DNA of 64,000 nucleotides from an uncultured Pirellulales bacterium. Lineage in GTDB: Bacteria > Planctomycetota > Planctomycetia > Pirellulales > UBA1268. Both the position numbers and the translations under genes were made by a program. Positions 1 to 64,000 of the stretch are shown in pieces (the first letter of the stretch is position 1; each line of letters opens with the position of its first letter). The notes beneath the pieces were generated by a model. The model made no database searches. It saw nothing but the letters and a program-made list of their open reading frames with translations, and was not told the origin of the DNA. Location: NCBI GenBank assembly GCA_965662325.1, contig CBFIHW010000001.1:6204-70203 (forward strand), written 5' to 3'.

Positions 1-245
1 GCTCTTACCTCACCGTTTCACCCTTACCAGCAGACAGGAGCCTGCTGGCGGTCTATTTTCTGTGGCACTTTCCCTAACCTTACGGTTGGTGGGTGTTACC
101 CACCATCGCATCCTCCGGAGCCCGGACTTTCCTCTCGCCAGAATCTTATTGGTACAAAAAATGCAGCTCTATCCCGAAAGATGAAAATGCTAGTTTTGCA
201 ATCCAAATCTGTTTCTGACCAGCGACTGCCCGGCCCACTCAGATT
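1..245 (-). ncRNA. rnpB: RNase P RNA (bacterial type A), 5' portion; the 3' portion lies beyond the left window edge
   Basis: The reverse complement of 117-134 reads GGAGCCCGGACTTTCCTC -> GAGGAAAGTCCGGGCTCC (universal P4 strand). The reverse complement of 1-24 reads GGTGAAACGGTGAGGTAAGAGC (conserved P10-12 region). No credible ORF covers it. The 5' end (about 222-245) is only estimated from a CAGTCGC P2-like segment. Confidence 0.85.
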
Positions 246-456
246 CCTACAAAATCGTCGCACGGCAAACGGCGAAGAGCAAGCGGTGCCTGCTACTTTG
301 GGGTGCTAGTGATTAATCGGGATGAGACCGCGTGAAATGACCAAAAAATATAAATAGGTAATACGTGGGACAGTTTTTCCCATCGTATAGTTCAAATAGT
401 ATGCTAAGAGATAAGAATTACCCTGCTGGGCGTTATAACGCCGGAGAATCCAGTTG

Positions 457-846
457 ATGTTCGGCGAATTACAACCTATTGGCGGAGGGGACTCGATTCC
501 TTTGCTAAAGAAAGCTTTAGTGGTTGGCCGGCGAGAGTCTGCTGATATCGTACTGAGATTCCCAACAATTTCAGGAAGTCATTGTGAACTTGTTGTTGAA
601 GATGGAATTTGGGTTGTACGAGATCTTAATAGTAGCAATGGAACAAAAGTGAACGGTGTTCGTGTTAATGAACAGCATGTCAAGCCAGGTGATACGCTTT
701 CATTTGCTAAATATGCTTTTGAATTCTTCTACGATCCTGCAGAGTTGGGTGCAACCGATGATGCCAAGAGTAAACTTGCTGAGACGGATGTTTTCAGCCG
801 CAGCCTTCTTCAGGCCTCTGGGTTGGAATCTCGCCGCAGGCGGTGA
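457..846 (+). CDS. FHA-domain protein
   Basis: The core LVVGRRESADIVLRFPTISGSHCELVVEDGIWVVRDLNSSNGTKVNGVRV fits the FHA pattern (G-R ... S-x-x-H ... NG-T-x-x-NG). The ATG at 457 is preceded by GGAG. The track start at 454 is a TTG. Confidence 0.8.
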   Translation: MFGELQPIGGGDSIPLLKKALVVGRRESADIVLRFPTISGSHCELVVEDGIWVVRDLNSSNGTKVNGVRVNEQHVKPGDTLSFAKYAFEFFYDPAELGATDDAKSKLAETDVFSRSLLQASGLESRRRR

Positions 847-929
847 TCGTTGGCAGCAGGGGAGAGTGTAAGCCGTGGCGTCACCTGCAGGAGTATCAAT
901 GGAAGTGCCATGCTGTGTATGCTTGAGAT

Positions 930-2051
930 ATGAAGAATTCTCGGATATCTCGGGTCGCTTTTCGCAAAAACCGTCATGCGCGTCGACGACAAACTGATGT
1001 TACTCGGCAATTCGAAAATGACGGCGATGTGAGTGAGAACCTTGCTTCGTCAGAGAGGATCTCCGGCAAAGGAGAACTTACCCGAAAACGGACAGTCAAA
1101 CTGCCTGCTGTTGAAGACGGGGTCAATAGCTCTCGAAATGGAAATGATGCGTGGCGAGGGCAAGTGCTGCACGCTCATGGCTTGGATAGCTTTGTGCGTG
1201 ATGAGTTTGGGCAGATTACACGGTGCGCAATTCGGCAGGTCTTACATGATGTCGCGACAGATCAGCGCCATCCTGTATCTGCAGGTGATTGGGTGCATGT
1301 GCAGGGGCGAGGTGAAGAGGCCGCCATCTGTTTCATTGAACCACGCCGCAGTGCCTTAAGCCGATCGAGCCGTGGCCGCCGCCACACACTTGTTGCGAAT
1401 GTAGATCAATTGTTTATTGTCGGCAGTGCTGCCCAGCCTGACTTAAAACCTGGCTTGATTGACAGGATGCTCGTAGCTGCGGAGTCTGCTGGCATCCGTC
1501 CCGTGATTTGTATTAATAAAATTGATCTGATTGACCCAGCTGAACTTCTTCCGCTTGCTGGGGTGTACGCTCGCATGGGCTACCCTGTGATCCTCTGTTC
1601 ATCAGTGACTGGGTATGGCCTTTCTCGACTAAGAATTGAATTAGATGGGCAAGTCACCGCCGTGGTTGGGCAGAGTGGTGTCGGTAAGTCATCATTACTC
1701 AACTGTCTCGAGCCAGAGCTCGAATTGCCTGTCTCTGATGTAAGTCGTGACAATGAAAAGGGGCGTCATACAACAACTGCTGCAAGATTACTTCCGCATT
1801 CATATAACGGCAGTTTTGTTGACACTCCCGGTGTGCGTCAGTTTCAGCTTTGGGAAACTGTTCCAGCTGAGGTTCCATCCGCCTTCCGTGACTTACGTCC
1901 TCTCGCGAATCACTGCCGCTATCCTGACTGTAGCCATTCACATGAGTCTGGATGTGCTGTGAAGGATGCTGTTGCTGATGGTCTTCTCGATACTCGACGC
2001 TGGGAAAGTTGTTGTCACCTTGCTGCAGGAGCGGAGGATAGTCGCGAGTGA
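930..2051 (+). CDS. rsgA: Ribosome small-subunit-dependent GTPase A (RsgA/YjeQ) with a basic N-terminal extension
   Basis: Circularly permuted GTPase motifs are present: INKIDL (G4), GQSGVGKSSLLN (G1) and DTPG (G3). The C-terminal zinc knuckle is CRYPDCSHSHESGC. Confidence 0.9.
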   Translation: MKNSRISRVAFRKNRHARRRQTDVTRQFENDGDVSENLASSERISGKGELTRKRTVKLPAVEDGVNSSRNGNDAWRGQVLHAHGLDSFVRDEFGQITRCAIRQVLHDVATDQRHPVSAGDWVHVQGRGEEAAICFIEPRRSALSRSSRGRRHTLVANVDQLFIVGSAAQPDLKPGLIDRMLVAAESAGIRPVICINKIDLIDPAELLPLAGVYARMGYPVILCSSVTGYGLSRLRIELDGQVTAVVGQSGVGKSSLLNCLEPELELPVSDVSRDNEKGRHTTTAARLLPHSYNGSFVDTPGVRQFQLWETVPAEVPSAFRDLRPLANHCRYPDCSHSHESGCAVKDAVADGLLDTRRWESCCHLAAGAEDSRE

Positions 2052-3412
2052 GTCTCCCGGAACGTACCGCTGGTGTTGAGTCAGAGCGAACTGTGCTTGT
2101 CGGTGTGTATATCAATGCGCCGGCGAATCCCAAAAACCCATTGTTGGAGTTGTCGGGCCTGGCAATCACGGCAGGTGCAGACGTTGTGGCCGAATTGGTC
2201 CAGCGTAGACACGAACCAGATCAGCGGACATATATTGGCCGAGGGAAACTCAAAGAACTTTTGTCTGTTGTTGAGCATTACGATGCCGATGTTGTCATGT
2301 TTGACAATGATCTTTCACCGGCACAAATAAGAAACCTTGAGCATGAGTTGAATTGCAAAGTGCTGGATCGCTCAGAGGTCATCCTTGATATATTTGCTGC
2401 ACGTGCACGAACGTATGAAGCGAGGTTGGCTGTAGAGTTAGCGCAGTTGGAGTATTCGTTGCCTAGGCTTAAGCGAATGTGGACACACCTCTCACGGCTG
2501 AAGATGGGTATCGGGATGCGGGGTCCTGGTGAAAAGCAGCTTGAAGTGGACCGGCGGCTTGTCGAAAAGAGGATTCATGAACTGAAGCAGGAATTGTTAG
2601 TTATTCATCGTCGCCGTGAGAGACAGGTTGCAGCGAGGCATGAGCAGCAAACGGTGTCTCTTGTTGGTTATACAAATGCAGGAAAAAGCACTCTGCTCAA
2701 CACCCTCACTCACGCAGACGTCCTTGCTGAAGACAAACTCTTTGCCACACTGGACACTCGTACCAGACGATGGAAACTGCCAAGTTGGGGGCCGGTGTTA
2801 TTAAGTGATACTGTTGGCTTCATTCGTGATTTACCGCATCATCTGATTGCAAGCTTTAAGGCAACGCTTGAAGAGACTCAGCAAGCCGACTTGCTGCTTC
2901 ATGTGGCAGACGCTTCGAGTCCGTTTGTTGAAAATCAGATTAAAGCAGTCCATTCGGTACTCGAAGAGCTATGTGTTGATGTAAAAGACACGATACTTGT
3001 TTTGAATAAACTCGATGCGGTGACCGATCGCATTACACGAAATCGATTGTGTGATAGGTATCCTTATGCGGTAGGTGTCTCTGCTCAAACAGGTGATGGC
3101 CTTGAAGAGCTTGCGGTACGTACGAGTGATGCTCTGGGGCGAAGCTTTCGGAATGTTGAAGTAGAAACGGATTGTGGGAACGGCCGTCTTTTGGCTTGGC
3201 TTGCTAAGCATGGCGAAGTTCTGTCGAAGCGATTTGGTGATGAGCGAATGATAATTCACTGCCGTATACCACCGGCAGTTCTGGGGCGTATCGATCCAGA
3301 TGAAGCAACGGTAAGAGATTGTGATAATGAGTTGCACGAGCAGTTACACTCTCGATTGTCCTCTTCAATACAGTCTCCCATAACGGAGGCTACATCACGT
3401 GTCGTGTCATAA
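2048..3412 (+). CDS. hflX: GTPase HflX
   Basis: An HflX N-terminal domain (IFAARARTYEARLAVELAQLEY) is followed by GYTNAGKSTLLN (G1), DTVGF (G3) and NKLD (G4). The GTG start overlaps the rsgA stop (GTGA). Confidence 0.9.
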   Translation: MSLPERTAGVESERTVLVGVYINAPANPKNPLLELSGLAITAGADVVAELVQRRHEPDQRTYIGRGKLKELLSVVEHYDADVVMFDNDLSPAQIRNLEHELNCKVLDRSEVILDIFAARARTYEARLAVELAQLEYSLPRLKRMWTHLSRLKMGIGMRGPGEKQLEVDRRLVEKRIHELKQELLVIHRRRERQVAARHEQQTVSLVGYTNAGKSTLLNTLTHADVLAEDKLFATLDTRTRRWKLPSWGPVLLSDTVGFIRDLPHHLIASFKATLEETQQADLLLHVADASSPFVENQIKAVHSVLEELCVDVKDTILVLNKLDAVTDRITRNRLCDRYPYAVGVSAQTGDGLEELAVRTSDALGRSFRNVEVETDCGNGRLLAWLAKHGEVLSKRFGDERMIIHCRIPPAVLGRIDPDEATVRDCDNELHEQLHSRLSSSIQSPITEATSRVVS

Positions 3413-4199
3413 AGTGAGAGATCTTTCTGGGAAATGTGGTATTTTGACCGGGGCGACTTCCGGTGTAGGCAGGGCACTTGCAAAGTTGCTTGCGGAGCGA
3501 GGTGCACGGCTTGTCATTTCAGGTCGCCGTGAATCACGGTTGATCGATCTCGCCTCAGAATATCCTGGATCGCTTATTCCTCTTTCCGGGGATATTACGA
3601 ATAGTGAATTTCAGGAGGAGCTTGTCAGAAGTGCAAAGGCAGCATTTGGTAGTATCGATTTGGTCGTCGCAGCGGCAGGAGCCGGAGCAGTCGGACCGTT
3701 CTCAGAGTCATCGTTGAATACGATGAGGAGTGTATTTGAAATTGATTTTTTTGCTCCAGTAGAGCTTGTCTACAAATCGCTTCCGCTACTAGAGAATGGT
3801 CATGCGCCAGCTGTTGTATTGATTGGTTCGATACTCGGAGTGCATCCGCTACCCTTGCATGGCGGGTACGCAGCAGCAAAAGCCGCGTTGCATGGGTTCG
3901 CTAGTGCAGTGCGGCCAGAATTGGCTTCTCTCGGTATTGATGTACATGTTGCAATACTTGGCCCGACCGAATCAGAATTCTGGGACAATCTTGTTGCTGG
4001 CGAACGGGCCAGCTGGTCGCAGGGTCGTCCCTTGCCGGCAGAGACTACAGCCGCAGCGATTATTGCTGCACTTGAACGCGGAAGGGCTACTGTGATCCCA
4101 GGCTGGCGAGCAAAGACGTATGTCTTTTTATCACGATTTTTTCCAGCCCTTATTGATTTATTTGTTCGCTGGAAACGTCGATATCTTCGCCAATCGTGA
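3399..4199 (+). CDS. Short-chain dehydrogenase/reductase (SDR family)
   Basis: It has the TGATSGVGRALA (TGxxxGxG) cofactor motif and the YAAAKAAL (YxxxK) catalytic motif. Its substrate is unknown. Confidence 0.8.
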   Translation: MSCHKVRDLSGKCGILTGATSGVGRALAKLLAERGARLVISGRRESRLIDLASEYPGSLIPLSGDITNSEFQEELVRSAKAAFGSIDLVVAAAGAGAVGPFSESSLNTMRSVFEIDFFAPVELVYKSLPLLENGHAPAVVLIGSILGVHPLPLHGGYAAAKAALHGFASAVRPELASLGIDVHVAILGPTESEFWDNLVAGERASWSQGRPLPAETTAAAIIAALERGRATVIPGWRAKTYVFLSRFFPALIDLFVRWKRRYLRQS

Positions 4200-5043
4200 G
4201 TAATTCCTCTGCATCGAGCCATTGGTCGTTGGTTTGGAAAAGCTGCTGAATCGCTGCCTTGTGGAGTTTCATTTTTATTTCTCCGACGCCAAGGGCGCCG
4301 TAAAGAATTTTTGTACCATCCCGTCGCGCGGCATCGGTAACCTGGATGCCAGCTATTCCAACTGGCGGCACCGCATTGAGGTCAATGTAGACCGTGGTGG
4401 AAATCGCTTGTGCAAATTGTGCTTCAGTAAGCATCTCGACACCAGGCCCACCTGCCGAAACAATTAGATCGACGGAGCCAATTATCTTCTCAAGCATTTT
4501 GGTTGAAGCAGGCTCGAAGTGAGCGAGAGGGAGTTTTTTGCTGAGTAGCTTGCAGTGTTGGGATGCATGCTCAAAAGATCGTGAGGCAAGAAGAACGTGG
4601 ACTCCTTGATTCGCAAGAAGCCGGCTCACTCTTTGTCCAACAGGGCCAGTGCCACCGAGTACAAGAGCTTGGTACGCTTTTGACCTAGTCAGGGTCTGGA
4701 ATGAAATATGTCGCTTTGCTGCAAGAATCGTTGCGGCTGCGGTTGTGTTTGCACCAGCTGGGTCAATGAAGACGCTAACACGAACAGAATTGAGAAAAGT
4801 CTTTGAAATCTGGGAAGCAATCTCTTCTACTCGAGTAATATTTTTGCCTCCAAGGAAAATGCTCGTTGAAGCAAGATCGGATACTCCGCGGGTGAACATT
4901 GCTCCATGGACCAGTGAAATAACATTCTCTGGTGAGACGTTGCCGTGTCGCAAAAGAACGTCGACACCCGCATCAACAGCAACAATCGCATCGAATGAGC
5001 AGGGTTGTGGATCAACATCAAGTTGCAAGAGAATTTTCTTCAT
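4150..5043 (-). CDS. NAD(P)-dependent methylene-tetrahydromethanopterin dehydrogenase (MtdA/MtdB/MtdC family)
   Basis: The 297-aa length, the N-terminus MKKILLQLDVDPQPCSFDAIVAVDAGVD..VHGAMFTRG and the LVLGGTGPVGQRV Rossmann loop are typical of Mtd enzymes. The gene is adjacent to fae. Confidence 0.8.
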   Translation of the reverse strand: MKKILLQLDVDPQPCSFDAIVAVDAGVDVLLRHGNVSPENVISLVHGAMFTRGVSDLASTSIFLGGKNITRVEEIASQISKTFLNSVRVSVFIDPAGANTTAAATILAAKRHISFQTLTRSKAYQALVLGGTGPVGQRVSRLLANQGVHVLLASRSFEHASQHCKLLSKKLPLAHFEPASTKMLEKIIGSVDLIVSAGGPGVEMLTEAQFAQAISTTVYIDLNAVPPVGIAGIQVTDAARRDGTKILYGALGVGEIKMKLHKAAIQQLFQTNDQWLDAEELLTIGEDIDVSSEQINQ

Positions 5044-5128
5044 GGAAGAAAGTTAGCCTAGTCAGTCATGTTCCGAAGATCGAGGCCTGCAGGCCAAAGG
5101 TATCAGCCTGCAGGCCATTCGTTTTGCA

Positions 5129-5623
5129 CTAGAAGCCACGGAATGGGTGCGCAGAATCTTTTCCTGCGATCATTTCATCTGCTGTAGGCTTGCCGTGCAT
5201 GGCGTTCGTAATTGAGTCAAGTGTTGCCTTGTAGTTATTGTCATAAATCTTCTTGTCATCCTCTGCCAACCAGTGAATGAATACGCCACAAACGATAACA
5301 AGATCTTCGGCTTGATCTTTGGGAATAACTCCACTTTCAACACTATCTGCAACGGCTTTGGCGACTGCTGCTTGTGCAGGACCAAACATCTGAACTGCCT
5401 GTTTTGCTCCCTTGATGGTTACTTTCGTAATCATCACTGTGGCAGGCTTGACAGCAAGATTTGGTGTCAGCACTGCGAGCAGGTTGGAATGCCCCTCGCT
5501 CTGGCGTGAAAGTGCGTTGGCAAACGCTATCCCGACAGGACCGTCCTTGGTGCCAATCAATAAATCGATATGAGCAACTTCATTGCCATCACCGGCTAAC
5601 GATTCACCTATAAACATCGACAT
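5129..5623 (-). CDS. fae: Formaldehyde-activating enzyme (5,6,7,8-tetrahydromethanopterin hydro-lyase)
   Basis: MSMFIGESLAGDGNEVAHIDLLIG..PVG.AFANAL..QS.GH..LLAV..PNL.VKP is the Fae signature. I chose the ATG at 5623, which gives about 164 aa and has GGAG upstream, over the longer track ORF ending at 5749. Confidence 0.9.
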   Translation of the reverse strand: MSMFIGESLAGDGNEVAHIDLLIGTKDGPVGIAFANALSRQSEGHSNLLAVLTPNLAVKPATVMITKVTIKGAKQAVQMFGPAQAAVAKAVADSVESGVIPKDQAEDLVIVCGVFIHWLAEDDKKIYDNNYKATLDSITNAMHGKPTADEMIAGKDSAHPFRGF

Positions 5624-5669
5624 GTGCGAGATCTCCTCGAAACGAGTGCAAAAGTGCTGATGGTCTATC

Positions 5670-5688
5670 GCAGGATGAAGTATCCTGC
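5670..5688. promoter_or_regulatory. Perfect 7-bp inverted repeat (GCAGGAT-N5-ATCCTGC) in the fae / ATP-grasp divergent intergenic region
   Basis: The sequence reads gcaggat gaagt atcctgc, about 47 nt upstream of the fae ATG. It is a candidate operator or 5'-UTR hairpin. Its function is not established. Confidence 0.25.
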
Positions 5689-5792
5689 TAGGCGAAAAGG
5701 TATCGTATGGAGGCGTTATCAGCAATGAGGCGAAGTTTGCTATCTTCAAGATAACGTTTTCGGGACGTAGTAATCTGTGGGTTCAATGCCGG

Positions 5793-6974
5793 GTGTGTAC
5801 AAATTTGCTTGTTATTGGTGCTAGTGCCCGTGCTTTCGCAGCATCGGCATGTCGTCTTGGAATAAAGGTCAATGCTATTGATCTTTTCGGAGATCAAGAT
5901 CTTCGAGAGATTTGTGGCCGGGTGGTGCAGGTTCATGCAAACGACTATCCGAATGGCTTGCCTGCAATCGCGGCAACATTTCCGGAATGCCCTGTGGTGT
6001 ATACAGGTGGTCTGGAAAACCATGTCAAAGTTCTCCGCAGGCTGTCGGCCGCAAGGACGCTTATAGGAAATGTTCCAGAAACGGTAAAAAAAGTTAGAGA
6101 TCCGGCTTTCGTTCAACAGTTAGCTCACAAAAACGGCTGCAGCTATCCAGCGACTTTTTCTCATTCGTCTGGTTTGCCAAAGGACGGAACATATCTGAGA
6201 AAACCAATAGCTAGCGTTGGTGGTGCTGGGATTACGCCATGGCTCGGTTTCTCTGGAAAATCTTGTGCCAGTGGTGAACTCTGGCAAGAGTTTGTTGCAG
6301 GAATTCCAATGTCCGCCAGCTTATTGGTAAGCCCAGAAGGGATTGAAGTGCTCAGTATCTTCCGGCAACTCATTGGACGTGGGTGGTGTCGAGCCAAGCA
6401 GTTTAGCTTTTGTGGTGCCGTTGAACTTTCAAATGCGGGCTTACAGAAAGAAACGTATAAGCGGTTGTTCCAGTTCGCGAGTGCTCTTGCTGAAGAAGCA
6501 AGCCTTATAGGACTCATTGGCATTGATTTTGTAATGCCCCGAAAGATGACAAGAAAATCGATTGGAAAGCCAACTATTCTTGAGGTCAACCCGAGGCCCA
6601 CAGCCACGATGGAGTTGACTGAACGTCGTACTGGCCAGAGTCAGGCGGGGCTACATCTTTATGCAAACGGTTTTCCATTGCCTGCGAAGTCACTTGTTTC
6701 AACAGGTGGACCAGATGTCTGTTGGGGGAAAGCGGTTGTGTTTGCTGAGAAACCGCTTTATGTCTCTGCGTCTTTTGATCACCATCTCACAAGGTGTGCC
6801 TCGTTTATTGAGGATCGCAGTCCGGGATGGCCAATGATTACAGATAGGCCGTGCTGTGGGACTGTCATTCAAGCTGGCCACCCAATTACGACTATTTTTG
6901 CATCAGCCCAAACACCGGGCAGTGTGCTTCGTAGTCTGCGAGAGCATGTTGGTGAAATTGTGCGAGTTCTTTGA
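5793..6974 (+). CDS. ATP-grasp family ligase (substrate unknown; co-located with H4MPT C1 genes)
   Basis: The P-loop-like KPIASVGGAGI and the C-terminal GLIGIDFV...ILEVNPRPTAT (E-x-N-P-R) are ATP-grasp hallmarks. The start is GTG. The gene is divergent from fae. Confidence 0.7.
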   Translation: MCTNLLVIGASARAFAASACRLGIKVNAIDLFGDQDLREICGRVVQVHANDYPNGLPAIAATFPECPVVYTGGLENHVKVLRRLSAARTLIGNVPETVKKVRDPAFVQQLAHKNGCSYPATFSHSSGLPKDGTYLRKPIASVGGAGITPWLGFSGKSCASGELWQEFVAGIPMSASLLVSPEGIEVLSIFRQLIGRGWCRAKQFSFCGAVELSNAGLQKETYKRLFQFASALAEEASLIGLIGIDFVMPRKMTRKSIGKPTILEVNPRPTATMELTERRTGQSQAGLHLYANGFPLPAKSLVSTGGPDVCWGKAVVFAEKPLYVSASFDHHLTRCASFIEDRSPGWPMITDRPCCGTVIQAGHPITTIFASAQTPGSVLRSLREHVGEIVRVL

Positions 6975-6989
6975 GAAGGGGAGCTGTTC

Positions 6990-7505
6990 TTAGCCCGCAA
7001 GCCTGCGGTTTGTGGTGTCCTCATTCGCTTCAGCAAGAAAATGCATTAAGTAGGCATCCTCTGTGGTGTCTTGGTAGAAGTCACGCAGAACACTTGTTGC
7101 AAGAAATCCTAGTGAACGGAAAAAAACTTGAGCAGGAAGATTCGTTTCGCGGACTTCCAAAACAATTCGGTTGCGTCTTTGAGGGCTGAGTTTAGAGATT
7201 AATTTTGTCAGCATTGCTGTACCGATTCCCAGTCGTCTGTGCGTGCGCGCGACGGCAAAGTTTAGAATATGTACTTTTGTCCGGTGGAGTTCGTAAAGCA
7301 TGTAGCCCACAACGCCACCACTTATTTCGGCAACCATACCAATGCAGTTGCGTTGTCGTAAGCATCGGGTGAAATCAGTATCCGCCCAAGGGAACTCAAA
7401 TGATTCTTCCTCAATACAGAGGATTTCAGCCATGTCTCGACGGATCATCCAGCGAATTTGCACCTGGTCGGTTGAGGAAAGCTGGTGGTCGTAGGTGGTT
7501 TTCAC
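6990..7505 (-). CDS. rimI: GNAT N-acetyltransferase, RimI-like (ribosomal-protein-alanine acetyltransferase)
   Basis: IEEESFEFPW...VGYMLYE...ILNFAVARTHRRLGIGTAML...LEVRETNLPAQVFFRSLGF...EDAYLM matches the RimI/GNAT acetyl-CoA motif layout. Confidence 0.7.
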   Translation of the reverse strand: MKTTYDHQLSSTDQVQIRWMIRRDMAEILCIEEESFEFPWADTDFTRCLRQRNCIGMVAEISGGVVGYMLYELHRTKVHILNFAVARTHRRLGIGTAMLTKLISKLSPQRRNRIVLEVRETNLPAQVFFRSLGFLATSVLRDFYQDTTEDAYLMHFLAEANEDTTNRRLAG

Positions 7506-7750
7506 AGAATTTTCTCCGAAGATCTCTTTATCTCAGCATATGAAATAAGTCAGGAATTACGTGCGTTCGCACTGTTAACTTGCTTGTTCGCCAGTTTTGC
7601 TTTGGCGAGACGCTAGCAGGTCTCGACGAGCCAACCAAGATGTTTCCTGCCCATGAAACTGCCTTGACCGCCTCGCAGGAAGTGCCTACTTTCCCCGGGT
7701 CTGCCAGCCTCCGTTCTGTGCTGGCTTCACCTCGGTTGTTGGATGGTTGC

Positions 7751-9529
7751 ATGAACTGGTTGCACATGCTTTCGCAACGAATGCGAGGCTATATATATTG
7801 CGGACTTATTTGTTGCATCGTTCTCGGTGTGATGGTGCTCGGGTGCGCTGGCCCTGCTATTCGTAGTCAAAGCCCAGAGCTTGAGGCTTTGGTGGCGGTC
7901 GAATCTGCAACACAACTTGTAGGCGACTATGCTTCGCCGTGGGGACTCCATAGCCAGCGAATCGAGCGAGCTGCACTTATTACCGGCTTGCCTGATACGG
8001 GCAGTGATCCGCCGCCTGACCCACGTCGGCAGATGCTCTTAGAGGACATGCAAGCAAGAGGAGTGGTCGATCCAAATCGCTTGCTTGCGTCTCGGTCAAC
8101 TGCGCTTGCTTGGGTAAGCGGAACACTCCATCCGGGTATTCGTAAGGGTGAAAGATTTGACGTGACTGTTGAAGTGCCTGGAAATCACGACACCACAAGT
8201 CTTGCTGGTGGTTGGCTTATGGAGGCACGGCTCGTTGAGATGGCGGTTCTAGGGAACCGTATTCGTGATGGTCATACACTCGGCGTGGCAGAGGGCCCAT
8301 TGCTCGTCGATCCGGTTTCTGCTGGGGGAGTGGATTCAATTGCAACTCTTCGTGGTCGAGTACCCGGTGGTGGTGTGTCGTTGACTTCACGGTCGATCGG
8401 TTTGTCGATTCATCCGGAACATCGGTCTGTCAGTCTGTCGAAACGGATTGGCGATTGTATAAATGAAAGATTTCACGCAATTATTCGAGGCGTGAAGCGT
8501 GGTGTTGCAACTCCGAAAACAGACCGCTTTATTGAACTTGAGGTTCCCGAAGTTTATAAGAATAATTTAGGGCGTTATGTCAGTGTTGTTCGGTCGTTGG
8601 CGGTTGCCGAGCCGAGTGGTAATCGTCATGCAAGGTTGGAACTTCTCTCAAGGCAACTTGAAGATCCTGTTACTGCACCACGAGCTGCGGTACGACTTGA
8701 AGCCATTGGGAAAGAAGCAATCGGCACGCTTCGTAAGGGGCTCAAATCAACAGATGCGGAGGTGCGTTTTGTCTCAGCTGAAGCGCTTGCATATCTCGGG
8801 GAGTCACTTGCGGCCGAAAAACTTGCGGAGGCATCTCGTGAACTGAGAAGTGCTCGACCGAAAGCATTAGCGGCACTTGCAATCTTGGATGATGCGAATG
8901 GTATCGATGCACTTCGTTCCCTTCTGGATAGTCGCAGTGCAGAAACCCGTTATGGTGCGTTCCGTGGACTTTCTATGATTGATCCCAGCTTGCCTGATAT
9001 TCGGGGGGACATGTTGGGTGAAGCATGTCGGCTTCATGTTATTGATGTGTCAGGGGAGCCTCTGATTCACGCTACAAGAGCGGCACGGGCAGAGGTGGTG
9101 CTCTTTGGAGATTCACATCCTGTGAGTAACGGGCTTCGAGTTGAAGCAGGGCCATCAATTGTAGTTGTGGTGGAAGAAAATTGTGCAGTCGTAAGCTGCT
9201 TTAGGCCAGATGAACCGGACCTGATAAAGGAAGTGGACTCGCAGGTAGAAGATATCCTTCATGCGATTGTGGAATGTGGAGGAGGATATCCAGATGTTAT
9301 CCAGTTTTTGCAACAGGCAACAGCAAAACGAAGTGTGCAAAGTCGGCTTGCGTTTGATGCGATCCCTACAGAGTTTGACGGGCGGCTCAGCGTTCCGCGA
9401 GAAGTCGTAAATAGGAAACAAGATGTAAAGGAAGAGGATGATCAAAGTAAGGGTGACGATAACAGAGGCGATTCAGAAAGTTACTGGCCTTCTCTGTTTG
9501 ACACAGCCCTGCTGGAAGCCGGCGCATGA
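7751..9529 (+). CDS. Lipoprotein with an N-terminal FlgI (flagellar P-ring)-like domain fused to C-terminal HEAT/PBS-lyase-like repeats
   Basis: It is colinear with FlgI: ALITGLPDTGSD ~ GLVVGLDGTGD, STALAWVSGTLHPGIRKGERFDVTVEVPGNHDTTSLAGGWLMEARL ~ NVAAVMVTA.LPPF...G..IDV.VSS.G.A.SL.GG.LL...L, and LSKRIGDCINERF ~ IAD.IN. The signal plus lipobox is MRGYIYCGLICCIVLGVMVLG|C. The repeats are AEVRFVSAEALAYLG and AETRYGAFRGL. The start is uncertain (ATG at 7751, 7766 or 7781; the track gives 7580). Confidence 0.6.
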   Translation: MNWLHMLSQRMRGYIYCGLICCIVLGVMVLGCAGPAIRSQSPELEALVAVESATQLVGDYASPWGLHSQRIERAALITGLPDTGSDPPPDPRRQMLLEDMQARGVVDPNRLLASRSTALAWVSGTLHPGIRKGERFDVTVEVPGNHDTTSLAGGWLMEARLVEMAVLGNRIRDGHTLGVAEGPLLVDPVSAGGVDSIATLRGRVPGGGVSLTSRSIGLSIHPEHRSVSLSKRIGDCINERFHAIIRGVKRGVATPKTDRFIELEVPEVYKNNLGRYVSVVRSLAVAEPSGNRHARLELLSRQLEDPVTAPRAAVRLEAIGKEAIGTLRKGLKSTDAEVRFVSAEALAYLGESLAAEKLAEASRELRSARPKALAALAILDDANGIDALRSLLDSRSAETRYGAFRGLSMIDPSLPDIRGDMLGEACRLHVIDVSGEPLIHATRAARAEVVLFGDSHPVSNGLRVEAGPSIVVVVEENCAVVSCFRPDEPDLIKEVDSQVEDILHAIVECGGGYPDVIQFLQQATAKRSVQSRLAFDAIPTEFDGRLSVPREVVNRKQDVKEEDDQSKGDDNRGDSESYWPSLFDTALLEAGA

Positions 9530-12500
9530 TAACACTGAAGGCCCTGGAGCTTTTCGGATTCAAGAGTTTTGCTGACCGGACGCGATTTGAGTTTCCGGAA
9601 GGCATTACCGTTGTTGTTGGTCCAAATGGCTCCGGAAAATCAAATGTAGTAGATGCAATCAAGTGGGTGCTTGGTGAGCAATCTGTTCGTAATCTCAGGG
9701 GCAAAGCGTCTACGGATGTCATCTTTGCTGGTTCAGCAGCAAGAAAGGCACTCAATGCTGCTGAAGTTTCCCTTATCTTCGACAATACTACTCGCCAACT
9801 TCCCGTCGAATCGGATGAAGTCCGAATTATGCGACGGGTTTATAGGAGTGGAGAAAGCGAATACCTTGTCAATGATGGTATCAGCAGACTCCGAGATATT
9901 CGTGAAATTCTCAGCGGTACAGGTGCAGCGACAGACTCATATAGTGTTATTGAGCAAGGTCGAGTAGATGCCTTGCTGGTTGCTTCTGGTAAGGAGCGGC
10001 GAGCCGTTTTTGAAGAGGCTGCTGGGATTACAAAATTTCGATCACGTCGGGCCGAAGCTATTCGTCGTCTCGATCGAACAGAGCAAAATCGCCAGCGTTT
10101 AGCAGATATTGTAGGTGAGGTCGCATCTCGATTAGATACGGTCAAAAAACAGGCTAGCCGGGCTCGTCGATGGAAGCGGATGACAGAAAGGTTGCAGGCC
10201 CTACGTTTTGCCGCAGCATCCGCTGACCTTGTTGGTGTGAATGCTTTGCTCGACGAGGTGTCGCTGTCAATCGCAGAGTCACAAAGACGTTCTGAAGAGG
10301 CTCAAGCTGAGAAAGTAGCTGCCGGAATAGAAATTAAGCGTCTCGACGAACAGCAGAAAGAGATCGATCCGAAGCTCACGACGGTTCAAGAAGAGTTAGC
10401 GGCTGATCGTGAAAATGTTGTTGCAATGGAGGCAAGACGTGAGGCCTTGCGAGTGCGATGCATTGAGGTAGAGGAAGAACTCGCTTCGGCAGTCAGCTAT
10501 GTTCGTGCGACTGAGGCCCAGCTCCAGGTGACGCATCAGGCAATCGCTGCCATTCAGGAGGATTACAGTTCGGCGTCGGCCGATTTGCGTCACGTTGAGG
10601 GCGAGTTGCGTCAACAAGAGAAGGCAATTGTAGGTTCGCGTGAAGACGCTCAAACAGCTCAAAGGCGACTGTCGGAATTGCGGAATGCCAAAGAGCGGCA
10701 GTCTCTTGATTATCAGAAATTCGAGGCCGTTGTCGTTCAGCGGAAAGCGGAAGCGAAAGCGGCTTTGGATGCGGTGGAGCGAAATCAGAACGAATTGGAT
10801 AAGTCATGGGCCTTGGTACATCGCCTGGAAGAAAGTTCTGCATCACTCGAAGGCACGGTCGATGTTCTCGGCCAGCGCCGTGTGGATTTGCAGGCTCGGC
10901 ACGATCAGCTTGATGTTGAACAGCAAAGTGCTACGCAGAAAGTCGAACAGGCTTGGCAGAACCTCGCTGAGACACAGGGCCGACTTGAGTCACTTCGTGA
11001 TCGTCAGAAATTACTTGAAGATTTAATTACGTCTCATGAAGGTGTCTCTGAGGCCACTCGCCAGGTGCTCGATCGTTTTGCCGACGACATACCAGGCTTG
11101 TATGGCCTGCCGGCTGATCTCATCGTCGTCAACAGTCAATGGGCTGGCCTTGTTGACATAGCGGTTGGAGTGCTTGGTCAGAGGCTTGTTGTGGAGCGCC
11201 TCTCAGATATGCTTGACTGGTATGAACGCTGGCAGAATTCTTCATCTGCCCTTGGGCTGGCCTCGACAAGTGGCCGTGTCGGTTTTCTCGCGGTTGATAA
11301 GTTGCCTGACCCTCCCTCGTTGAACCTATTAGAAATTTTTGGTGAGGGTGAGACTGGTGTCGTTGGCAGGCTTGATAATCTTGTTTCAGATGAGTTCGAA
11401 GAAAAAAGTACGGGTGAGCAGCACGCTGCACCTGATTCAATTTATGAATATGGGCCAGAGCCGCTTCGCAAGAAGGCAGCACCGCAGAACGACGGGACTG
11501 ATATAAGCGATCTATTGAAGAAACGGCTGCTTGGTCGGATCTGGATTGTTGAATCGATCACCGTGGTACGGCGGGTCATCGAACGTATGCCCCCCGGATT
11601 GGTTTTCCTCGATCGAGCAGGTAGTTGGCTGTCGAGTGACGGCGGATTTGAGGCAGGAGCGAGCGGAGCCGGCGCAGGGCTTGTTTCTCGTCACAGCGAG
11701 TTGCGTGCTGTGAAAACAGATCAAAAGACAGTTCTGGTATCTGTGCGCGATGCCAAGAATGAATTACAGACTTGCCAAAAGAAGCTCGAATGTTTGCGGG
11801 AAGAACAGAAACATCTTGTTGCCAAACAGCATGAATTAGCAGAGTCGATAGCGTCTAGCAGGAGCGAGCAGCAGCGGTTTAAGCGAGAAATGATTGTGGT
11901 TCGTAGTCAGGTTGATGAACAGCAGCAGGCGTTACATAAAGCAGAGGCTCAAGCCGTGGCGGCAGCTGATGCTGTTCGTTCTGCTACGATTGAGAGTGGG
12001 AACATTACGGCCGAGATTACCAGAACCGAAAAGACGCTTGAAGAGGTTGAGTCGAATCTCGAGTCACTCGGCCAGTCGCACGAGCAGGTGCTTGAACGTA
12101 TAGAAGGGTTTCGCGACCAGTTGTCTATTTGTAGAGAGCGTGTAGCTGGGCTTGAGGCAACTATCATCGCAAAGCAGGCTGATAAAGCTCGGCAGGAAGC
12201 AGAGTCGGCTGCGGCAGTGGTAAAAGAGAATGCCATTAAGGAAAGGGCGTCTCGTATTGACCTCGACTTGCTTGCCGCTGGTGATAAGTATGCAGAAGCG
12301 TGCTTGTTGGCAGAGCGATCAGCTCGACGGGTCTCAACGCTAGTCAACAAGCGAATGGCGATTCGTCTTGCCGAAAAGAAAGCCACAAATGTTCTTGATG
12401 CTGCTCGGGAAACTCTTCAGCAATGTAGCTCAATTAGCCATGCTGCTGACCTAAAAAAAGAAACGGCTATGCATCAGCGAACGCGTGTCTTGGAACGATT

Positions 12501-13269
12501 GCACGATGATTATGGGATCGACCCCGCGGCTGACTTGCCACGTCCAGCAGAGGCAGACTCCGAGGGAAATGCAATTGAAATTCCTGAAGACCGTGAAGAA
12601 TTGGATGCCTCGATAGAAGAAATAAGAAGGAAACTAAGCGGTGTGGGGTCGGTGAACCTTGAGGCGTTGGCGGAATCAGAAGCCCTCGCGGAACGATTGG
12701 CTGGCCTTGAGTCTCAGCTTGTTGATGTCACGGATGCAAAACATTCTGTTGAAAAATTAATTGATCGTATTGATGAGGAGAGCCGTCGTCTGCTCGGAGA
12801 GACAATCGAAAAAGTGAGGACCGAATTTTCGGTTCTTTTTGAGCGGTTGTTTGGAGGGGGGCAGGCAGATATTATTCTCGATCCAGAGATGGATCTCCTT
12901 GAAACCACAGTTGAAATCATGGCACGACCGCCTGGAAAGGAGCCACGTAATATTTCATTATTATCTGGTGGCGAGAAGACAATGACCTGCGTTGCCCTCT
13001 TGCTCGCAATATTCCAATCTCGGCCCAGCCCCTTCTGCGTACTCGATGAGGTGGACGCTGCGCTCGATGAGGCGAACGTCGACCGGTTTGTTGGGGTGCT
13101 AAGAGATTTTCTGTCATCGACCCAGTTTATCGTGGTTACGCATTCGAAAAAGACAATGGCAACCGCTACTACGTTATACGGTGTCACCATGGAGGAATCT
13201 GGTGTTTCGAAGCGGGTGGCCGTTCAATTCGAGTCAAATTCATCTTCTGTACGGCCAAAAGCGGCCTGA
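9526..13269 (+). CDS. smc: Chromosome partition protein SMC
   Basis: The protein is 1247 aa. It has Walker A GPNGSGKSNVVDA, long coiled coils with a central hinge, the signature LSGGEKTMTCVALLLAIF and Walker B FCVLDEVDAALD. Its ATG overlaps the upstream stop (ATGA). Confidence 0.95.
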   Translation: MITLKALELFGFKSFADRTRFEFPEGITVVVGPNGSGKSNVVDAIKWVLGEQSVRNLRGKASTDVIFAGSAARKALNAAEVSLIFDNTTRQLPVESDEVRIMRRVYRSGESEYLVNDGISRLRDIREILSGTGAATDSYSVIEQGRVDALLVASGKERRAVFEEAAGITKFRSRRAEAIRRLDRTEQNRQRLADIVGEVASRLDTVKKQASRARRWKRMTERLQALRFAAASADLVGVNALLDEVSLSIAESQRRSEEAQAEKVAAGIEIKRLDEQQKEIDPKLTTVQEELAADRENVVAMEARREALRVRCIEVEEELASAVSYVRATEAQLQVTHQAIAAIQEDYSSASADLRHVEGELRQQEKAIVGSREDAQTAQRRLSELRNAKERQSLDYQKFEAVVVQRKAEAKAALDAVERNQNELDKSWALVHRLEESSASLEGTVDVLGQRRVDLQARHDQLDVEQQSATQKVEQAWQNLAETQGRLESLRDRQKLLEDLITSHEGVSEATRQVLDRFADDIPGLYGLPADLIVVNSQWAGLVDIAVGVLGQRLVVERLSDMLDWYERWQNSSSALGLASTSGRVGFLAVDKLPDPPSLNLLEIFGEGETGVVGRLDNLVSDEFEEKSTGEQHAAPDSIYEYGPEPLRKKAAPQNDGTDISDLLKKRLLGRIWIVESITVVRRVIERMPPGLVFLDRAGSWLSSDGGFEAGASGAGAGLVSRHSELRAVKTDQKTVLVSVRDAKNELQTCQKKLECLREEQKHLVAKQHELAESIASSRSEQQRFKREMIVVRSQVDEQQQALHKAEAQAVAAADAVRSATIESGNITAEITRTEKTLEEVESNLESLGQSHEQVLERIEGFRDQLSICRERVAGLEATIIAKQADKARQEAESAAAVVKENAIKERASRIDLDLLAAGDKYAEACLLAERSARRVSTLVNKRMAIRLAEKKATNVLDAARETLQQCSSISHAADLKKETAMHQRTRVLERLHDDYGIDPAADLPRPAEADSEGNAIEIPEDREELDASIEEIRRKLSGVGSVNLEALAESEALAERLAGLESQLVDVTDAKHSVEKLIDRIDEESRRLLGETIEKVRTEFSVLFERLFGGGQADIILDPEMDLLETTVEIMARPPGKEPRNISLLSGGEKTMTCVALLLAIFQSRPSPFCVLDEVDAALDEANVDRFVGVLRDFLSSTQFIVVTHSKKTMATATTLYGVTMEESGVSKRVAVQFESNSSSVRPKAA

Positions 13270-13630
13270 CTGGCAGCGTTACCAAAATCTTCCGGAAGAA
13301 CGGCTCAAGTCTCACGACATGATCTTTCGATCTAACCTCTTGGACGGTCATGTTTGCTGAAACTGATTCACTGTGAAGCAGATTTCTCAGACATGAAGCA
13401 GGGGGGCCTGCAAGTCATGGTATTCATCGAGCTGAAGATGAAAGTCTTCGGTTTGTGAGGCGGAATGCTGCGGCTTGACTTCTCTTTGTTTTCACCGCCC
13501 CTGTCGGAAAGTGGCGACGCGGCCAAACCGATAGATGTGCCGCGTCAGGGGGGCCGTGTCTCAGTACTCTTTCCGAGTAATGGGCTGGCCAAGAATGAGT
13601 TCGGACACGAAGACAAAATGGAGTCTAGTA

Positions 13631-14203
13631 ATGAAGGTGTTTACGACAGGCCAGGTCGCGAAGATCTGTAAAGTTGCTCCTCGAACCGTGAGTAAATGGT
13701 TCGACTCGGGCAGGCTTAAAGGATATCGCATTCCAGGATCGCAAGATCGCCGCATTCCACGCGAATATCTTATTAAATTCCTGAAAGAGCACGGAATGCC
13801 ATTGGGCGACTTGGAAGACGAGGCTATGGCCAAAGTCTTGCTTGTCGGGCAAGATCAGCTGCTCATTGAAAATCTCAAGAGGCACTTGCCAGCAGAAAAT
13901 TCATTCAAGATACAGGTTGCCGCAAGTGGATTTGAAGCAGGTATACAGGCCGAGAGTTTTCATCCAGACTGCATAGTCGTCGATTATGCAATCGGTCGAA
14001 TTGATGCTCAGCAAATTTGTCAAAATCTCCGCCGGAATGCTGAGTATTCTGAAACAATTGTTATTGCGTTGCTGCCTGATGATGGGTCGCAGATAACAGT
14101 TGACAGAAATCACGTGAATGAGAGTTTCAAGAAGCCATTTGATGTGGCTTTACTTGCTGAGAGACTCAAAACACTTATCGGTTCACGAAAAGAATTGGTA
14201 TAA
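13631..14203 (+). CDS. DNA-binding protein with an N-terminal excisionase/MerR-type HTH and a C-terminal receiver-like domain
   Basis: MKVFTTGQVAKICKVAPRTVSKWFDSGRLKGYRIPGSQDRRIPREYL is an HTH_17-like motif. The following receiver-like fold is KVLLVGQD...CIVVDYAIG...IVIALL...FKKPF. The ATG at 13631 has GGAG 10 nt upstream. The track ORF starts earlier, at 13535. Confidence 0.65.
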   Translation: MKVFTTGQVAKICKVAPRTVSKWFDSGRLKGYRIPGSQDRRIPREYLIKFLKEHGMPLGDLEDEAMAKVLLVGQDQLLIENLKRHLPAENSFKIQVAASGFEAGIQAESFHPDCIVVDYAIGRIDAQQICQNLRRNAEYSETIVIALLPDDGSQITVDRNHVNESFKKPFDVALLAERLKTLIGSRKELV

Positions 14204-14297
14204 AAAGTTCTAAGATGACTCCATGCAGGGGGTCGGTAGTCTGAAGAGGCTGCCGACCCCCGTGTGTTTATGGCATCAAATAGGTACGCTTCAGTTG

Positions 14298-14816
14298 ATG
14301 AATAATCACATGCAACCCGTTAAGATGATTGATGTTGGCCACAAAACAGTAACGGTCCGGACAGCAGAAGCTTCGGGTGCTCTTTTGTTGCAACCGAAGA
14401 CGCTTGAACACATTCTGGCTGGCGATCTTGCTAAAGGAGATGCCATCAACACGGCACGTGTTGCTGGAATTATGGCTGCGAAGCGTACAGCCGAATTTGT
14501 ACCACTCTGCCATCCTTTGCCGCTTGACGCCGTTGACGTTGACATAGGCTTTGAAAAAGGTGGTAACGGCCTTCGGACGGCTGTAAGAGTCGCTGTGAAG
14601 GTCATTACAAGAGCAAAAACAGGCGTCGAGATGGAAGCGTTGACGGCTGTCACGGCTGCTCTTATGACCTTGTACGATATGGCAAAATCGATTGATCGAG
14701 ATATGGTGATTAGCGATATCCTGATCGATACAAAAACAGGTGGGAGTCGAGGGGATTATGTGAGGTCCGATGGAGCAGATGCGCCGTCGGAACGAGTAGA
14801 CGTTGCCGGCCGTTGA
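14298..14816 (+). CDS. moaC: Cyclic pyranopterin monophosphate synthase MoaC
   Basis: IDVGHK..T.R.A.A......TL..I....L.KGD...TARVAGIMAAKRT.E.VPLCHPLPL...GVEMEALTAV..A.LT.YDM.K matches the MoaC consensus. The start is uncertain (14298 or 14310). Confidence 0.9.
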   Translation: MNNHMQPVKMIDVGHKTVTVRTAEASGALLLQPKTLEHILAGDLAKGDAINTARVAGIMAAKRTAEFVPLCHPLPLDAVDVDIGFEKGGNGLRTAVRVAVKVITRAKTGVEMEALTAVTAALMTLYDMAKSIDRDMVISDILIDTKTGGSRGDYVRSDGADAPSERVDVAGR

Positions 14817-15277
14817 GATAGGTGGGATTCGGCAAGGATAGGTTCAAGCTCGTCTACAAAATCTCGCACGTCCTTAAATTCACGATAAACACTGGCGAAG
14901 CGTACGTATGCCACCTGGTCAAGAAGACGGAGAAGTTCCATGAGCCGAGCACCAAGAACACCACTGGGAAGCTCACTTTCGTAAGCCCCATAGAGTTCTG
15001 TTTCAAGTGTTGTGATCACCCCTTCAATATCATCTTCCGTGACAGGTCGTTTCCAGCATGCTTTAGCGAGACCTCTTTTTATTTTATCCCGGTCAAAGGG
15101 CTCCTTTTCACCGTCTTTTTTCACAACTGCAAGAAATTGCCTTTCGAATCGCTCGTATGTTGTGAATCGTTTCTTGCAACTGAGGCATTCTCGACGACGG
15201 CGTATGCTCGCACCATCATCACCAGCTCTCGAGTCTATGACTCGGTCATTGTCAGAACGACAGAATGGACAACGCAT
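14756..15277 (-). CDS. nrdR: Transcriptional repressor NrdR
   Basis: It has the zinc ribbon MRCPFCRSDNDRVIDSR...CLSCKKRFTTYE followed by an ATP-cone (VVKKDGEKEPFDRDKIKRGL). Confidence 0.9.
   Translation of the reverse strand: MRCPFCRSDNDRVIDSRAGDDGASIRRRRECLSCKKRFTTYERFERQFLAVVKKDGEKEPFDRDKIKRGLAKACWKRPVTEDDIEGVITTLETELYGAYESELPSGVLGARLMELLRLLDQVAYVRFASVYREFKDVRDFVDELEPILAESHLSQRPATSTRSDGASAPSDLT
14766..14791. terminator. Imperfect palindrome/hairpin lying inside the overlapping 3' ends of moaC and nrdR (possible bidirectional terminator)
   Basis: tccgatggagcagatgcgccgtcgga: the outer arms TCCGATGG / CCGTCGGA pair, with one G-T wobble. There is no U-tract, so terminator function is speculative. 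Confidence 0.25.
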
Positions 15278-15357
15278 TAAAAGTTCCTCGTAAGGCGAGG
15301 CTCATCAAAAAATAACTGGAAATAACTCGATAAGTATGGAATGAAAATATTTTATTT

Positions 15358-16935
15358 TTATTCGGAAACCGGATTGTGGTTTGGATTATCTTGTGGTTGC
15401 CTTGACAGTTTCCAGTCACGTCTCTGCCGTGAACTTGGGATATTCATCGCTTTTCGATATTTTGTCACTGTTCTTCGTGCGACAGTGATGCCCTGCTTTG
15501 CAAGTTCCTCAACCAGTTCATCGTCACTAAACGGCTTTTCTTTGGATTCGTTAAGAACGATCTCTTGAAGTTTCTTGCGAACTGCATCCCAGGCAACTTC
15601 ATCACCGTCGGCACTTAGCGTGCCGCCAACAAAGAATTTCCGTAGTGGGAAAAGTCCTCGTGGGGTCTGAAGCCATTTGTCGTCGACAGCGCGGCTCACT
15701 GTGGTGACATGCATGCCTATGCGATCAGCAATTTGTTGCATTTTCAAAGGCTCAATTGCTTCCGGACCCTCACTGAAAAAGTGAGTTTGGTGATCAACAA
15801 TAGCCTGTGCCGTTTTGAGAAGAGTGCCTCGCCTTTGCTCAATGGCCTCGATAAGCCATTGAGCAGAATTGATTTTCCGCTTGATATATTCCTTGGTCTG
15901 AGGGTCAGTATCGGAAGATTGTAGAATTCGCCTATACGTTGGGCTTATACGAAGGCTTGGCAGGTCAATGTCTTCAAGCCGAACTTTCCATGTGCCGTCG
16001 GTTTGCTGTTCGACAAAGACATCAGGTTTCACCGGCGGAACAAGGGGCATGCTGAAGACTGCGCCGGGCTTCGGATCAAGACTGTGCAGTATGTCACGAA
16101 GTTTTTCGATTTCTTCAATCGTAAGTCCCGTTTTGCGTTCGATTAGAGGGAGTCGGTTTGCGGCAAGATTTTCAAGGTGATCCTGAATGAGTTGTCGGAT
16201 GTGCCCAGCATAAGCCGCGTCATCTGGAACCTGCAGGAGGAGGCACTCTTTGAGATCACGGCCACCGACGCCTGGCGGGTCCATGCTTTGAACAATACGA
16301 AGACCTGATTCAAGAAGAGATTTCTGTTCGTTGAAAAAAGCTTCCTTATCTTTGATCAAAGGTTGTCCAGTTGAGTCTGTTGGTGGAGCATCCACGAGTT
16401 CGTCAAGAGGCATTGGAAGGTATCCATTTGCATCAAGATTAAAAATGACTTTATCGGTAGCTCGCTGGATTTCAGGCGAAGTTTCGTAATTAGCCAACTG
16501 GTCATGGAGGTGGTTGAAGAGGGTCTCGGGGCGATCTTCCATATTCGCAATCGTGTCAAAATACCGATCGGATGTCTCTTCACTTCGGCCCGCCGAAGGT
16601 CGTCGTCTTTCTTCGTCAGTGTCTGGATATTCGTTTGACCAATCGTATGACCGCTCAAAGTCGTCTTTGTTCGCATGCTCCTGGTCAACGACGAGAGGCT
16701 GTTCAGAAACTGTTGTTGGTGCTGACTCAACTGGAGCGTTACTATCTGAGGCATTACCATCGATCTCAGGCTCAACTAATTCAAGCGTTTCATTGTTTTG
16801 TATTTCCTGTTCGATTCGCTCTTCCAGGGCCAGTAGGGGGAGCTGAAGGATTTCCATGGACTGGATCATACGGGGCGCAAGCACCTGCTTTTGCGCCATC
16901 CGCATTTCCTGACCAAAAGACATCCGCATCGACAT
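15358..16935 (-). CDS. rpoN: RNA polymerase sigma-54 factor
   Basis: The N-terminal region I is Q.LAPRMIQSMEILQLPLLALEERIEQE. An acidic region II and a core-binding region follow. The C-terminal HTH and RpoN box read GITVARRTVTKYR. Confidence 0.95.
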   Translation of the reverse strand: MSMRMSFGQEMRMAQKQVLAPRMIQSMEILQLPLLALEERIEQEIQNNETLELVEPEIDGNASDSNAPVESAPTTVSEQPLVVDQEHANKDDFERSYDWSNEYPDTDEERRRPSAGRSEETSDRYFDTIANMEDRPETLFNHLHDQLANYETSPEIQRATDKVIFNLDANGYLPMPLDELVDAPPTDSTGQPLIKDKEAFFNEQKSLLESGLRIVQSMDPPGVGGRDLKECLLLQVPDDAAYAGHIRQLIQDHLENLAANRLPLIERKTGLTIEEIEKLRDILHSLDPKPGAVFSMPLVPPVKPDVFVEQQTDGTWKVRLEDIDLPSLRISPTYRRILQSSDTDPQTKEYIKRKINSAQWLIEAIEQRRGTLLKTAQAIVDHQTHFFSEGPEAIEPLKMQQIADRIGMHVTTVSRAVDDKWLQTPRGLFPLRKFFVGGTLSADGDEVAWDAVRKKLQEIVLNESKEKPFSDDELVEELAKQGITVARRTVTKYRKAMNIPSSRQRRDWKLSRQPQDNPNHNPVSE

Positions 16936-17057
16936 CGATATTACCGTTTGCTAGTGATATTAATGGACATAAACGCGCCGAACGTGTCGACAACGAAGAC
17001 TCTTAAAGCATACCATTCCTGATGTATTTCAGAATTAATCAATTGTTATCAGAACGC

Positions 17058-17657
17058 TCAGAACGGCTGTCTGGCTGCGATTGCATCAGCCAACATGTCT
17101 CGATTTGCTTGTTCTAGAGAGGCTCCTACCGTCAGGCCCCGGGCGAGACGGGTGATCGTTACAGGTAGCCCGGCGAGACGAGTTGCAATAGCGAGTGCCG
17201 TACCATCCCCCTCAACATTTGGGGTTGTGCCCATGATGACTTCCTGAATCACGCCTTCTTTGAGTCTTGCCACAAGTGTGTTAATTGATAGTTGCTCCGG
17301 CCCAATTCCATCGAGTGGAGACAATCGTCCTTGTAGAACGTGATAGACCCCACGAAAACTTCCTGCCTGCTCAATTGCAAGGAGGTCTCGCACCTGTTCA
17401 ACAACACACAAGACGTTCTGATCGCGGCGTGGATCTTTGCAGATATCACATTCATCGTTTTCTGAAAGATTAAAGCAGGTTTTACACGGTCTCAAATTTT
17501 CTTTGACAGCTCGGATGCTTTCGGCAAATTCGAACGCCTCCTCATTCGGCATTTTCAGAACATGGTAGGCAAGTCGCTCAGCACTCTTTTTACCAATACT
17601 TGGCAGGTTTGCAAAAGCATCGATCAATCGACTGATCGGCGAATTCGATTGAGCCAT
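17058..17657 (-). CDS. recR: Recombination protein RecR
   Basis: It has the HhH LPSIGKKSAERLAYH, the C4 zinc finger CKTCFNLSENDECDIC and a Toprim domain (LCVVEQVRDLLAIE). Confidence 0.95.
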   Translation of the reverse strand: MAQSNSPISRLIDAFANLPSIGKKSAERLAYHVLKMPNEEAFEFAESIRAVKENLRPCKTCFNLSENDECDICKDPRRDQNVLCVVEQVRDLLAIEQAGSFRGVYHVLQGRLSPLDGIGPEQLSINTLVARLKEGVIQEVIMGTTPNVEGDGTALAIATRLAGLPVTITRLARGLTVGASLEQANRDMLADAIAARQPF

Positions 17658-19474
17658 TATGTTGCTCCGTTTTCTTCCGTATTGTTTTCTTCTGCTTCAC
17701 CTATGGTATGGTGCGAATTCACTGGTTTTCTTGGTGGATCAACTTTTCGAATAGCTGCATCAAAGATAGTCAGGGCATGACTTACAAGTGGGTTCTTTAC
17801 AGTCTCTTTTAGAAGACCGGCGGAAGATAAGGCTGTTTTCTTGAACGGTGTCGATGGTTTGTTGGACGACCCATTTTGAGCAGCAGTAGATCCCGACGGA
17901 TTTGTGGCTCCTTTTTCATGAAGGGCAACTGAATATCGGCAGGATTGGCCAGTGAGGGTTTCCAATGCGTTTTGAAACTTTTTAGTGATCTCGTTCCGAT
18001 TCAGAAAAGCAGTAGCGGATCCTGCTGATGCCGGAAACTCAATCGTAAAGTGATTTGCCTCTTGTGAGGCTGAGGTAGCCATGGCTGCAAAGTCGCTGGC
18101 AAGTCCCCCAACTAGTTCTCCTGCATTTCTCCAGATTACGAGAGGCTCACCGTCTGCACTCCCAAAAGTTGCCTTCTCTGATGTCTGAGAGACCGGCGTT
18201 TTTGCTTTGCCGCCTGAAAAGGTCGCGGATGCTGGCTCCTCTGCCTTGCCGACCTCTTGGTTAGTTGCTGGCTTCAGCTTTTTTTTTTCGTAACGAAGAG
18301 GCTGTTTTTTTTCGTCAGTTGGTTTCATCCCTGAAATTATTTCACTGAGATTGTCGAGATCTTCAAGTGCAGCAAGACGAATTATTGCCATTTCAGCGAG
18401 AACGGTTGTGTGCGTGCTCAGTCGCATTCTTGCAAGTGAATGGTCAATAATCTGAAGCATGGCAAGCACAGTTTCTGTTCCCGCTTGCTTGCCAAGTTCT
18501 ACAAAGTCAATGCCGAATGAAGTACTCCCAGTAAATGTTTCGGGCCCACAGCCTACGCTGGCAACTAAGCAGTTTCGGAGTGCAGTTAGCAGTTGCTCGA
18601 GTACGCCTCCAGGATCAGCTCCCTGTGTAAGGCACTCATGAAGTGCAGAAAGTGCTGCAGGAGAGTCTCGGTTGATAAGTGCTTGGGCAAGTTCACCAAC
18701 TTTTTCATCTTTACCGGTTCCGATAACAGCATGAACATCTTCAACCTCAATGTTCTTCTTGTCGCCAGCTGCAATTCCAAAAAGTTGTTCGAGTAGGGAC
18801 TGGCTGTCTCGCATGCTCCCAGCTGCTCGGCGAGCAATGAGTTCAAGTGCAGCGGGTGCGACTATGAGGCCTTCACTCTCGACTATTTGCGCTAGGCGTT
18901 GTGCTATGGCGACCGTATCAACTGACTGAAAATCAAATCGCTGACACCGAGACAGAATGGTGATAGGTAGCTTTTCTGGCTCTGTGGTGCAGAGTACAAA
19001 TTTCACATGAGGTGGCGGTTCCTCGAGGGTTTTCAAGAGTGCGTTGAATGCCTCTCTGGTAAGCATGTGAACTTCATCAATAATGTAGGTCTTGTGTTTG
19101 CCGTTCGCAGGCCTTACAGCAACGTTTTGTCGCAGTTGACGAATTTCATCGATTCCGCGGTTACTAGCTGCATCAATTTCAATTACATCAACGTCTTGTC
19201 CAGCGGCAATCGCTTCGCAGCGTTCACAAAGATTGCAGGGTTCACCAGATTTTCGGTTGGGGCATTCGAGAGCTTTGGCGTAGATGCGAGCTGCACTTGT
19301 TTTTCCAACGCCCCGGGCACCGGTGAAGAGGTAAGCGTGGCCAATGCGGCCAGAATCGATCGCTCCGGCAAGCCCACGAGCAACATGTTCTTGGCCGATT
19401 AAATCAGCAAATCGCTGTGGCCGATACCGGCGAGCAACAACCTGGTAGGCAGCCGGATCAGCCATTGCACTCAC
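17657..19474 (-). CDS. dnaX: DNA polymerase III subunits tau/gamma
   Basis: YRPQRFADLIGQEHV, Walker A GARGVGKTS, zinc module C..C..C, Walker B IIDEVHML and SRCQRF are present. The stop overlaps the recR start. Confidence 0.95.
   Translation of the reverse strand: MSAMADPAAYQVVARRYRPQRFADLIGQEHVARGLAGAIDSGRIGHAYLFTGARGVGKTSAARIYAKALECPNRKSGEPCNLCERCEAIAAGQDVDVIEIDAASNRGIDEIRQLRQNVAVRPANGKHKTYIIDEVHMLTREAFNALLKTLEEPPPHVKFVLCTTEPEKLPITILSRCQRFDFQSVDTVAIAQRLAQIVESEGLIVAPAALELIARRAAGSMRDSQSLLEQLFGIAAGDKKNIEVEDVHAVIGTGKDEKVGELAQALINRDSPAALSALHECLTQGADPGGVLEQLLTALRNCLVASVGCGPETFTGSTSFGIDFVELGKQAGTETVLAMLQIIDHSLARMRLSTHTTVLAEMAIIRLAALEDLDNLSEIISGMKPTDEKKQPLRYEKKKLKPATNQEVGKAEEPASATFSGGKAKTPVSQTSEKATFGSADGEPLVIWRNAGELVGGLASDFAAMATSASQEANHFTIEFPASAGSATAFLNRNEITKKFQNALETLTGQSCRYSVALHEKGATNPSGSTAAQNGSSNKPSTPFKKTALSSAGLLKETVKNPLVSHALTIFDAAIRKVDPPRKPVNSHHTIGEAEENNTEENGAT
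18261..18312 (-). promoter_or_regulatory. Candidate dnaX recoding/slippage site: A8 and A10 runs (the second containing A-AAA-AAG) with nearby stops in both alternative frames
   Basis: The minus strand reads GAC GAA AAA AAA CAG CCT CTT CGT TAC GAA AAA AAA AAG CTG AAG CCA GCA ACT AAC. T10 lies at 18279-18288 and T8 at 18305-18312 on the plus strand. The -1 frame reads GCT GAA GCC AGC AAC TAA (stop at 18261-18263). The +1 frame reads AGC TGA (stop at 18274-18276). Confidence 0.45.
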
Positions 19475-19549
19475 TGATTTAGAAGAAAAGGGAATAACGC
19501 ATTTGACGAGGGTTCCAAGACCCTAATTCCGCAGGATCTGCGAATTAGA

Positions 19550-19665
19550 GCGACTGCCGATGAGAGGCCCACCGCACAAAGAGACGACTGCTTATGGCTG
19601 CTGCGGTTAAGCCCTGACCAGGTTCGCAGGCCTCCATCGCAGGGGCCCCTCATCGGCCTCCGCTC
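19550..19665 (-). ncRNA. ffs: Signal recognition particle RNA (small/4.5S type)
   Basis: The reverse complement reads GCCGATGAGGGGCCC...AACCTGGTCAGGGCTTAACCGCAGCAGCCATAAGCAG...GGGCCTCTCATCGGC. The terminal helix (19556-19570 with 19642-19656) is nearly perfect. The domain IV motif resembles E. coli ACCAGGTCAGG..GGAAGCAGCCAAGGCAG. It occupies the classical position upstream of dnaX. The exact ends are uncertain. Confidence 0.8.
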
Positions 19666-19719
19666 TTCTTTAGTTTTACGTCCTTCTCGCGGTTGGGTAA
19701 AGGCTGCTACATTCCTGAC

Positions 19720-22302
19720 ATGGCTTCCCCCATGATGCAACAATTTGAGGCGGCGAAGGCCCGTTGCCCGGGCGCTCTGGTACTGTTCCGGATGGGGGAC
19801 TTTTATGAACTTTTTGGAGAAGATGCAAAACGAGCAGCGGAACTACTCGACCTCACTCTTACCAGCAGAGACAAGGGACCAAATGCAACCCCTATGGCTG
19901 GCTTTCCACACCATCAGCTAGATCCACAACTTGTGAAGCTTGTTGCGGCTGGAGAGCACGTCGCAATTTGTGAACAAATAGATGACCCAAAAACAACAAA
20001 AGGTCTTCTGCGGCGTGAAGTGACACGGATTGTTACGCCGGGTATCGCCTCGGACGAATCGTTACTTCAGCCTGATAGAGCAAACCATCTTGTGGCGCTT
20101 GCGCCTGAGGTTTTCCTGTCTCAAGAGAATCCCCGCAAAGAGTTGCTTGAGCGTGACGTGACTGTTGGGATTGCATGGATTGATGTGTCCGTTGGTCGGT
20201 TTCAGGCAGCAGTTCGGAACCTTGAAGAATTGAAAGATCATCTGTTGAGGCTTGATGCATCTGAGATACTTTGTAGTCAACGAGATCGGTCGTATATAGA
20301 AAAAATTCTTTCTGAATCCGGAATCAAAACAGTCTTGACTGTACGGCCGGAATGGTGGTTTGAGGATAAACAGGCTGAAGCAAAGGTAACCTCGGCAATT
20401 GGTAGCCTTCGGTTCGATGGGCTGGGTTTTAATTTGCCAGATGAACAGTTAGCAATCACTGCGGCTGGAGGAATCCTTGCGTATCTCGAGGAAAATGAAC
20501 CAGCAGCAATTGGTCGCATTAAGACTCTTGCAGCCTGGAGGTCCGGGTCGCGAATGGAGATTGATGAAGCGACCCGGCGGAGTCTGGAGCTTGTACAAGG
20601 TTCTTCTCAGTCTGGAAATCGTCGAGACGGTTCGCTGGCTGGTGTTTTCGGCAAAACACGTTCCGCTATGGGGAGCCGGCTTCTGGTCGATTGGCTCAGT
20701 GCTCCTCTGGTTGAGAAGACTGCAATTGAGGAGCGAATAGACGCAGTTGCCGTTCTTGTAAATCACCCTGGTATTGCTAGTCAACTAACAGCAACGCTTC
20801 AGGGCGTCGGTGATATTGAGCGATTGATAGGACGTGTTATGTCCGGTCGGGCAGGACCGCGAGACATCGAGCGAATCGGTCACGTCACCAAGATTCTGCC
20901 GGAATTAATCACACTGCTTGGTAAAGCGGGGGCACTTGTGGCACCAGATGCACCAAACGGTTCTACGCTGCTTGCTAATTTTGGTGATCATCTTGATCCA
21001 TGTCTCGACCTCTCAAAGAAAATCATGGCAACCCTGCGTGATGGCTGCCCGACGTTTGCTCGTGACGGGGGTTTTATTCGGCCGGGATTTGATAGTCGCT
21101 ACGATGAGTTCGTCGAACTCGCGACGGGCGGAAAGGCGTGGATTACGAAGTATCAAGCCTCTGAGAGTGAGCGGACGGGCATTCCAAAACTGAAAGTTGG
21201 GTTCAACCGTGTATTCGGATTTTTCCTGGAAGTTGGTCGAGGCTATTCAGACAAAGTGCCATCCGAATATGTTCGTAAGCAGACCGTAAAAAATGCTGAA
21301 CGATATACGACACCAGAGCTAGATGAACGGCAGCGACAAGTTCTTGGTGCTGAGGAAGAGGGTATTCGTCGTGAACTGGAACTCTTTGAGGATTTACGAA
21401 CCTTTGTAGCACAGCATCGAGAGCGTCTTGATGATGTTGCGGAGCAGGTAGCAACAGTTGATGTACTCCTGACCTTTGCTGATGTGGCGAGGTCACGTCG
21501 ATGGGTCCGAGCTGACGTTTCCAATGACTCAGTACTTGCTATTGACCAGGGGCGGCATCCAGTACTTGAGCACTTGCTGCCTGCAGGCACGTTGGTGCCG
21601 AATGATCTATCGCTTGTTGGGAGACATGTGGAAGGTGCTGGAAAAAATTCTCTTCCTTCAATCTTGTTGGTTACCGGACCAAATATGGGTGGAAAAAGCA
21701 CGTTTATTCGGCAGGCCGCGTTACTCACGGTCCTAGCTCAGGCAGGCTCGTTTGTGCCGGCAAAGGCAGCGAGAATTGGAATAGTTGACAGATTGTTTGC
21801 CCGAATTGGGGCTGGTGATGATCTTGCCAGTGGCGCGAGTACGTTTCTCGTTGAGATGTCGCAGACAGCACGTATTCTCAACAGAGCTACTGAGAAAAGT
21901 CTGGTTATTCTGGACGAAGTTGGTCGGGGGACAAGCACATTTGACGGGCTCGCTTTGGCTCAGTCTGTCGTTGAGTACCTCTATAAAAAACTGTGTTGCA
22001 GAACTTTGTTCGCAACGCATTACCTTCAGCTCGCAGCGCTCGAGAAATACGCAGGTGTCGCGAATGCCCAAGTGCTTGTCGAGCAGCATGAAGGACAGCT
22101 GATTTTTCTTCATCAGGTTACTTCAGGTGCTGCAGATAAAAGTTGGGGGGTGCATGTCGCCAGGCTTGCTGGCGTTCCCGATGCTGTGATACATCGAGCC
22201 AGAGATCTGTTACTTGTCTACGAAACTGGCGGAACGCAGAAGTCCTCGAAATTAAAACGTTCTCACGATTCAAGTGACGCGCAGTCACTTTTGTTTGACT
22301 GA
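19720..22302 (+). CDS. mutS: DNA mismatch repair protein MutS
   Basis: MMQQFEAAKARCPGALVLFRMGDFYELFGEDA, Walker A GPNMGGKSTFIRQ and DEVGRGTSTFDG are present. I preferred the ATG at 19720 to the TTG at 19693. Confidence 0.95.
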   Translation: MASPMMQQFEAAKARCPGALVLFRMGDFYELFGEDAKRAAELLDLTLTSRDKGPNATPMAGFPHHQLDPQLVKLVAAGEHVAICEQIDDPKTTKGLLRREVTRIVTPGIASDESLLQPDRANHLVALAPEVFLSQENPRKELLERDVTVGIAWIDVSVGRFQAAVRNLEELKDHLLRLDASEILCSQRDRSYIEKILSESGIKTVLTVRPEWWFEDKQAEAKVTSAIGSLRFDGLGFNLPDEQLAITAAGGILAYLEENEPAAIGRIKTLAAWRSGSRMEIDEATRRSLELVQGSSQSGNRRDGSLAGVFGKTRSAMGSRLLVDWLSAPLVEKTAIEERIDAVAVLVNHPGIASQLTATLQGVGDIERLIGRVMSGRAGPRDIERIGHVTKILPELITLLGKAGALVAPDAPNGSTLLANFGDHLDPCLDLSKKIMATLRDGCPTFARDGGFIRPGFDSRYDEFVELATGGKAWITKYQASESERTGIPKLKVGFNRVFGFFLEVGRGYSDKVPSEYVRKQTVKNAERYTTPELDERQRQVLGAEEEGIRRELELFEDLRTFVAQHRERLDDVAEQVATVDVLLTFADVARSRRWVRADVSNDSVLAIDQGRHPVLEHLLPAGTLVPNDLSLVGRHVEGAGKNSLPSILLVTGPNMGGKSTFIRQAALLTVLAQAGSFVPAKAARIGIVDRLFARIGAGDDLASGASTFLVEMSQTARILNRATEKSLVILDEVGRGTSTFDGLALAQSVVEYLYKKLCCRTLFATHYLQLAALEKYAGVANAQVLVEQHEGQLIFLHQVTSGAADKSWGVHVARLAGVPDAVIHRARDLLLVYETGGTQKSSKLKRSHDSSDAQSLLFD

Positions 22303-23196
22303 TTGATTGCGACTGATGCGAGGCTTTGAGTCGAAGTGCTGGCGAACGGTATTTAGTATTGCAGTCGATATGTTTTCCCGTGTCACTGTTTGAAGTGCCT
22401 GCCAACCGGGGACCGCATTCACTTCAAGTATCCATGGCGATCCATCACTACCAGGCAATATGTCAACGCCAGCAATGGTAGCCCCAACTGCACAAGCAGC
22501 TGAATGAGCGAGTTGGAGCCAGTCTTTCGGCGGAGTAAATAGCTCAGCTCGTCCACCACACGAGATGTTTGTCCGCCATTCTCCATCTGCGGCAACTCGT
22601 TTCATCGCAAATGCATCTGATCCAACAATAAGAATACGTGCATCCCACCCAGCATTGGCAATGTACTCCTGGGCTATTGCCACACCGGTTTCAGAAAAAA
22701 AAGGAGGAGCCTGTTTTGTATCACCATCAAACTGGACGAGTCCTTGGCCGTTCGATCCAAAAATAGGTTTGAGCACTACAACGCCACCGAATTCATCAGT
22801 ACAGCTTTTGAGATCTGTCGGCAACTGGACGATCGCCGTTCGGGGTACGGGTATTCCAGCATCCATGAGCCGAGTGGTGGTTAGATATTTATCAATCGCT
22901 GACTCCAGTGATTTTGGATTGTTGATTACAACGCGGCCTCTGTTGGAAAGTCGTGTGAGGAGGTCCATGCGGGTGATAACCTGCTCAAGTGTTCCTGTAG
23001 GCATTGTGCGGACCAAGACCGCATCTGAGTTGTGAAGAGAATCAGGACGAAATCGTTCCTTACGGCTGTCGGCGATAGAGCCTATTGTCCCCCAATCAAT
23101 TACAAAGCCGCAGATGTTTTCAGACGAGCACGCCCTAAGCAGTTCGGCGACATGCCAACTCTTGGCCGACCCTAGTATGGCGAGCGACGAAAACAT
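22285..23196 (-). CDS. RimK-type ATP-grasp alpha-L-glutamate ligase, MptN-like (H4MPT:glutamate ligase family)
   Basis: VVLKPIFGSNGQGL, the ATP-grasp motif WILEVNAVPGW and the ~300-aa RimK size fit this family. It lies directly downstream of mch on the same strand. The MptN role is inferred from context. Confidence 0.7.
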   Translation of the reverse strand: MFSSLAILGSAKSWHVAELLRACSSENICGFVIDWGTIGSIADSRKERFRPDSLHNSDAVLVRTMPTGTLEQVITRMDLLTRLSNRGRVVINNPKSLESAIDKYLTTTRLMDAGIPVPRTAIVQLPTDLKSCTDEFGGVVVLKPIFGSNGQGLVQFDGDTKQAPPFFSETGVAIAQEYIANAGWDARILIVGSDAFAMKRVAADGEWRTNISCGGRAELFTPPKDWLQLAHSAACAVGATIAGVDILPGSDGSPWILEVNAVPGWQALQTVTRENISTAILNTVRQHFDSKPRISRNQSVKQK

Positions 23197-23203
23197 TATG
23201 GAA

Positions 23204-24220
23204 TTAACCGGTAGCTGAGAACGATCGTTCGACTATATCTGGTGATACTAAACCAAATGTATGGTGGCGACCGGAGTCAAGGTTTCTCAACTCCAGTACC
23301 GCTGGCGCAAAGAGTGCTGGATCAAGTGCATAGAAGTCTTGGTTTGCCTGTTTGAACAAAACAGAAAATAATTCACCATGGAGATTTGAATGGCTACTGA
23401 CAGCATGAGGACCAATAGCCTCTAGGCTTTCATCATCACCGATTACGTCAAGTCGTACGACACCACCGTAAAGAATCGCATCGTTCGTACAGCCAATTGC
23501 GGCAAGTGATTCTTGCGTCTCGGGCGGAAGGGGGGCGACTCCAGTGCCTCGAACAATGCGTTCTAGATCAAAACCGCACTCATGAAGTTGGTGAAGTGCT
23601 GTTTCCAGCGATCGAGCAATGACCTGAACCATTCCGGCCGGACTCTCTGTCGCGGCGACCAGTAATGTGAGAGCGTGAGCAGGAAGGCCGGCTAGGGAGG
23701 CGAGTTCCTGACAGACAGTTTCTGGAGGTAGTTGATTGGTTTCGAGCAAACCGACCGTTGCTGCCGGTTGTTCTCGGCGACCAATCGCTTCAAAAAGTTT
23801 TTCTTTTCCGATTGCCGCGCGAATTGGTCCACTTGCCATTGCTTTGAAGTTCTCATGGTCAATCTGCCAGCCTGCATACTGCGAGGCGAGGCATGCGGAT
23901 ACGGGATCATTTGAATATACTTGAACAAGGGGCCATGGGCACTCCGGCCAGACGGCTGAAAGCGATAGTGAGCTAGCCTTGGTACTCAATTCGGTTTTTC
24001 CTCGGCCACCCATCGCGACGTCAGCCATAATAACGCCAAGTTCCGCTGTTCCTTGCGCTTCCACACCACAGTCAAGAATTCGTGTGCCAGAACAGTCGGC
24101 GATAGCTGCTAGGTATTTTTCCGGTGAGGCAAGAAGCCCACGAAGGCATAGCGATGCTCCATCACTCAGTGAATTTACGGCATGTGAAGGACTGCTTGTT
24201 GGAGTCTCTGTATTATGCAA
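23204..24220 (-). CDS. mch: Methenyl-tetrahydromethanopterin cyclohydrolase
   Basis: It is colinear with bacterial Mch: DPVSACLASQYAGWQI, MASGPIRA, LLVAATESPAGMVQVIARSLETALHQLHECGFDL, GCTNDAILYGGVVRL and DFYALDPALFAPA. Confidence 0.85.
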   Translation of the reverse strand: MHNTETPTSSPSHAVNSLSDGASLCLRGLLASPEKYLAAIADCSGTRILDCGVEAQGTAELGVIMADVAMGGRGKTELSTKASSLSLSAVWPECPWPLVQVYSNDPVSACLASQYAGWQIDHENFKAMASGPIRAAIGKEKLFEAIGRREQPAATVGLLETNQLPPETVCQELASLAGLPAHALTLLVAATESPAGMVQVIARSLETALHQLHECGFDLERIVRGTGVAPLPPETQESLAAIGCTNDAILYGGVVRLDVIGDDESLEAIGPHAVSSHSNLHGELFSVLFKQANQDFYALDPALFAPAVLELRNLDSGRHHTFGLVSPDIVERSFSATG

Positions 24221-24265
24221 CGGGTGATGATATGGTAAGGGGAGGTTGGTGACGGTGAATGCGAT

Positions 24266-24297
24266 ATGGTCGGTGTGGGAATACCTGTCCCGACCAT
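24266..24297. promoter_or_regulatory. Inverted repeat ATGGTCGG-N16-CCGACCAT in the mch / dtxR-family divergent intergenic region
   Basis: The 8-bp perfect arms lie at 24266-24273 and 24290-24297. It is a candidate operator or RNA hairpin and does not resemble the classical DtxR/IdeR box. Confidence 0.2.
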
Positions 24298-24394
24298 GCG
24301 TTTATCAAGACGGTATGTTGGGTGGTTTCAAGTAATGTCGCACTCCGCGTAGCATTAGTGTACACCGAGTATTCTTATTTTTCCGGAGATTGTT

Positions 24395-25072
24395 GTGCCA
24401 AGCCTTACGGTGGAAAATTACATCAAAGCGATATATCAAATCTCTGTCCAGCAGGATAAGAAGCCTGTGACTACCGGACAATTAGCCACAGCTCTCGGGG
24501 TAGCACCAGGCACTGTAACGAGCATGCTGAAAACGCTGAATACCGCTGGGCTTGCTCGCCATACTCCGTATGAAGGTGTTTCGCTATCACGGACTGGCCA
24601 AGTGCTTGCGTTACGAATGATTCGTCGCCATCGACTTATTGAACAGTTTCTCGTTCAGACGCTTTCAATGAACTGGGACGAGGTCCATGATGAAGCTGAG
24701 CATATGGAGCATGCTGTCAGTGATCTACTCGTTGACAGAATCGATGAGTACCTCGGAAGGCCTGAAGTGGATCCGCATGGTGATCCAATTCCTCGGGGTG
24801 CGACAGAATCTGTTCCAGACCGAATGAATGAGTATCATACGCTGTCGACTTTTCCTACAGGTGTCAGTTTCCGTGTGGCTCGAGTGCTTGATCAATCACC
24901 CATCTTTTTGAGATACCTTGCAGAAACCGGACTGGTCCTTGGTTCGAGTGGTCATGTTGAGGAAACGGGAAATCCTACAGGTGTGCTCTATATCCGAGTT
25001 AATGATTCTATTGTTACGCTTGCGCGTGAAGCTGCAAGCAACCTGCTCGTTGAAGAAGTAACTATTCCATAA
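24395..25072 (+). CDS. DtxR/IdeR/MntR-family metal-dependent transcriptional regulator with a C-terminal FeoA/SH3-like domain
   Basis: ENYIKAIYQI......V.TGQLA.ALGV.PGTVTSMLK.L...GL..H.PY.GV.L...G...AL..IRRHRL.E.FL...L...WDEVH.EAE..EH..S......ID..LG.P..DPHGDPIP matches the family. The start is GTG. Confidence 0.85.
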   Translation: MPSLTVENYIKAIYQISVQQDKKPVTTGQLATALGVAPGTVTSMLKTLNTAGLARHTPYEGVSLSRTGQVLALRMIRRHRLIEQFLVQTLSMNWDEVHDEAEHMEHAVSDLLVDRIDEYLGRPEVDPHGDPIPRGATESVPDRMNEYHTLSTFPTGVSFRVARVLDQSPIFLRYLAETGLVLGSSGHVEETGNPTGVLYIRVNDSIVTLAREAASNLLVEEVTIP

Positions 25073-25571
25073 GCATTTGGTTTTCCCAGGCTGCCGACTG
25101 GCCAAAGCATTCGTCGACCTCAATGCGAATGTTTCTTGTCTGTGAATAGTTATTTTGTTTCAGAATCTGGATTAGCTCGTTCCCGATCCATTCTGCCAGC
25201 AATTCAGCAGTGGTATTGGCAAGAGGAAGGAGTCTGCATTCGTCTGCAGGGAAAACCCACCGACGTTCTCCAAACTTCACGAGAACTTCGTCTTGCCCGT
25301 TTTCGGTTTGCGTGGTGACTTGAAGGAAGGTGTTATCCGTTGGAAGTAGCATGCAGTGGTCAAGCTGGGAAATAATTTCCGTAAGCGTGTCCCTCAGGAA
25401 AATGAAATCGATTACCATCCCGTGGTTATCTGGAACTCCTGAGATCGAGCAGGAAACAGTCCAGTTATGGCCATGCACTGCCTCACAGATTTCATCGGTA
25501 AGAGTAATGAAGTGGCCCGCTGAAAAAACATGCACTGCTTTTTCTAAAGAAACGGAATAGGAGTCTGTCAT
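25062..25571 (-). CDS. 6-pyruvoyl-tetrahydropterin synthase / QueD-family protein
   Basis: FSAGHFI...CEAVHGHNW (Cys plus an HGH zinc triad) and the 169-aa size fit this family. It is operonic with the CitG-like gene. Confidence 0.75.
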   Translation of the reverse strand: MTDSYSVSLEKAVHVFSAGHFITLTDEICEAVHGHNWTVSCSISGVPDNHGMVIDFIFLRDTLTEIISQLDHCMLLPTDNTFLQVTTQTENGQDEVLVKFGERRWVFPADECRLLPLANTTAELLAEWIGNELIQILKQNNYSQTRNIRIEVDECFGQSAAWENQMLME

Positions 25572-25583
25572 GTGAATCGGTCT

Positions 25584-26552
25584 TTAAAAGAGTTTGTGGA
25601 AATTTGAATTCCACAGATGAACATATAACGCGGCGGCAATAAGGTCAGCAGTGGTGCCCGGGTTTATACGGCAGGGGTGACGAAGACGCCAGTCGAACGC
25701 CTCGATGGCAGCCGTGCGCTTGTCACGAGCGAATTCAAGTAAGATGGCCGCCTCTGATGAAATCTGGTCGGCTTTCTGTCTCCCGTGTCGACGGATGATG
25801 AGCGAGTCGGGGGTGCGAGCAAGTTGGGCGAGTGCTGTTAAAATAATTGCTTGCTCCCACGACTCGCCATGAACCTCGTTGTATTGTAAATCAGATACAA
25901 GGCTATTCCATAATGATTGGTAGCCAGAGGCCCAAAGGGCAGCGATGCTATCTGTTGGTTCTGTTGTGGCCGCATGTCGCATGGCTTGTTGAATTGAATC
26001 AGGAGCTGGGTCACGAATGTCGTATGAGTCACGTTTGCTTAGTGATGCGGTCGTCGAAAGTTTGATCGCTTCGTAGATATTCACTGAGTCTTGAGCAGTA
26101 CATTGCTCAATTACGGAATCCGCATCGGCTGCCCTTAAAGGATGTCCAGGCGACAAGCTCGCTGCAGCGAGAGGAGAAATTGCAATAATAATTCCTAAGT
26201 TTGCATTCGAACGAGTCTTTGATCGTGAGCGGGTGACAGCATCCTTGATCATGCTCCCCAGTGAGATTGTTTTCCCTTGGTCGAAGGCGGGCACCATGGC
26301 ACGCGCAGCATTGCAAAGGTCATCATAAGACAGGTCTGCAAAGTTCTTGTCAGGGTTGACATTGCCAGGCTTGCGTGCGGTTGCCTCCAGAATGCTTGCT
26401 ATGGCAGCGCACCAGCCGGGAGTCAGGCGGGTCGGCCGAGGCAGTAGTTTCCTACTGATTGCCACAGCCGCTTCAAGAAGTGTCAAATTGGCGGGTAGTT
26501 CTGTCATTTTCGCTGAGTTTTTAGCCACATGGCCCTTTGGAATATGAAACAA
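25584..26552 (-). CDS. Triphosphoribosyl-dephospho-CoA synthase (CitG/MdcB)-like protein of the type linked to H4MPT gene islands
   Basis: The 322-aa helical protein has KPGNVNP early and TTADLIAAALY near the C-terminus, as in the CitG family. The family call rests on limited motif recognition plus context. Confidence 0.6.
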   Translation of the reverse strand: MFHIPKGHVAKNSAKMTELPANLTLLEAAVAISRKLLPRPTRLTPGWCAAIASILEATARKPGNVNPDKNFADLSYDDLCNAARAMVPAFDQGKTISLGSMIKDAVTRSRSKTRSNANLGIIIAISPLAAASLSPGHPLRAADADSVIEQCTAQDSVNIYEAIKLSTTASLSKRDSYDIRDPAPDSIQQAMRHAATTEPTDSIAALWASGYQSLWNSLVSDLQYNEVHGESWEQAIILTALAQLARTPDSLIIRRHGRQKADQISSEAAILLEFARDKRTAAIEAFDWRLRHPCRINPGTTADLIAAALYVHLWNSNFHKLF

Positions 26553-26679
26553 TGAAGCGTGGAGCTGAAGTCTCGTGGCCCGTTTTTGTGACGCAAGGAC
26601 TGTTGGCTTGGCGACTGGAGCAGCAGGCTCAAGAATGCCTTTCAGGAGAAGGATAGTACCGGTGGCTAAAAAATCTCAA

Positions 26680-28917
26680 ATGACGATTGGACCAGAAGCA
26701 TTTATCAATCGTGAATTAAGTTGGCTCGAGTTTAATCTGCGAGTTCTGGAGGAAGCAGAAAATGAGGAGAATCCGCTACTCGAACGGATGAAATTCCTGG
26801 CCATTTTCAGCTCTAATCTTGATGAATTCTTTATGGTCCGAGTGGCCGGTGTTCGAGAGCAGGCATTTGGTGACGGTGCACCACAGGACTTTGCGGCTGA
26901 TGGTCTGACGGCTAGTGAGCAGTTGCGGGCCATAGCTGCTCGGAGTCAGGAACTTGTGGCACGGCAATATCGATGTCTTCGGGAAAGTATCGGCCCGGCC
27001 ATGCGTGAAGCTGGTTTTAATCTTTTGAGGAATACGGAATTAACACAAGAACAGAAGGCATACGTTGATCGATTTTTTCGCGAGCGTGCATTACCGATCC
27101 TTACGCCGATGGCGTGTGACCCCGCTCATCCGTCTCCGCGATACCATAACCGTGGTCTCTACCTTGGCACAATGCTCGAACATAAGGAAGGCTTGGGACC
27201 AAAGCAGTTATTTGCTGTTGTGCAGGTTCCTCAAGTTTTGCCGAGAGTAATTGTGTTGCCAGGGGACAATGTAAACGATATCTCCTTTGTGCTCTTGGAA
27301 GAATTAGTAGCAGCAAGGCTGCCTGAGCTGTTTGGCGGATTTTCAGTCAAGTCATGGACAACTTTCAGAATTACACGTGACTGCGATCAGGAGCTTCTTG
27401 AGCAAGAGTCAGATGACATGCTCAAACTCATTGAAGAGCGATTGAAGGAACGGCAGCGGGGGCAAGCCGTTCGGCTTGAGATTGCAGCAAAGGCAAATGA
27501 GGAAATTGCTCAAAGAATAATTGATGATGAGGATCTAAGGGGACTGCGTGCAGAGCCAAGCACGACGACATACAACGAGGTCTACCGTATTGACGGACCT
27601 CTTGATCTCACAGGGCTTTGGGAACTCTATAAACTGCCAGGCTTTGAAAAGTTTCATGACAAACCATATACCCCGAGAAGGCCTGCTGCATTCCGCCAGC
27701 AGCGAGACATTTTTTCAACAGTGGCCCGTGAGGATGTCCTGGTTCATCATCCTTATGAATCATTTGACCCAGTTGTGGATTTTGTTACATCTGCCGCTAG
27801 AGACCCACGGGTATTGGCTATCAAGCAAACGCTTTATCGCACGAGCGGTGATTCACCAATTATTAGGGCTCTTATGGATGCCGCAGAAGCCGGTAAGCAT
27901 GTGACGGCACTGGTAGAACTGAAAGCCCGGTTTGACGAAGCAAATAATGTCAGTTGGGCCCGTCAATTGGAAAGAGCCGGCGTGCATGTTGTATTTGGAT
28001 TTCTTGATCTCAAGACGCATTGCAAGGTGTCACTCGTGATACGGAATGAACGTGAAGGACTGAAGCGATATGTCCATCTTGGAACAGGCAACTACAATCC
28101 AGCGACCGCAACCTCGTACACAGACCTTGGTTTGTTTACAGCCGATGTAGATATAGCTGAAGACGCCTCAGCACTTTTCAATCTTCTCACGGGCTATTCT
28201 CAAGGGCATAGGTGGAAAAAACTCATTGTCGCACCGAATGACCTCCACAGTCGTACACTTGAGTTGATAAATTCCCAAGCCGCACTGGCTTCAGCTGGAA
28301 GACCATCGAGGATTTTTGCAAAGGTAAATTCTTTAGCGGACCATCAGATTATCGAAGCTCTTTACAGTGCTAGCCAAGCAGGCGTGCCGATTGAGATCCT
28401 CTCACGAGGCATTTGTTGCTTGCGACCTGGTGTTTCTGGCCTGAGCGAGAATATACAGGTTCGGAGTATCGTCGATCGTTTTCTTGAGCACAGCCGAATA
28501 TTTATATTTGGTGAGGGATCAGATGCAGAGGTGTATCTAGGAAGCGCAGATTGGATGCCTCGCAACTTCTTTCGTCGAGTTGAAGTTATGTTTCCGGTAC
28601 TTGCAGAGCCACTTAAAGAACGTGTGCTTACGAGTATTGTTCCGACATATATTGCTGATACTACACGAGCAAGGAGGCTTCGATCAGATGGTGCTTACAC
28701 GCTTGATGGCCCAGCAAAAAAACAAGCGTCACAGCGTAGCCAGCTTCTCTTTATGGAGGAGGCTTCTGCTATGAGTGAGACGATAACTCAACTCCCCAAT
28801 CACGAGAGCAGTATAGAAAAGAAGCGATCTTTGAGTTCAAGTAGCTCTCGTGTTTCCCCCCGAAGTAATTCGTCCCATCGGCAGAACCGTTCGAGGTCGA
28901 GGAAGAGTCGGTCTTAA
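26680..28917 (+). CDS. ppk: Polyphosphate kinase 1
   Basis: FINRELSWLEFNLRVLEEA, RMKFLAIFSSNLDEFFMVRV, VELKARFDEANNVSWARQLERAGVHVVFG and LGTGNYN are present. It has a Ser/Arg-rich C-terminal tail. The start could also be 26635 or 26575. Confidence 0.9.
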   Translation: MTIGPEAFINRELSWLEFNLRVLEEAENEENPLLERMKFLAIFSSNLDEFFMVRVAGVREQAFGDGAPQDFAADGLTASEQLRAIAARSQELVARQYRCLRESIGPAMREAGFNLLRNTELTQEQKAYVDRFFRERALPILTPMACDPAHPSPRYHNRGLYLGTMLEHKEGLGPKQLFAVVQVPQVLPRVIVLPGDNVNDISFVLLEELVAARLPELFGGFSVKSWTTFRITRDCDQELLEQESDDMLKLIEERLKERQRGQAVRLEIAAKANEEIAQRIIDDEDLRGLRAEPSTTTYNEVYRIDGPLDLTGLWELYKLPGFEKFHDKPYTPRRPAAFRQQRDIFSTVAREDVLVHHPYESFDPVVDFVTSAARDPRVLAIKQTLYRTSGDSPIIRALMDAAEAGKHVTALVELKARFDEANNVSWARQLERAGVHVVFGFLDLKTHCKVSLVIRNEREGLKRYVHLGTGNYNPATATSYTDLGLFTADVDIAEDASALFNLLTGYSQGHRWKKLIVAPNDLHSRTLELINSQAALASAGRPSRIFAKVNSLADHQIIEALYSASQAGVPIEILSRGICCLRPGVSGLSENIQVRSIVDRFLEHSRIFIFGEGSDAEVYLGSADWMPRNFFRRVEVMFPVLAEPLKERVLTSIVPTYIADTTRARRLRSDGAYTLDGPAKKQASQRSQLLFMEEASAMSETITQLPNHESSIEKKRSLSSSSSRVSPRSNSSHRQNRSRSRKSRS

Positions 28918-28996
28918 GGTAGAAGTTTTCAGGGAGTTCGGTACGCTAGTACATAGCGTTTCTCGAAGTCTGTAGCAGCATATGTGAGTAATTTGT

Positions 28997-29935
28997 ATGT
29001 CGGATGATCACTACCAAATACTGGGAGTTTCCCGCACTGCGACATCGGAAGATATCCAAAAGGCGTACCGCGAAATGGCGCGAAAATATCATCCGGATTT
29101 ACATCCTGACGATGATGCCGCAAAGGAACAGTTCAAAAAAGTACAGACGGCGTTTGATGTGCTGAATGATCCGAGTAAACGTGAGATGTATGATCGGTAC
29201 GGAAGCTCTTTTGAGGGAGTTGGAGCTGGTGGAGGAGGAGGGTGGTCGCCACAAGGTCATCAGGGCGGCTTTCAGACTGGTGGAGAAGTCGATTTAGAAA
29301 GCTTGTTTGGTGGAGGTTTTGCCGACTTGTTTGGCGGTGGAAAGCGGCGTTCAAGTCGCCCGAGACGCAACCCCAGTGCACCAGGAGAGGATATTACGGC
29401 AAATATCCGGATTCCTTTTCAGCTTGCAATTGATGGTGGGAAAACAGAGGTTCGTTTTGATCGAGATGGTACACATGAGACTCTTAGTATAACGATCCCA
29501 CAAGGGCTTCCTGATGGATCTCGAATGCGGTTACGCGGACAGGGAAGACCTGGTGTTGGTGGTGGCGCATCTGGAGACCTTCTTCTCAGCGTGGGAGTTG
29601 AACCACACTCGGTCTATCGCAGAGAAGGAGACGTACTTGCAGTAAGTCTGCCAATAACTCTTTCGGAGGCTTTGGAGGGTGCAAAAGTCGATCTACCAAC
29701 TCCGTGGGGAGTCATTAGCTTGCGGATACCAGCTGGAACCTCTTCTGGCAAGAAACTGCGTGCTGCCGGAATGGGGGTTCGCCATGCGAATGGTTCAAAG
29801 GGAGATCTCATTGCAGAAGTTCAGATTGTACTACCAGAGACGGATGATGAGGCTGTATCGAAAGCCCTGCTGGAGGCGGTAAAGACAGCTGAGGCGAGCG
29901 CACCAAAGGATCCTCGGGCTGCAATCAAGTGGTAA
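28997..29935 (+). CDS. J-domain co-chaperone, CbpA/DnaJ class II-like (no zinc-finger region)
   Basis: DHYQILGVSRTATSEDIQKAYREMARKYHPD is followed by a Gly-rich linker and two DnaJ C-terminal beta domains (GEDITANIRIPFQLAIDGGK..., LRGQGRPG). Confidence 0.85.
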   Translation: MSDDHYQILGVSRTATSEDIQKAYREMARKYHPDLHPDDDAAKEQFKKVQTAFDVLNDPSKREMYDRYGSSFEGVGAGGGGGWSPQGHQGGFQTGGEVDLESLFGGGFADLFGGGKRRSSRPRRNPSAPGEDITANIRIPFQLAIDGGKTEVRFDRDGTHETLSITIPQGLPDGSRMRLRGQGRPGVGGGASGDLLLSVGVEPHSVYRREGDVLAVSLPITLSEALEGAKVDLPTPWGVISLRIPAGTSSGKKLRAAGMGVRHANGSKGDLIAEVQIVLPETDDEAVSKALLEAVKTAEASAPKDPRAAIKW

Positions 29936-30327
29936 CAAAACACGAAACAGATTTTCGTTTTAAAAAAAAGCTACGCTTGCTCCGTACGGATGATTTTCGT
30001 CGTGTCTACGCTCAACGTCAGTCTGTCGCTATCGGACCACTTGTTATGTACGGCGCACACCAAGCCACGAAGCGAAGCTACCCTAGGCTCGGTATATCTG
30101 TCTCTCGTCGCGTCGGGAATGCAGTCGTAAGAAATCAATGGAAAAGAAGGTTGCGAGAAGCGTTTCGAATGGTAAGGCCAAAGTTTCCTGAAAGTTTTGA
30201 TGTTGTGGTGATTGTTCGGGCTACTGGAAAACCAAAAATTGGTGAGAAAGCTGCGCACGAAACAGAGCAACTTCTAATTGGTTTAATAAATCGACTTCAG
30301 AATAAGATGAAGCAATCTGTTGAATAA
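29929..30327 (+). CDS. rnpA: Ribonuclease P protein component
   Basis: LRTDDFRRVY...GISVSRRVGNAVVRNQWKRRLREAFR contains the RNR motif. yidD lies immediately downstream. The start is GTG. Confidence 0.85.
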   Translation: MVTKHETDFRFKKKLRLLRTDDFRRVYAQRQSVAIGPLVMYGAHQATKRSYPRLGISVSRRVGNAVVRNQWKRRLREAFRMVRPKFPESFDVVVIVRATGKPKIGEKAAHETEQLLIGLINRLQNKMKQSVE

Positions 30328-30376
30328 TGAAATGTTCACCCGCTTCCGGCATGAAATGAATTTTTGGAGAATATAA

Positions 30377-30643
30377 GTGATTATCCAGGCATTTCGTTTG
30401 TGTATCTTTTCGCTCACCAGAACAATCAGTTGGGCTGTGGTGAAGTTTCTTGTGTTTCTTATCCGTGTGTACCAAGTCCTAATAAGTCCGTTGCTTGGCA
30501 GGCAGTGTCGATTTCAGCCAAGCTGCAGCAGATATTTTCAGGAATCTGTCATAAAGTACGGGCTACTTCGAGGAGTGCGAAAAGGATTGATTCGTATATG
30601 CCGATGCCATCCATGGAACAGTGGTGGCTATGATCCGCCCTGA
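30377..30643 (+). CDS. yidD: Membrane protein insertion efficiency factor YidD
   Basis: YQVLISPLLGRQCRFQPSCSRYFQESVIKYGLLRGVRKGLIRICRCHPWNSGGYDPP is the YidD signature. Confidence 0.85.
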   Translation: MIIQAFRLCIFSLTRTISWAVVKFLVFLIRVYQVLISPLLGRQCRFQPSCSRYFQESVIKYGLLRGVRKGLIRICRCHPWNSGGYDPP

Positions 30644-31035
30644 ATAGCGGGCAAGGTGTCACGTAGCCAATTCACAACAAATCTATTGGCGGCAGGAAAT
30701 GTACACAAATCAAGCTCGGCACGGGCTAGCCATTTGAATGGTTCACGAGGCTCTGGATGTTCGCACGGTTTGAGGGATCCTAAAAAGAAAACTATCTCAA
30801 AATGTCCTTCATCAGTGAATGTGCTATCAAGTTGTCGCTCGATGGAAATCTGAAGCCCGGTTTCCTCGAGACATTCTCGTACTGCGGCACTCGATGCTTG
30901 TTCACTTCCCTCGAGTTTGCCACCAGGGAACTCGTGAAATCCCTTTGCTGTAGATGCGGTCTTCGTACGTTTGCCTACCAGTACTCGTTGTTGATCGATA
31001 ACGATAGCAACAGCAATCCGTGTTTTTTCAGGCAC
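30628..31035 (-). CDS. NUDIX hydrolase, MutT-like
   Basis: The Nudix box is GGKLEGSEQASSAAVRECLEETGL. The track ORF starts at 31110 and would overlap fabI by 65 nt. The in-frame GTG at 31035 gives M-PEKTRIAVAIVID, colinear with MutT N-termini, and removes the overlap. Confidence 0.7.
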   Translation of the reverse strand: MPEKTRIAVAIVIDQQRVLVGKRTKTASTAKGFHEFPGGKLEGSEQASSAAVRECLEETGLQISIERQLDSTFTDEGHFEIVFFLGSLKPCEHPEPREPFKWLARAELDLCTFPAANRFVVNWLRDTLPAIQGGS

Positions 31036-31045
31036 GTCAAATAGG

Positions 31046-31870
31046 TCAGTCTTGTTTTGGCACAAGATCAAGGAGTCGCCCTGGTGACCCCATGATGTTG
31101 TAACCAGCATCCACGTGAAGAAGTTCTCCGGTAATTCCTAGCGAGTCATGTGACACGAGCCAGGCACCTGCTTTCCCAACTTCTTGATGGGTGATATTCC
31201 GGCCCATTGGAGACATGTGCTGGTACAAGCCGAGCATGTCTTCTACCCCTGCTCCACGGCCTGCAAGTGTCCGCAAAGGACCTGCACTGATTGCATTGAC
31301 CCGCACACCCTGAGGACCAAGATCATAAGCCATATACTTCACGCAGGCGTCAAGTGTGGCCTTGCAGACACCCATGATGTTGTATCCAGGGACGACTTTT
31401 TCACCGCCAAAATAGGTGAGGGTCAAGATTGAAGCATCCTTGGCGAGTATTTCTCTGGATAATCGGCCGACAGCCAGAAGGCTGTATGCACTTGTTTCCA
31501 TTGCTATACGAAAACCTTCACGGCTACAGTCCGTTGTTTCGCCTTTGAGGTCTTCCATTGGTGCATAGGCGATGGAATGAATGAGGAAATCAATAGTTCC
31601 AAATTCTTCCTGTGTTTTTTTCATGACAGCTGCTATTTGGTCATCACTCGACACATCCATCGGCACCAGGAATTTTGCATTTGGCTCATCATCAGTGAGC
31701 AAGGCAACCCGCCGCCGGTTTCGTTGCCGCGCATCGTCTGGCCTGTCCGGGAGGTGGCTGAAGCCGATCGTTGCACCTTCGGCGAGTAATTCTTTAGCAA
31801 TTGCCCAAGCAATTGAGTGATCATTTGCTACGCCAAGGACAAGGCCCTTCATTCCGTCGTACCGGCCCAT
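31046..31870 (-). CDS. fabI: Enoyl-[acyl-carrier-protein] reductase (NADH) FabI
   Basis: MKGLVLGVANDHSIAWAIAK, LIHSIAYAP and MGVCKATLDACVKYMAYDLGPQGVRVNAISAGP are present. I preferred the ATG at 31870 (MGRYDGMKG) over the track start at 31996. Confidence 0.9.
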   Translation of the reverse strand: MGRYDGMKGLVLGVANDHSIAWAIAKELLAEGATIGFSHLPDRPDDARQRNRRRVALLTDDEPNAKFLVPMDVSSDDQIAAVMKKTQEEFGTIDFLIHSIAYAPMEDLKGETTDCSREGFRIAMETSAYSLLAVGRLSREILAKDASILTLTYFGGEKVVPGYNIMGVCKATLDACVKYMAYDLGPQGVRVNAISAGPLRTLAGRGAGVEDMLGLYQHMSPMGRNITHQEVGKAGAWLVSHDSLGITGELLHVDAGYNIMGSPGRLLDLVPKQD

Positions 31871-32030
31871 GTGGAAGTCTCCCGTTGAATAGTGTTTTAC
31901 GTTGAAGAATGTAACGGCTTCGATGAATACACTCAATGCGCAATCAGGAACGCGAGAAAGATTCACTTTTCGTAGTAGAGTGCTGCCCCTTGTCACTTCG
32001 TCAGGCGAAGGGTAAGTTTTCGAACAGATG

Positions 32031-32104
32031 CCCCGTTAGCTCAATTGGTTAGAGCATCTGACTCTTAATCAGAGGGTTCCAGGTTCGAGTCCTGGACGGG
32101 GTAC
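32031..32104 (+). tRNA. tRNA-Lys (anticodon CTT)
   Basis: The manual cloverleaf is: acceptor GCCCCGT/ACGGGGT (G1-U72 wobble), D arm GCTC-AATTGGTTA-GAGC, anticodon arm TCTGA-CTCTTAA-TCAGA, variable loop GGGTT, T arm CCAGG-TTCGAGT-CCTGG, discriminator A. No CCA is encoded. Confidence 0.9.
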
Positions 32105-32495
32105 TCGCTATTTCTTTTTGTTGCTTTGCACAATAGCAGCTACTTATCGCACGCATTGCTTGTCAAACAACGCTCTTTACATCGTTGCTTTTAAAGAATT
32201 GGCTTACTGGCGTCACGCTACGACCAAGAGTACCGTCTTGAAATGTATTTTTGGTAAGGAAAGTGTGGGGTTGGGTAAATAGTTGGGAAGAAACCCTCCC
32301 TGTAACCTTTGTGAGTTTTTGATGCGAGGTTGAGGGGATCCGACGAGTGCCAGAATTTCACAGCAGAGTTGGTAGATGGAGACATAGGGTATCTATTCAA
32401 AATAATTCGTATTCTCGATTTCTGACGAGTCTGTTTAGACTGTCTCCGGTAAGGATGGGTTCCTGCTGTTGAGTCAAGGTAAAAATACTTCGTAG

Positions 32496-33833
32496 GTGGT
32501 TATGAAAGACCAGTCTCGTAAATTATTTGTTCTTGATACGAATGTTATTCTGCATGATTCAAACTGCATTCGAAATTTTAAGGAACACGATGTTGCGATA
32601 CCCATTACAGTCCTTGAAGAACTTGATAAGTTCAAACGTGGGAATGAGGATATCCATTTCCAGGCGAGGCAATTTCTGCGTGAATTAGATCAATTGACTG
32701 GCGATCTTCTGTCGACAACAGGAGCGCCCCTTGGCCCTGGTCGCGGTGGTGTACGAGTGATATTGGGTGCTGAGCAGGATGATCGTATTGCCGCCGCATT
32801 TCTTCAAAACACTCCAGATCATCGCATATTAAATACAGCGGCGAGCCTTCAGAAGGAGCGGCTGGACCGTCGAGTTATACTGGTCTCGAAAGACACGAAC
32901 CTGAGGATGAAGGCGAAAGGACTTGGGGTTCTTGCGCAAGACTATACAAGCGACAAGATTGAGAGCTTCGACAAACTCTACATGGGAAAACGAGTTGTTG
33001 AGGATGTAGATGCAGACGTTATCGGTGATTTTTATACTGGGTCCGGTAAGGTCTCGGCTGAAGACTTGCCGAGCGTGTCGAATCCAATTGCGAATGAGAA
33101 TTTTGTTCTTCGCGCTGGTAGTAAGTCAGTATTGGTGTCATTCAAGGCTTCTGATAATACCTTTGTGAGGGTAGAGAAAAAAAACTGTTATGGAATAAGT
33201 CCTCGGAATGCCGAGCAATCATTTGCTGTCAACGCACTTTTGGACGATGACGTAAAGTTGGTAACTCTCGCGGGTACTGCTGGTACTGGTAAAACACTGC
33301 TGGCGTTGGCCGCAGCTCTCGAATGTCGCCAGCAATATCGTCAGATATTGCTGGCTCGCCCTGTTGTGCCTTTGTCTAATCGGGATCTTGGTTTTTTGCC
33401 AGGCGATATCACCGATAAGCTTGATCCGTATATGCAGCCTCTGTACGACAACCTAACTGTTATACGTCATCAGTTCCATGAAAGCTCTCCGGCTGCGCAG
33501 CGGATTCAGGAGATGCGAGAATCTGAAAAACTCTTGGTGACACCCTTGGCTTATATTCGTGGTCGCAGCTTACAAAAGATATTTTTTATTGTCGACGAAG
33601 CTCAGAACCTCACGCCTCATGAAGTAAAAACAATAATCACACGAGCAGGGGAAGGCACGAAAATCATTTTTACGGGTGACATACGTCAGATTGATCAACC
33701 CTATCTCGACACTCTTTCGAATGGGCTGAGCTATCTCATTAACAGAATGGTAGGGCAGTCAATATTTGCGCACATTACATTAGAGAAAGGTGAGAGGTCT
33801 GCACTTGCCGATCTTGCAAGTGAGCTTTTGTGA
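32496..33833 (+). CDS. PhoH-like ATPase with an N-terminal PIN domain (YlaK type)
   Basis: The PIN domain reads [12 protein letters not shown]...PITVLEELD. The PhoH domain has Walker [26 protein letters not shown] and GDIRQID. The start is GTG at 32496 or ATG at 32502. Confidence 0.85.
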
Positions 33834-33844
33834 ATGGGTTTCAT

Positions 33845-34498
33845 TTACAAGTTATCGAAACCCTGCCGAACGGCCCAAACCGCAGCCTGAGTGCGGTCTT
33901 TGACTTGTAGTTTTCGTAGAATATTTTGCACGTGTTCTTTTACCGTTTCGATACTTATTCCAAGTGAGTCTGCAATTTCTTGGTTTGAAAGTCCCAATGA
34001 AATGATTTTTAGGACCTGAAACTCTCGGGGTGTTAATGGAGCGTTGACTTCTGGGGGTAGTGATCGTTTTGATAAACGTGCGGTCAGTTTTTTTAATGGA
34101 CTGTTGGGGCGAGCTGTCGAGTTCGCTGCTGCACCCTCGATGGCAGCGCATAGGGCATCTCTGCTTGTGGTCTTAAGGATGAAATCAGTCGCACCGGCAG
34201 CGGCTGCTCGGGCTATAGCGGTGGGGCTATCGAAAGCTGTGAATGCAATAATGTTGCACTTTGGGCAGATGTCCCGTAGTGGCTTGATGAGTGAAATACC
34301 ATCCTCACCACCTTGAAGTCTCACATCGAGCAAAACAATGTCGGGCTGCAGGGTGCGGCAGTCTTCTAGCGCCCGCTCTCCTGAGAGTGCTGTTCCTACG
34401 ACGGTGATGTGACCACCATCTAAGATTACGGAGATTCCTTGTAGGACAATTTCATGATCGTCAATTAGAAATACACGTATTGGATGAGCATTCGTCAT
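33845..34498 (-). CDS. NarL/FixJ-family response regulator (REC + LuxR-type HTH)
   Basis: The receiver has IDDHEIV, IVLLDVRL (phospho-Asp), AFTAF and ILK. The C-terminal HTH reads LTPREFQVLKIISLGLSNQEIADSLGISIETVKEHVQNILRKL. No cognate kinase lies adjacent. Confidence 0.85.
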   Translation of the reverse strand: MTNAHPIRVFLIDDHEIVLQGISVILDGGHITVVGTALSGERALEDCRTLQPDIVLLDVRLQGGEDGISLIKPLRDICPKCNIIAFTAFDSPTAIARAAAAGATDFILKTTSRDALCAAIEGAAANSTARPNSPLKKLTARLSKRSLPPEVNAPLTPREFQVLKIISLGLSNQEIADSLGISIETVKEHVQNILRKLQVKDRTQAAVWAVRQGFDNL

Positions 34499-34673
34499 CG
34501 TGGTTATCCTCTCGGCACGCATTGCGAGCCCATATCGTAGTCGTTCGGACGTCTATTGCCATCCGTTAGCCGGCCTCATACTGGTTTTGATGTTTTTTCC
34601 GTTATTAGGCTGCATGTTGAACGAGGAGAGCAGTTCGTGCTGTAAGTAATTTGGGGTTATCCCAGATAGGGTG

Positions 34674-36989
34674 TTATCCCGGAGAATTGAGTAACTGGTA
34701 GAGCCAGGGGTGCGTCCATGGGTTCCATGTGGGTGCTGCCGCGGACAATACCGAAAGTCCAAGAAGTATCAGTAAGAGTGAGTAGCCGGTCCTGCTGGCA
34801 GCCAAACGATCAGCTGCTGGCGTAAGAGAAGAGATCCAAATCGGTGCCAGCCAAAATACCCAACGGAACCCACTTGTTGAGCCACCATAGTTGCGGTCCC
34901 ACGGTTGTCGGGTCAAGTAAAAAAGGATAACAGTGATCGAAACAGCAATAATCGACAGAGATAAGATCTGCCATCCATGTCCAGGTCTCCTTAGCATAAA
35001 GATGAGACCGGGCAGAACGAGGAGCCAAACAGGGGTGAGTGAAAATATTCCATGGTGTCCAATGATTGCGTGAAACGCATACCGAGTAATCGATGCCTCA
35101 CCACGGTCGATACCACCCGGTGATCGCCAATAGCTTTCAATCACTCGTCCGTTCGGCATTTTGAATCGATAGTCATACCAATTTTCTGGATTCCATTGAT
35201 TTGCAGGAGTCTGTGTTTCAGAGGGTTTTAATGACATGTCAGAAGAATTTGGTGCGGCACGAAATGCGTATGGTGGCCATGCCGTGCCATGAGCAAGAAT
35301 GTTTGATCCAAGTGCCGCAATCAAAACAGTAAGCACTGCCGGAAGAGTGGCACAAGCAGTCTGTCGCCAGTCAAATGCAGCTAGAATCCCTACGACGGCA
35401 GTGGTCCAAGCAAGTGCAGGAAGATCAAAAGCCGCAGCAAGACCAGCGGTCAGGCCGGCTGTTGCAAAAAGCAACCAAGAACGCCCTTCTTTTTTGGTAA
35501 CAACCAAAACACAGTAAAGGCTTAGTGCAGTACACGCGGCAGCAAAGGAGTGATTGGTTAGTGCCACAGCGAATGTTGTAAGGAGGGTACCAAAGGCGAT
35601 GGTCGCTGCAGACCAGATCTTTCCTCGATCGGTTGTGCCGATTAGTTCAATACAGCTACATGATGCAAGAATGATAATTCCCAAAGGAACGAGTCCGTAA
35701 AGAACTAGCATGAAGCGACCAAGAAGAAACGGATGGTCTCCGAGGGTCCATCCTGTTGCTTGAACAAGTAACCAATATGGCCCTGCGAGCAGAAGCGAGA
35801 GGAGTGGCGGTTTGCTCGAATACAGGTGCAATTCCCCATTTTTGTCTGGATGAACAACTGCATCAATTGTGTCCCATCCAGGTTCTGCTGCCAGGTCTTC
35901 AATCGCAAATGTCCCACGTTCTGCGAGACTTCGAATCGTTAGCCATCGGCTGCGATCGTTCGCTGAAAGAAAAGGGCGGAAAAGTCCCTTTTCACGTCGG
36001 ATGCGATTGGACAGTTCTTGTCTTAGAGCAAACTCTTTGGCAGGGGTCAGTGGGGTTGAACTGCCTGCCGTTCGTCTTTCAATGGCTTCTTGAACAAGCC
36101 TCTTTTCCAACGCGAATCGATCTACTGTTGTAATCGTAGTGATCCGGCCAAGAACGCTGCTACATGCAATAAGAGCAAGAAGCCCATACATGAATTTTCG
36201 AAGACCAGCGGTAGGGTCAGCGAGAGAATTCTTCTGGTTTGCTGTGCAGAGTTGACCAGTCTGTAACCTCAGCCAAACAGAACCGAGATCGAACAGTCCA
36301 CGGAAGAAACGCCCAATGCCATATTTGGAGACTCCTTGGGTACGCCGGCGGTGATGGACCGGCTGTTCGACAATACGGTGTCCTGAGGCTGCAGCGAGAA
36401 CAGGTATAAACCGGTGCATGCCGGTCGCTAGCGGTAGCCGCTGAGCTACTTCACGACGCATTGCTTTCAGCCCACAATTGTGATCGTGAAGCGATACGTT
36501 TGTAAGCCAGCTGACAAGCAGATTAAAAACTCGAGATGGCATTGTTTTATGCCAAGGGTCCAGCCGCGGTGTTTTCCATCCGTTCACAAGGTCGGCTTCT
36601 GCCGGGGGTGCCTTTTGACCAACAGGGGCCATGCCCAGTTGTGTGAGCATTTTCGGGATTTCACTTGGGTCATCCTGTCCATCACCGTCAAGCATGACAA
36701 CAGCTTCACCGCGAACGCTTGCGAACCCCCTTGAGAGAGCAGCGGATTTTCCACGGCCATCTTTGAGATGGATTAAATGAATGTGCGATGTGTCGCGCGA
36801 GAGGGATTCTACTTCATCAACTGATCTATCAGTTGAACCATCATTGATAACTAGAATTTCCCAGGAGAATCCGGCTGTCTCAAGTGATATACCAATCTCT
36901 TGTATTAGAGGGCCGATGTTACCCGCTTCATTACGGATGGGGATAACGAGTGAGACCTGAGGGAGATCAGTTGTGTGAGTTGAGGTCAT
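34674..36989 (-). CDS. Fusion protein: N-terminal GT2 polyprenyl-phosphate glycosyltransferase (GtrB/ArnC/DPM1-like) + C-terminal multi-pass GT-C (ArnT/PMT_2-like) domain
   Basis: The GT2 part reads VSLVIPIRNEAGNI...VINDGSTDRS...MLDGDGQDDP...GLKAMRR. After two TM helices comes an ArnT-like loop, ERGTFAIEDL...LYSSKPPLLSLLLAG, and about 9 further hydrophobic segments. Confidence 0.75.
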   Translation of the reverse strand: MTSTHTTDLPQVSLVIPIRNEAGNIGPLIQEIGISLETAGFSWEILVINDGSTDRSVDEVESLSRDTSHIHLIHLKDGRGKSAALSRGFASVRGEAVVMLDGDGQDDPSEIPKMLTQLGMAPVGQKAPPAEADLVNGWKTPRLDPWHKTMPSRVFNLLVSWLTNVSLHDHNCGLKAMRREVAQRLPLATGMHRFIPVLAAASGHRIVEQPVHHRRRTQGVSKYGIGRFFRGLFDLGSVWLRLQTGQLCTANQKNSLADPTAGLRKFMYGLLALIACSSVLGRITTITTVDRFALEKRLVQEAIERRTAGSSTPLTPAKEFALRQELSNRIRREKGLFRPFLSANDRSRWLTIRSLAERGTFAIEDLAAEPGWDTIDAVVHPDKNGELHLYSSKPPLLSLLLAGPYWLLVQATGWTLGDHPFLLGRFMLVLYGLVPLGIIILASCSCIELIGTTDRGKIWSAATIAFGTLLTTFAVALTNHSFAAACTALSLYCVLVVTKKEGRSWLLFATAGLTAGLAAAFDLPALAWTTAVVGILAAFDWRQTACATLPAVLTVLIAALGSNILAHGTAWPPYAFRAAPNSSDMSLKPSETQTPANQWNPENWYDYRFKMPNGRVIESYWRSPGGIDRGEASITRYAFHAIIGHHGIFSLTPVWLLVLPGLIFMLRRPGHGWQILSLSIIAVSITVILFYLTRQPWDRNYGGSTSGFRWVFWLAPIWISSLTPAADRLAASRTGYSLLLILLGLSVLSAAAPTWNPWTHPWLYQLLNSPG

Positions 36990-37185
36990 GCAAATTAAGG
37001 TGCGGTGGGTCGAGGAGACCGGCAGTCAGTGATATATCTGCTCATTCTTAGTATTGCACGGGATAGCCACATGCAACGAGTCAAAAATTGATTTTTCGCA
37101 CTTTGCAGCAGACCAGTTTACAATCGAGAGTCTGTGGTCGAGAGAATTGGCCAAAATACGTACATAACCAGAGTTCCGCAACATC

Positions 37186-38259
37186 ATGACACGTCTGATT
37201 TCTCTTGGTGTAATTCTTGGGCTGGTGGTGATATTTGGGCTGCTCTCGCTAAGAGTTATGTCCATTTTTCTATTGCCACTTCTGTTGGCTGCAATGCTTG
37301 TCGTGATTTTTGGACCTATGTACAGAGCTCTGCGGCAGAAGTTAGGGGTGCAGGAATGGCTCGCTGCTGGTCTCACGACAGGATTTGTTTTGATCATAGT
37401 TCTTGTTCCGCTTGCGCTCCTTGTTGTCAGAGCCGGTGGAGATGCGATTGCAATGGCGCAAAGCCCTAATGGAATACGGCTTGACCCAACGGTGCTTTCC
37501 GGGCTCATTGAAACAGTGAATGAAACGACGGGTCTTTCCCTCACCGCTGACGACATCAATACAGAGTTGAAAAAAATAGCGGAAAACTTTTTTGGTCCGA
37601 TTGCGACGCGTGCTCCAGTCGTGGCAGCAAAGTTGTTTATCGGAGTGATTATTATGACTGTCGCACTGTTTTACTTTCTCGCCGATGGGGCAAGAATGTT
37701 TGACGCGGTGACACGATTAATTCCTCTCGATCAGCGATACCAGTGGCAGTTTTTAACAGAATTTGAGGAGGTTAGTCGTGCTGTAGTGAGCTCGACTTTA
37801 TTGGCTGCGATAGTCCAGGCCGTCCTAGCGGGGTTTGGTTTTTATGTCGCGGATCTCCAGGCTGTTTTTCTGTTAACGCTACTTACATTTTTTGGTGCTC
37901 TTATACCGTTTGTTGGTGCCGCAGCAGTTTGGGGTTCAGCTAGCCTCTATCTACTCTTTTTTGCAAAGAGTACGTGGGCGGCTGTTGGTCTTGCGTTATG
38001 GGGTGCCTTAGTGGTTTCAACAGTCGACAACATTATTAAGCCATACGTTTTGCAGGGGCAGTCAAAGCTTCATCCGCTGCTTGCGCTGCTGAGTATTCTG
38101 GGTGGAGTCGGTGCGTTGGGACCCATAGGAGTCTTTGTTGGGCCGATTGCAGTTGCATTCTTGCAAGCAGCCTTGACTATGCTACAGACTGAACTTGATA
38201 CGCTTTCAGATCACATGCCAGAGAAGGAAGCAACGGTCTCGCCGGAAAGCAACTTCTAA
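37186..38259 (+). CDS. AI-2E family transporter (PerM/UPF0118)
   Basis: The 357-aa protein has about 8 TM segments. The motif LIPFVGAAAVWG...VDNIIKPYVLQG is typical of the family. Confidence 0.8.
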   Translation: MTRLISLGVILGLVVIFGLLSLRVMSIFLLPLLLAAMLVVIFGPMYRALRQKLGVQEWLAAGLTTGFVLIIVLVPLALLVVRAGGDAIAMAQSPNGIRLDPTVLSGLIETVNETTGLSLTADDINTELKKIAENFFGPIATRAPVVAAKLFIGVIIMTVALFYFLADGARMFDAVTRLIPLDQRYQWQFLTEFEEVSRAVVSSTLLAAIVQAVLAGFGFYVADLQAVFLLTLLTFFGALIPFVGAAAVWGSASLYLLFFAKSTWAAVGLALWGALVVSTVDNIIKPYVLQGQSKLHPLLALLSILGGVGALGPIGVFVGPIAVAFLQAALTMLQTELDTLSDHMPEKEATVSPESNF

Positions 38260-38323
38260 TTTTTTAGTCAGGTTCAGTTGATTTGAGAAATCTCTGATCA
38301 ATAACTTTTTATGAGGAACAGCT

Positions 38324-38797
38324 ATGGTCATCGAATTACTAACACTGGTGGCCGCAATGTTGGCTACAGGAATTGAGACAGCATTTGTACCAAGTGATGG
38401 CGGGGGAGGAGAATACTTGGTACGAGTCGAACCCGATCTGGTTTCAAGCCGAAGCCCTTACACCTTCACGAGTGATATTCCAGTTGATGAACGGGATGTT
38501 CGAAGGGTATGTATTTATGTCGCGGATCACTGGCCGGCAGCTGTAGAACGAACAGTTATAGAAGCAGCGTCGCGTCCCAAAGCAACACCAGCTGGAATTG
38601 CTATGGACGATGGAGATGCCAGCAGGATCATCTCTGATAAAGAAAATAAACCGTGGTCACTCTTGGTTGGTTCATTGATAGCACTTTTTCTTTCGCTTGG
38701 TTGCAACGCCTACCTTGGTGTTCTTCTTGGAGGCATGCGAATACGGTACCTGTCGTTGGTCCGAGAGCGTATTCCTGATGTCTCCGGGGCAGGGTAG
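38324..38797 (+). CDS. Hypothetical protein with an N-terminal hydrophobic segment and a C-terminal TM anchor
   Basis: I recognise no motif in this 157-aa ORF. The hydrophobic segments are LLTLVAAMLATG at the N-terminus and WSLLVGSLIALFLSLGCNAYLGVLLGG near the C-terminus. A T7 run follows the stop. Confidence 0.45.
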   Translation: MVIELLTLVAAMLATGIETAFVPSDGGGGEYLVRVEPDLVSSRSPYTFTSDIPVDERDVRRVCIYVADHWPAAVERTVIEAASRPKATPAGIAMDDGDASRIISDKENKPWSLLVGSLIALFLSLGCNAYLGVLLGGMRIRYLSLVRERIPDVSGAG

Positions 38798-38903
38798 CAC
38801 ACCCCCCTGCCGTCGCTGGTTCGCTTTTTTTATCTAGATGCTGCGGCAGAACTGAACTCCATTGATGTGTCTATTCTGCATTGGCAAAAAAGTGTTCAGC
38901 AAA

Positions 38904-41900
38904 TCAACAAGACTCTGGCGGTAGAGTAATGTCTACTGTTCCGTCAGCTGAGATTTCTTTTGAACCAAGAGTACGAACGGTTGCTTTCGCTTCCCGAAAG
39001 AGCGTGGCCACGTGAGCATGGCACGTGAGAACCACCATTTGGTGATCACCGTTGCGATCATTCATGAATTCAACAAGAGTGCGTGATGCGGCTTTGGCCC
39101 GTTGATCATCAAAGTTAACCAAGGCGTCGTCCATAACCACAGGAAGTGTAATGCCTTGTTCGTGCAGGTCACGTACGAGGGCGAGTCGCAGAGCGAGAAA
39201 AACCTGTTCTCGAGTGCCTCGGCTGAGTCGTTCCGGGTTCCAGATCGAACCAGCAGCGTCATGGACATCAAGCCGGGCTTCATCAGCCGCCGTAGTGATC
39301 TGAACGTATCGGCCCTCTGTAAGTCGAGCAAGCCAGTGAGACGCTTCAATAAGTGCAGCGGGTTGGTGGTGCCTCGCCACTTCCGCACGGGTGCGTTCTA
39401 AAAGTTCGCAAGTACATTTGAGCAGAGAAATACGTTGATCATGTGCTGCTATTTGTGCATCAACTACAGCAACTTGATGCTGAATACTTTCCGGACCATT
39501 GTTTTTTTCGACCAGTTCGATTTCTTTCTCAATTTCGGCAATTCTGCCCTTCTGAACACGAAGGTTTTCGCGTAGTTCTTTTGTTGCGGTTTCAGCATCA
39601 GACAGTCGCTCTTCGAGAGAAATTTCAGAAGATTGCTCGATCCATGTGTCAAGTAGGCTCGGGTCTTCGAATCGACTCCTACCGTCTTGCCACGTTCGCT
39701 CTGCGATACGAGTCTTTTCCGTAAGCTCGTCAAAGTATGGCCGCCGATCAGTCTTTGAGAGAAATATTTCTTCAGTTTTAGCATCCCATCGTTCGAGCCT
39801 CGCTTTGAGTGTGCGGTCGCATACCTTGAGTTGGCGAATTGCCTGCCGATGGCGAATCCTCGCCCTTTCGAGCTTGCGGGCACATGTTTTTTGTCGTTCG
39901 TGGAGTTGCCGCTGCTTGTTCATAAGGTCATCGAGTTGCTGAAGTTGATCGAGTGAAGTGCCTTCTGGCACGAGTTCACACTCAACAAGGATTGCTTCAA
40001 TTCGTCTCGAAGCAGCAGCTAATTCTTCACGTTTATGACGAGCCTCGTCAGAGAGTCGCCGTCGGTCGTCGTCGAGCGTAAGGAGTTCGTGGCGGTGTGT
40101 GCCAATACGCCAGACTTCAGAAGGGCTTAAGGTGCTAGGTAGTCCTCTATGCTCAAGAGATTTCTGCCAGCGAGCAACGCTTTTCTTTCGTCGACTGAGA
40201 GCTATCTTTAATTTCTCCCTAGCTTTGGAGATGCGATCCCTGTGGCCGCGAAGGACTCCATCGTAGCTTGCCATGTGTTCCAGCCGAATGATTTCAGCGT
40301 CTGCCCGTGCGGCCTGTCGCTCGAGATTGGTTTGTCTCGCATCAGCGAATTCTGGCTGTGAATCATGCACCTCTGTACTGGAATATGAGTACTGACTTGA
40401 GGGTTTTGAGATTATGGTATCGAGTGTTTCGCATTGAGTGGAAATATCTTTGTACTGCTTTTGTGCAAGTGCGTGCTGGCGACGTGTTTCTCCAAGCCGT
40501 GCTCCGGAGGATTTGTCAAGCGTCCAGGTCATGACAGAGGCCACACCGGTGCCTGCCAGACCAAGTGCCGCGATGACGTAAGCAAGAGGGCCAGTTACAA
40601 CTGATGGCAACAGAAGGCCGGATAGCAGCATTCCGGCTCCAACAACAAAAATGCTGCCGAGCCCAAGCAACCAGCTTAATGGCATTACCTGGCTGGCAAG
40701 TTGTTTGCCCATTTCCTGTTCAAGTTGTGTGATCGTCTGGTGCAGTTCATTCATTCGTTCCCCCGCATTCATCCGTTTACGGATTGCCGCAGACTGTTCT
40801 GTAGCTGCTTCAACAGCAGCAGTGAGAGTTGAGCCGCTGAGTGCTGCTCCATCTTTGTCAAATTGTCGCTCAGCTTTCGCGAGTTCTGACCGTGCTCGGG
40901 CAACCTGCTTGCGAGCAGAAGCGACTGCCCGAGACGCACGTTTACAGTTACGTGCCCTATTGCGTAGCGGGCCGAATGAAAGCGAGAGCCCCTCAGGTAA
41001 TACAACAGCCATGCCGACGTCGGTGGTTAGTGGATCCTCAACCGAGATGACTTTTGTGAGTCCGCAGAGTCCGATCTGTTCCCCAAAACGGCGGGCTGCA
41101 AGCCTTGCATGAGCCTCGGTTCGAGTAACGTCGGCGACAAGTCGCTCTACATGCGAACGATCCTCTAGGAGACTCTGTATTTCAACACGTTTTTTCCAGA
41201 TGGCGGTCTTGGTGTCATGGCTGGCGAGTTCTCGGGCCAGTCTCCTTCTCTCATTCAATCGCTTTTTGACAACACGTGAGACCTGCTTTCGCTTTTTTGT
41301 ATCGTGTTGCCACCCATCGAAGTCAGGGTGCACCAAAGCAACCTTTTTGAGTGACTCGAGTTCGTCAGAGAGTCTTTGCCATGCGTGTCGTAACTGGCTT
41401 GTTGGCAGAGCGTCACGTGCAAGGCTTTCTGTAGCAGCGGCTCTTGTCACAGCTTTTTCAAGGTTTGTTATTTCTCGTCTGACTTTGGTGTGCTCAATGA
41501 ACAGGTCTCCAACATAATATTTAGATTGTGTGTCACTTTCGGCTTTCTGTAGCTCATCTCGTTTTTCGATAAGAAGTTGCCGCGGTGTCTTTTCGCTGTC
41601 TCCTTGTGCAAGTCGTTGAAGGGCTTCTTCGATCTGCCTAATAGTTCTTGCCACTTGTGATCTATCAAGACCATTTGCGAGTTCATATAACCGACTCCCA
41701 CACCCTTCCGGTGCAAGCGTGCGAAGTTCATGGAGTTCGTCAAGCCCAAAGGCCATGACGTTTGTGAATGTGGCTTCGTCAATATCGCCCACGATGTCCT
41801 GAAGATAGATGCGTTGATCATCCGTGTGGGCTCCATCAAGTTGCTCTACAGTGATACTGTCTCCCTCGTCACCACCGAGCCCAACGATGTCATCTTCGTA

Positions 41901-42215
41901 ACTTTCTCTTGTGAGTGCTGCGATGCCCGGTCCCTCGTGGCGGCGTTCAATGATGAAACGATGACGTTCTCGTTTGCCTCGAGGGCCTTTTCCTGTGACA
42001 ACAACGAGTCGGCCGCAACAAGGAACTTTTGGATCAAGAACACCTCTTCTAAATAATCCCTCGAACCCAAAGAACACAGCTCGGATGAACTCGAGTAATG
42101 AGGTTTTGCCGATTTCATTTGTGCCGTGAATAACTTCGATACCCTGACCAAGGTCTTTTAGGCTGACCTGTTGCAGTCCTCCGAAGCGTTCAATCTCAAG
42201 TCGCTCAATGTGCAT
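38904..42215 (-). CDS. SMC/SbcC-like AAA ATPase of the YhaN type (coiled coils interrupted by two TM helices)
   Basis: The N-terminus is MHIERLEIERFGG...HGTNEIGKTSLLEFI (Walker A). More than 800 aa of heptad-rich sequence follow. Central hydrophobic helices read LSWLLGLGSIFVVGAGMLLSGLLLP and LAYVIAALGLAGTGVASVMTW. The C-terminus has LSRGTREQVFLALRLAL (signature) and LPVVMDDALVNFDDQR (Walker B/D-loop). Confidence 0.75.
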   Translation of the reverse strand: MHIERLEIERFGGLQQVSLKDLGQGIEVIHGTNEIGKTSLLEFIRAVFFGFEGLFRRGVLDPKVPCCGRLVVVTGKGPRGKRERHRFIIERRHEGPGIAALTRESYEDDIVGLGGDEGDSITVEQLDGAHTDDQRIYLQDIVGDIDEATFTNVMAFGLDELHELRTLAPEGCGSRLYELANGLDRSQVARTIRQIEEALQRLAQGDSEKTPRQLLIEKRDELQKAESDTQSKYYVGDLFIEHTKVRREITNLEKAVTRAAATESLARDALPTSQLRHAWQRLSDELESLKKVALVHPDFDGWQHDTKKRKQVSRVVKKRLNERRRLARELASHDTKTAIWKKRVEIQSLLEDRSHVERLVADVTRTEAHARLAARRFGEQIGLCGLTKVISVEDPLTTDVGMAVVLPEGLSLSFGPLRNRARNCKRASRAVASARKQVARARSELAKAERQFDKDGAALSGSTLTAAVEAATEQSAAIRKRMNAGERMNELHQTITQLEQEMGKQLASQVMPLSWLLGLGSIFVVGAGMLLSGLLLPSVVTGPLAYVIAALGLAGTGVASVMTWTLDKSSGARLGETRRQHALAQKQYKDISTQCETLDTIISKPSSQYSYSSTEVHDSQPEFADARQTNLERQAARADAEIIRLEHMASYDGVLRGHRDRISKAREKLKIALSRRKKSVARWQKSLEHRGLPSTLSPSEVWRIGTHRHELLTLDDDRRRLSDEARHKREELAAASRRIEAILVECELVPEGTSLDQLQQLDDLMNKQRQLHERQKTCARKLERARIRHRQAIRQLKVCDRTLKARLERWDAKTEEIFLSKTDRRPYFDELTEKTRIAERTWQDGRSRFEDPSLLDTWIEQSSEISLEERLSDAETATKELRENLRVQKGRIAEIEKEIELVEKNNGPESIQHQVAVVDAQIAAHDQRISLLKCTCELLERTRAEVARHHQPAALIEASHWLARLTEGRYVQITTAADEARLDVHDAAGSIWNPERLSRGTREQVFLALRLALVRDLHEQGITLPVVMDDALVNFDDQRAKAASRTLVEFMNDRNGDHQMVVLTCHAHVATLFREAKATVRTLGSKEISADGTVDITLPPESC

Positions 42216-42290
42216 GAATAAGGTTCCTTGAAGGTAGTCGCGTTGGCGTTCTACTCACCTTTCCTTGGTGATTGCATCTTTTTTGCTCTT

Positions 42291-43502
42291 TTATTCACTT
42301 TCGAGAAGTTCAAGTGCCAGCCAGCCAGCTTCACGTTGGTCCGTTGTTCCGGGAGACGCAGCTTCGGCCTCTGTCACCAAGTCGGCGAGAGCAGATGTGA
42401 AAGAGTTGCTCGCACCCGGACGTCCTCCAGAACGGTTGCGTCCAAGGGCCGCAAGTGGTTCTTTAACGTCAGCAGAGATACTTTGTATCCAAATAGTAGG
42501 AGATGCCGCGGCACAACGTTCACGGAGAATCCTTTTTGTCTCCGGGGCAATTTCATTGACCTCTAGCCGTCGGGTGATACTGGTGCCGCATGCTATTTGG
42601 CAGTCTAATATGATAAGTGGATTCCCTGCTATTACTTCGTCGCCTTCTGGCACGACGGTACCCAGCAAATCCTGACAGGCTTCCCAGAGGAGTTGGGAGA
42701 GTGCTTCATGGTCCTCATCAGCTGATTCGATATGAATGGTTCGCCAGATAACCTCACTTACTGGAAGTTGTTTCCACTGATCAACTGTGCATTTATTTCC
42801 CAAACGAGAATTATTGTCACCATCAGCTTGTGGTTTGTAGAACGTAAGCCCATAGCAACCAGTGTTCAGTGAGTCCGTTTGGCGACGTGATTGAATACTC
42901 GGAAGTGGAAGAACATGATGAGGCAGTGAAGAAGGGGATTTCGTTGCCCAGATAGCTAACGTGCTAGGCTGCGACAAATGACTTGACGATAGAAATGATG
43001 TCACGTCATTGGCCAGGCGCGTATCCGAGCCAACAATGATTTGCCGATGGAGGGGCTCAAATGAACTCTGAGCAGCGATCCTCTCGACATCTGCTTCATT
43101 AGAAACAGCCCACAGTTCAACGGTTGTAGAACGAATAGTTTGGGTCCAGGGGCGGAGAGAGCTGGCAAAAGAGAGCCCTTTCGGTTCCCCCAGCATGCGT
43201 AGGAATTCCTGGCCATCAGCTGGATTTGTTGTCACCCAGAGCGTCTCGCAATCGTGGTCAGCAGCCTGGATAATCAAACGACGCAATGCAATGAGTTGTG
43301 CTGGACTCACACGAGTGGGGTCCACGATTGATCCACAGAGAACAATTCCTTGAACCTGTGATTCAATTGCAAGGTGGTATGTCTTTTCGAGCGTTTTTAG
43401 AGGTGCTCCACGGAGTCTGGCTGCGAGTGATTGAGGCATGTCGTCGGGTTCAGCAATCGCTTCGTCAATTGCTGGATTACCGATAAAGAGCAGATCGAAC
43501 AT
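42291..43502 (-). CDS. YhaO/SbcD-like calcineurin-fold protein with apparently degenerate phosphoesterase motifs
   Basis: The 403-aa length and position upstream of the YhaN-like ATPase match YhaO. The motif positions are kept but the residues are replaced: LLFIGNPAIDE (for hHxxDxHLG), IVLCGSIVD (for GDLFD), LWVTTNPAD (for GNHD), IIVGSD (for hhHG) and AIWATKS (for GHIH). A strong SD (AAGGAGGAG) precedes the ATG at 43502. Confidence 0.55.
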   Translation of the reverse strand: MFDLLFIGNPAIDEAIAEPDDMPQSLAARLRGAPLKTLEKTYHLAIESQVQGIVLCGSIVDPTRVSPAQLIALRRLIIQAADHDCETLWVTTNPADGQEFLRMLGEPKGLSFASSLRPWTQTIRSTTVELWAVSNEADVERIAAQSSFEPLHRQIIVGSDTRLANDVTSFLSSSHLSQPSTLAIWATKSPSSLPHHVLPLPSIQSRRQTDSLNTGCYGLTFYKPQADGDNNSRLGNKCTVDQWKQLPVSEVIWRTIHIESADEDHEALSQLLWEACQDLLGTVVPEGDEVIAGNPLIILDCQIACGTSITRRLEVNEIAPETKRILRERCAAASPTIWIQSISADVKEPLAALGRNRSGGRPGASNSFTSALADLVTEAEAASPGTTDQREAGWLALELLESE

Positions 43503-43660
43503 GGTCTCCTCCTTTCTTAGTAGGGCGAGCGTTGTCGTCGACGCGCGACACGCTCACAAAAAGGCGTGAGTCGCGTAACCGGTTAGCGTCGCTAATCTTT
43601 ACGTGGTTTACCTGGTCTGCCAGTCCGCTAGGGACTGTACCGGCAATCCGCTGAATTCCG

Positions 43661-44518
43661 CTACTGCAAAAGAGGTGGCTGGTGTGCAAATGCTTCGGCT
43701 GCCGCCTTGCACCAGTCTTTTTCAGCCTGAGATGGTCCCAGAACGGCCAAAATTCGGCCGCGATGGAGTACTCCTTTCTCAATTATTGTCGGGAAAAAAT
43801 AGCTTTTCAGCACGTGTTGATGTGCTGCTGGGCTATGACAAGCTTTGGCAGGTGTGGATGTCAACGCCGTGTGATGAATTTCGTCACTGCGGGTAAACAA
43901 TGCAATGGTGTGTTCAAAGCATGCAAGTTGGAATACAAAACATTGGACCAGTACGGTTTGGCCGGTGTTTTGGCTCCAGTACTCACGCGATCCTAGTGTC
44001 TCTCGTTCCCACTGGAATGAGTTATTCGACCATCTTCCTGTTTGCGCTGATGTTGCCAGGAATGAACATTCAACGGCAAGACATCCATCACTTTTCTCTC
44101 TGAGTGTCTCGCTGGAGAGAATGAGTTCTGCTGTAATCGAATTATCTATATCATTCGATGGGCACCACGTACTCTGAAGTCTCCATAAGCCGCTAGTTTT
44201 TAATTTCCGGGCATCGTTAACTGCATAGACACCAGTAGCGTCATTCCCCCGGAGCCAACCATCACTGAACGTAAGAGACTGTTTGGGAAGACAGATTCCA
44301 AGTATGGAAATCGAGGAGTCACCAGACTTTATGGATATGCCCGAGCCTGGTTTTGCTAAATCCAATTGAGTTGTCAGTGACCCAAGTTTGTGTGTCCATT
44401 TCTCACGATTAGCCCGCAAATTGTCTTCTGACTCGCTCGTGTCAGAAGTCCAATTTTGTTTTGACTGAGACTGAGATGGAGACTCGATTTTCATGATGGA
44501 GAATGTGTCTGCTGGCAA
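43661..44518 (-). CDS. Hypothetical protein (285 aa), first gene of the minus-strand cluster
   Basis: This is a long ORF on the same strand as the two downstream genes, with a 158-nt gap before the next one. I recognise no motif. An alternative start is the ATG at 44494. Confidence 0.45.
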   Translation of the reverse strand: MPADTFSIMKIESPSQSQSKQNWTSDTSESEDNLRANREKWTHKLGSLTTQLDLAKPGSGISIKSGDSSISILGICLPKQSLTFSDGWLRGNDATGVYAVNDARKLKTSGLWRLQSTWCPSNDIDNSITAELILSSETLREKSDGCLAVECSFLATSAQTGRWSNNSFQWERETLGSREYWSQNTGQTVLVQCFVFQLACFEHTIALFTRSDEIHHTALTSTPAKACHSPAAHQHVLKSYFFPTIIEKGVLHRGRILAVLGPSQAEKDWCKAAAEAFAHQPPLLQ

Positions 44519-44847
44519 GGGAATGGAGCAGGAGTGGCCAATAGTGCTGCATATGTCGAATTGTTATTCATCGGAATGTTGTTATACACGGTTCGTGGTT
44601 CTTTTGTTGTTTTTCAAGAGGTCCTCGAAAAGGCTACGTCTGCCATGTGGTGCTCCCAAGGAATCAATATGTTTTTTGCGATTGTGCTGCAACGTATTTG
44701 TTTCGCGGGTCATTGCAATCTGGTGTTTGAGCCGCAGGAGTGAACCCACTACGAGTAGGGGCTTTACTGAATCTCAATGAAGTTGTCTGGTGGGTTGGCT
44801 TTTTATAAATAAACTTTTTTCAAAGACGTCCATCATAGAGTGAGCAA

Positions 44848-45681
44848 ATGAATATTCCCTCGGAAATAATTGCGTTAGAACGGCTGAATGAGTATGGCGA
44901 GTTTGCAGAGGTTGCGGCACGCGCAGGAGGTGACGTGCTTCGCGACTGGCGCGGACGATTTGCTGTTTCAACGAAGGGGCCAAGAGATCTTGTCACTGAG
45001 GCGGATCTTGCTTCTCAGAAAACAATCCGTGAAATTCTTTTGAGTAGATTTCCAGATCATGGCTTCATTGGAGAAGAGGGTGTTCAGGATTCGGCCAATT
45101 CTTCACTGCGTTGGATGGTGGACCCGCTCGACGGTACAAGCAATTACGTTCATGGATTTCCAGCTTATTGTGTTTCAGTCGCGCTGGCCTATCATGATGA
45201 AATTCTAGCTGGAGCGATTTATGATCCGGTTGCAGATGAGTGCTTCACAGCCATTCGTGGTGGTGGAGCTCGACTTGAAAACACGGTTCTCCGAACTTCG
45301 GATCCACTACATCTTTCCGATGCTCTTGTCGCAGTGAGTTTTCCGCCGGACGTAGATTGTGAGTCACTTGCAGTGGCTGACTTCCTCTCGATTGTGCCAC
45401 ATGTCCATTCCGTACGCAGGACTGGTTCCACTGCAATCAATTTGGCGTATTTGGCGGCAGGCAGACTTGATGGCTTCTGGGTGCGTCGAATTGCTTGCTG
45501 GGATGTGGCTGCTGGGTTGTTGATTGCTGCAGAGGCAGGGGCGGTTGTGGTCCCTTGTCGTCACCCAGAAGATTCCTATGAACCTCCGGCTCAGGCAACC
45601 GTTTCGTTGGATCGTCCGGCATTTGTTGCTGCCGCCAATCAACGGGTTGCCACCGGGCTTCATGATCTCCTCACTGGGTAA
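44848..45681 (+). CDS. Inositol monophosphatase family protein (SuhB-like)
   Basis: FIGEEG, WMVDPLDGTSNYVHGFP and WDVAAGLLIAAEAG are present. Confidence 0.85.
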   Translation: MNIPSEIIALERLNEYGEFAEVAARAGGDVLRDWRGRFAVSTKGPRDLVTEADLASQKTIREILLSRFPDHGFIGEEGVQDSANSSLRWMVDPLDGTSNYVHGFPAYCVSVALAYHDEILAGAIYDPVADECFTAIRGGGARLENTVLRTSDPLHLSDALVAVSFPPDVDCESLAVADFLSIVPHVHSVRRTGSTAINLAYLAAGRLDGFWVRRIACWDVAAGLLIAAEAGAVVVPCRHPEDSYEPPAQATVSLDRPAFVAAANQRVATGLHDLLTG

Positions 45682-45922
45682 GAGTGCGCCGACAATAGCG
45701 TTCATGTCACTTATGCATGATTGATAGGCCTTGAACTCCTTGAAAAACGCGGTTTCGCTGGTCTTTGGGGTTCAAGTCGTTGTAGGGTGATAATAGGTAG
45801 AAGTTTGCGCAATCGTTAAAAACTACCATATGAATAGGTGTCTGGAGCATTTGTTTCACTGCACAAAAATGGGAAGTAGCAGGGCCTTGGCCACAGTCAG
45901 ACGAATCACTGAGCGAAATGAC

Positions 45923-48900
45923 ATGTGCACAACTCACTCGCGAGTTGTTGTAAGTCGTTTGCTACTCACGCCGGTGTCCTCCTGCCTGTCTGTGGCCCAG
46001 CAATTTGTTGAGGTTTGTCTTCGTGTTTTTTTAGGGCTTCTGTTATTGGGAGGTTCATGTTTTGGAGAAGAGGCTCCTAGTGAACAGGAGGGGCCTGTGG
46101 CACGAGAAGTGAGACAAGTAGAACCGAGCCTGTATTACGTGGAGGATGACTTAGGTCGTTTGATTCCTGTTCCAGGATTTCGCTATCGAGACTTTGTAGA
46201 CCTTGTCCGGTTGCGAGATGGTTTGCCAGCTCAGGCAGAGACGCCGGGAGTTGTCCTTGAGCAACTGCGAATGAAAGTACTCTTGCCGGCTCCAACCGGG
46301 AGCAACGTTACGCATGCTGACGTTGATGTGGAGTGTGTTGTCCGAAGTACTCGGCAAGGCTGGGGTATGCTGCCACTGAAACTCCCCGAACTTGTTCTTG
46401 CGGAGCCACCCGAAGTTGTTGGGAATGGTGAAGTTGTGGTCACGGTTGATCCATCACCAGGAGATAGCAATACCAACATCTCAGCGAACCAACCATCTCG
46501 TCGACAAGGTGCCTTCGAGTCACCATCCATCTTGGACAAAGGCTTCCTTGTCTGGATTAATGAGCAGAATGAAGGGCAGGAGATTGACCCAGTGAAGAGC
46601 CGCGAAGGTGGAAGGCCTCATACGATTGTGCTGAAAGGTCAGATTCCGGTGGACGTGTCGCTGGATCGTGATCAAATGAGATTTACTTTACCAGCTGCTA
46701 CAGATTCAAAAATAACCATAGAAACGCAGCGACGCGGTCCTCTGGTCAAAATCAATGCTGGTGTTCTCACGCCTACCATACAACTGATCGACGGTGAGGA
46801 CGATACAGCAGGTAGCGTCGTAGAGATTCGTGGTGCGGTAGGGCCGACACGACTCCAGTTAGAGGAGCCTCTCATAGGAAATGCTCCTGTTCGGCAGATT
46901 GCTGAGTCCAAAGTTGAAAGTGTTGTTCGGGTAGATGGTCGATTGGCAAAGATAGAAGCCGAATTTACTCTAACGAATCTTGCCAAAAATGACGGTCTTT
47001 TTACTGTTCGGCTACCATCACGTTCAGTTGTTCGTTCAGTGGGAAGTGCCGCAAAAATACTCAGCCGTGGTGGCTCTCCTTCAAGGCCTCAAGTTGTCGT
47101 TCGGGTTGATACAACGAAAGATGGGAATGCTTCTTTTAAGCTTGTTTGTGAGCGAGCAATCGATACTTCGAGCGACGGTCCAATCGATGTTGGTGGTTTT
47201 TCTATTGACGAAATTCCACTATGGCGGCAATGGGGTCAGGTGAGTGTCTTTACTGATGAAGACTGGACTGTCGAGTGGGAGCCTCGATCCGGGAATAGAC
47301 AAATTGATGCAACCGCAACTCTTTCACAGGAAGGGTTTGTCGCGGCATTTGCGTTTGACTCGCAGCCTATGGCACTGCCGTTAGAGGTGCTTCCGCGGAG
47401 AAGTCAATTAGTAGTGGAACCGGAATATATCTTCCACGTCACCAGAAACAGGTTGGAGCTATCGATTCGTTTGCAAGCTGTGGTTCGTGGTGTTGCAGCA
47501 AAGAAACTTGATATCTTGGCACCGGGTTGGAACATAGAGGGAGTTGGTCCCCCAGGTGTTGTTGATAGTGCATCTGTGTCAGAGTCTTCGGGGGTGGTTA
47601 CTGTTCCATTTCTTAAGCCAATAGCCGGAGAGGTAGTGGTTGAACTGCAATGTAGCCGGCCACTCGATCCGGCTAGTGAGGAGGTGCAGTGGACCACACC
47701 TGTTCCAAAAGCTGATCTTGTTGGTCCTGCTAGTGTAGGAATTACTTCCGAAAGTGATATTGAAATCGTTCCAGATACGGAACGAATTGTAGGTATGAGT
47801 CGACAAGTTTTGTCACAGTTGAATAGCCCATCTGTTGATTTGTCGAGAATGTCGTATCGAGTTCAGGCCGATAAGGCGACTTTTGTGGCGACACGTCGTA
47901 TTCTTGATCAACAGATTGATGCCTCAATTACAGCACAAGTGGATGTCGGTTTGCGTCAGGTGGTTGTCCAACAGGCAACCCGTATAAACGTAGCTCATGT
48001 CCCGCTTCAATTCATTGAGTGGATGGTGCCTCAAAGTGTGGTTGAGACGGGTAGCATCGAGGCTCGCTTCAATGGCGAGTTATTGACCCCGGAAGTTATT
48101 AGTAGATCATCTGGAATCGATGATTTGGGTGGAGACGAATTGATCAATAATGAACCGGGAGCAGGTGCTGAAAGCGATACCGCTGAGCGTTCTTGGCGTA
48201 TTGTTCGGGTCCTATTACCCAATCCATTATTCGGGACTGCTGAACTTGTGACGCGGTATAGTCGACTCATACCGGAAATACCAGAAGAGGCAACAGTTCC
48301 GGTATCCATTCCTCTCCTGCTCCCAAAGGGTGCGGTTGTTGGTCGTCAATCAGTGACTCTTTCTTCTATCGAGGAATTGAATGTCGACGTTCGCGACGAC
48401 CGATGGAATCGAGAAGGGAATCTTCAAACAATTGGGCTCGGTAGAACATGGAACGCGTCGCAGGGGCAAGCAGCAATCGATATAGCAGTAAGCCAGAGTC
48501 AGAGGACTTCGCTTGGTGAAACTGTTGTAGAGGCGACCTGGGTGCGGACGACACTTCGGGGCCCAATGAGGACTGATCAATGGGCGCTTGCTGTGACAAG
48601 TTCCTCTGATGCTTTGACACTTACCCTGCCAGTTTTAACGGAAGATGAAAATGGTGATGTGCTGGGTAATCGAATAGCGAGAGCCAGGGTTAATAATTCA
48701 CCGTGGAGTACCGCGGACGAGGCTACAGGACGAGTCAATCTCGACTTAGGTCAAACGAGAGGAACTCATCTTGTTGAAGTAGAAGTGCGTCAACCACGAA
48801 AAGAGAGTTTATTGAACGGGGCGATCAAAGGGCTCGGTTGGGTCAACTTCCAGAGTTCTGTGATGCCATCATCCTCGCTGTATAGCCGTGTTGTCTGGGA

Positions 48901-49564
48901 AATCTTAGTACCTGATGGGTCCGAACTTCTGTGGGGCCCCCGAGGGTGGACAAGCCAACAAGTCTGGGACTGGAGTAGTCGAGGTTTGAATCAAAAGCCG
49001 GCGGTTTCAGTACAAGACTTGGCATCATGGGTAACTGCGGCTGCAAATCCACAGTCGAATATGCAGGGAAGACTAGGGTCGGGTTGGCTTTCTGTACCAA
49101 GAGATTTTATTGAACACAGGCGGGTGTTCTGTGATATGGGGAGTCCGGCTGATGTGGGTGTTTTTCTTTTCCCGCGGTGGTTACTTGTGCTCATTGCAAG
49201 TGGAATTCCACTTGCCGTCGGTGTGGTGTTAACTTTCCTTCCCAGATTGATAAAAGTGGTTTTGGTCGTAGCGTCTGTCATGTTCATTGGCGGCATGGCA
49301 ATAGGGCCAACAGTTACACTTTGCGTCCTGAAAGCTGGCTTGCCGGGTCTTGCACTTGCTGTACCCGCGGGCGTCACTAGTTGGTGGCGTCTTCTGCTCA
49401 AGAGTCGTACACAAGGTACGTATGAGCCGGAGTCATGGGAGATGGAGCATTTGGGTTCGAAGAAAGTATCCCTTCAAGAGTCACTCGTTATCAATATGAA
49501 GCCATCTACTGCGCAGACGGTTGTTCCTGCTGCGTCGTCTCAGTCAAGAGCTGAAACGGAGTAG
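45923..49564 (+). CDS. Giant envelope protein A (about 1,210-1,244 aa): signal/anchor, large non-repetitive domain, C-terminal cluster of about 3 TM helices
   Basis: The ORF is uninterrupted. The N-terminal hydrophobic stretch is CLRVFLGLLLLGGSCFG. The C-terminal hydrophobic cluster lies at 49163-49390. I recognise no catalytic motif. The start is uncertain (45830, 45923 or an internal GTG/TTG). Confidence 0.65.
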   Translation: MCTTHSRVVVSRLLLTPVSSCLSVAQQFVEVCLRVFLGLLLLGGSCFGEEAPSEQEGPVAREVRQVEPSLYYVEDDLGRLIPVPGFRYRDFVDLVRLRDGLPAQAETPGVVLEQLRMKVLLPAPTGSNVTHADVDVECVVRSTRQGWGMLPLKLPELVLAEPPEVVGNGEVVVTVDPSPGDSNTNISANQPSRRQGAFESPSILDKGFLVWINEQNEGQEIDPVKSREGGRPHTIVLKGQIPVDVSLDRDQMRFTLPAATDSKITIETQRRGPLVKINAGVLTPTIQLIDGEDDTAGSVVEIRGAVGPTRLQLEEPLIGNAPVRQIAESKVESVVRVDGRLAKIEAEFTLTNLAKNDGLFTVRLPSRSVVRSVGSAAKILSRGGSPSRPQVVVRVDTTKDGNASFKLVCERAIDTSSDGPIDVGGFSIDEIPLWRQWGQVSVFTDEDWTVEWEPRSGNRQIDATATLSQEGFVAAFAFDSQPMALPLEVLPRRSQLVVEPEYIFHVTRNRLELSIRLQAVVRGVAAKKLDILAPGWNIEGVGPPGVVDSASVSESSGVVTVPFLKPIAGEVVVELQCSRPLDPASEEVQWTTPVPKADLVGPASVGITSESDIEIVPDTERIVGMSRQVLSQLNSPSVDLSRMSYRVQADKATFVATRRILDQQIDASITAQVDVGLRQVVVQQATRINVAHVPLQFIEWMVPQSVVETGSIEARFNGELLTPEVISRSSGIDDLGGDELINNEPGAGAESDTAERSWRIVRVLLPNPLFGTAELVTRYSRLIPEIPEEATVPVSIPLLLPKGAVVGRQSVTLSSIEELNVDVRDDRWNREGNLQTIGLGRTWNASQGQAAIDIAVSQSQRTSLGETVVEATWVRTTLRGPMRTDQWALAVTSSSDALTLTLPVLTEDENGDVLGNRIARARVNNSPWSTADEATGRVNLDLGQTRGTHLVEVEVRQPRKESLLNGAIKGLGWVNFQSSVMPSSSLYSRVVWEILVPDGSELLWGPRGWTSQQVWDWSSRGLNQKPAVSVQDLASWVTAAANPQSNMQGRLGSGWLSVPRDFIEHRRVFCDMGSPADVGVFLFPRWLLVLIASGIPLAVGVVLTFLPRLIKVVLVVASVMFIGGMAIGPTVTLCVLKAGLPGLALAVPAGVTSWWRLLLKSRTQGTYEPESWEMEHLGSKKVSLQESLVINMKPSTAQTVVPAASSQSRAETE

Positions 49565-52500
49565 TGGTGCATATGTACAAAAAATTTTGTTTTCACAAAC
49601 CTTTTCGGCGACTACTTCTCGTAGCACTTATTCTGGTTCTTTGCAGATACGGTGTGAGACAAGACAATTTTTTATATGGAGCAGATGTCGATGAAGCCAA
49701 AGCAGGTGCTGTTGTCCAAGTTGAACCTGGCAGTATGTCCTTCTCTCGCGTGTACGTGCCTCCCGGCCGTCTTTCCGATGTCATTCGTGATAAGGAACGC
49801 TACATCCCGATGGCTGTCGATGAATTTGATAAGGTTGTGCAGCGGCTGTTGCCACCTGATACGAACCGTGCTTTTGATGGACCACGCCCGATTGCCGAAT
49901 ACGTCCTCTATGAAATGAAACTCGATGAATCGGGAGCGCTTCTTGGAGATGTTTCTGTACGGTTGCCGAATCTAGGTCGAGAAATTGAGGTTTTTCCAGG
50001 AGAGACACGCTTTCAAAATAGCCGTTGGCTAGATGAAGAAGGTGCGGCCTCACAACCAATTGATTGGTTACAGGAAAGTGTGGAATTACAGCCGCTAGAT
50101 AGATTATTGAAGCCGGATGGGGTGCAAGTTGATTTGTTCGGAAAGCCGAATGGCTCGATAGATTTTCAGGTACCTGGTGCAGGTACGTTCATTGCAAATC
50201 TTCGGGTGCTGCCTGTACGTACAGATCGCTCACTCAATCGAGGACTTTCCCTGGGTGTGGGCCAATCCAGCTTTTTATTCCCACGTGTCCCCTCCCTGTC
50301 GACAACACTCGTTCTCGATCTTCCAGGAACTCTTGTGCCGATGATTGTAGGTAACGTGCCGATCACAGATAGAACTGATGATAATGAATTGGCCTCTGAG
50401 GAATATTATCGTTGGCGATATGAATTTGGACCGAGACGGTTGCTTAATGTGACACTTTCTCCTCGACGTACAAGTCGTTGTTCGGTTTGGTCTAGTGTCT
50501 TTGTTGGAGAAAGAACTGTAGAGATTGGGACAGTTCTTCTTCCCGAAACAGTTTGGTCGGAAAGATCTTTACGACTCAAGATTGGTAAACAAGTCACAAT
50601 GATTAGCGCTCAGGCTTGTGGTGACGGGCCAAATCAAATGAGCAGATCTTATAAAATGGAGGTTCGTCATGAATCGAACGATACGATTAGTCTCCAATTG
50701 CCGGCAACCTTTGTTGGAACTAATGCACGCATTCTGCTTCGAAGTGTCATCTCAAGCATTCACCAGAAGAAGTCGAGTTTGCAACTTCCTGGTGTGGCGA
50801 TTGATCCAGAGCTTTGGGTTGGTGGTGGGTTTTTCATAGATGTAGAAAATTCCCTTCAATTATCTGATGTGGTGGCGGAAAATTGTCTTGCAATTGCGCC
50901 CGAAAAAGCAGTGGAATGGCCGAAGGTAGACAGTTTCAAAACCGGTTCACTGGACGGCTTAGCGAGTCAATTTAGCGAGCCGGGGTTTGTGTTTGAGCAA
51001 CAAGATGCAGGTGGTTCGTGTGGCGTTTCAGTTGTGAAAAGGCAGCCGGATTTTGATGTTGCTCGAGTAACGACAGTAGATGTTTCTTCTGCGTCACTGA
51101 TCGGACGTGCTGCCTGTGATATTCATGTCCGTCGTGGCAGCGTGCACAGTATTGTCGGACGTATTAGCAAGGAATGGTTTATCGATTCAGTTGAGCCACT
51201 TATCGCTGGAGATGTGTTGGCCGAGGGTGGCGCGGCAACAGAACAAGTCATTCCTGATCGTGTACAGCGTGATGTCGGTAAAGTGCTGGGGGTGCCATAT
51301 GAGTGGAAAGTAGTGCGAGGCAAGAACGAAGATCAGCTCATGCTCGATTTGCCAAGGGCTATTCATAAGGGAGAGAGCCTTCGGATTAAAATAACGGGAC
51401 ATCGTCGTGGTGTGCCTGCGGGTGGACAGATTCGCTCTACAGACGCCGAGATGGTTCAACTTGTCGGTGAAATTTCTGGTCAGGCTTGGATTGACTTGCG
51501 GACGAGCCCAGAGACCACATTAGTAAAGATTAAGGGGCCAGAAAATGAGGCATTATTCGAACCACGATTAACACTACTTACTGAACAAGGTGTTTGGCGG
51601 CAACGTGTGCCTGTAGGTCGGCTTGCTTCTCCGAAGGTGTTCCGGTTTCTTCGTAGAAGACCCCCTCTTGAGGTTCTTGCCCGTTCGCAGTTCACAGTTC
51701 GTGGAGATCAACTTAGTGAAACCTATAGTTTTTTGTGTCAGGCATTTCAGGGCGAACTCGATGCCGTCACGGTGCACTTTTCAGAACCGGTCGGAAATCT
51801 TGATTGGTCAGTTCTTTCTGATAGTGAGACAACCACTATTGCTCGTCGTCTCAATACCACCGAGTCAAATGTTGGTGCAGAGTCGAACAGCCTAAAAAGG
51901 TCTGTGAAAGAGTCCTGGTTGGTCGAATTGAATCCTCCGGTAACAGGGGCAGTAACTCTCCGAGCAACTGGAAAACAAGAATTTATAGAACAGACTGCCC
52001 TTCCTCTGGTGTGGGTTGAATCAGCAGTTGCGCCACAGGGTCGAATTAGTATTCAGTCTACCCGCGCAAGCCGCCCCTCAGTACTCAATCATCGACTTGT
52101 TCAACTGCCACCTTTGGCAGATCAGTTACCGTTGCCAATTCAGTCAGTAGTGGAGTTGCTATACGATGCATCGGCATTGGCCCAAACGGGCCCTTCCGTA
52201 GAAATACTACCAGTTCCTGATAGCGTTCAGTCTTTTGCCCGCGCTTGGGTTTGGAAAGAGAGTTCGCGGGTGCGATGTTATACATCTGCAAATGCGGAGT
52301 ATGAGACAACGTTTATAATTGAAAATGATGGCAGGCAAAGTGTTACTGTGAGTTTGCCAGAAGGCCATCGCCTAATTGGGCTAGAGGTTCAGGGTGAATC
52401 TATACCGTTACAGTCATCAAACGTAAGAGAGTTTCCTGTCTATCTGCCAAGTGGTCGTCAGCGAGTTTTTGTAACCGTGCATACAGCTGTTGCGGCCGAA

Positions 52501-55500
52501 TTTCTGCGAGGAATTTGGAAGCTGTCCTCAGTTGTACCAGCGGTTGATGCCCCCACACTTACTCGGGAAATGCAACTTGCTCTCCCAAAGAATATACGGT
52601 TGGTTGGAGTGCCGTCCGGATACACAGAAATTTTTCAGCAGGATACTGACTGGATCGAAAGGCTTTCTGGACTGTCTCAACGAGAGTCATGGTTTGCAAA
52701 TACGAGTCCCAATGCTGCTTTGTCTACGTTCAACTCGCGATGGTTTGTTCCAACAAGTGGACGATACAGGCCGAGATTCTTTCTCCTGGTTAACCGATGG
52801 TTGTTGGCTGTGTCAGCTCTTAGTGTTGCTGCAGCCGCAACGTTGTTGTCATTGTCTTTTTTCTGGAGGAGTGCATGGTTATTAGTTGCCAGTGTTGTGG
52901 TTGCTTCAGTAGCTGCGTTGTGGGTGCCCCCACCCTTTGATCTGATAGCTCGTGCAAGCTTGTGGGGAATTCTTGCTGCTGCTGGTTTTCGTGTCTGGAT
53001 ATATGGGCGTGCGAAGAAGCAAATATCTTTTGTGTTTCTTGTATGTATGTCCTCAGGAGTTTGTTCCTATGGGAGTGAGATACCTATGCAGGTGTTTCTA
53101 ACCCCAGTTGATGGAGAAACAACGGCTCTGGTTCCGGAGCCACTGTACAAAGTGTTAGTAGGAACGAATGCAGCCCAGTCGTCTAAAGTGCGTATTTTGA
53201 ACTCACGAATTGAGTTGCCATCGGCTCCTAGTTCGGCTACCCAGAACAATGATGAAATTTGGCATCTCAAGCTCTTGGTGCAAACTGATTCAGCTGACGT
53301 GCTTTTGCTTGATCAGTCAGCTGCAGGAAGCCGTTTTAGTGATGAGCCGTTTCTTCTTGATGGCGGGTCGTTAAGTGTGTCGTTGTCTGCGGACCGTCAT
53401 CAGGCACAGCTATCACTTCCAGCTGGAGGAAGGCATAGCCTTATTATTCCATTGGAGCCTGTAAGAACACGAACGGGTGATATAGAGGTTCATGAGATCT
53501 GCCTCCCGAGGTCTCCCCAGACCGTGGTCGCTGTGATGCCTCAGGACGAAATGGCTAATTCACGTGACGTGCGTAGAAAAATTCAGTGCGAATGGTCGAT
53601 TGGGCAGGGGATTTTTCAGCCAGCGCAAGAGGTTGTGTCTCTTGATTCACGGCTGCAGAGGTTCAGGGTTCCGCCTGCCGACCGTCTGCGAGTTATTAAC
53701 ACTTTGGATAGTAAAGAAACTTTAACAACAGTCGTTCATGAAGCGGAAAGTAGAAATGAGATCTCATGGACACCAAACGGCATCATTCTGATGGCGGAAT
53801 TTAGGATTACTGGTGGTGATGCAATACTGCCGTCATTCTGGATTCAGGCAGACCCTCGCCTTGTTCTCAATCAAGGCCAAGACAATGAAAATGCATTTGG
53901 TATGAGAGGTGAATTTGAGATTCACTCATTAGGGCAAGGCATCTACAGAGTCGATCGTACCGAGCCCAACAGAGAGAAGATAGCGTTTCAGGTGTCATTT
54001 CGTATGCCATTGATAAATCATATTGGAAAATATGAGTTGCCGTATGCGTGGGTCCGCGGAGTTGAACGCGACACTCGTGAGTCAATATTGGCTGGTAGCT
54101 CAGGTCTTTCATGCAACGTACAGTTTCCTGAGGCAGTAGCTCCTCCACAGGTGAATGAAGTTGGGGACGGGACGTTGCAATGGGTTACCGAACTTATCGA
54201 AAGTGTTGATGATTCGTTGCCTGAAAGTAGTTTCACAGATTTTTCTAAAGATGGGTTCGATGCAAGTCGTCAGCCCTTTGTCTTGCAGAGACAGGCGGCA
54301 TACGTAGAGGTGAATCGCGAGCAAACACCTCTACGTGGGACACAGCAAATGGAAATCGTAGACGGTGTAGATAAGAATCACCTAGTTTATGAAGCCACAA
54401 TTGATTCAAGTCAGACAGCTTGGATCAAGGATCGCGTCAGTATTCCCGCGGGTTATCGGCTTGAGTCCTGTCAAGTATTTGAGAAAAAAAGTGTAACCAC
54501 CAGCCTTCAGAACGAACGGCCGCTCGACATCTTTTTGCAGAAAGAAAAGCAAGGGGTTTATGGGGTGCTTCTTCAGCAGCCCCGTCCGGGCATTTTTACT
54601 TTACGAGTTCAGGCAACCAGTAATGCTCATCTTCCAGGGAAAGGGGTTTTGCCTCTCGTGCGGTCGTTTTCCGCCATTAAATTTCCCTATTCATTGATCT
54701 GGAGAGGTGTTGGCCGGCGAAGCAATATTACGATTCTTGGTGATCAGCAAAGTTCAGAACAAAATATGGTTCATGAAAGTCTGGCCGATGACAGTAGTCT
54801 TGGTCTGCTTGCGATGCGACTTTCTGATGAAAATCAGAGAAATGTTTGGCGTGTTGAACTGCCATCGAACGATGAAATGTGGTCATATCAGAGTGAGATA
54901 AAGCCGCAACGCGAACTGGTGGATCGTCCGGATTCGGTACTGGCTAGTACCGATGTTGGTCCGATGGCGATAGTCGATTCTTCTCTTGCTGTGCCGCTCA
55001 TTGACGTCGAAGTGGTTGTTGATGAGCGTGGTCGGATTTCAGGTATTTGTTGTATTGAATTACCAATGACGGGCCCCGAAGTGCGGATTCGAGTACCGGC
55101 AGGATTTCGGGTTTATGAAACGTTGCTAGATGGTCAGCAGATTCAGGCCCAAACACCTCGTCGTGACAGTCCATCTGAAGTGTGGTCTGTTCCCATACGG
55201 ACAGGTTCCTGGCCACACGAACTGGTCTTTATATTCGTTGGAGAATTCGAGGCGACAACCATGCAAGGGGAGCCAGTGTCATTGGCTTTGCCCAGCGTTG
55301 TTGGAATGCCGGTTGAGCGAGTTTTGTGGACAATTAATCATCCCATAAACCGGGTGGTCCGTTTTGCCGGGCGTGGAGACGTATTAAATGAGTATGAATC
55401 ACGTGAGATAAGGATGAACGTACAAACAGAAATTGACGATCTCATCGCCACTATTTCACCTGCACTACCCAAGGAAGTGGGTGTGCGATTGCACGAGTTG

Positions 55501-56097
55501 CGTCTGAGTCGACGAAAGCAAGACGGCGTGCCGCCACTAGAAGATTGGGTGAGTAGTGCACCCGGCATGTCCGGCATTGGTTCGATCGCAAGACAATTCG
55601 GTTCAGCATTTCTCACAAGTAGTCGTTGGAAAAAGCTGATCATACAACCACAGACAACTCGCGAGGCTATGACGATTCGCTTTGCCAACCCGCCCCTTTC
55701 AAGAGCTGGACGGGCCGTTGCAACGCTTGTTGTTTTAGTCCTTGGAGTGTGGGGGTGTTGGGGGATTACAAAATTTGCGGACGGGATGCTCTCAATAGCT
55801 GATCGGTGGTGGCCAGCTGTTGCGTGCGTTATCGCCGTTGGCTGGATCATTTACCGCGAACCGGCCTGGCCCGGTTTTATGCTTTTGCTTCTGAGTGCAG
55901 GAACAGGGCTTGGACGACTGATTCGAATATATTCGGGGCTTGAGCATAACTCCATGGCCCTTGATCAGCCTACTGTTCAGTATGGATTAGGGCACGGCGT
56001 AAGTGTTTCGTCATCAACGCGAGTTGTCGGCAGCATGCATGAGTCATCAACGATTACACACTATGAATCAGCGAAACAAGTAGAGCCTGAGCCCTAG
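49564..56097 (+). CDS. Giant envelope protein B (2,177 aa): two tandem modules resembling protein A, each ending in a TM cluster
   Basis: The ORF is an uninterrupted 6.5 kb. The GTG at 49564 overlaps the TAG of ORF A, with alternative starts at GTG 49567 and ATG 49573. The N-terminal anchor is FRRLLLVALILVLC. Hydrophobic clusters lie at 52774-53075 and 55714-55935. Confidence 0.7.
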   Translation: MVHMYKKFCFHKPFRRLLLVALILVLCRYGVRQDNFLYGADVDEAKAGAVVQVEPGSMSFSRVYVPPGRLSDVIRDKERYIPMAVDEFDKVVQRLLPPDTNRAFDGPRPIAEYVLYEMKLDESGALLGDVSVRLPNLGREIEVFPGETRFQNSRWLDEEGAASQPIDWLQESVELQPLDRLLKPDGVQVDLFGKPNGSIDFQVPGAGTFIANLRVLPVRTDRSLNRGLSLGVGQSSFLFPRVPSLSTTLVLDLPGTLVPMIVGNVPITDRTDDNELASEEYYRWRYEFGPRRLLNVTLSPRRTSRCSVWSSVFVGERTVEIGTVLLPETVWSERSLRLKIGKQVTMISAQACGDGPNQMSRSYKMEVRHESNDTISLQLPATFVGTNARILLRSVISSIHQKKSSLQLPGVAIDPELWVGGGFFIDVENSLQLSDVVAENCLAIAPEKAVEWPKVDSFKTGSLDGLASQFSEPGFVFEQQDAGGSCGVSVVKRQPDFDVARVTTVDVSSASLIGRAACDIHVRRGSVHSIVGRISKEWFIDSVEPLIAGDVLAEGGAATEQVIPDRVQRDVGKVLGVPYEWKVVRGKNEDQLMLDLPRAIHKGESLRIKITGHRRGVPAGGQIRSTDAEMVQLVGEISGQAWIDLRTSPETTLVKIKGPENEALFEPRLTLLTEQGVWRQRVPVGRLASPKVFRFLRRRPPLEVLARSQFTVRGDQLSETYSFLCQAFQGELDAVTVHFSEPVGNLDWSVLSDSETTTIARRLNTTESNVGAESNSLKRSVKESWLVELNPPVTGAVTLRATGKQEFIEQTALPLVWVESAVAPQGRISIQSTRASRPSVLNHRLVQLPPLADQLPLPIQSVVELLYDASALAQTGPSVEILPVPDSVQSFARAWVWKESSRVRCYTSANAEYETTFIIENDGRQSVTVSLPEGHRLIGLEVQGESIPLQSSNVREFPVYLPSGRQRVFVTVHTAVAAEFLRGIWKLSSVVPAVDAPTLTREMQLALPKNIRLVGVPSGYTEIFQQDTDWIERLSGLSQRESWFANTSPNAALSTFNSRWFVPTSGRYRPRFFLLVNRWLLAVSALSVAAAATLLSLSFFWRSAWLLVASVVVASVAALWVPPPFDLIARASLWGILAAAGFRVWIYGRAKKQISFVFLVCMSSGVCSYGSEIPMQVFLTPVDGETTALVPEPLYKVLVGTNAAQSSKVRILNSRIELPSAPSSATQNNDEIWHLKLLVQTDSADVLLLDQSAAGSRFSDEPFLLDGGSLSVSLSADRHQAQLSLPAGGRHSLIIPLEPVRTRTGDIEVHEICLPRSPQTVVAVMPQDEMANSRDVRRKIQCEWSIGQGIFQPAQEVVSLDSRLQRFRVPPADRLRVINTLDSKETLTTVVHEAESRNEISWTPNGIILMAEFRITGGDAILPSFWIQADPRLVLNQGQDNENAFGMRGEFEIHSLGQGIYRVDRTEPNREKIAFQVSFRMPLINHIGKYELPYAWVRGVERDTRESILAGSSGLSCNVQFPEAVAPPQVNEVGDGTLQWVTELIESVDDSLPESSFTDFSKDGFDASRQPFVLQRQAAYVEVNREQTPLRGTQQMEIVDGVDKNHLVYEATIDSSQTAWIKDRVSIPAGYRLESCQVFEKKSVTTSLQNERPLDIFLQKEKQGVYGVLLQQPRPGIFTLRVQATSNAHLPGKGVLPLVRSFSAIKFPYSLIWRGVGRRSNITILGDQQSSEQNMVHESLADDSSLGLLAMRLSDENQRNVWRVELPSNDEMWSYQSEIKPQRELVDRPDSVLASTDVGPMAIVDSSLAVPLIDVEVVVDERGRISGICCIELPMTGPEVRIRVPAGFRVYETLLDGQQIQAQTPRRDSPSEVWSVPIRTGSWPHELVFIFVGEFEATTMQGEPVSLALPSVVGMPVERVLWTINHPINRVVRFAGRGDVLNEYESREIRMNVQTEIDDLIATISPALPKEVGVRLHELRLSRRKQDGVPPLEDWVSSAPGMSGIGSIARQFGSAFLTSSRWKKLIIQPQTTREAMTIRFANPPLSRAGRAVATLVVLVLGVWGCWGITKFADGMLSIADRWWPAVACVIAVGWIIYREPAWPGFMLLLLSAGTGLGRLIRIYSGLEHNSMALDQPTVQYGLGHGVSVSSSTRVVGSMHESSTITHYESAKQVEPEP

Positions 56098-56108
56098 GCT
56101 CCTGCCCC

Positions 56109-57044
56109 TTAACCACCTGAGTTAAATTTATAAGCCGAGTTAGTGGGATCAAAGTCGGCGTCTGTGAATCCATTGTTCACTTTAACATTCATGTAGGTGT
56201 ATTCCTCCATGAGGATCGGTTGCCCTCCCTGCTCTTTAGGCCAGTCGTAGGCTTCATAGCGAATGGGAATAAGGTATTCGTCATCCATGTAGACCCGAGC
56301 GAGGTGAAAGCGAAAGTTTCGTCGAGGCACTGGATGAACAACCTGAATGCAGGTGCAGACCCTTCCGTTTACTTTGGCTTCAGGAAAAAAATTAACATCA
56401 CACTCACCAAATTGCTTGTCATGTTGAGCGACCTCGACAAGTCGTTCTGCGAGGTTCTCGACACCGATCTCTGTAATCGGGTATCGGTTGCCCTGCATTG
56501 CGAGCATGCTCTGCGGTTTGAGAGAAACCGTACCAACCATTGCACGAACCCCACTGCCTGCATGGGCTAGCATGTTTCCATCATTCTTGCCATCAGAGTA
56601 AATGACCTCCTGTCCCTTTACTGCTTCTGGCGCAAGGAAGTAAAGATAAACACTAAAGGGCTCATGCCGAATTTTTGCAAACATGTATTCATGCGGTTTA
56701 AGTTCACCCCCAATACGCTCTCTTTTGACAACGGTGCATGAGTAGTCTTTTATATTGGCCCGGAGGTTATTAAGGCCTTTGGCTGCGAGAGCTAGAGCAG
56801 GTTCTAGGGGGTGCTCGCCTTGACCGGTATTGGATGCTGCTTCGCCGGCGTTAATATTACCCTGTGCCGTGTCTCCGTTTGGTATCAATCCCACTTGGCT
56901 GCCTGGAGTTTCTTGAGCCTGAAGGCCACCCAGTAGAACACTACAAACAAGCGTCCATGCACACATGCCACAAAAGGTTTTGTAGCTAAGGGAAAAGTGT
57001 TTGGTTGTGGTTGCTTTGATCGCAGTCATCCCTGATCTGCTCAT
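56109..57044 (-). CDS. Secreted DUF1571-like (LolA-like fold) protein
   Basis: The signal peptide is FCGMCAWTLVCSVLLGGLQAQ. The body (IKDYSCTVVKRERIGGEL.PHEYMFAKIRHEPFSVYLYF...EVIY...RYPITEIG) matches my recollection of the DUF1571 family, which is common in Planctomycetota and Acidobacteria. This assignment is from memory only. Confidence 0.6.
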   Translation of the reverse strand: MSRSGMTAIKATTTKHFSLSYKTFCGMCAWTLVCSVLLGGLQAQETPGSQVGLIPNGDTAQGNINAGEAASNTGQGEHPLEPALALAAKGLNNLRANIKDYSCTVVKRERIGGELKPHEYMFAKIRHEPFSVYLYFLAPEAVKGQEVIYSDGKNDGNMLAHAGSGVRAMVGTVSLKPQSMLAMQGNRYPITEIGVENLAERLVEVAQHDKQFGECDVNFFPEAKVNGRVCTCIQVVHPVPRRNFRFHLARVYMDDEYLIPIRYEAYDWPKEQGGQPILMEEYTYMNVKVNNGFTDADFDPTNSAYKFNSGG

Positions 57045-57395
57045 GGCTTGCTCCTCTTATCTGGGTTGGCCGGAGAAACTTTCGTGCCGACCTGCCGCTG
57101 AAGAGCGGCAAAATAATGATTTAAAAATCCTTTTACGTTATCGCAATGAGGGCATGTACTTCATTTAATAGATCGCTTTTGTATGGCTGATTCGTACAAA
57201 CAGAATGATCCACCAAACTCTTGCAAGCCGCAAAAATACAATTCGTAACCTACAAGGAGAAGTTAGCGATCTATCAAGGTGTGGGAAATGGCAAAAACAC
57301 CTGTTTTGAGACGTTTTTATCGAACTCTCACGATTTCGCGTATCATTTAGTAGTCGGGCTGTTCGCCGTACTCTCTCCCTGGTCGCCACTTTCAC

Positions 57396-58070
57396 ATGCA
57401 ATCTCATCACCCATTGATTACTGCATCGCCGTTTGAGGTGTACCGGATTGTGTCTCGTCCCTTTTACGAGAACACGTACGTTCTCGTGCAGTCAGGGTCT
57501 TCAGACTGTCTTATCGTAGACCCTGGTTTCGAGCCCGAAGCTGTCATCGAAGTCGTTGACGACCACGATTTTGATCCATTGGCAATTGTGTTGACGCACG
57601 GTCATTCAGATCATATTGCAGGCGTTTCTACCATGAAACAGCGATGGCCCTCGGCCCCTGTTTTCATAGGTCATGGTGATGCTGCAAAACTTACTGACCC
57701 AGTTGCAAATCTTTCAGCTGGATATGGCATCGATGTAAAGAGTCCCCCTGCAGATATCCTCTTGCGTGAGGATGAGAATTTACGGGTGGGTGAATTTTGT
57801 GCGACCGTTGCTGAGATCCCTGGTCATTCCGTTGGCCATATCGTTTTCTGGTTTGCGACTGATCCAATCCTCGTACTTGCCGGTGATGTATTGTTTCGTG
57901 AGGGTGTTGGTCGAACAGATTTTTCCGACGGTGATTTCTCATCACTTGCAACAGGAATTCTAAACAAGCTTTACAAACTGCCGGACTCTGCAATTGTTTT
58001 GCCTGGTCATGGTGAGCCAACAACAATTGGTCACGAGAAAAAACATAATCCATTCGTTCCGCTTCCCTAG
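57396..58070 (+). CDS. MBL-fold metallo-hydrolase (glyoxalase II-like)
   Basis: It has LTHGHSDHIAG (HxHxDH), then PGHSVGH, and a C-terminal LPGHG. Confidence 0.85.
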   Translation: MQSHHPLITASPFEVYRIVSRPFYENTYVLVQSGSSDCLIVDPGFEPEAVIEVVDDHDFDPLAIVLTHGHSDHIAGVSTMKQRWPSAPVFIGHGDAAKLTDPVANLSAGYGIDVKSPPADILLREDENLRVGEFCATVAEIPGHSVGHIVFWFATDPILVLAGDVLFREGVGRTDFSDGDFSSLATGILNKLYKLPDSAIVLPGHGEPTTIGHEKKHNPFVPLP

Positions 58071-58113
58071 CTCTTTTTTCATTGTCTTATCCCCCGACTC
58101 CATCTACTCCTTT

Positions 58114-58782
58114 ATGCTTGCCCCTGCTGATATGCCAACACCATCGCTCGACCAACTAGGTAGCCGGTCGACATTATGTAAGTTAACCGGTCTCGGTTTA
58201 GCTGGTCTGGCACGCCTGCTGGCGGGGGCAAGTATTCGCTGGATTGCCAGTCAGCCGGATACATGCCAGAGGGTATACTTTGCAAATCACACGAGCCATC
58301 TCGATGCGCTATTGATCTGGGCGTCGCTGCCACGATTGGTTCGGGAAATAACTCGTCCTGTAGCGGCTAAAGATTATTGGTCTCGCGGTGCTTTGAGGAG
58401 GTGGCTGGCTGAAGAAGTGTTCAATGCAATTCTGATTGACCGAACTGATATTAAGGTTCATCAGAGTCCAGTTGATCTTATGTTGCGTCAGGCCGGGAGT
58501 ACGAGATCTCTTATTGTCTTCCCAGAGGGTAGCCGAAGCACAACCGGCGAGATTGGGGATTTCAAAAGCGGACTTTATTATCTTGCAAAAAAACGTCCCG
58601 AAATCGAATTGATTCCTGTTCACATTGACAATCTTAATAGAGTATTGCCGCGTGGAGAATTTTTACCAGTGCCTTTACTTTCTTGCATAAGCTTTGGTCC
58701 TCCGCTCTGGTTGGAGCGAGACGAAGCCAAGTTAGACTTTTTAGCACGAGCGCGCAGGGCAGTCTTAGCTCTGAAGGAATAA
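58114..58782 (+). CDS. plsC: 1-acyl-sn-glycerol-3-phosphate acyltransferase
   Basis: ANHTSHLDALL (HxxxxD) and VFPEGSRS are present. I chose the ATG at 58114 to avoid overlapping the MBL gene. Confidence 0.85.
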   Translation: MLAPADMPTPSLDQLGSRSTLCKLTGLGLAGLARLLAGASIRWIASQPDTCQRVYFANHTSHLDALLIWASLPRLVREITRPVAAKDYWSRGALRRWLAEEVFNAILIDRTDIKVHQSPVDLMLRQAGSTRSLIVFPEGSRSTTGEIGDFKSGLYYLAKKRPEIELIPVHIDNLNRVLPRGEFLPVPLLSCISFGPPLWLERDEAKLDFLARARRAVLALKE

Positions 58783-58833
58783 AAAGTGGCAGTACTGATG
58801 CACGGTGACAATGCCAGAAAGGGTACTTCTTAA

Positions 58834-59805
58834 GTGAACGATATTCGTACCATTGCATTAGTTGCGGGTGTGCTTCTTTTGCTATCCGTAGTGACAGGAG
58901 TAGGGCAATTTCTGAAACGGCATCCAGATCGGGGTATCGATGCTGCCGCGGTGCGGACATTTAATATGCGAATTCGCGGGTGGTGGGTTTTATGCACGGT
59001 TTTGGCCGCAGCTTTCTGGCTCGGATCTACTGCTACCGTGACCCTGTTTGGATTCGTTTCTTTTTGGGCGTTGCGAGAGTTCATCACGCTCACCCCGACT
59101 CGCAAAGGTGATCACAGAGCGCTGTTCTGGGTGTTTTTCCTCTTCACGCCCCTCCACTACGTGCTCGTCGGACTGAACAGGTATGACATTTACAGTGTGT
59201 TTCTACCGGTTTACGCAACGTTATTTGTTCTGGCCAGGGCAGCGGTAGCTGGTGACTACAAGCGATTCCTTGAGCGAACGGCAAAAATTCAGGCGGGTCT
59301 TGTCGTATGCGTGTACTGCTTGTCATTTGCACCAGCTCTTCTCGAACTCCAAGTCGACGGAGTGCCAGAGCGTGCAGTTGAATTAGGTAGTCGTGATGCG
59401 AACTTTCGGCTGCTATTTTTTTTGATTCTACTCGTTCAGTTCGCAGACTGTATGCAGTATGTATGGAGTAGAATGTTGGGTCAGAGATTAGTTGCTGCTG
59501 CAGTCAGTTCCAATCGGACATGGGAAGGCCTCCTTGGCAGTGCCACGAGTACGGCGCTTCTTGCAGCAGTACTGTGGTGGGCGGCACCACCGTTTCAGCC
59601 ATGGCAGGCAGCAATCGTGGGGCTTGTCATCGCAGTCATGGGATTCGCTGGCGGTATGACGATGTCAGCCATCAAGCGAGACCGCGGCGTGAAAGATTAT
59701 GGAACGCTGGTGGTTGGTCATGGCGGCGTGCTTGATCGGATTGATTCGATCTGCTTTGCAGCGCCCGTTTTTTATCACATGACAGTCCTAGTGATTGGTG
59801 GCTAG
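58834..59805 (+). CDS. cdsA: Phosphatidate cytidylyltransferase
   Basis: It is a multi-pass membrane protein ending in the CdsA signature SAIKRDRGVKDYGTLVVGHGGVLDRIDS. The start is GTG. Confidence 0.85.
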   Translation: MNDIRTIALVAGVLLLLSVVTGVGQFLKRHPDRGIDAAAVRTFNMRIRGWWVLCTVLAAAFWLGSTATVTLFGFVSFWALREFITLTPTRKGDHRALFWVFFLFTPLHYVLVGLNRYDIYSVFLPVYATLFVLARAAVAGDYKRFLERTAKIQAGLVVCVYCLSFAPALLELQVDGVPERAVELGSRDANFRLLFFLILLVQFADCMQYVWSRMLGQRLVAAAVSSNRTWEGLLGSATSTALLAAVLWWAAPPFQPWQAAIVGLVIAVMGFAGGMTMSAIKRDRGVKDYGTLVVGHGGVLDRIDSICFAAPVFYHMTVLVIGG

Positions 59806-60746
59806 TTTCGATTTATTTCTCGTTGAGTGCGTTGAGCACGCTGAGCATAAATCGATTGCCGTGCTGCCGTAGCAGAAATCCTATCTCTCGTGGATTTGTT
59901 CATGTTTGATCCGTCAGGGCTTTGTCCGCGAGCGGTCCGTGCGAGGTCTTGTACCTGAGGAATCGCAGCAGCAACAGACGCCGGTGGAGCGGGACAGCCT
60001 CGCTTTACCCATTCCAGCCAAACGGTTTGCAGTTTGGCAATATCATTAATTCCATAGTACTGACTCAACGCCAGGGGCCAATCGCTACTTGCTAAACCGT
60101 CACCGACAAATTGAATGTATCGTTTTCTCCCGCCTCGCTCTATCAGGTAACGAGCAAGCGAGTAGCCCTGTGAGTAAAGCGGAAGTACGTCCGCTGGATA
60201 TTCTTTCATGGCAAACATTTCGGGAAAGGAAATCCCTCTGCCTGTTCGTAGAAACTCGATGAGTAGTCTGTGTTGCCGGGCTCTTTCTACTGGATGTTCT
60301 ACAGTTGTGCAGGCGCCCTCATCGGCCCACCGTGGTAGTGGTTGGCGGAAGTGACTTGCGAAAATTGTATGAGTAACCTCATGTGGCAGCACAGAATCAA
60401 GAATCCGTTCTTCACTGCCTTGGATCGTCATGGTCCAGTTGAAGACTTCGCCTCGATCGAATACGAAGCTCGTCGCACCACCTGCCCCAAGTGTTGGGGC
60501 GACTTCTGCGGTGATTGGACACGGCTGACTCCATCGAGGGAGGGGTTGCCCAATCCACTCTATGGCAAGATCGTGGCGATACTGTTCGGCAGCATCGCCA
60601 ATCTTCTGTGCTAATTGTGGGGTGGGGGCTTCAACAACAAAGTTTGCTGTTCTGTAGCCTGCCGCAAATAGAATATTTGCAGGGAGGATAAAGGCTGTTA
60701 TTGACCCGAGGAGAAAAGTTCTTCTTTCACGTTTTCCAAACTGCAT
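59802..60746 (-). CDS. Secreted zinc metallopeptidase, peptidase-MA-like
   Basis: The N-terminal signal/TM is FLLGSITAFILPANILFA. LPHEVTHTIF (HExxH) is followed 19 residues later by PRWADEGAC, the third-ligand Glu context typical of the Peptidase_MA_2 family. Confidence 0.6.
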   Translation of the reverse strand: MQFGKRERRTFLLGSITAFILPANILFAAGYRTANFVVEAPTPQLAQKIGDAAEQYRHDLAIEWIGQPLPRWSQPCPITAEVAPTLGAGGATSFVFDRGEVFNWTMTIQGSEERILDSVLPHEVTHTIFASHFRQPLPRWADEGACTTVEHPVERARQHRLLIEFLRTGRGISFPEMFAMKEYPADVLPLYSQGYSLARYLIERGGRKRYIQFVGDGLASSDWPLALSQYYGINDIAKLQTVWLEWVKRGCPAPPASVAAAIPQVQDLARTARGQSPDGSNMNKSTRDRISATAARQSIYAQRAQRTQREINRN

Positions 60747-60837
60747 GTATTCACCACTTGGGAGACGGTGTCATCATTTATGACGATGACGAGACGTCGG
60801 ACGGTAGCGGTGAAAAGAAGACGAGGCCAGAGCGATT

Positions 60838-61620
60838 TTATTCGGCAGGAATCAGTTTCGGCCATGCTAGCTGAAGCTGATTTGTCTGGGGTATCTCAAG
60901 TGTTGTACCCGGTGATAGCGATACTCGCGGCTGAAGAGTCTTGTTCCATGCGAAAAGGCTTCGGTAATAACGGCCATCACCGTAGGCAGTCTCTGCTAAT
61001 TGCCACCAGGAGTCACCCTCTTGCACGTCATAAAGCATGCCCGGTGAAATCTTTTTCGTTGGTTTTGTGATAGATGTTTGAGGTGGTGAATTGGCGATGG
61101 GTGGGGACTGTAGAGGTAACTGTGAATTGACGTTATCTACAGTTTTCACTGACGGTGCTTCAGGCAGTGTTTGTACTGTTTTTGGTTTCTGCCATGGAGC
61201 GTTCTTTTTTTCAATGTCTGGAAATCTTTTTACACCTGACTCCAGAGGGTCGTTGGCAGGAGTTTCGTCGACTGTTTCAAGCGCGGGAGGATCATCAATT
61301 CTCATAGCCGGAAGAGAAAAGACTTCTTGATCGGCTTGTTCAAACGAGGGTTCAAAGCTTGCCTCAATATTCGGAAAACGTGTCTGTGTTTGTGACGCAT
61401 CACCGAAGGTATCTACGTGCTGTAGCGGTTTCTTTTCCGGGCTCGGGGTAAGGTCAGGAGGAGGAACTGTTTCTGCAAAGGGATTGAAAGTGAGGGTATG
61501 AATATCTGGACCAGCGCCCTCTGGGGGGCGAGGTATAAACAGCCGTAGAGCAAGTGCAGTTACAAAAATTCCTGCTAAAAGACCGAGTAATGACAGAAGG
61601 AATTTGGATTCACGTCCCAT
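60838..61620 (-). CDS. Bitopic membrane protein with a Pro-rich linker and a C-terminal LysM domain
   Basis: The N-terminal TM is FLLSLLGLLAGIFVTALAL. The C-terminal YDVQEGDSWWQLAETAYGDGRYYRSLFAWNK....LSPGTTLEIP fits the LysM consensus. Confidence 0.7.
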   Translation of the reverse strand: MGRESKFLLSLLGLLAGIFVTALALRLFIPRPPEGAGPDIHTLTFNPFAETVPPPDLTPSPEKKPLQHVDTFGDASQTQTRFPNIEASFEPSFEQADQEVFSLPAMRIDDPPALETVDETPANDPLESGVKRFPDIEKKNAPWQKPKTVQTLPEAPSVKTVDNVNSQLPLQSPPIANSPPQTSITKPTKKISPGMLYDVQEGDSWWQLAETAYGDGRYYRSLFAWNKTLQPRVSLSPGTTLEIPQTNQLQLAWPKLIPAE

Positions 61621-61843
61621 TCAAAGTCCGCACGAATAAAATACGTTCAGTGGCTGCGTGCTTCGCAACTCTTGGTTTTTTCTTATGGGCAGTGATTCTG
61701 CTGAAAGAATGCTGATGTTGCTAGAGCGGCAGGGAAAGAAAAAATTGTTTGCAAACGGAGTGCTGGTACCGAAAAACATCGATAACAGCTTTCTTTGTGG
61801 CAAAATGGGAAAGCTGCGTGACATTCTGTTTACAGAGTGTTTA

Positions 61844-62755
61844 TCAGATTCGTTCCGCAGCTCGGAGTCGTGCTGAACGAGACCGACGATTCGTAGCAAC
61901 TTCACCTGCCGTAGCTTCAACTGGTGATTTCGTAAGACAGTTCCAGATTTGTGGACTACGGAAAGCTGTCTTTACGAGCCGGTCTTCGAGTGAATGGAAT
62001 GCGATAACAACCAGCCTGCCCCCGGGTTTTAAACGAGTAGGTATTCGTTCAAGTGCAATCTGAAGAGATTTAAGTTCTTCGTTCACTGCAATTCGAAGTG
62101 CCTGAAAAGTACGAGTCGCTGGATGTATTCTTTTTTGTTGCGTTGCTTGACGAGGTATGGCGGACGCTACAAGTTTGGCAAACTCTTTGGCTGATTCTAT
62201 TGGCTCACGCTCCCGGGCGTGCGCAATACGTCTTGCGATTCGGCGGCTGTGTCGCTCTTCTCCAAATTCATAAATAAGGTCTGCAAGCGTCTCTGGTCGG
62301 AGTCGGTTAATAAGCCTCCATGCAGGCTCCCCTTCTGTTGGATCAAATCGCAGATCAAGTGGTCCGTCAGAGTCAAACGAAAACCCTCTTTCACGGTCGG
62401 CCAGCTGATCACTTGAAATGCCAACATCTAGAAGCATGCCATCAATACTTTGGACCTCTACTGCATCGAGAACTTCTGGTAGATTGCAAAAGTTTGCCTG
62501 GGCGAATCGAATTGGGAGATTTGTGAGTTCTTTTGCACCACGTTCAATTGCAGCAGGATCCCGGTCAATGGCAATGACCTTTCCGGTTGGTCCGACAATT
62601 TCTGCAAGCAGTCGTGTATGCCCTCCACCTCCGAGTGTTCCATCAACAACTGTCATGCCCGTTGAGAGATTCAGGAAGGACAGCGACTCCTGAACCAGAA
62701 CGCTGGTATGGAGGCTCGTTGAAGAGGGTCGATGGATAGAGTTTGACTTGTGCAC
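61844..62755 (-). CDS. rsmH: 16S rRNA (cytosine1402-N4)-methyltransferase
   Basis: HTSVLVQESL, VDGTLGGGGH, DLGISS-like LLDVGISSDQL, FHSLEDR and the C-terminal NRRSRSARLRAAER are present. Confidence 0.9.
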   Translation of the reverse strand: MHKSNSIHRPSSTSLHTSVLVQESLSFLNLSTGMTVVDGTLGGGGHTRLLAEIVGPTGKVIAIDRDPAAIERGAKELTNLPIRFAQANFCNLPEVLDAVEVQSIDGMLLDVGISSDQLADRERGFSFDSDGPLDLRFDPTEGEPAWRLINRLRPETLADLIYEFGEERHSRRIARRIAHAREREPIESAKEFAKLVASAIPRQATQQKRIHPATRTFQALRIAVNEELKSLQIALERIPTRLKPGGRLVVIAFHSLEDRLVKTAFRSPQIWNCLTKSPVEATAGEVATNRRSRSARLRAAERI

Positions 62756-62807
62756 GCCGCCAGTTTAACCATTTCGAGCAGTTCGTTTATTGAGTACCTT
62801 AATAAGC

Positions 62808-63884
62808 ATGACAGGTTCAGCAGATTTAAATACAGCCGATTTTTATGACTACGACCTTCCCGAGTCATCTATTGCCCAGGAACCACTGGCAGATCGTGCT
62901 GCTGCTCGGCTGCTTGTTTTGGATCGAGCGACGCAATCTATCCGACATATGAATATTCGTGATTTGCCTAAGATCCTCGCACCGAACGATCTTATGATAG
63001 TAAATGATTCGCGAGTTGTACCGGCTCGCCTACATGGACGGCGGGCTGAAACAGATGGTCGTTGGGAGGGGCTCTTTTTAGCTGAGGTTGTTGGGGACGA
63101 TGGACGTCGGCTCGTGCGTCTTTTGTCCAAGACACGGGGGACCTTGCGCGTTGGTGAACGTATCATCATAATGGGCAAAGATGGTGAGGATCAGTCTGTT
63201 CTTGAGCTTGTTGCGCGTGATGCGGGAGGGACCTGGTTAGTTGATCCGTGTTCAGACGAGCCAATGCTTGATTTTCTGTCACGAGTTGGCCGGGTTCCCC
63301 TTCCTGGATATATTCGGGAGGGAATAGCCCGGAGTGAAGATGTTGAGAGATACCAGACAGTCTTTGCGGAACGACCGGGATCAGCTGCAGCACCAACGGC
63401 GGGCCTGCACTTCACGCCTGCGCTATTGCGAGAGCTGCAGAGCAGGGGTGTCAAGCGTGCAGAAGTTACTTTGCATGTTGGGATCGATACATTTCGGCCC
63501 ATCGGCACGGAAAAAATTGATGATCACTCAATGCACTCTGAGTGGTGCGCGGTTCCTGATGAAACGGTAGCAGCGATTCGTCAAACTCAGCGGCTTGGCG
63601 GAAGAGTCGTGGCCGTCGGCACGACAGCCGTTCGGTCTCTCGAAACGGCTGCCAAGGCTGGAGCAGCCGAGTCATTTGTTGGTGCAACAGACTTATATAT
63701 TCGTCCTGGGTATTCTTTTTGTGCAGTGGACGTCATGCTCACGAACTTTCATATGCCGAGAACGACCTTGATGGTACTTGTGAGCGCGTTTGCGGGCCAT
63801 GATCTCATCAGGCACGCGTATCAAGAAGCAGTTCGGACTGGCTATCGATTTCTGAGTTACGGCGATGCAATGCTGATTTTGTAG
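62808..63884 (+). CDS. queA: S-adenosylmethionine:tRNA ribosyltransferase-isomerase
   Basis: DFYDYDLPESSIAQEPLADR..ARLLV, AAPTAGLHFT, LHVGIDTFRP, VAVGTTAVRSLE and FHMPRTTLMVLVSAF are present. I preferred the ATG at 62808 to the TTG at 62790. Confidence 0.9.
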   Translation: MTGSADLNTADFYDYDLPESSIAQEPLADRAAARLLVLDRATQSIRHMNIRDLPKILAPNDLMIVNDSRVVPARLHGRRAETDGRWEGLFLAEVVGDDGRRLVRLLSKTRGTLRVGERIIIMGKDGEDQSVLELVARDAGGTWLVDPCSDEPMLDFLSRVGRVPLPGYIREGIARSEDVERYQTVFAERPGSAAAPTAGLHFTPALLRELQSRGVKRAEVTLHVGIDTFRPIGTEKIDDHSMHSEWCAVPDETVAAIRQTQRLGGRVVAVGTTAVRSLETAAKAGAAESFVGATDLYIRPGYSFCAVDVMLTNFHMPRTTLMVLVSAFAGHDLIRHAYQEAVRTGYRFLSYGDAMLIL

Positions 63885-64000
63885 TGCAAAAATGTCAGTC
63901 AGGGTTTTCCTCAGAGGTCTCCGTAAAACTTTCAGCCGGTCGTTGTATGATGCAAAGAGAAATACGGATAAAATAGTTCCCAAGTTGAATCATAAAAAGG

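Follow-up and report, generated by a model that had tools for sequence, protein, structure and literature searches.

A YhaON-type gene pair of an uncultured Pirellulales bacterium, with an intact Rad50-like ATPase and a conserved Mre11-like partner apparently devoid of metal ligands

What could a Rad50/Mre11-type pair do when its motor is intact and its "nuclease" partner is free of metal ligands, yet conserved? This question is raised by an uncultured planctomycete group that keeps such a pair, and we addressed it in a Pirellulales contig, of which a stretch of 64,000 nucleotides (the window) was analysed. Three ORFs are present on the minus strand between positions 38904 and 44518, with the sizes, coordinates and 158-nt gap (43503-43660) given in a preliminary description of the locus:

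43661-44518, minus strand: 285-aa ORF, TTG start
43506-43514, minus strand: Shine-Dalgarno sequence AAGGAGGAG, 3 nt 5' of the ATG of the 403-aa ORF, with a single occurrence in the window
42291-43502, minus strand: 403-aa ORF, Mre11/SbcD/YhaO fold, null-site YhaO orthologue
38904-42215, minus strand: 1,103-aa ORF, SMC/Rad50-like ABC ATPase of YhaN/SbcE type

The 1,103-aa protein passes the Pfam gathering thresholds of AAA_23 (5.8e-9) and AAA_27 (5.2e-8), the latter being the YhaN-type AAA match that had been expected, and both its heads align collinearly with Bacillus YhaN by BLASTP (C-terminal head, E 7e-19; N-terminal head, E 6e-10). The motif strings and the two central transmembrane helices read earlier from the sequence were found again, the former starting at aa 31, 997 and 1026:

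42099-42125, minus strand: Walker A GTNEIGKTS (aa 31-39), with G31, N33, E34, G36, K37 and T38 invariant in 73 orthologues
40527-40688, minus strand: central hydrophobic hairpin (~aa 510-563), two predicted transmembrane helices by hydropathy scan
39126-39227, minus strand: ABC signature LSRGTREQ (aa 997-1004) to Walker B VVMDD (aa 1026-1030), by motif conservation

LSRGTREQ is invariant in 73 of 73 orthologous ATPases, MDDALVNFDD is so too except for M/I at position 1028 and one gapped sequence, and the H-loop LTCHAH is likewise conserved. The hairpin is located at the coiled-coil apex, where a CxxC zinc hook would be; the hydrophobic segment was observed in 72 of the 73 orthologues, and CxxC, searched in the same set, in none. 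The dN/dS of its gene is 0.09-0.16. The protein is a true YhaN/SbcE homologue with fully conserved ABC catalytic motifs and long helical arms that end in a membrane hairpin, as had been proposed.

For the 403-aa protein, Metallophos/YhaO-type matches had been expected, and the expectation was borne out in part: there was no match in Pfam or NCBIfam, and YhaO was reached by hhalign. The AF2 model (pLDDT 76.8, pTM 0.76) has an Mre11/SbcD-like architecture, composed of a phosphoesterase core, a capping domain, a flexible linker and a C-terminal helix pair, and its top 50 Foldseek matches in the PDB are all Mre11/SbcD (E 4e-8 to 3e-6). The window family could be aligned to planctomycete YhaO-like proteins with a half-site (hhalign 99.7%, E 1.7e-25, 371 columns), these to Bacillus YhaO (99.9%, E 7.6e-36) and to Mre11/SbcD of the PDB (E 3e-7 to 1.5e-6), and the window family also directly to Bacillus YhaO (E 4.5e-5). 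Judged by modelled fold and profile chain, the protein is a genuine Mre11/SbcD/YhaO homologue, and its earlier assignment as the SbcD/YhaO partner of the ATPase holds. One of its best-conserved segments (SFTSALAD...REAxWLALEL) is the helix pair, preceded by a linker that is disordered in the model:

42300-42401, minus strand: C-terminal helix-loop-helix (aa 368-401; AF2 helices 368-382 and 387-401), putative ATPase coiled-coil-binding domain

The terminal REAAxLGxxLL motif is common to the window family and its half-site relatives, and the helix pair presumably binds the coiled coil of the ATPase.

Five strings of this protein had been described as altered metallophosphoesterase motifs, and all were located (LLFIGNPAIDE at aa 4, GSIVD at 57, TNPAD at 92, IIVGSD at 155 and IWATKS at 184). 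Motifs I-III were matched by direct hhalign to Bacillus YhaO and, via the half-site set, to P. furiosus Mre11, and the correspondence of all five (DxH/GD/GNHD/H/GH) was reproduced in a joint MAFFT alignment. The replacement of the ligands was recovered both there and in an 85-sequence alignment of the family; the window protein has N9, A11, S58, N93, P94, G158, S189 and S191 at the aligned positions. In the family, the His position of motif I is occupied by A in 79 of 85 sequences and by H in none; the Asp of motif II, at the bridging site, by R in 52, S in 19 and D in none; the Asn-His position of motif III by D/E/N followed by P/A/T, with H in 0/85; and the His position of motif IV by G in 83. 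The GHxH loop is apparently deleted, a His within two residues of either position being present in only 4-7 of the 85 sequences. No His was found at the canonical ligand or catalytic-His positions in the 85 genomes, and the best His column anywhere in the family does not exceed 62/85. On these alignments the 403-aa protein is without both metal sites, from which we infer that it is, as previously labelled, catalytically dead.

The half-site relatives, to which most planctomycete YhaO-like proteins belong, probably represent an intermediate of this loss. In a motif table of 120 proteins, ~90% of the half-site members have D, H and D of metal site 1 together with the last His of GHxH, and they are devoid of the motif III Asn-His (N and the catalytic H) and of the first GHxH His. 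The ATPase adjoining a half-site gene aligns with the window ATPase over its full length (E 2e-65). In one locus (L089), the half-site gene is found in the same order (InosP, ORF285-like, YhaO-like, YhaN-like), and this intermediate occupies the same chromosomal position as the window-family gene. The site was probably lost stepwise, from a full site (Bacillus, Sphingobium plasmid), through the half-site of most planctomycete YhaO-like proteins, with its metal-1 D, H, D, H, to the null site of the window lineage, in which the remaining ligands are gone too.

The gene is nevertheless maintained. Its dN/dS of 0.13-0.22 indicates purifying selection, conservation reaches 95% or more at 57 positions in the 85 sequences, and full-length, intact orthologues were identified in 84 loci from other genomes, 66 of them with an SD-like GGAG/GAGG/AGGA motif 5' of the start, in agreement with the former view of an expressed gene. 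The ATPase gene lies directly 3' of the orthologue in every locus extending far enough (spacing of -4 to 107 nt). Since all metal ligands are lost and conservation is kept, the partner is probably a non-cutting scaffold. Nuclease-dead Mre11 alleles of yeast keep tethering and signalling functions.

We therefore favour, with moderate confidence, the reading of the locus as the Pirellulales orthologue of Bacillus yhaO-yhaN (sbcF-sbcE), encoding a non-nucleolytic, membrane-tethered YhaON complex. The ATPase and the 403-aa protein would form an SbcCD-like complex with cytoplasmic heads and the apex in the membrane, in which the dead subunit would act as a dimeric, DNA-binding, ATPase-gating scaffold. 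ATP would drive the clamping or tethering of DNA, probably of its ends, at the membrane without cleavage, and DNA processing, if any, would fall to other nucleases. That the two proteins form a complex, bind DNA and insert into the membrane is here deduced from homology. Of the earlier proposal of a membrane-bound Rad50-like ATPase working with a non-catalytic scaffold, the ATPase, the homology and the ligand loss stand and the scaffold role is presumed, whereas a nuclease supplied by the 285-aa ORF is not supported (see below).

Another function, which we regard as rather unlikely, would be that the pair, a coiled-coil ATPase anchored in the membrane and its scaffold, acts off DNA, in a membrane or envelope process. 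The nuclease site is gone, the apex is a membrane hairpin and the persistent neighbours are an AI-2E-family transporter, a GT2 glycosyltransferase and a 157-aa membrane protein; an AI-2E transporter (55% identity) also adjoins the half-site pair of another locus (L085). These conserved neighbours are membrane/envelope genes and not repair genes, which counts against DNA tethering. However, they are opposite-strand or convergent, in a region that is syntenic throughout, which leaves adjacency with little weight as evidence; moreover, head motifs and an Mre11-like architecture of this kind are typically those of ABC ATPases that clamp DNA. Bacillus YhaN, with the same hydrophobic centre, has DNA-repair and competence phenotypes (PMC2811018).

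It is improbable that the 403-aa protein has kept a hydrolase activity and the complex a nuclease activity, by virtue of a remodelled carboxylate-based (Mg2+) or other non-canonical site. The protein is strongly conserved, the old pocket is acidic in the family majority (D9 in 66 of 85 sequences, D13 in 65, D61 in 71, D/E93 in 65 and D160 in 76), and a carboxylate-only metal site may exist in most members, the window protein excepted. Nevertheless, the window sub-clade is the most neutralised state (N9, S58, N93), and therefore the acids D9 and D/E93 are dispensable. R58 goes together with D9 and mostly with D/E93 (45 of the 50 sequences having D9 and R58), which suits a metal-replacing salt bridge better than metal binding. 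Neither the His-free ligand positions nor the apparent deletion of the GHxH loop favour hydrolysis, and we know of no metallophosphoesterase with such a ligand set.

A slightly smaller probability is given to a Lamassu-like sensor or defence system, in which the ATPase and the dead SbcD-like subunit would sense DNA and the effector would be the 285-aa protein or be encoded elsewhere. LmuB is the best PADLOC match of the ATPase (E 1e-9), and SbcCD is the proposed ancestor of Lamassu, which would have lost the SbcD nuclease domain and recruited a separate effector (PMC12663957). A 285-aa homologue is located directly 5' of the pair in most loci, including the distant half-site locus L089, so the linkage is mostly conserved and an accessory role is possible. 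This ORF is a real gene (43 homologue clusters, dN/dS of 0.17-0.30, an invariant FPTxIEKGVLHRGR motif); its true start is ambiguous, since most homologues begin at the internal MKIE... ATG (44494; 277 aa) and some have a longer MPAD... N-terminus. However, it models as a galactose-mutarotase-like beta-supersandwich (pLDDT 77.5, pTM 0.80; Foldseek matches to the YidC P1 domain, YeaD mutarotase and GH N-terminal domains), is devoid of a recognisable effector domain, matched nothing in Pfam, NCBIfam or PADLOC, and is missing upstream of the pair in the L002 lineage at least, where the pair itself is retained; it does not look like a recognisable nuclease. The LmuB match is made up of two stretches and extends over aa 1-484, and the other PADLOC matches are generic P-loop ones to the first ~50 residues. 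The defence role suggested earlier is not favoured because the pair belongs to a core block of housekeeping-type genes with deep synteny, which persists down to 31% identity. Near the pair, no mobile or defence genes were found in the examined loci, and across the loci its identity varies in step with that of the adjoining genes, which suits vertical inheritance and not patchy defence islands.

That the 403-aa ORF is mis-called or a pseudogene in decay, as its lack of Pfam/NCBIfam matches and its annotation as "hypothetical" wherever it has a name might suggest, is refuted by the intact loci, dN/dS, conservation, confident fold model and conserved SD.

Among known systems, SbcCD/Mre11-Rad50 shares with the window pair the fold of the 403-aa protein, the logic of an ABC ATPase with coiled coil and the adjacency of the genes; the window pair has a membrane hairpin instead of the zinc hook and an Mre11-like subunit without metal ligands. 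Lamassu LmuB-LmuC (with LmuA) also combines a Rad50/SbcC-derived ATPase, which the window ATPase weakly matches, with a non-catalytic SbcD-derived subunit and thereby sets a precedent, the proposed source of LmuC being the C-terminal domain of SbcD, which is non-catalytic (PMC12663957). In contrast, the window pair keeps the whole SbcD fold, has no recognisable effector and is situated in the syntenic core genome, not in a defence island. The half-site YhaO-like proteins of Pirellulales, whose annotation is either DNA repair exonuclease SbcCD nuclease subunit or metallophosphoesterase, are full-length homologues with the same C-terminal helix; their genes precede that of an AAA_27 ATPase of 1,200 aa with a transmembrane hairpin, and they differ in mostly keeping the four ligands that the window family has lost.

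Bacillus subtilis YhaO-YhaN (SbcF-SbcE) differs from the window pair in several respects. YhaO has all ligands (DLH, GD, GNHD, LHG, GHIH) and the window protein none; the window pair has no yhaM-like exoribonuclease gene downstream and a mutarotase-fold gene upstream instead; and identity is ~27-28% in the ATPase heads, with the YhaO relationship detectable by profile only. Nevertheless, yhaO precedes yhaN in both, YhaO and the 403-aa protein agree in size and overall Mre11/SbcD architecture, and the ATPases have the same motif dialect (GxNExGK[ST], LSxxTxEQ, hhhDD..V.FD, TCHAH; LSQATAEQ, IIDDSFVHFD and FTCHAH in Bacillus). SbcE was described as having a hydrophobic domain in its centre, lacking CxxC and being encoded beside an SbcD-like gene (PMC2811018), and a hydrophobic two-helix centre likewise replaces the hook in the window ATPase.

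The locus consists of three minus-strand genes, all of which proved to be real, as the preliminary description had claimed, and every motif string quoted there lies at the residues assigned to it:

43661–44518, minus strand: ORF285, 285 aa from a TTG start, or 277 aa from an internal ATG at 44494
42291–43502, minus strand: ORF403, 403 aa
38904–42215, minus strand: ATPase gene, 1,103 aa

A Shine-Dalgarno sequence (AAGGAGGAG) is located 3 nt 5′ of the ATG of ORF403, and a similar motif precedes the start of its orthologue in 66 of 84 loci. Wherever a locus reaches far enough, the ATPase gene is the immediate downstream neighbour of ORF403, and the gap between the two genes ranges from −4 to 107 nt. 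The three genes belong to an eight-gene syntenic block (1,244-aa protein, InosP, ORF285, ORF403, ATPase, 157-aa membrane protein, AI-2E transporter and GT2) which recurs in ~80 species-level genomes, with housekeeping-type neighbours; the G+C content over the region is ~49–52%, with no compositional break. Several contigs with the Pirellulales-type block are titled Candidatus Kuenenia, Chitinophagaceae or Planctomicrobium piriforme (L019, L022, L026, L027, L038, L044, L055, L063, L065, L067, L070 and L083), and these titles are probably bin mislabels.

The 158-nt gap between ORF285 and ORF403 (43503–43660) contains an imperfect G+C-rich hairpin (CGCGACUCACG...CGUGUCGCG; 43544–43575, minus strand), ~40 nt 5′ of the ORF403 start. 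The predicted RNA fold of this gap does not significantly exceed those of shuffled sequences in stability (z = −1.6), the Rfam scan of 36–47 kb of the window gave no match, and the promoter/terminator scan, with counts not above the shuffle expectation, was uninformative as to whether the gap splits transcription units. Around the trio, the 157-aa predicted membrane protein (38324–38797, plus strand; no Pfam match) is convergent with the ATPase gene and adjoins it in nearly all loci reaching that far, including the L002 lineage, which has no ORF285. On the other side, the 1,244-aa and 2,177-aa ORFs (45830–49564 and 49564–56097, both plus strand; no Pfam match) abut, the stop of one overlapping the start of the next. 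The former recurs in the block at most related loci, with 31–89% identity, and a counterpart of the latter (2,156 aa, also without Pfam match) was seen only in locus L001.

The ATPase had been proposed to be of the YhaN (SbcE) type, and this is borne out by its Pfam matches, by its similarity to Bacillus YhaN and by its hydrophobic centre devoid of a CxxC motif. AAA_23 and AAA_27 both score above the gathering threshold, in the N-terminal part only (AAA_27: 33.2 bits for a cut-off of 22, covering only profile positions 1–54). As a reference for BLASTP we used the YhaN of a genuine yhaO-yhaN-yhaM operon recovered from L087, and obtained two collinear matches, to the C-terminal head (aa 871–1075, E 7e-19) and to the N-terminal head (aa 1–177, E 6e-10). 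The L087 record (NZ_CP093325.1, 5.5 Mb) is filed as Bacillus 'plasmid p1'; it carries the chromosomal yhaO-yhaN-yhaM operon and is evidently a chromosome. A search of the ATPase against PDB sequences with phmmer returned nothing.

The window ATPase and Bacillus YhaN share the same motif dialect, in the Walker A (GTNEIGKTS and GENEAGKST, respectively), the signature (LSRGTREQ and LSQATAEQ), the Walker B (VVMDDALVNFDD and FIIDDSFVHFD) and the H-loop (LTCHAH and FTCHAH), and thus the 'DD' of the Walker B is usual in this family and no defect. The ATPase apparatus is intact, and its Walker A, signature, Walker B/D-loop and H-loop are invariant or nearly so among 73 orthologues from other genomes. 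Two adjacent hydrophobic helices are present at ~aa 510–563, flanked by arms rich in helix formers (~aa 173–507 and 571–970, by a crude proxy); the central hydrophobic segment is found in 72 of the 73 orthologues, and the CxxC zinc hook, a trait of canonical SbcC/Rad50, is absent from the window ATPase and from all 73. The dN/dS of the ATPase is 0.09–0.16 against six relatives.

The 403-aa protein had been regarded as a YhaO/SbcD homologue. A check of the trio with Pfam had been expected to give a YhaN-type AAA domain on the ATPase, which it did, and a Metallophos domain on the 403-aa protein, which it did not: Pfam, NCBIfam and PADLOC gave no match to this protein, and Metallophos (PF00149) was absent at E<=1 both from it and from all 18 members of its family that were scanned. 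Searches of PDB sequences with the protein and its family profile returned noise only. Its tight family comprised 31 clusters at first, from which we built the alignment A1. The AF2 model made on A1 (pLDDT 76.8, pTM 0.76; 83–96 for the N-terminal 140 residues) retrieved with Foldseek a top 50 of PDB entries that were all Mre11/SbcD (E 4e-8 to 3e-6, probability 1.0, TM 0.38–0.50). When 1.84 billion representatives were searched exhaustively with the profile, we found relatives of ~410 aa (E 1e-9 to 1e-4) with a weak Metallophos match, labelled 'DNA repair exonuclease SbcCD nuclease subunit' or 'metallophosphoesterase [Pirellulaceae]'. Their alignment, A2, matches A1 (99.7%, E 1.7e-25, 371 columns), Bacillus YhaO (99.9%, E 7.6e-36), Pyrococcus furiosus Mre11 (E 3e-7) and Escherichia coli SbcD (E 1.5e-6), whereas the direct comparison of A1 with YhaO reached only 68.8% (E 4.5e-5, residues 3–93). 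The fold and this profile chain, which agree with the earlier assignment, together with the protein's own family, establish that it is a homologue of YhaO/SbcD/Mre11. A highly conserved C-terminal helix pair (residues 368–401), predicted after a disordered linker, is the putative helix-loop-helix that would bind the coiled coil of the ATPase.

The metal ligands are replaced at all five motifs, as had been noticed from the sequence, and no alignment restored DxH, GD, GNHD, H or GH. Positions were assigned by sequence and profile alignment, not by superposition: for motifs I–III, the direct A1–YhaO alignment agrees with the path that leads via A2 to P. furiosus Mre11, and a joint MAFFT alignment gave the same correspondence over all five. 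Motif I, D-L-H in YhaO, is N9-P-A11 in the window protein; motif II, G-D, is G57-S58; motif III, G-N-H-D, is T92-N93-P94-A95; motif IV, L-H-G, is V157-G158-S159; and motif V, Y-W-A-L-G-H-I-H, is I-W-A-T-K-S..., in an apparently shortened loop. The canonical D, H, D, N, H, H, H and H thus correspond to N9, A11, S58, N93, P94, G158, S189 and S191.

We extended this comparison to 85 sequences, the window protein and 84 orthologues taken from the retrieved loci; species-representative genomes contributed 80 of these (L005–L084, all MAGs of uncultured Pirellulales/Planctomycetia, 31–87% identical). The motif I His (position 11) is Ala in 79 of the 85 and never His; the bridging Asp of motif II (position 58) is Arg in 52 and Ser in 19 and never Asp; the catalytic His of motif III (position 94) is Pro, Ala or Thr and never His; and the motif IV His (position 158) is Gly in 83. 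There is no conserved His at positions 189 and 191 of motif V, and no column of the family contains His in more than 62 of the 85 sequences. We also identified an Asp at position 9 in 66 sequences and an Asp or Glu at position 93 in 65, the combination D9-R58-D/E93 being present in 45. Judged from these residues, the combination may form a salt-bridge network in the old metal pocket, later neutralised in the sub-clade of the window protein (N9-S58-N93), which may reflect a single evolutionary event. A remodelled active site in the 403-aa protein was considered as an alternative to a nuclease-free complex.

The erased metal centre is not a sign of a decaying gene. In agreement with the preliminary description, ORF403 cannot be taken for a pseudogene, a possibility rejected by its dN/dS of 0.13–0.22 against six relatives; its conserved positions, its Shine-Dalgarno sequence and its obligate adjacency to the ATPase gene point the same way. 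In the protein, 57 positions are conserved at >=95%, including those of the helix that follows motif II (SPAQ...R), LGEPxGLxF, CG..RR and the C-terminal helices SF..A...REAxWLALEL.

The A2-type relatives comprise at least 1,010 protein clusters. In 120 members, the YhaO ligands D11, H13, D61 and H202 (the second His of GHxH) are retained in 94, 93, 92 and 89%, respectively, H168 in 53%, and N96 and H97 (the Asn-His of motif III) and H200 (the first His of GHxH) in 0% each. Taking the metal-1 ligands of P. furiosus Mre11 to be D8, H10, D49 and H208, and those of metal 2 to be D49, N84, H173 and H206, we describe these proteins as half-site proteins, in which only metal site 1 is kept; they may be single-metal or inactive enzymes. 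Examples of their genes are L085:10001–11230, L089:10001–11314 and L090:10001–11236. Half-site proteins are also followed by 1,200-aa AAA_27 ATPases with a TM hairpin, and a neighbouring ATPase aligns over its full length with that of the window (E 2e-65). At L089, a 4.2-Mb contig, the order is InosP (minus strand), a 240-aa protein, the YhaO-like and the YhaN-like protein; the 240-aa protein is homologous to ORF285 (97%, E 1e-10) and InosP is 43% identical to that of the window, and therefore the null-site family, with no canonical ligand, and the half-site family are positional orthologues. The half-site gene of L089 itself has GG in place of GD. A canonical full-site pair, annotated as 'DNA repair exonuclease' and 'YhaN family protein', is found in a Sphingobium plasmid. 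The series from full site through half-site to null site traces a decay inside a single orthologous lineage. The YhaN-like ATPase of L089 was called as two ORFs of 739 and 438 aa (L089:11311–14816), which may be due to a frameshift, an assembly error or a genuine split. An AI-2E-family transporter gene is present ~1–2 kb from the pair both in null-site loci (37186–38259, plus strand, in the window) and, rearranged, in the half-site locus L085 (6854–8230); the two proteins are 55% identical over the C-terminal half.

The nuclease or effector role had been tentatively assigned to the protein encoded upstream, and this was unsupported. ORF285, with a dN/dS of 0.17–0.30 against six relatives, represents a conserved orphan family of 43 clusters, in which neither the protein, by Pfam, NCBIfam and PADLOC, nor any member, by Pfam, gave a match. 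Its N-terminus is hydrophilic and disordered, without signal peptide; in the C-terminal part FPTxIEKGVLHRGR is invariant, and R-x-DE is a second motif of the family. The model (pLDDT 77.5, pTM 0.80), all-beta with a C-terminal helix, matches galactose-mutarotase-like supersandwich domains, namely the YidC P1 domain, YeaD and N-terminal domains of glycoside hydrolases (E ~1e-5; TM 0.43–0.50 to single-domain YidC P1 and YeaD chains, lower for multidomain enzymes), and there was nothing nuclease-like among its structure matches. Its linkage, proposed as a check by synteny, was recovered: most loci have ORF285 immediately 5′ of the pair, tblastn giving an undercount, and its homologue is present at L089. 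It is absent from the L002 lineage, where the pair is kept, and from two half-site loci besides L089. An apparent absence in L030 was rejected, since a diverged copy is present (98.7%), as were the 273-aa ORF 5′ of the pair in L002 (0.6%) and the 540-aa gene 5′ of the half-site pair in L085 (0.1% probability) as ORF285 relatives. Since the whole eight-gene block is syntenic, this adjacency is weak evidence of coupling, and an accessory role of ORF285 is possible.

We hypothesize that the 403-aa protein and the ATPase would form an SbcCD-like heterotetramer with its coiled-coil apex in the cytoplasmic membrane, in which the dead Mre11-like dimer would act as structural gate, DNA-binding platform and ATPase regulator, and the complex would clamp or tether DNA without cutting it. 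Our wider proposal, which we consider doubtful as a whole, is that planctomycete YhaON became a DNA tether that is anchored in the membrane, driven by ATP and free of nuclease, or else a machine for a new substrate, an anciently fixed natural 'separation-of-function' Mre11 that lost metal site 2 and then site 1 stepwise, with an Arg/acid network in the old pocket and the mutarotase-fold protein maybe as a lineage-specific accessory subunit. A membrane role of the complex that does not involve DNA was also considered.

The two-metal centre is what usually defines an Mre11/SbcD-type nuclease, and work on the non-nucleolytic roles of Mre11-Rad50 (tethering, clamping and signalling) normally relies on alleles engineered to be nuclease-dead. 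Here, an order-level lineage has long kept the complete machine, with invariant ATPase motifs and an erased nuclease site, and a far larger group of relatives is frozen at the half-site stage. We found no paper on a ligand-less YhaO/SbcD homologue or on planctomycete YhaON, and the YhaN/YhaO literature is essentially one 2009 study. The system is a clean natural example of a pseudo-nuclease kept in an Mre11/Rad50-type machine, with informative intermediates, but in uncultured organisms and with an inferred function; it offers a natural way of asking what a Rad50-like motor does without a nuclease, and an entry into the membrane-anchored YhaN/SbcE branch, which has hardly been studied. It also carries a warning for annotation: of the >1,000 planctomycete clusters, many are named 'SbcD nuclease' or 'metallophosphoesterase' by their sources, and yet the 120 members that we inspected lack key catalytic residues. 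The null-site family carries no label other than 'hypothetical'.

A Lamassu-like sensor was another alternative considered, the ATPase matching PADLOC LmuB (E 1e-9, without a curated threshold; the other PADLOC matches are to the generic N-terminal P-loop). However, no toxic domain of an LmuA effector (Cap4, Mrr, Sir2, protease, lipase...) was found in the 285-aa protein by PADLOC, Pfam or fold, and there is neither a defence-island context nor a patchy distribution, as the block is syntenic in ~80 species-level genomes; this context argues against the defence role that had been suggested earlier. For the non-cutting complex proposed here, the Lamassu literature provides a precedent, in which an SbcD remnant survives beside a Rad50-like ATPase without a catalytic role (PMC12663957), and the two systems would be alike in this pairing. 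The window ATPase differs from canonical SbcC/Rad50 in lacking the CxxC zinc hook at the coiled-coil apex. SbcE was described as having a unique central domain, hydrophobic and insoluble, no CxxC and an adjacent SbcD-like gene, yhaO (PMC2811018), and the window ATPase, with its hydrophobic centre, its lack of CxxC and its SbcD-like neighbour, fits this published description of Bacillus SbcE/YhaN.
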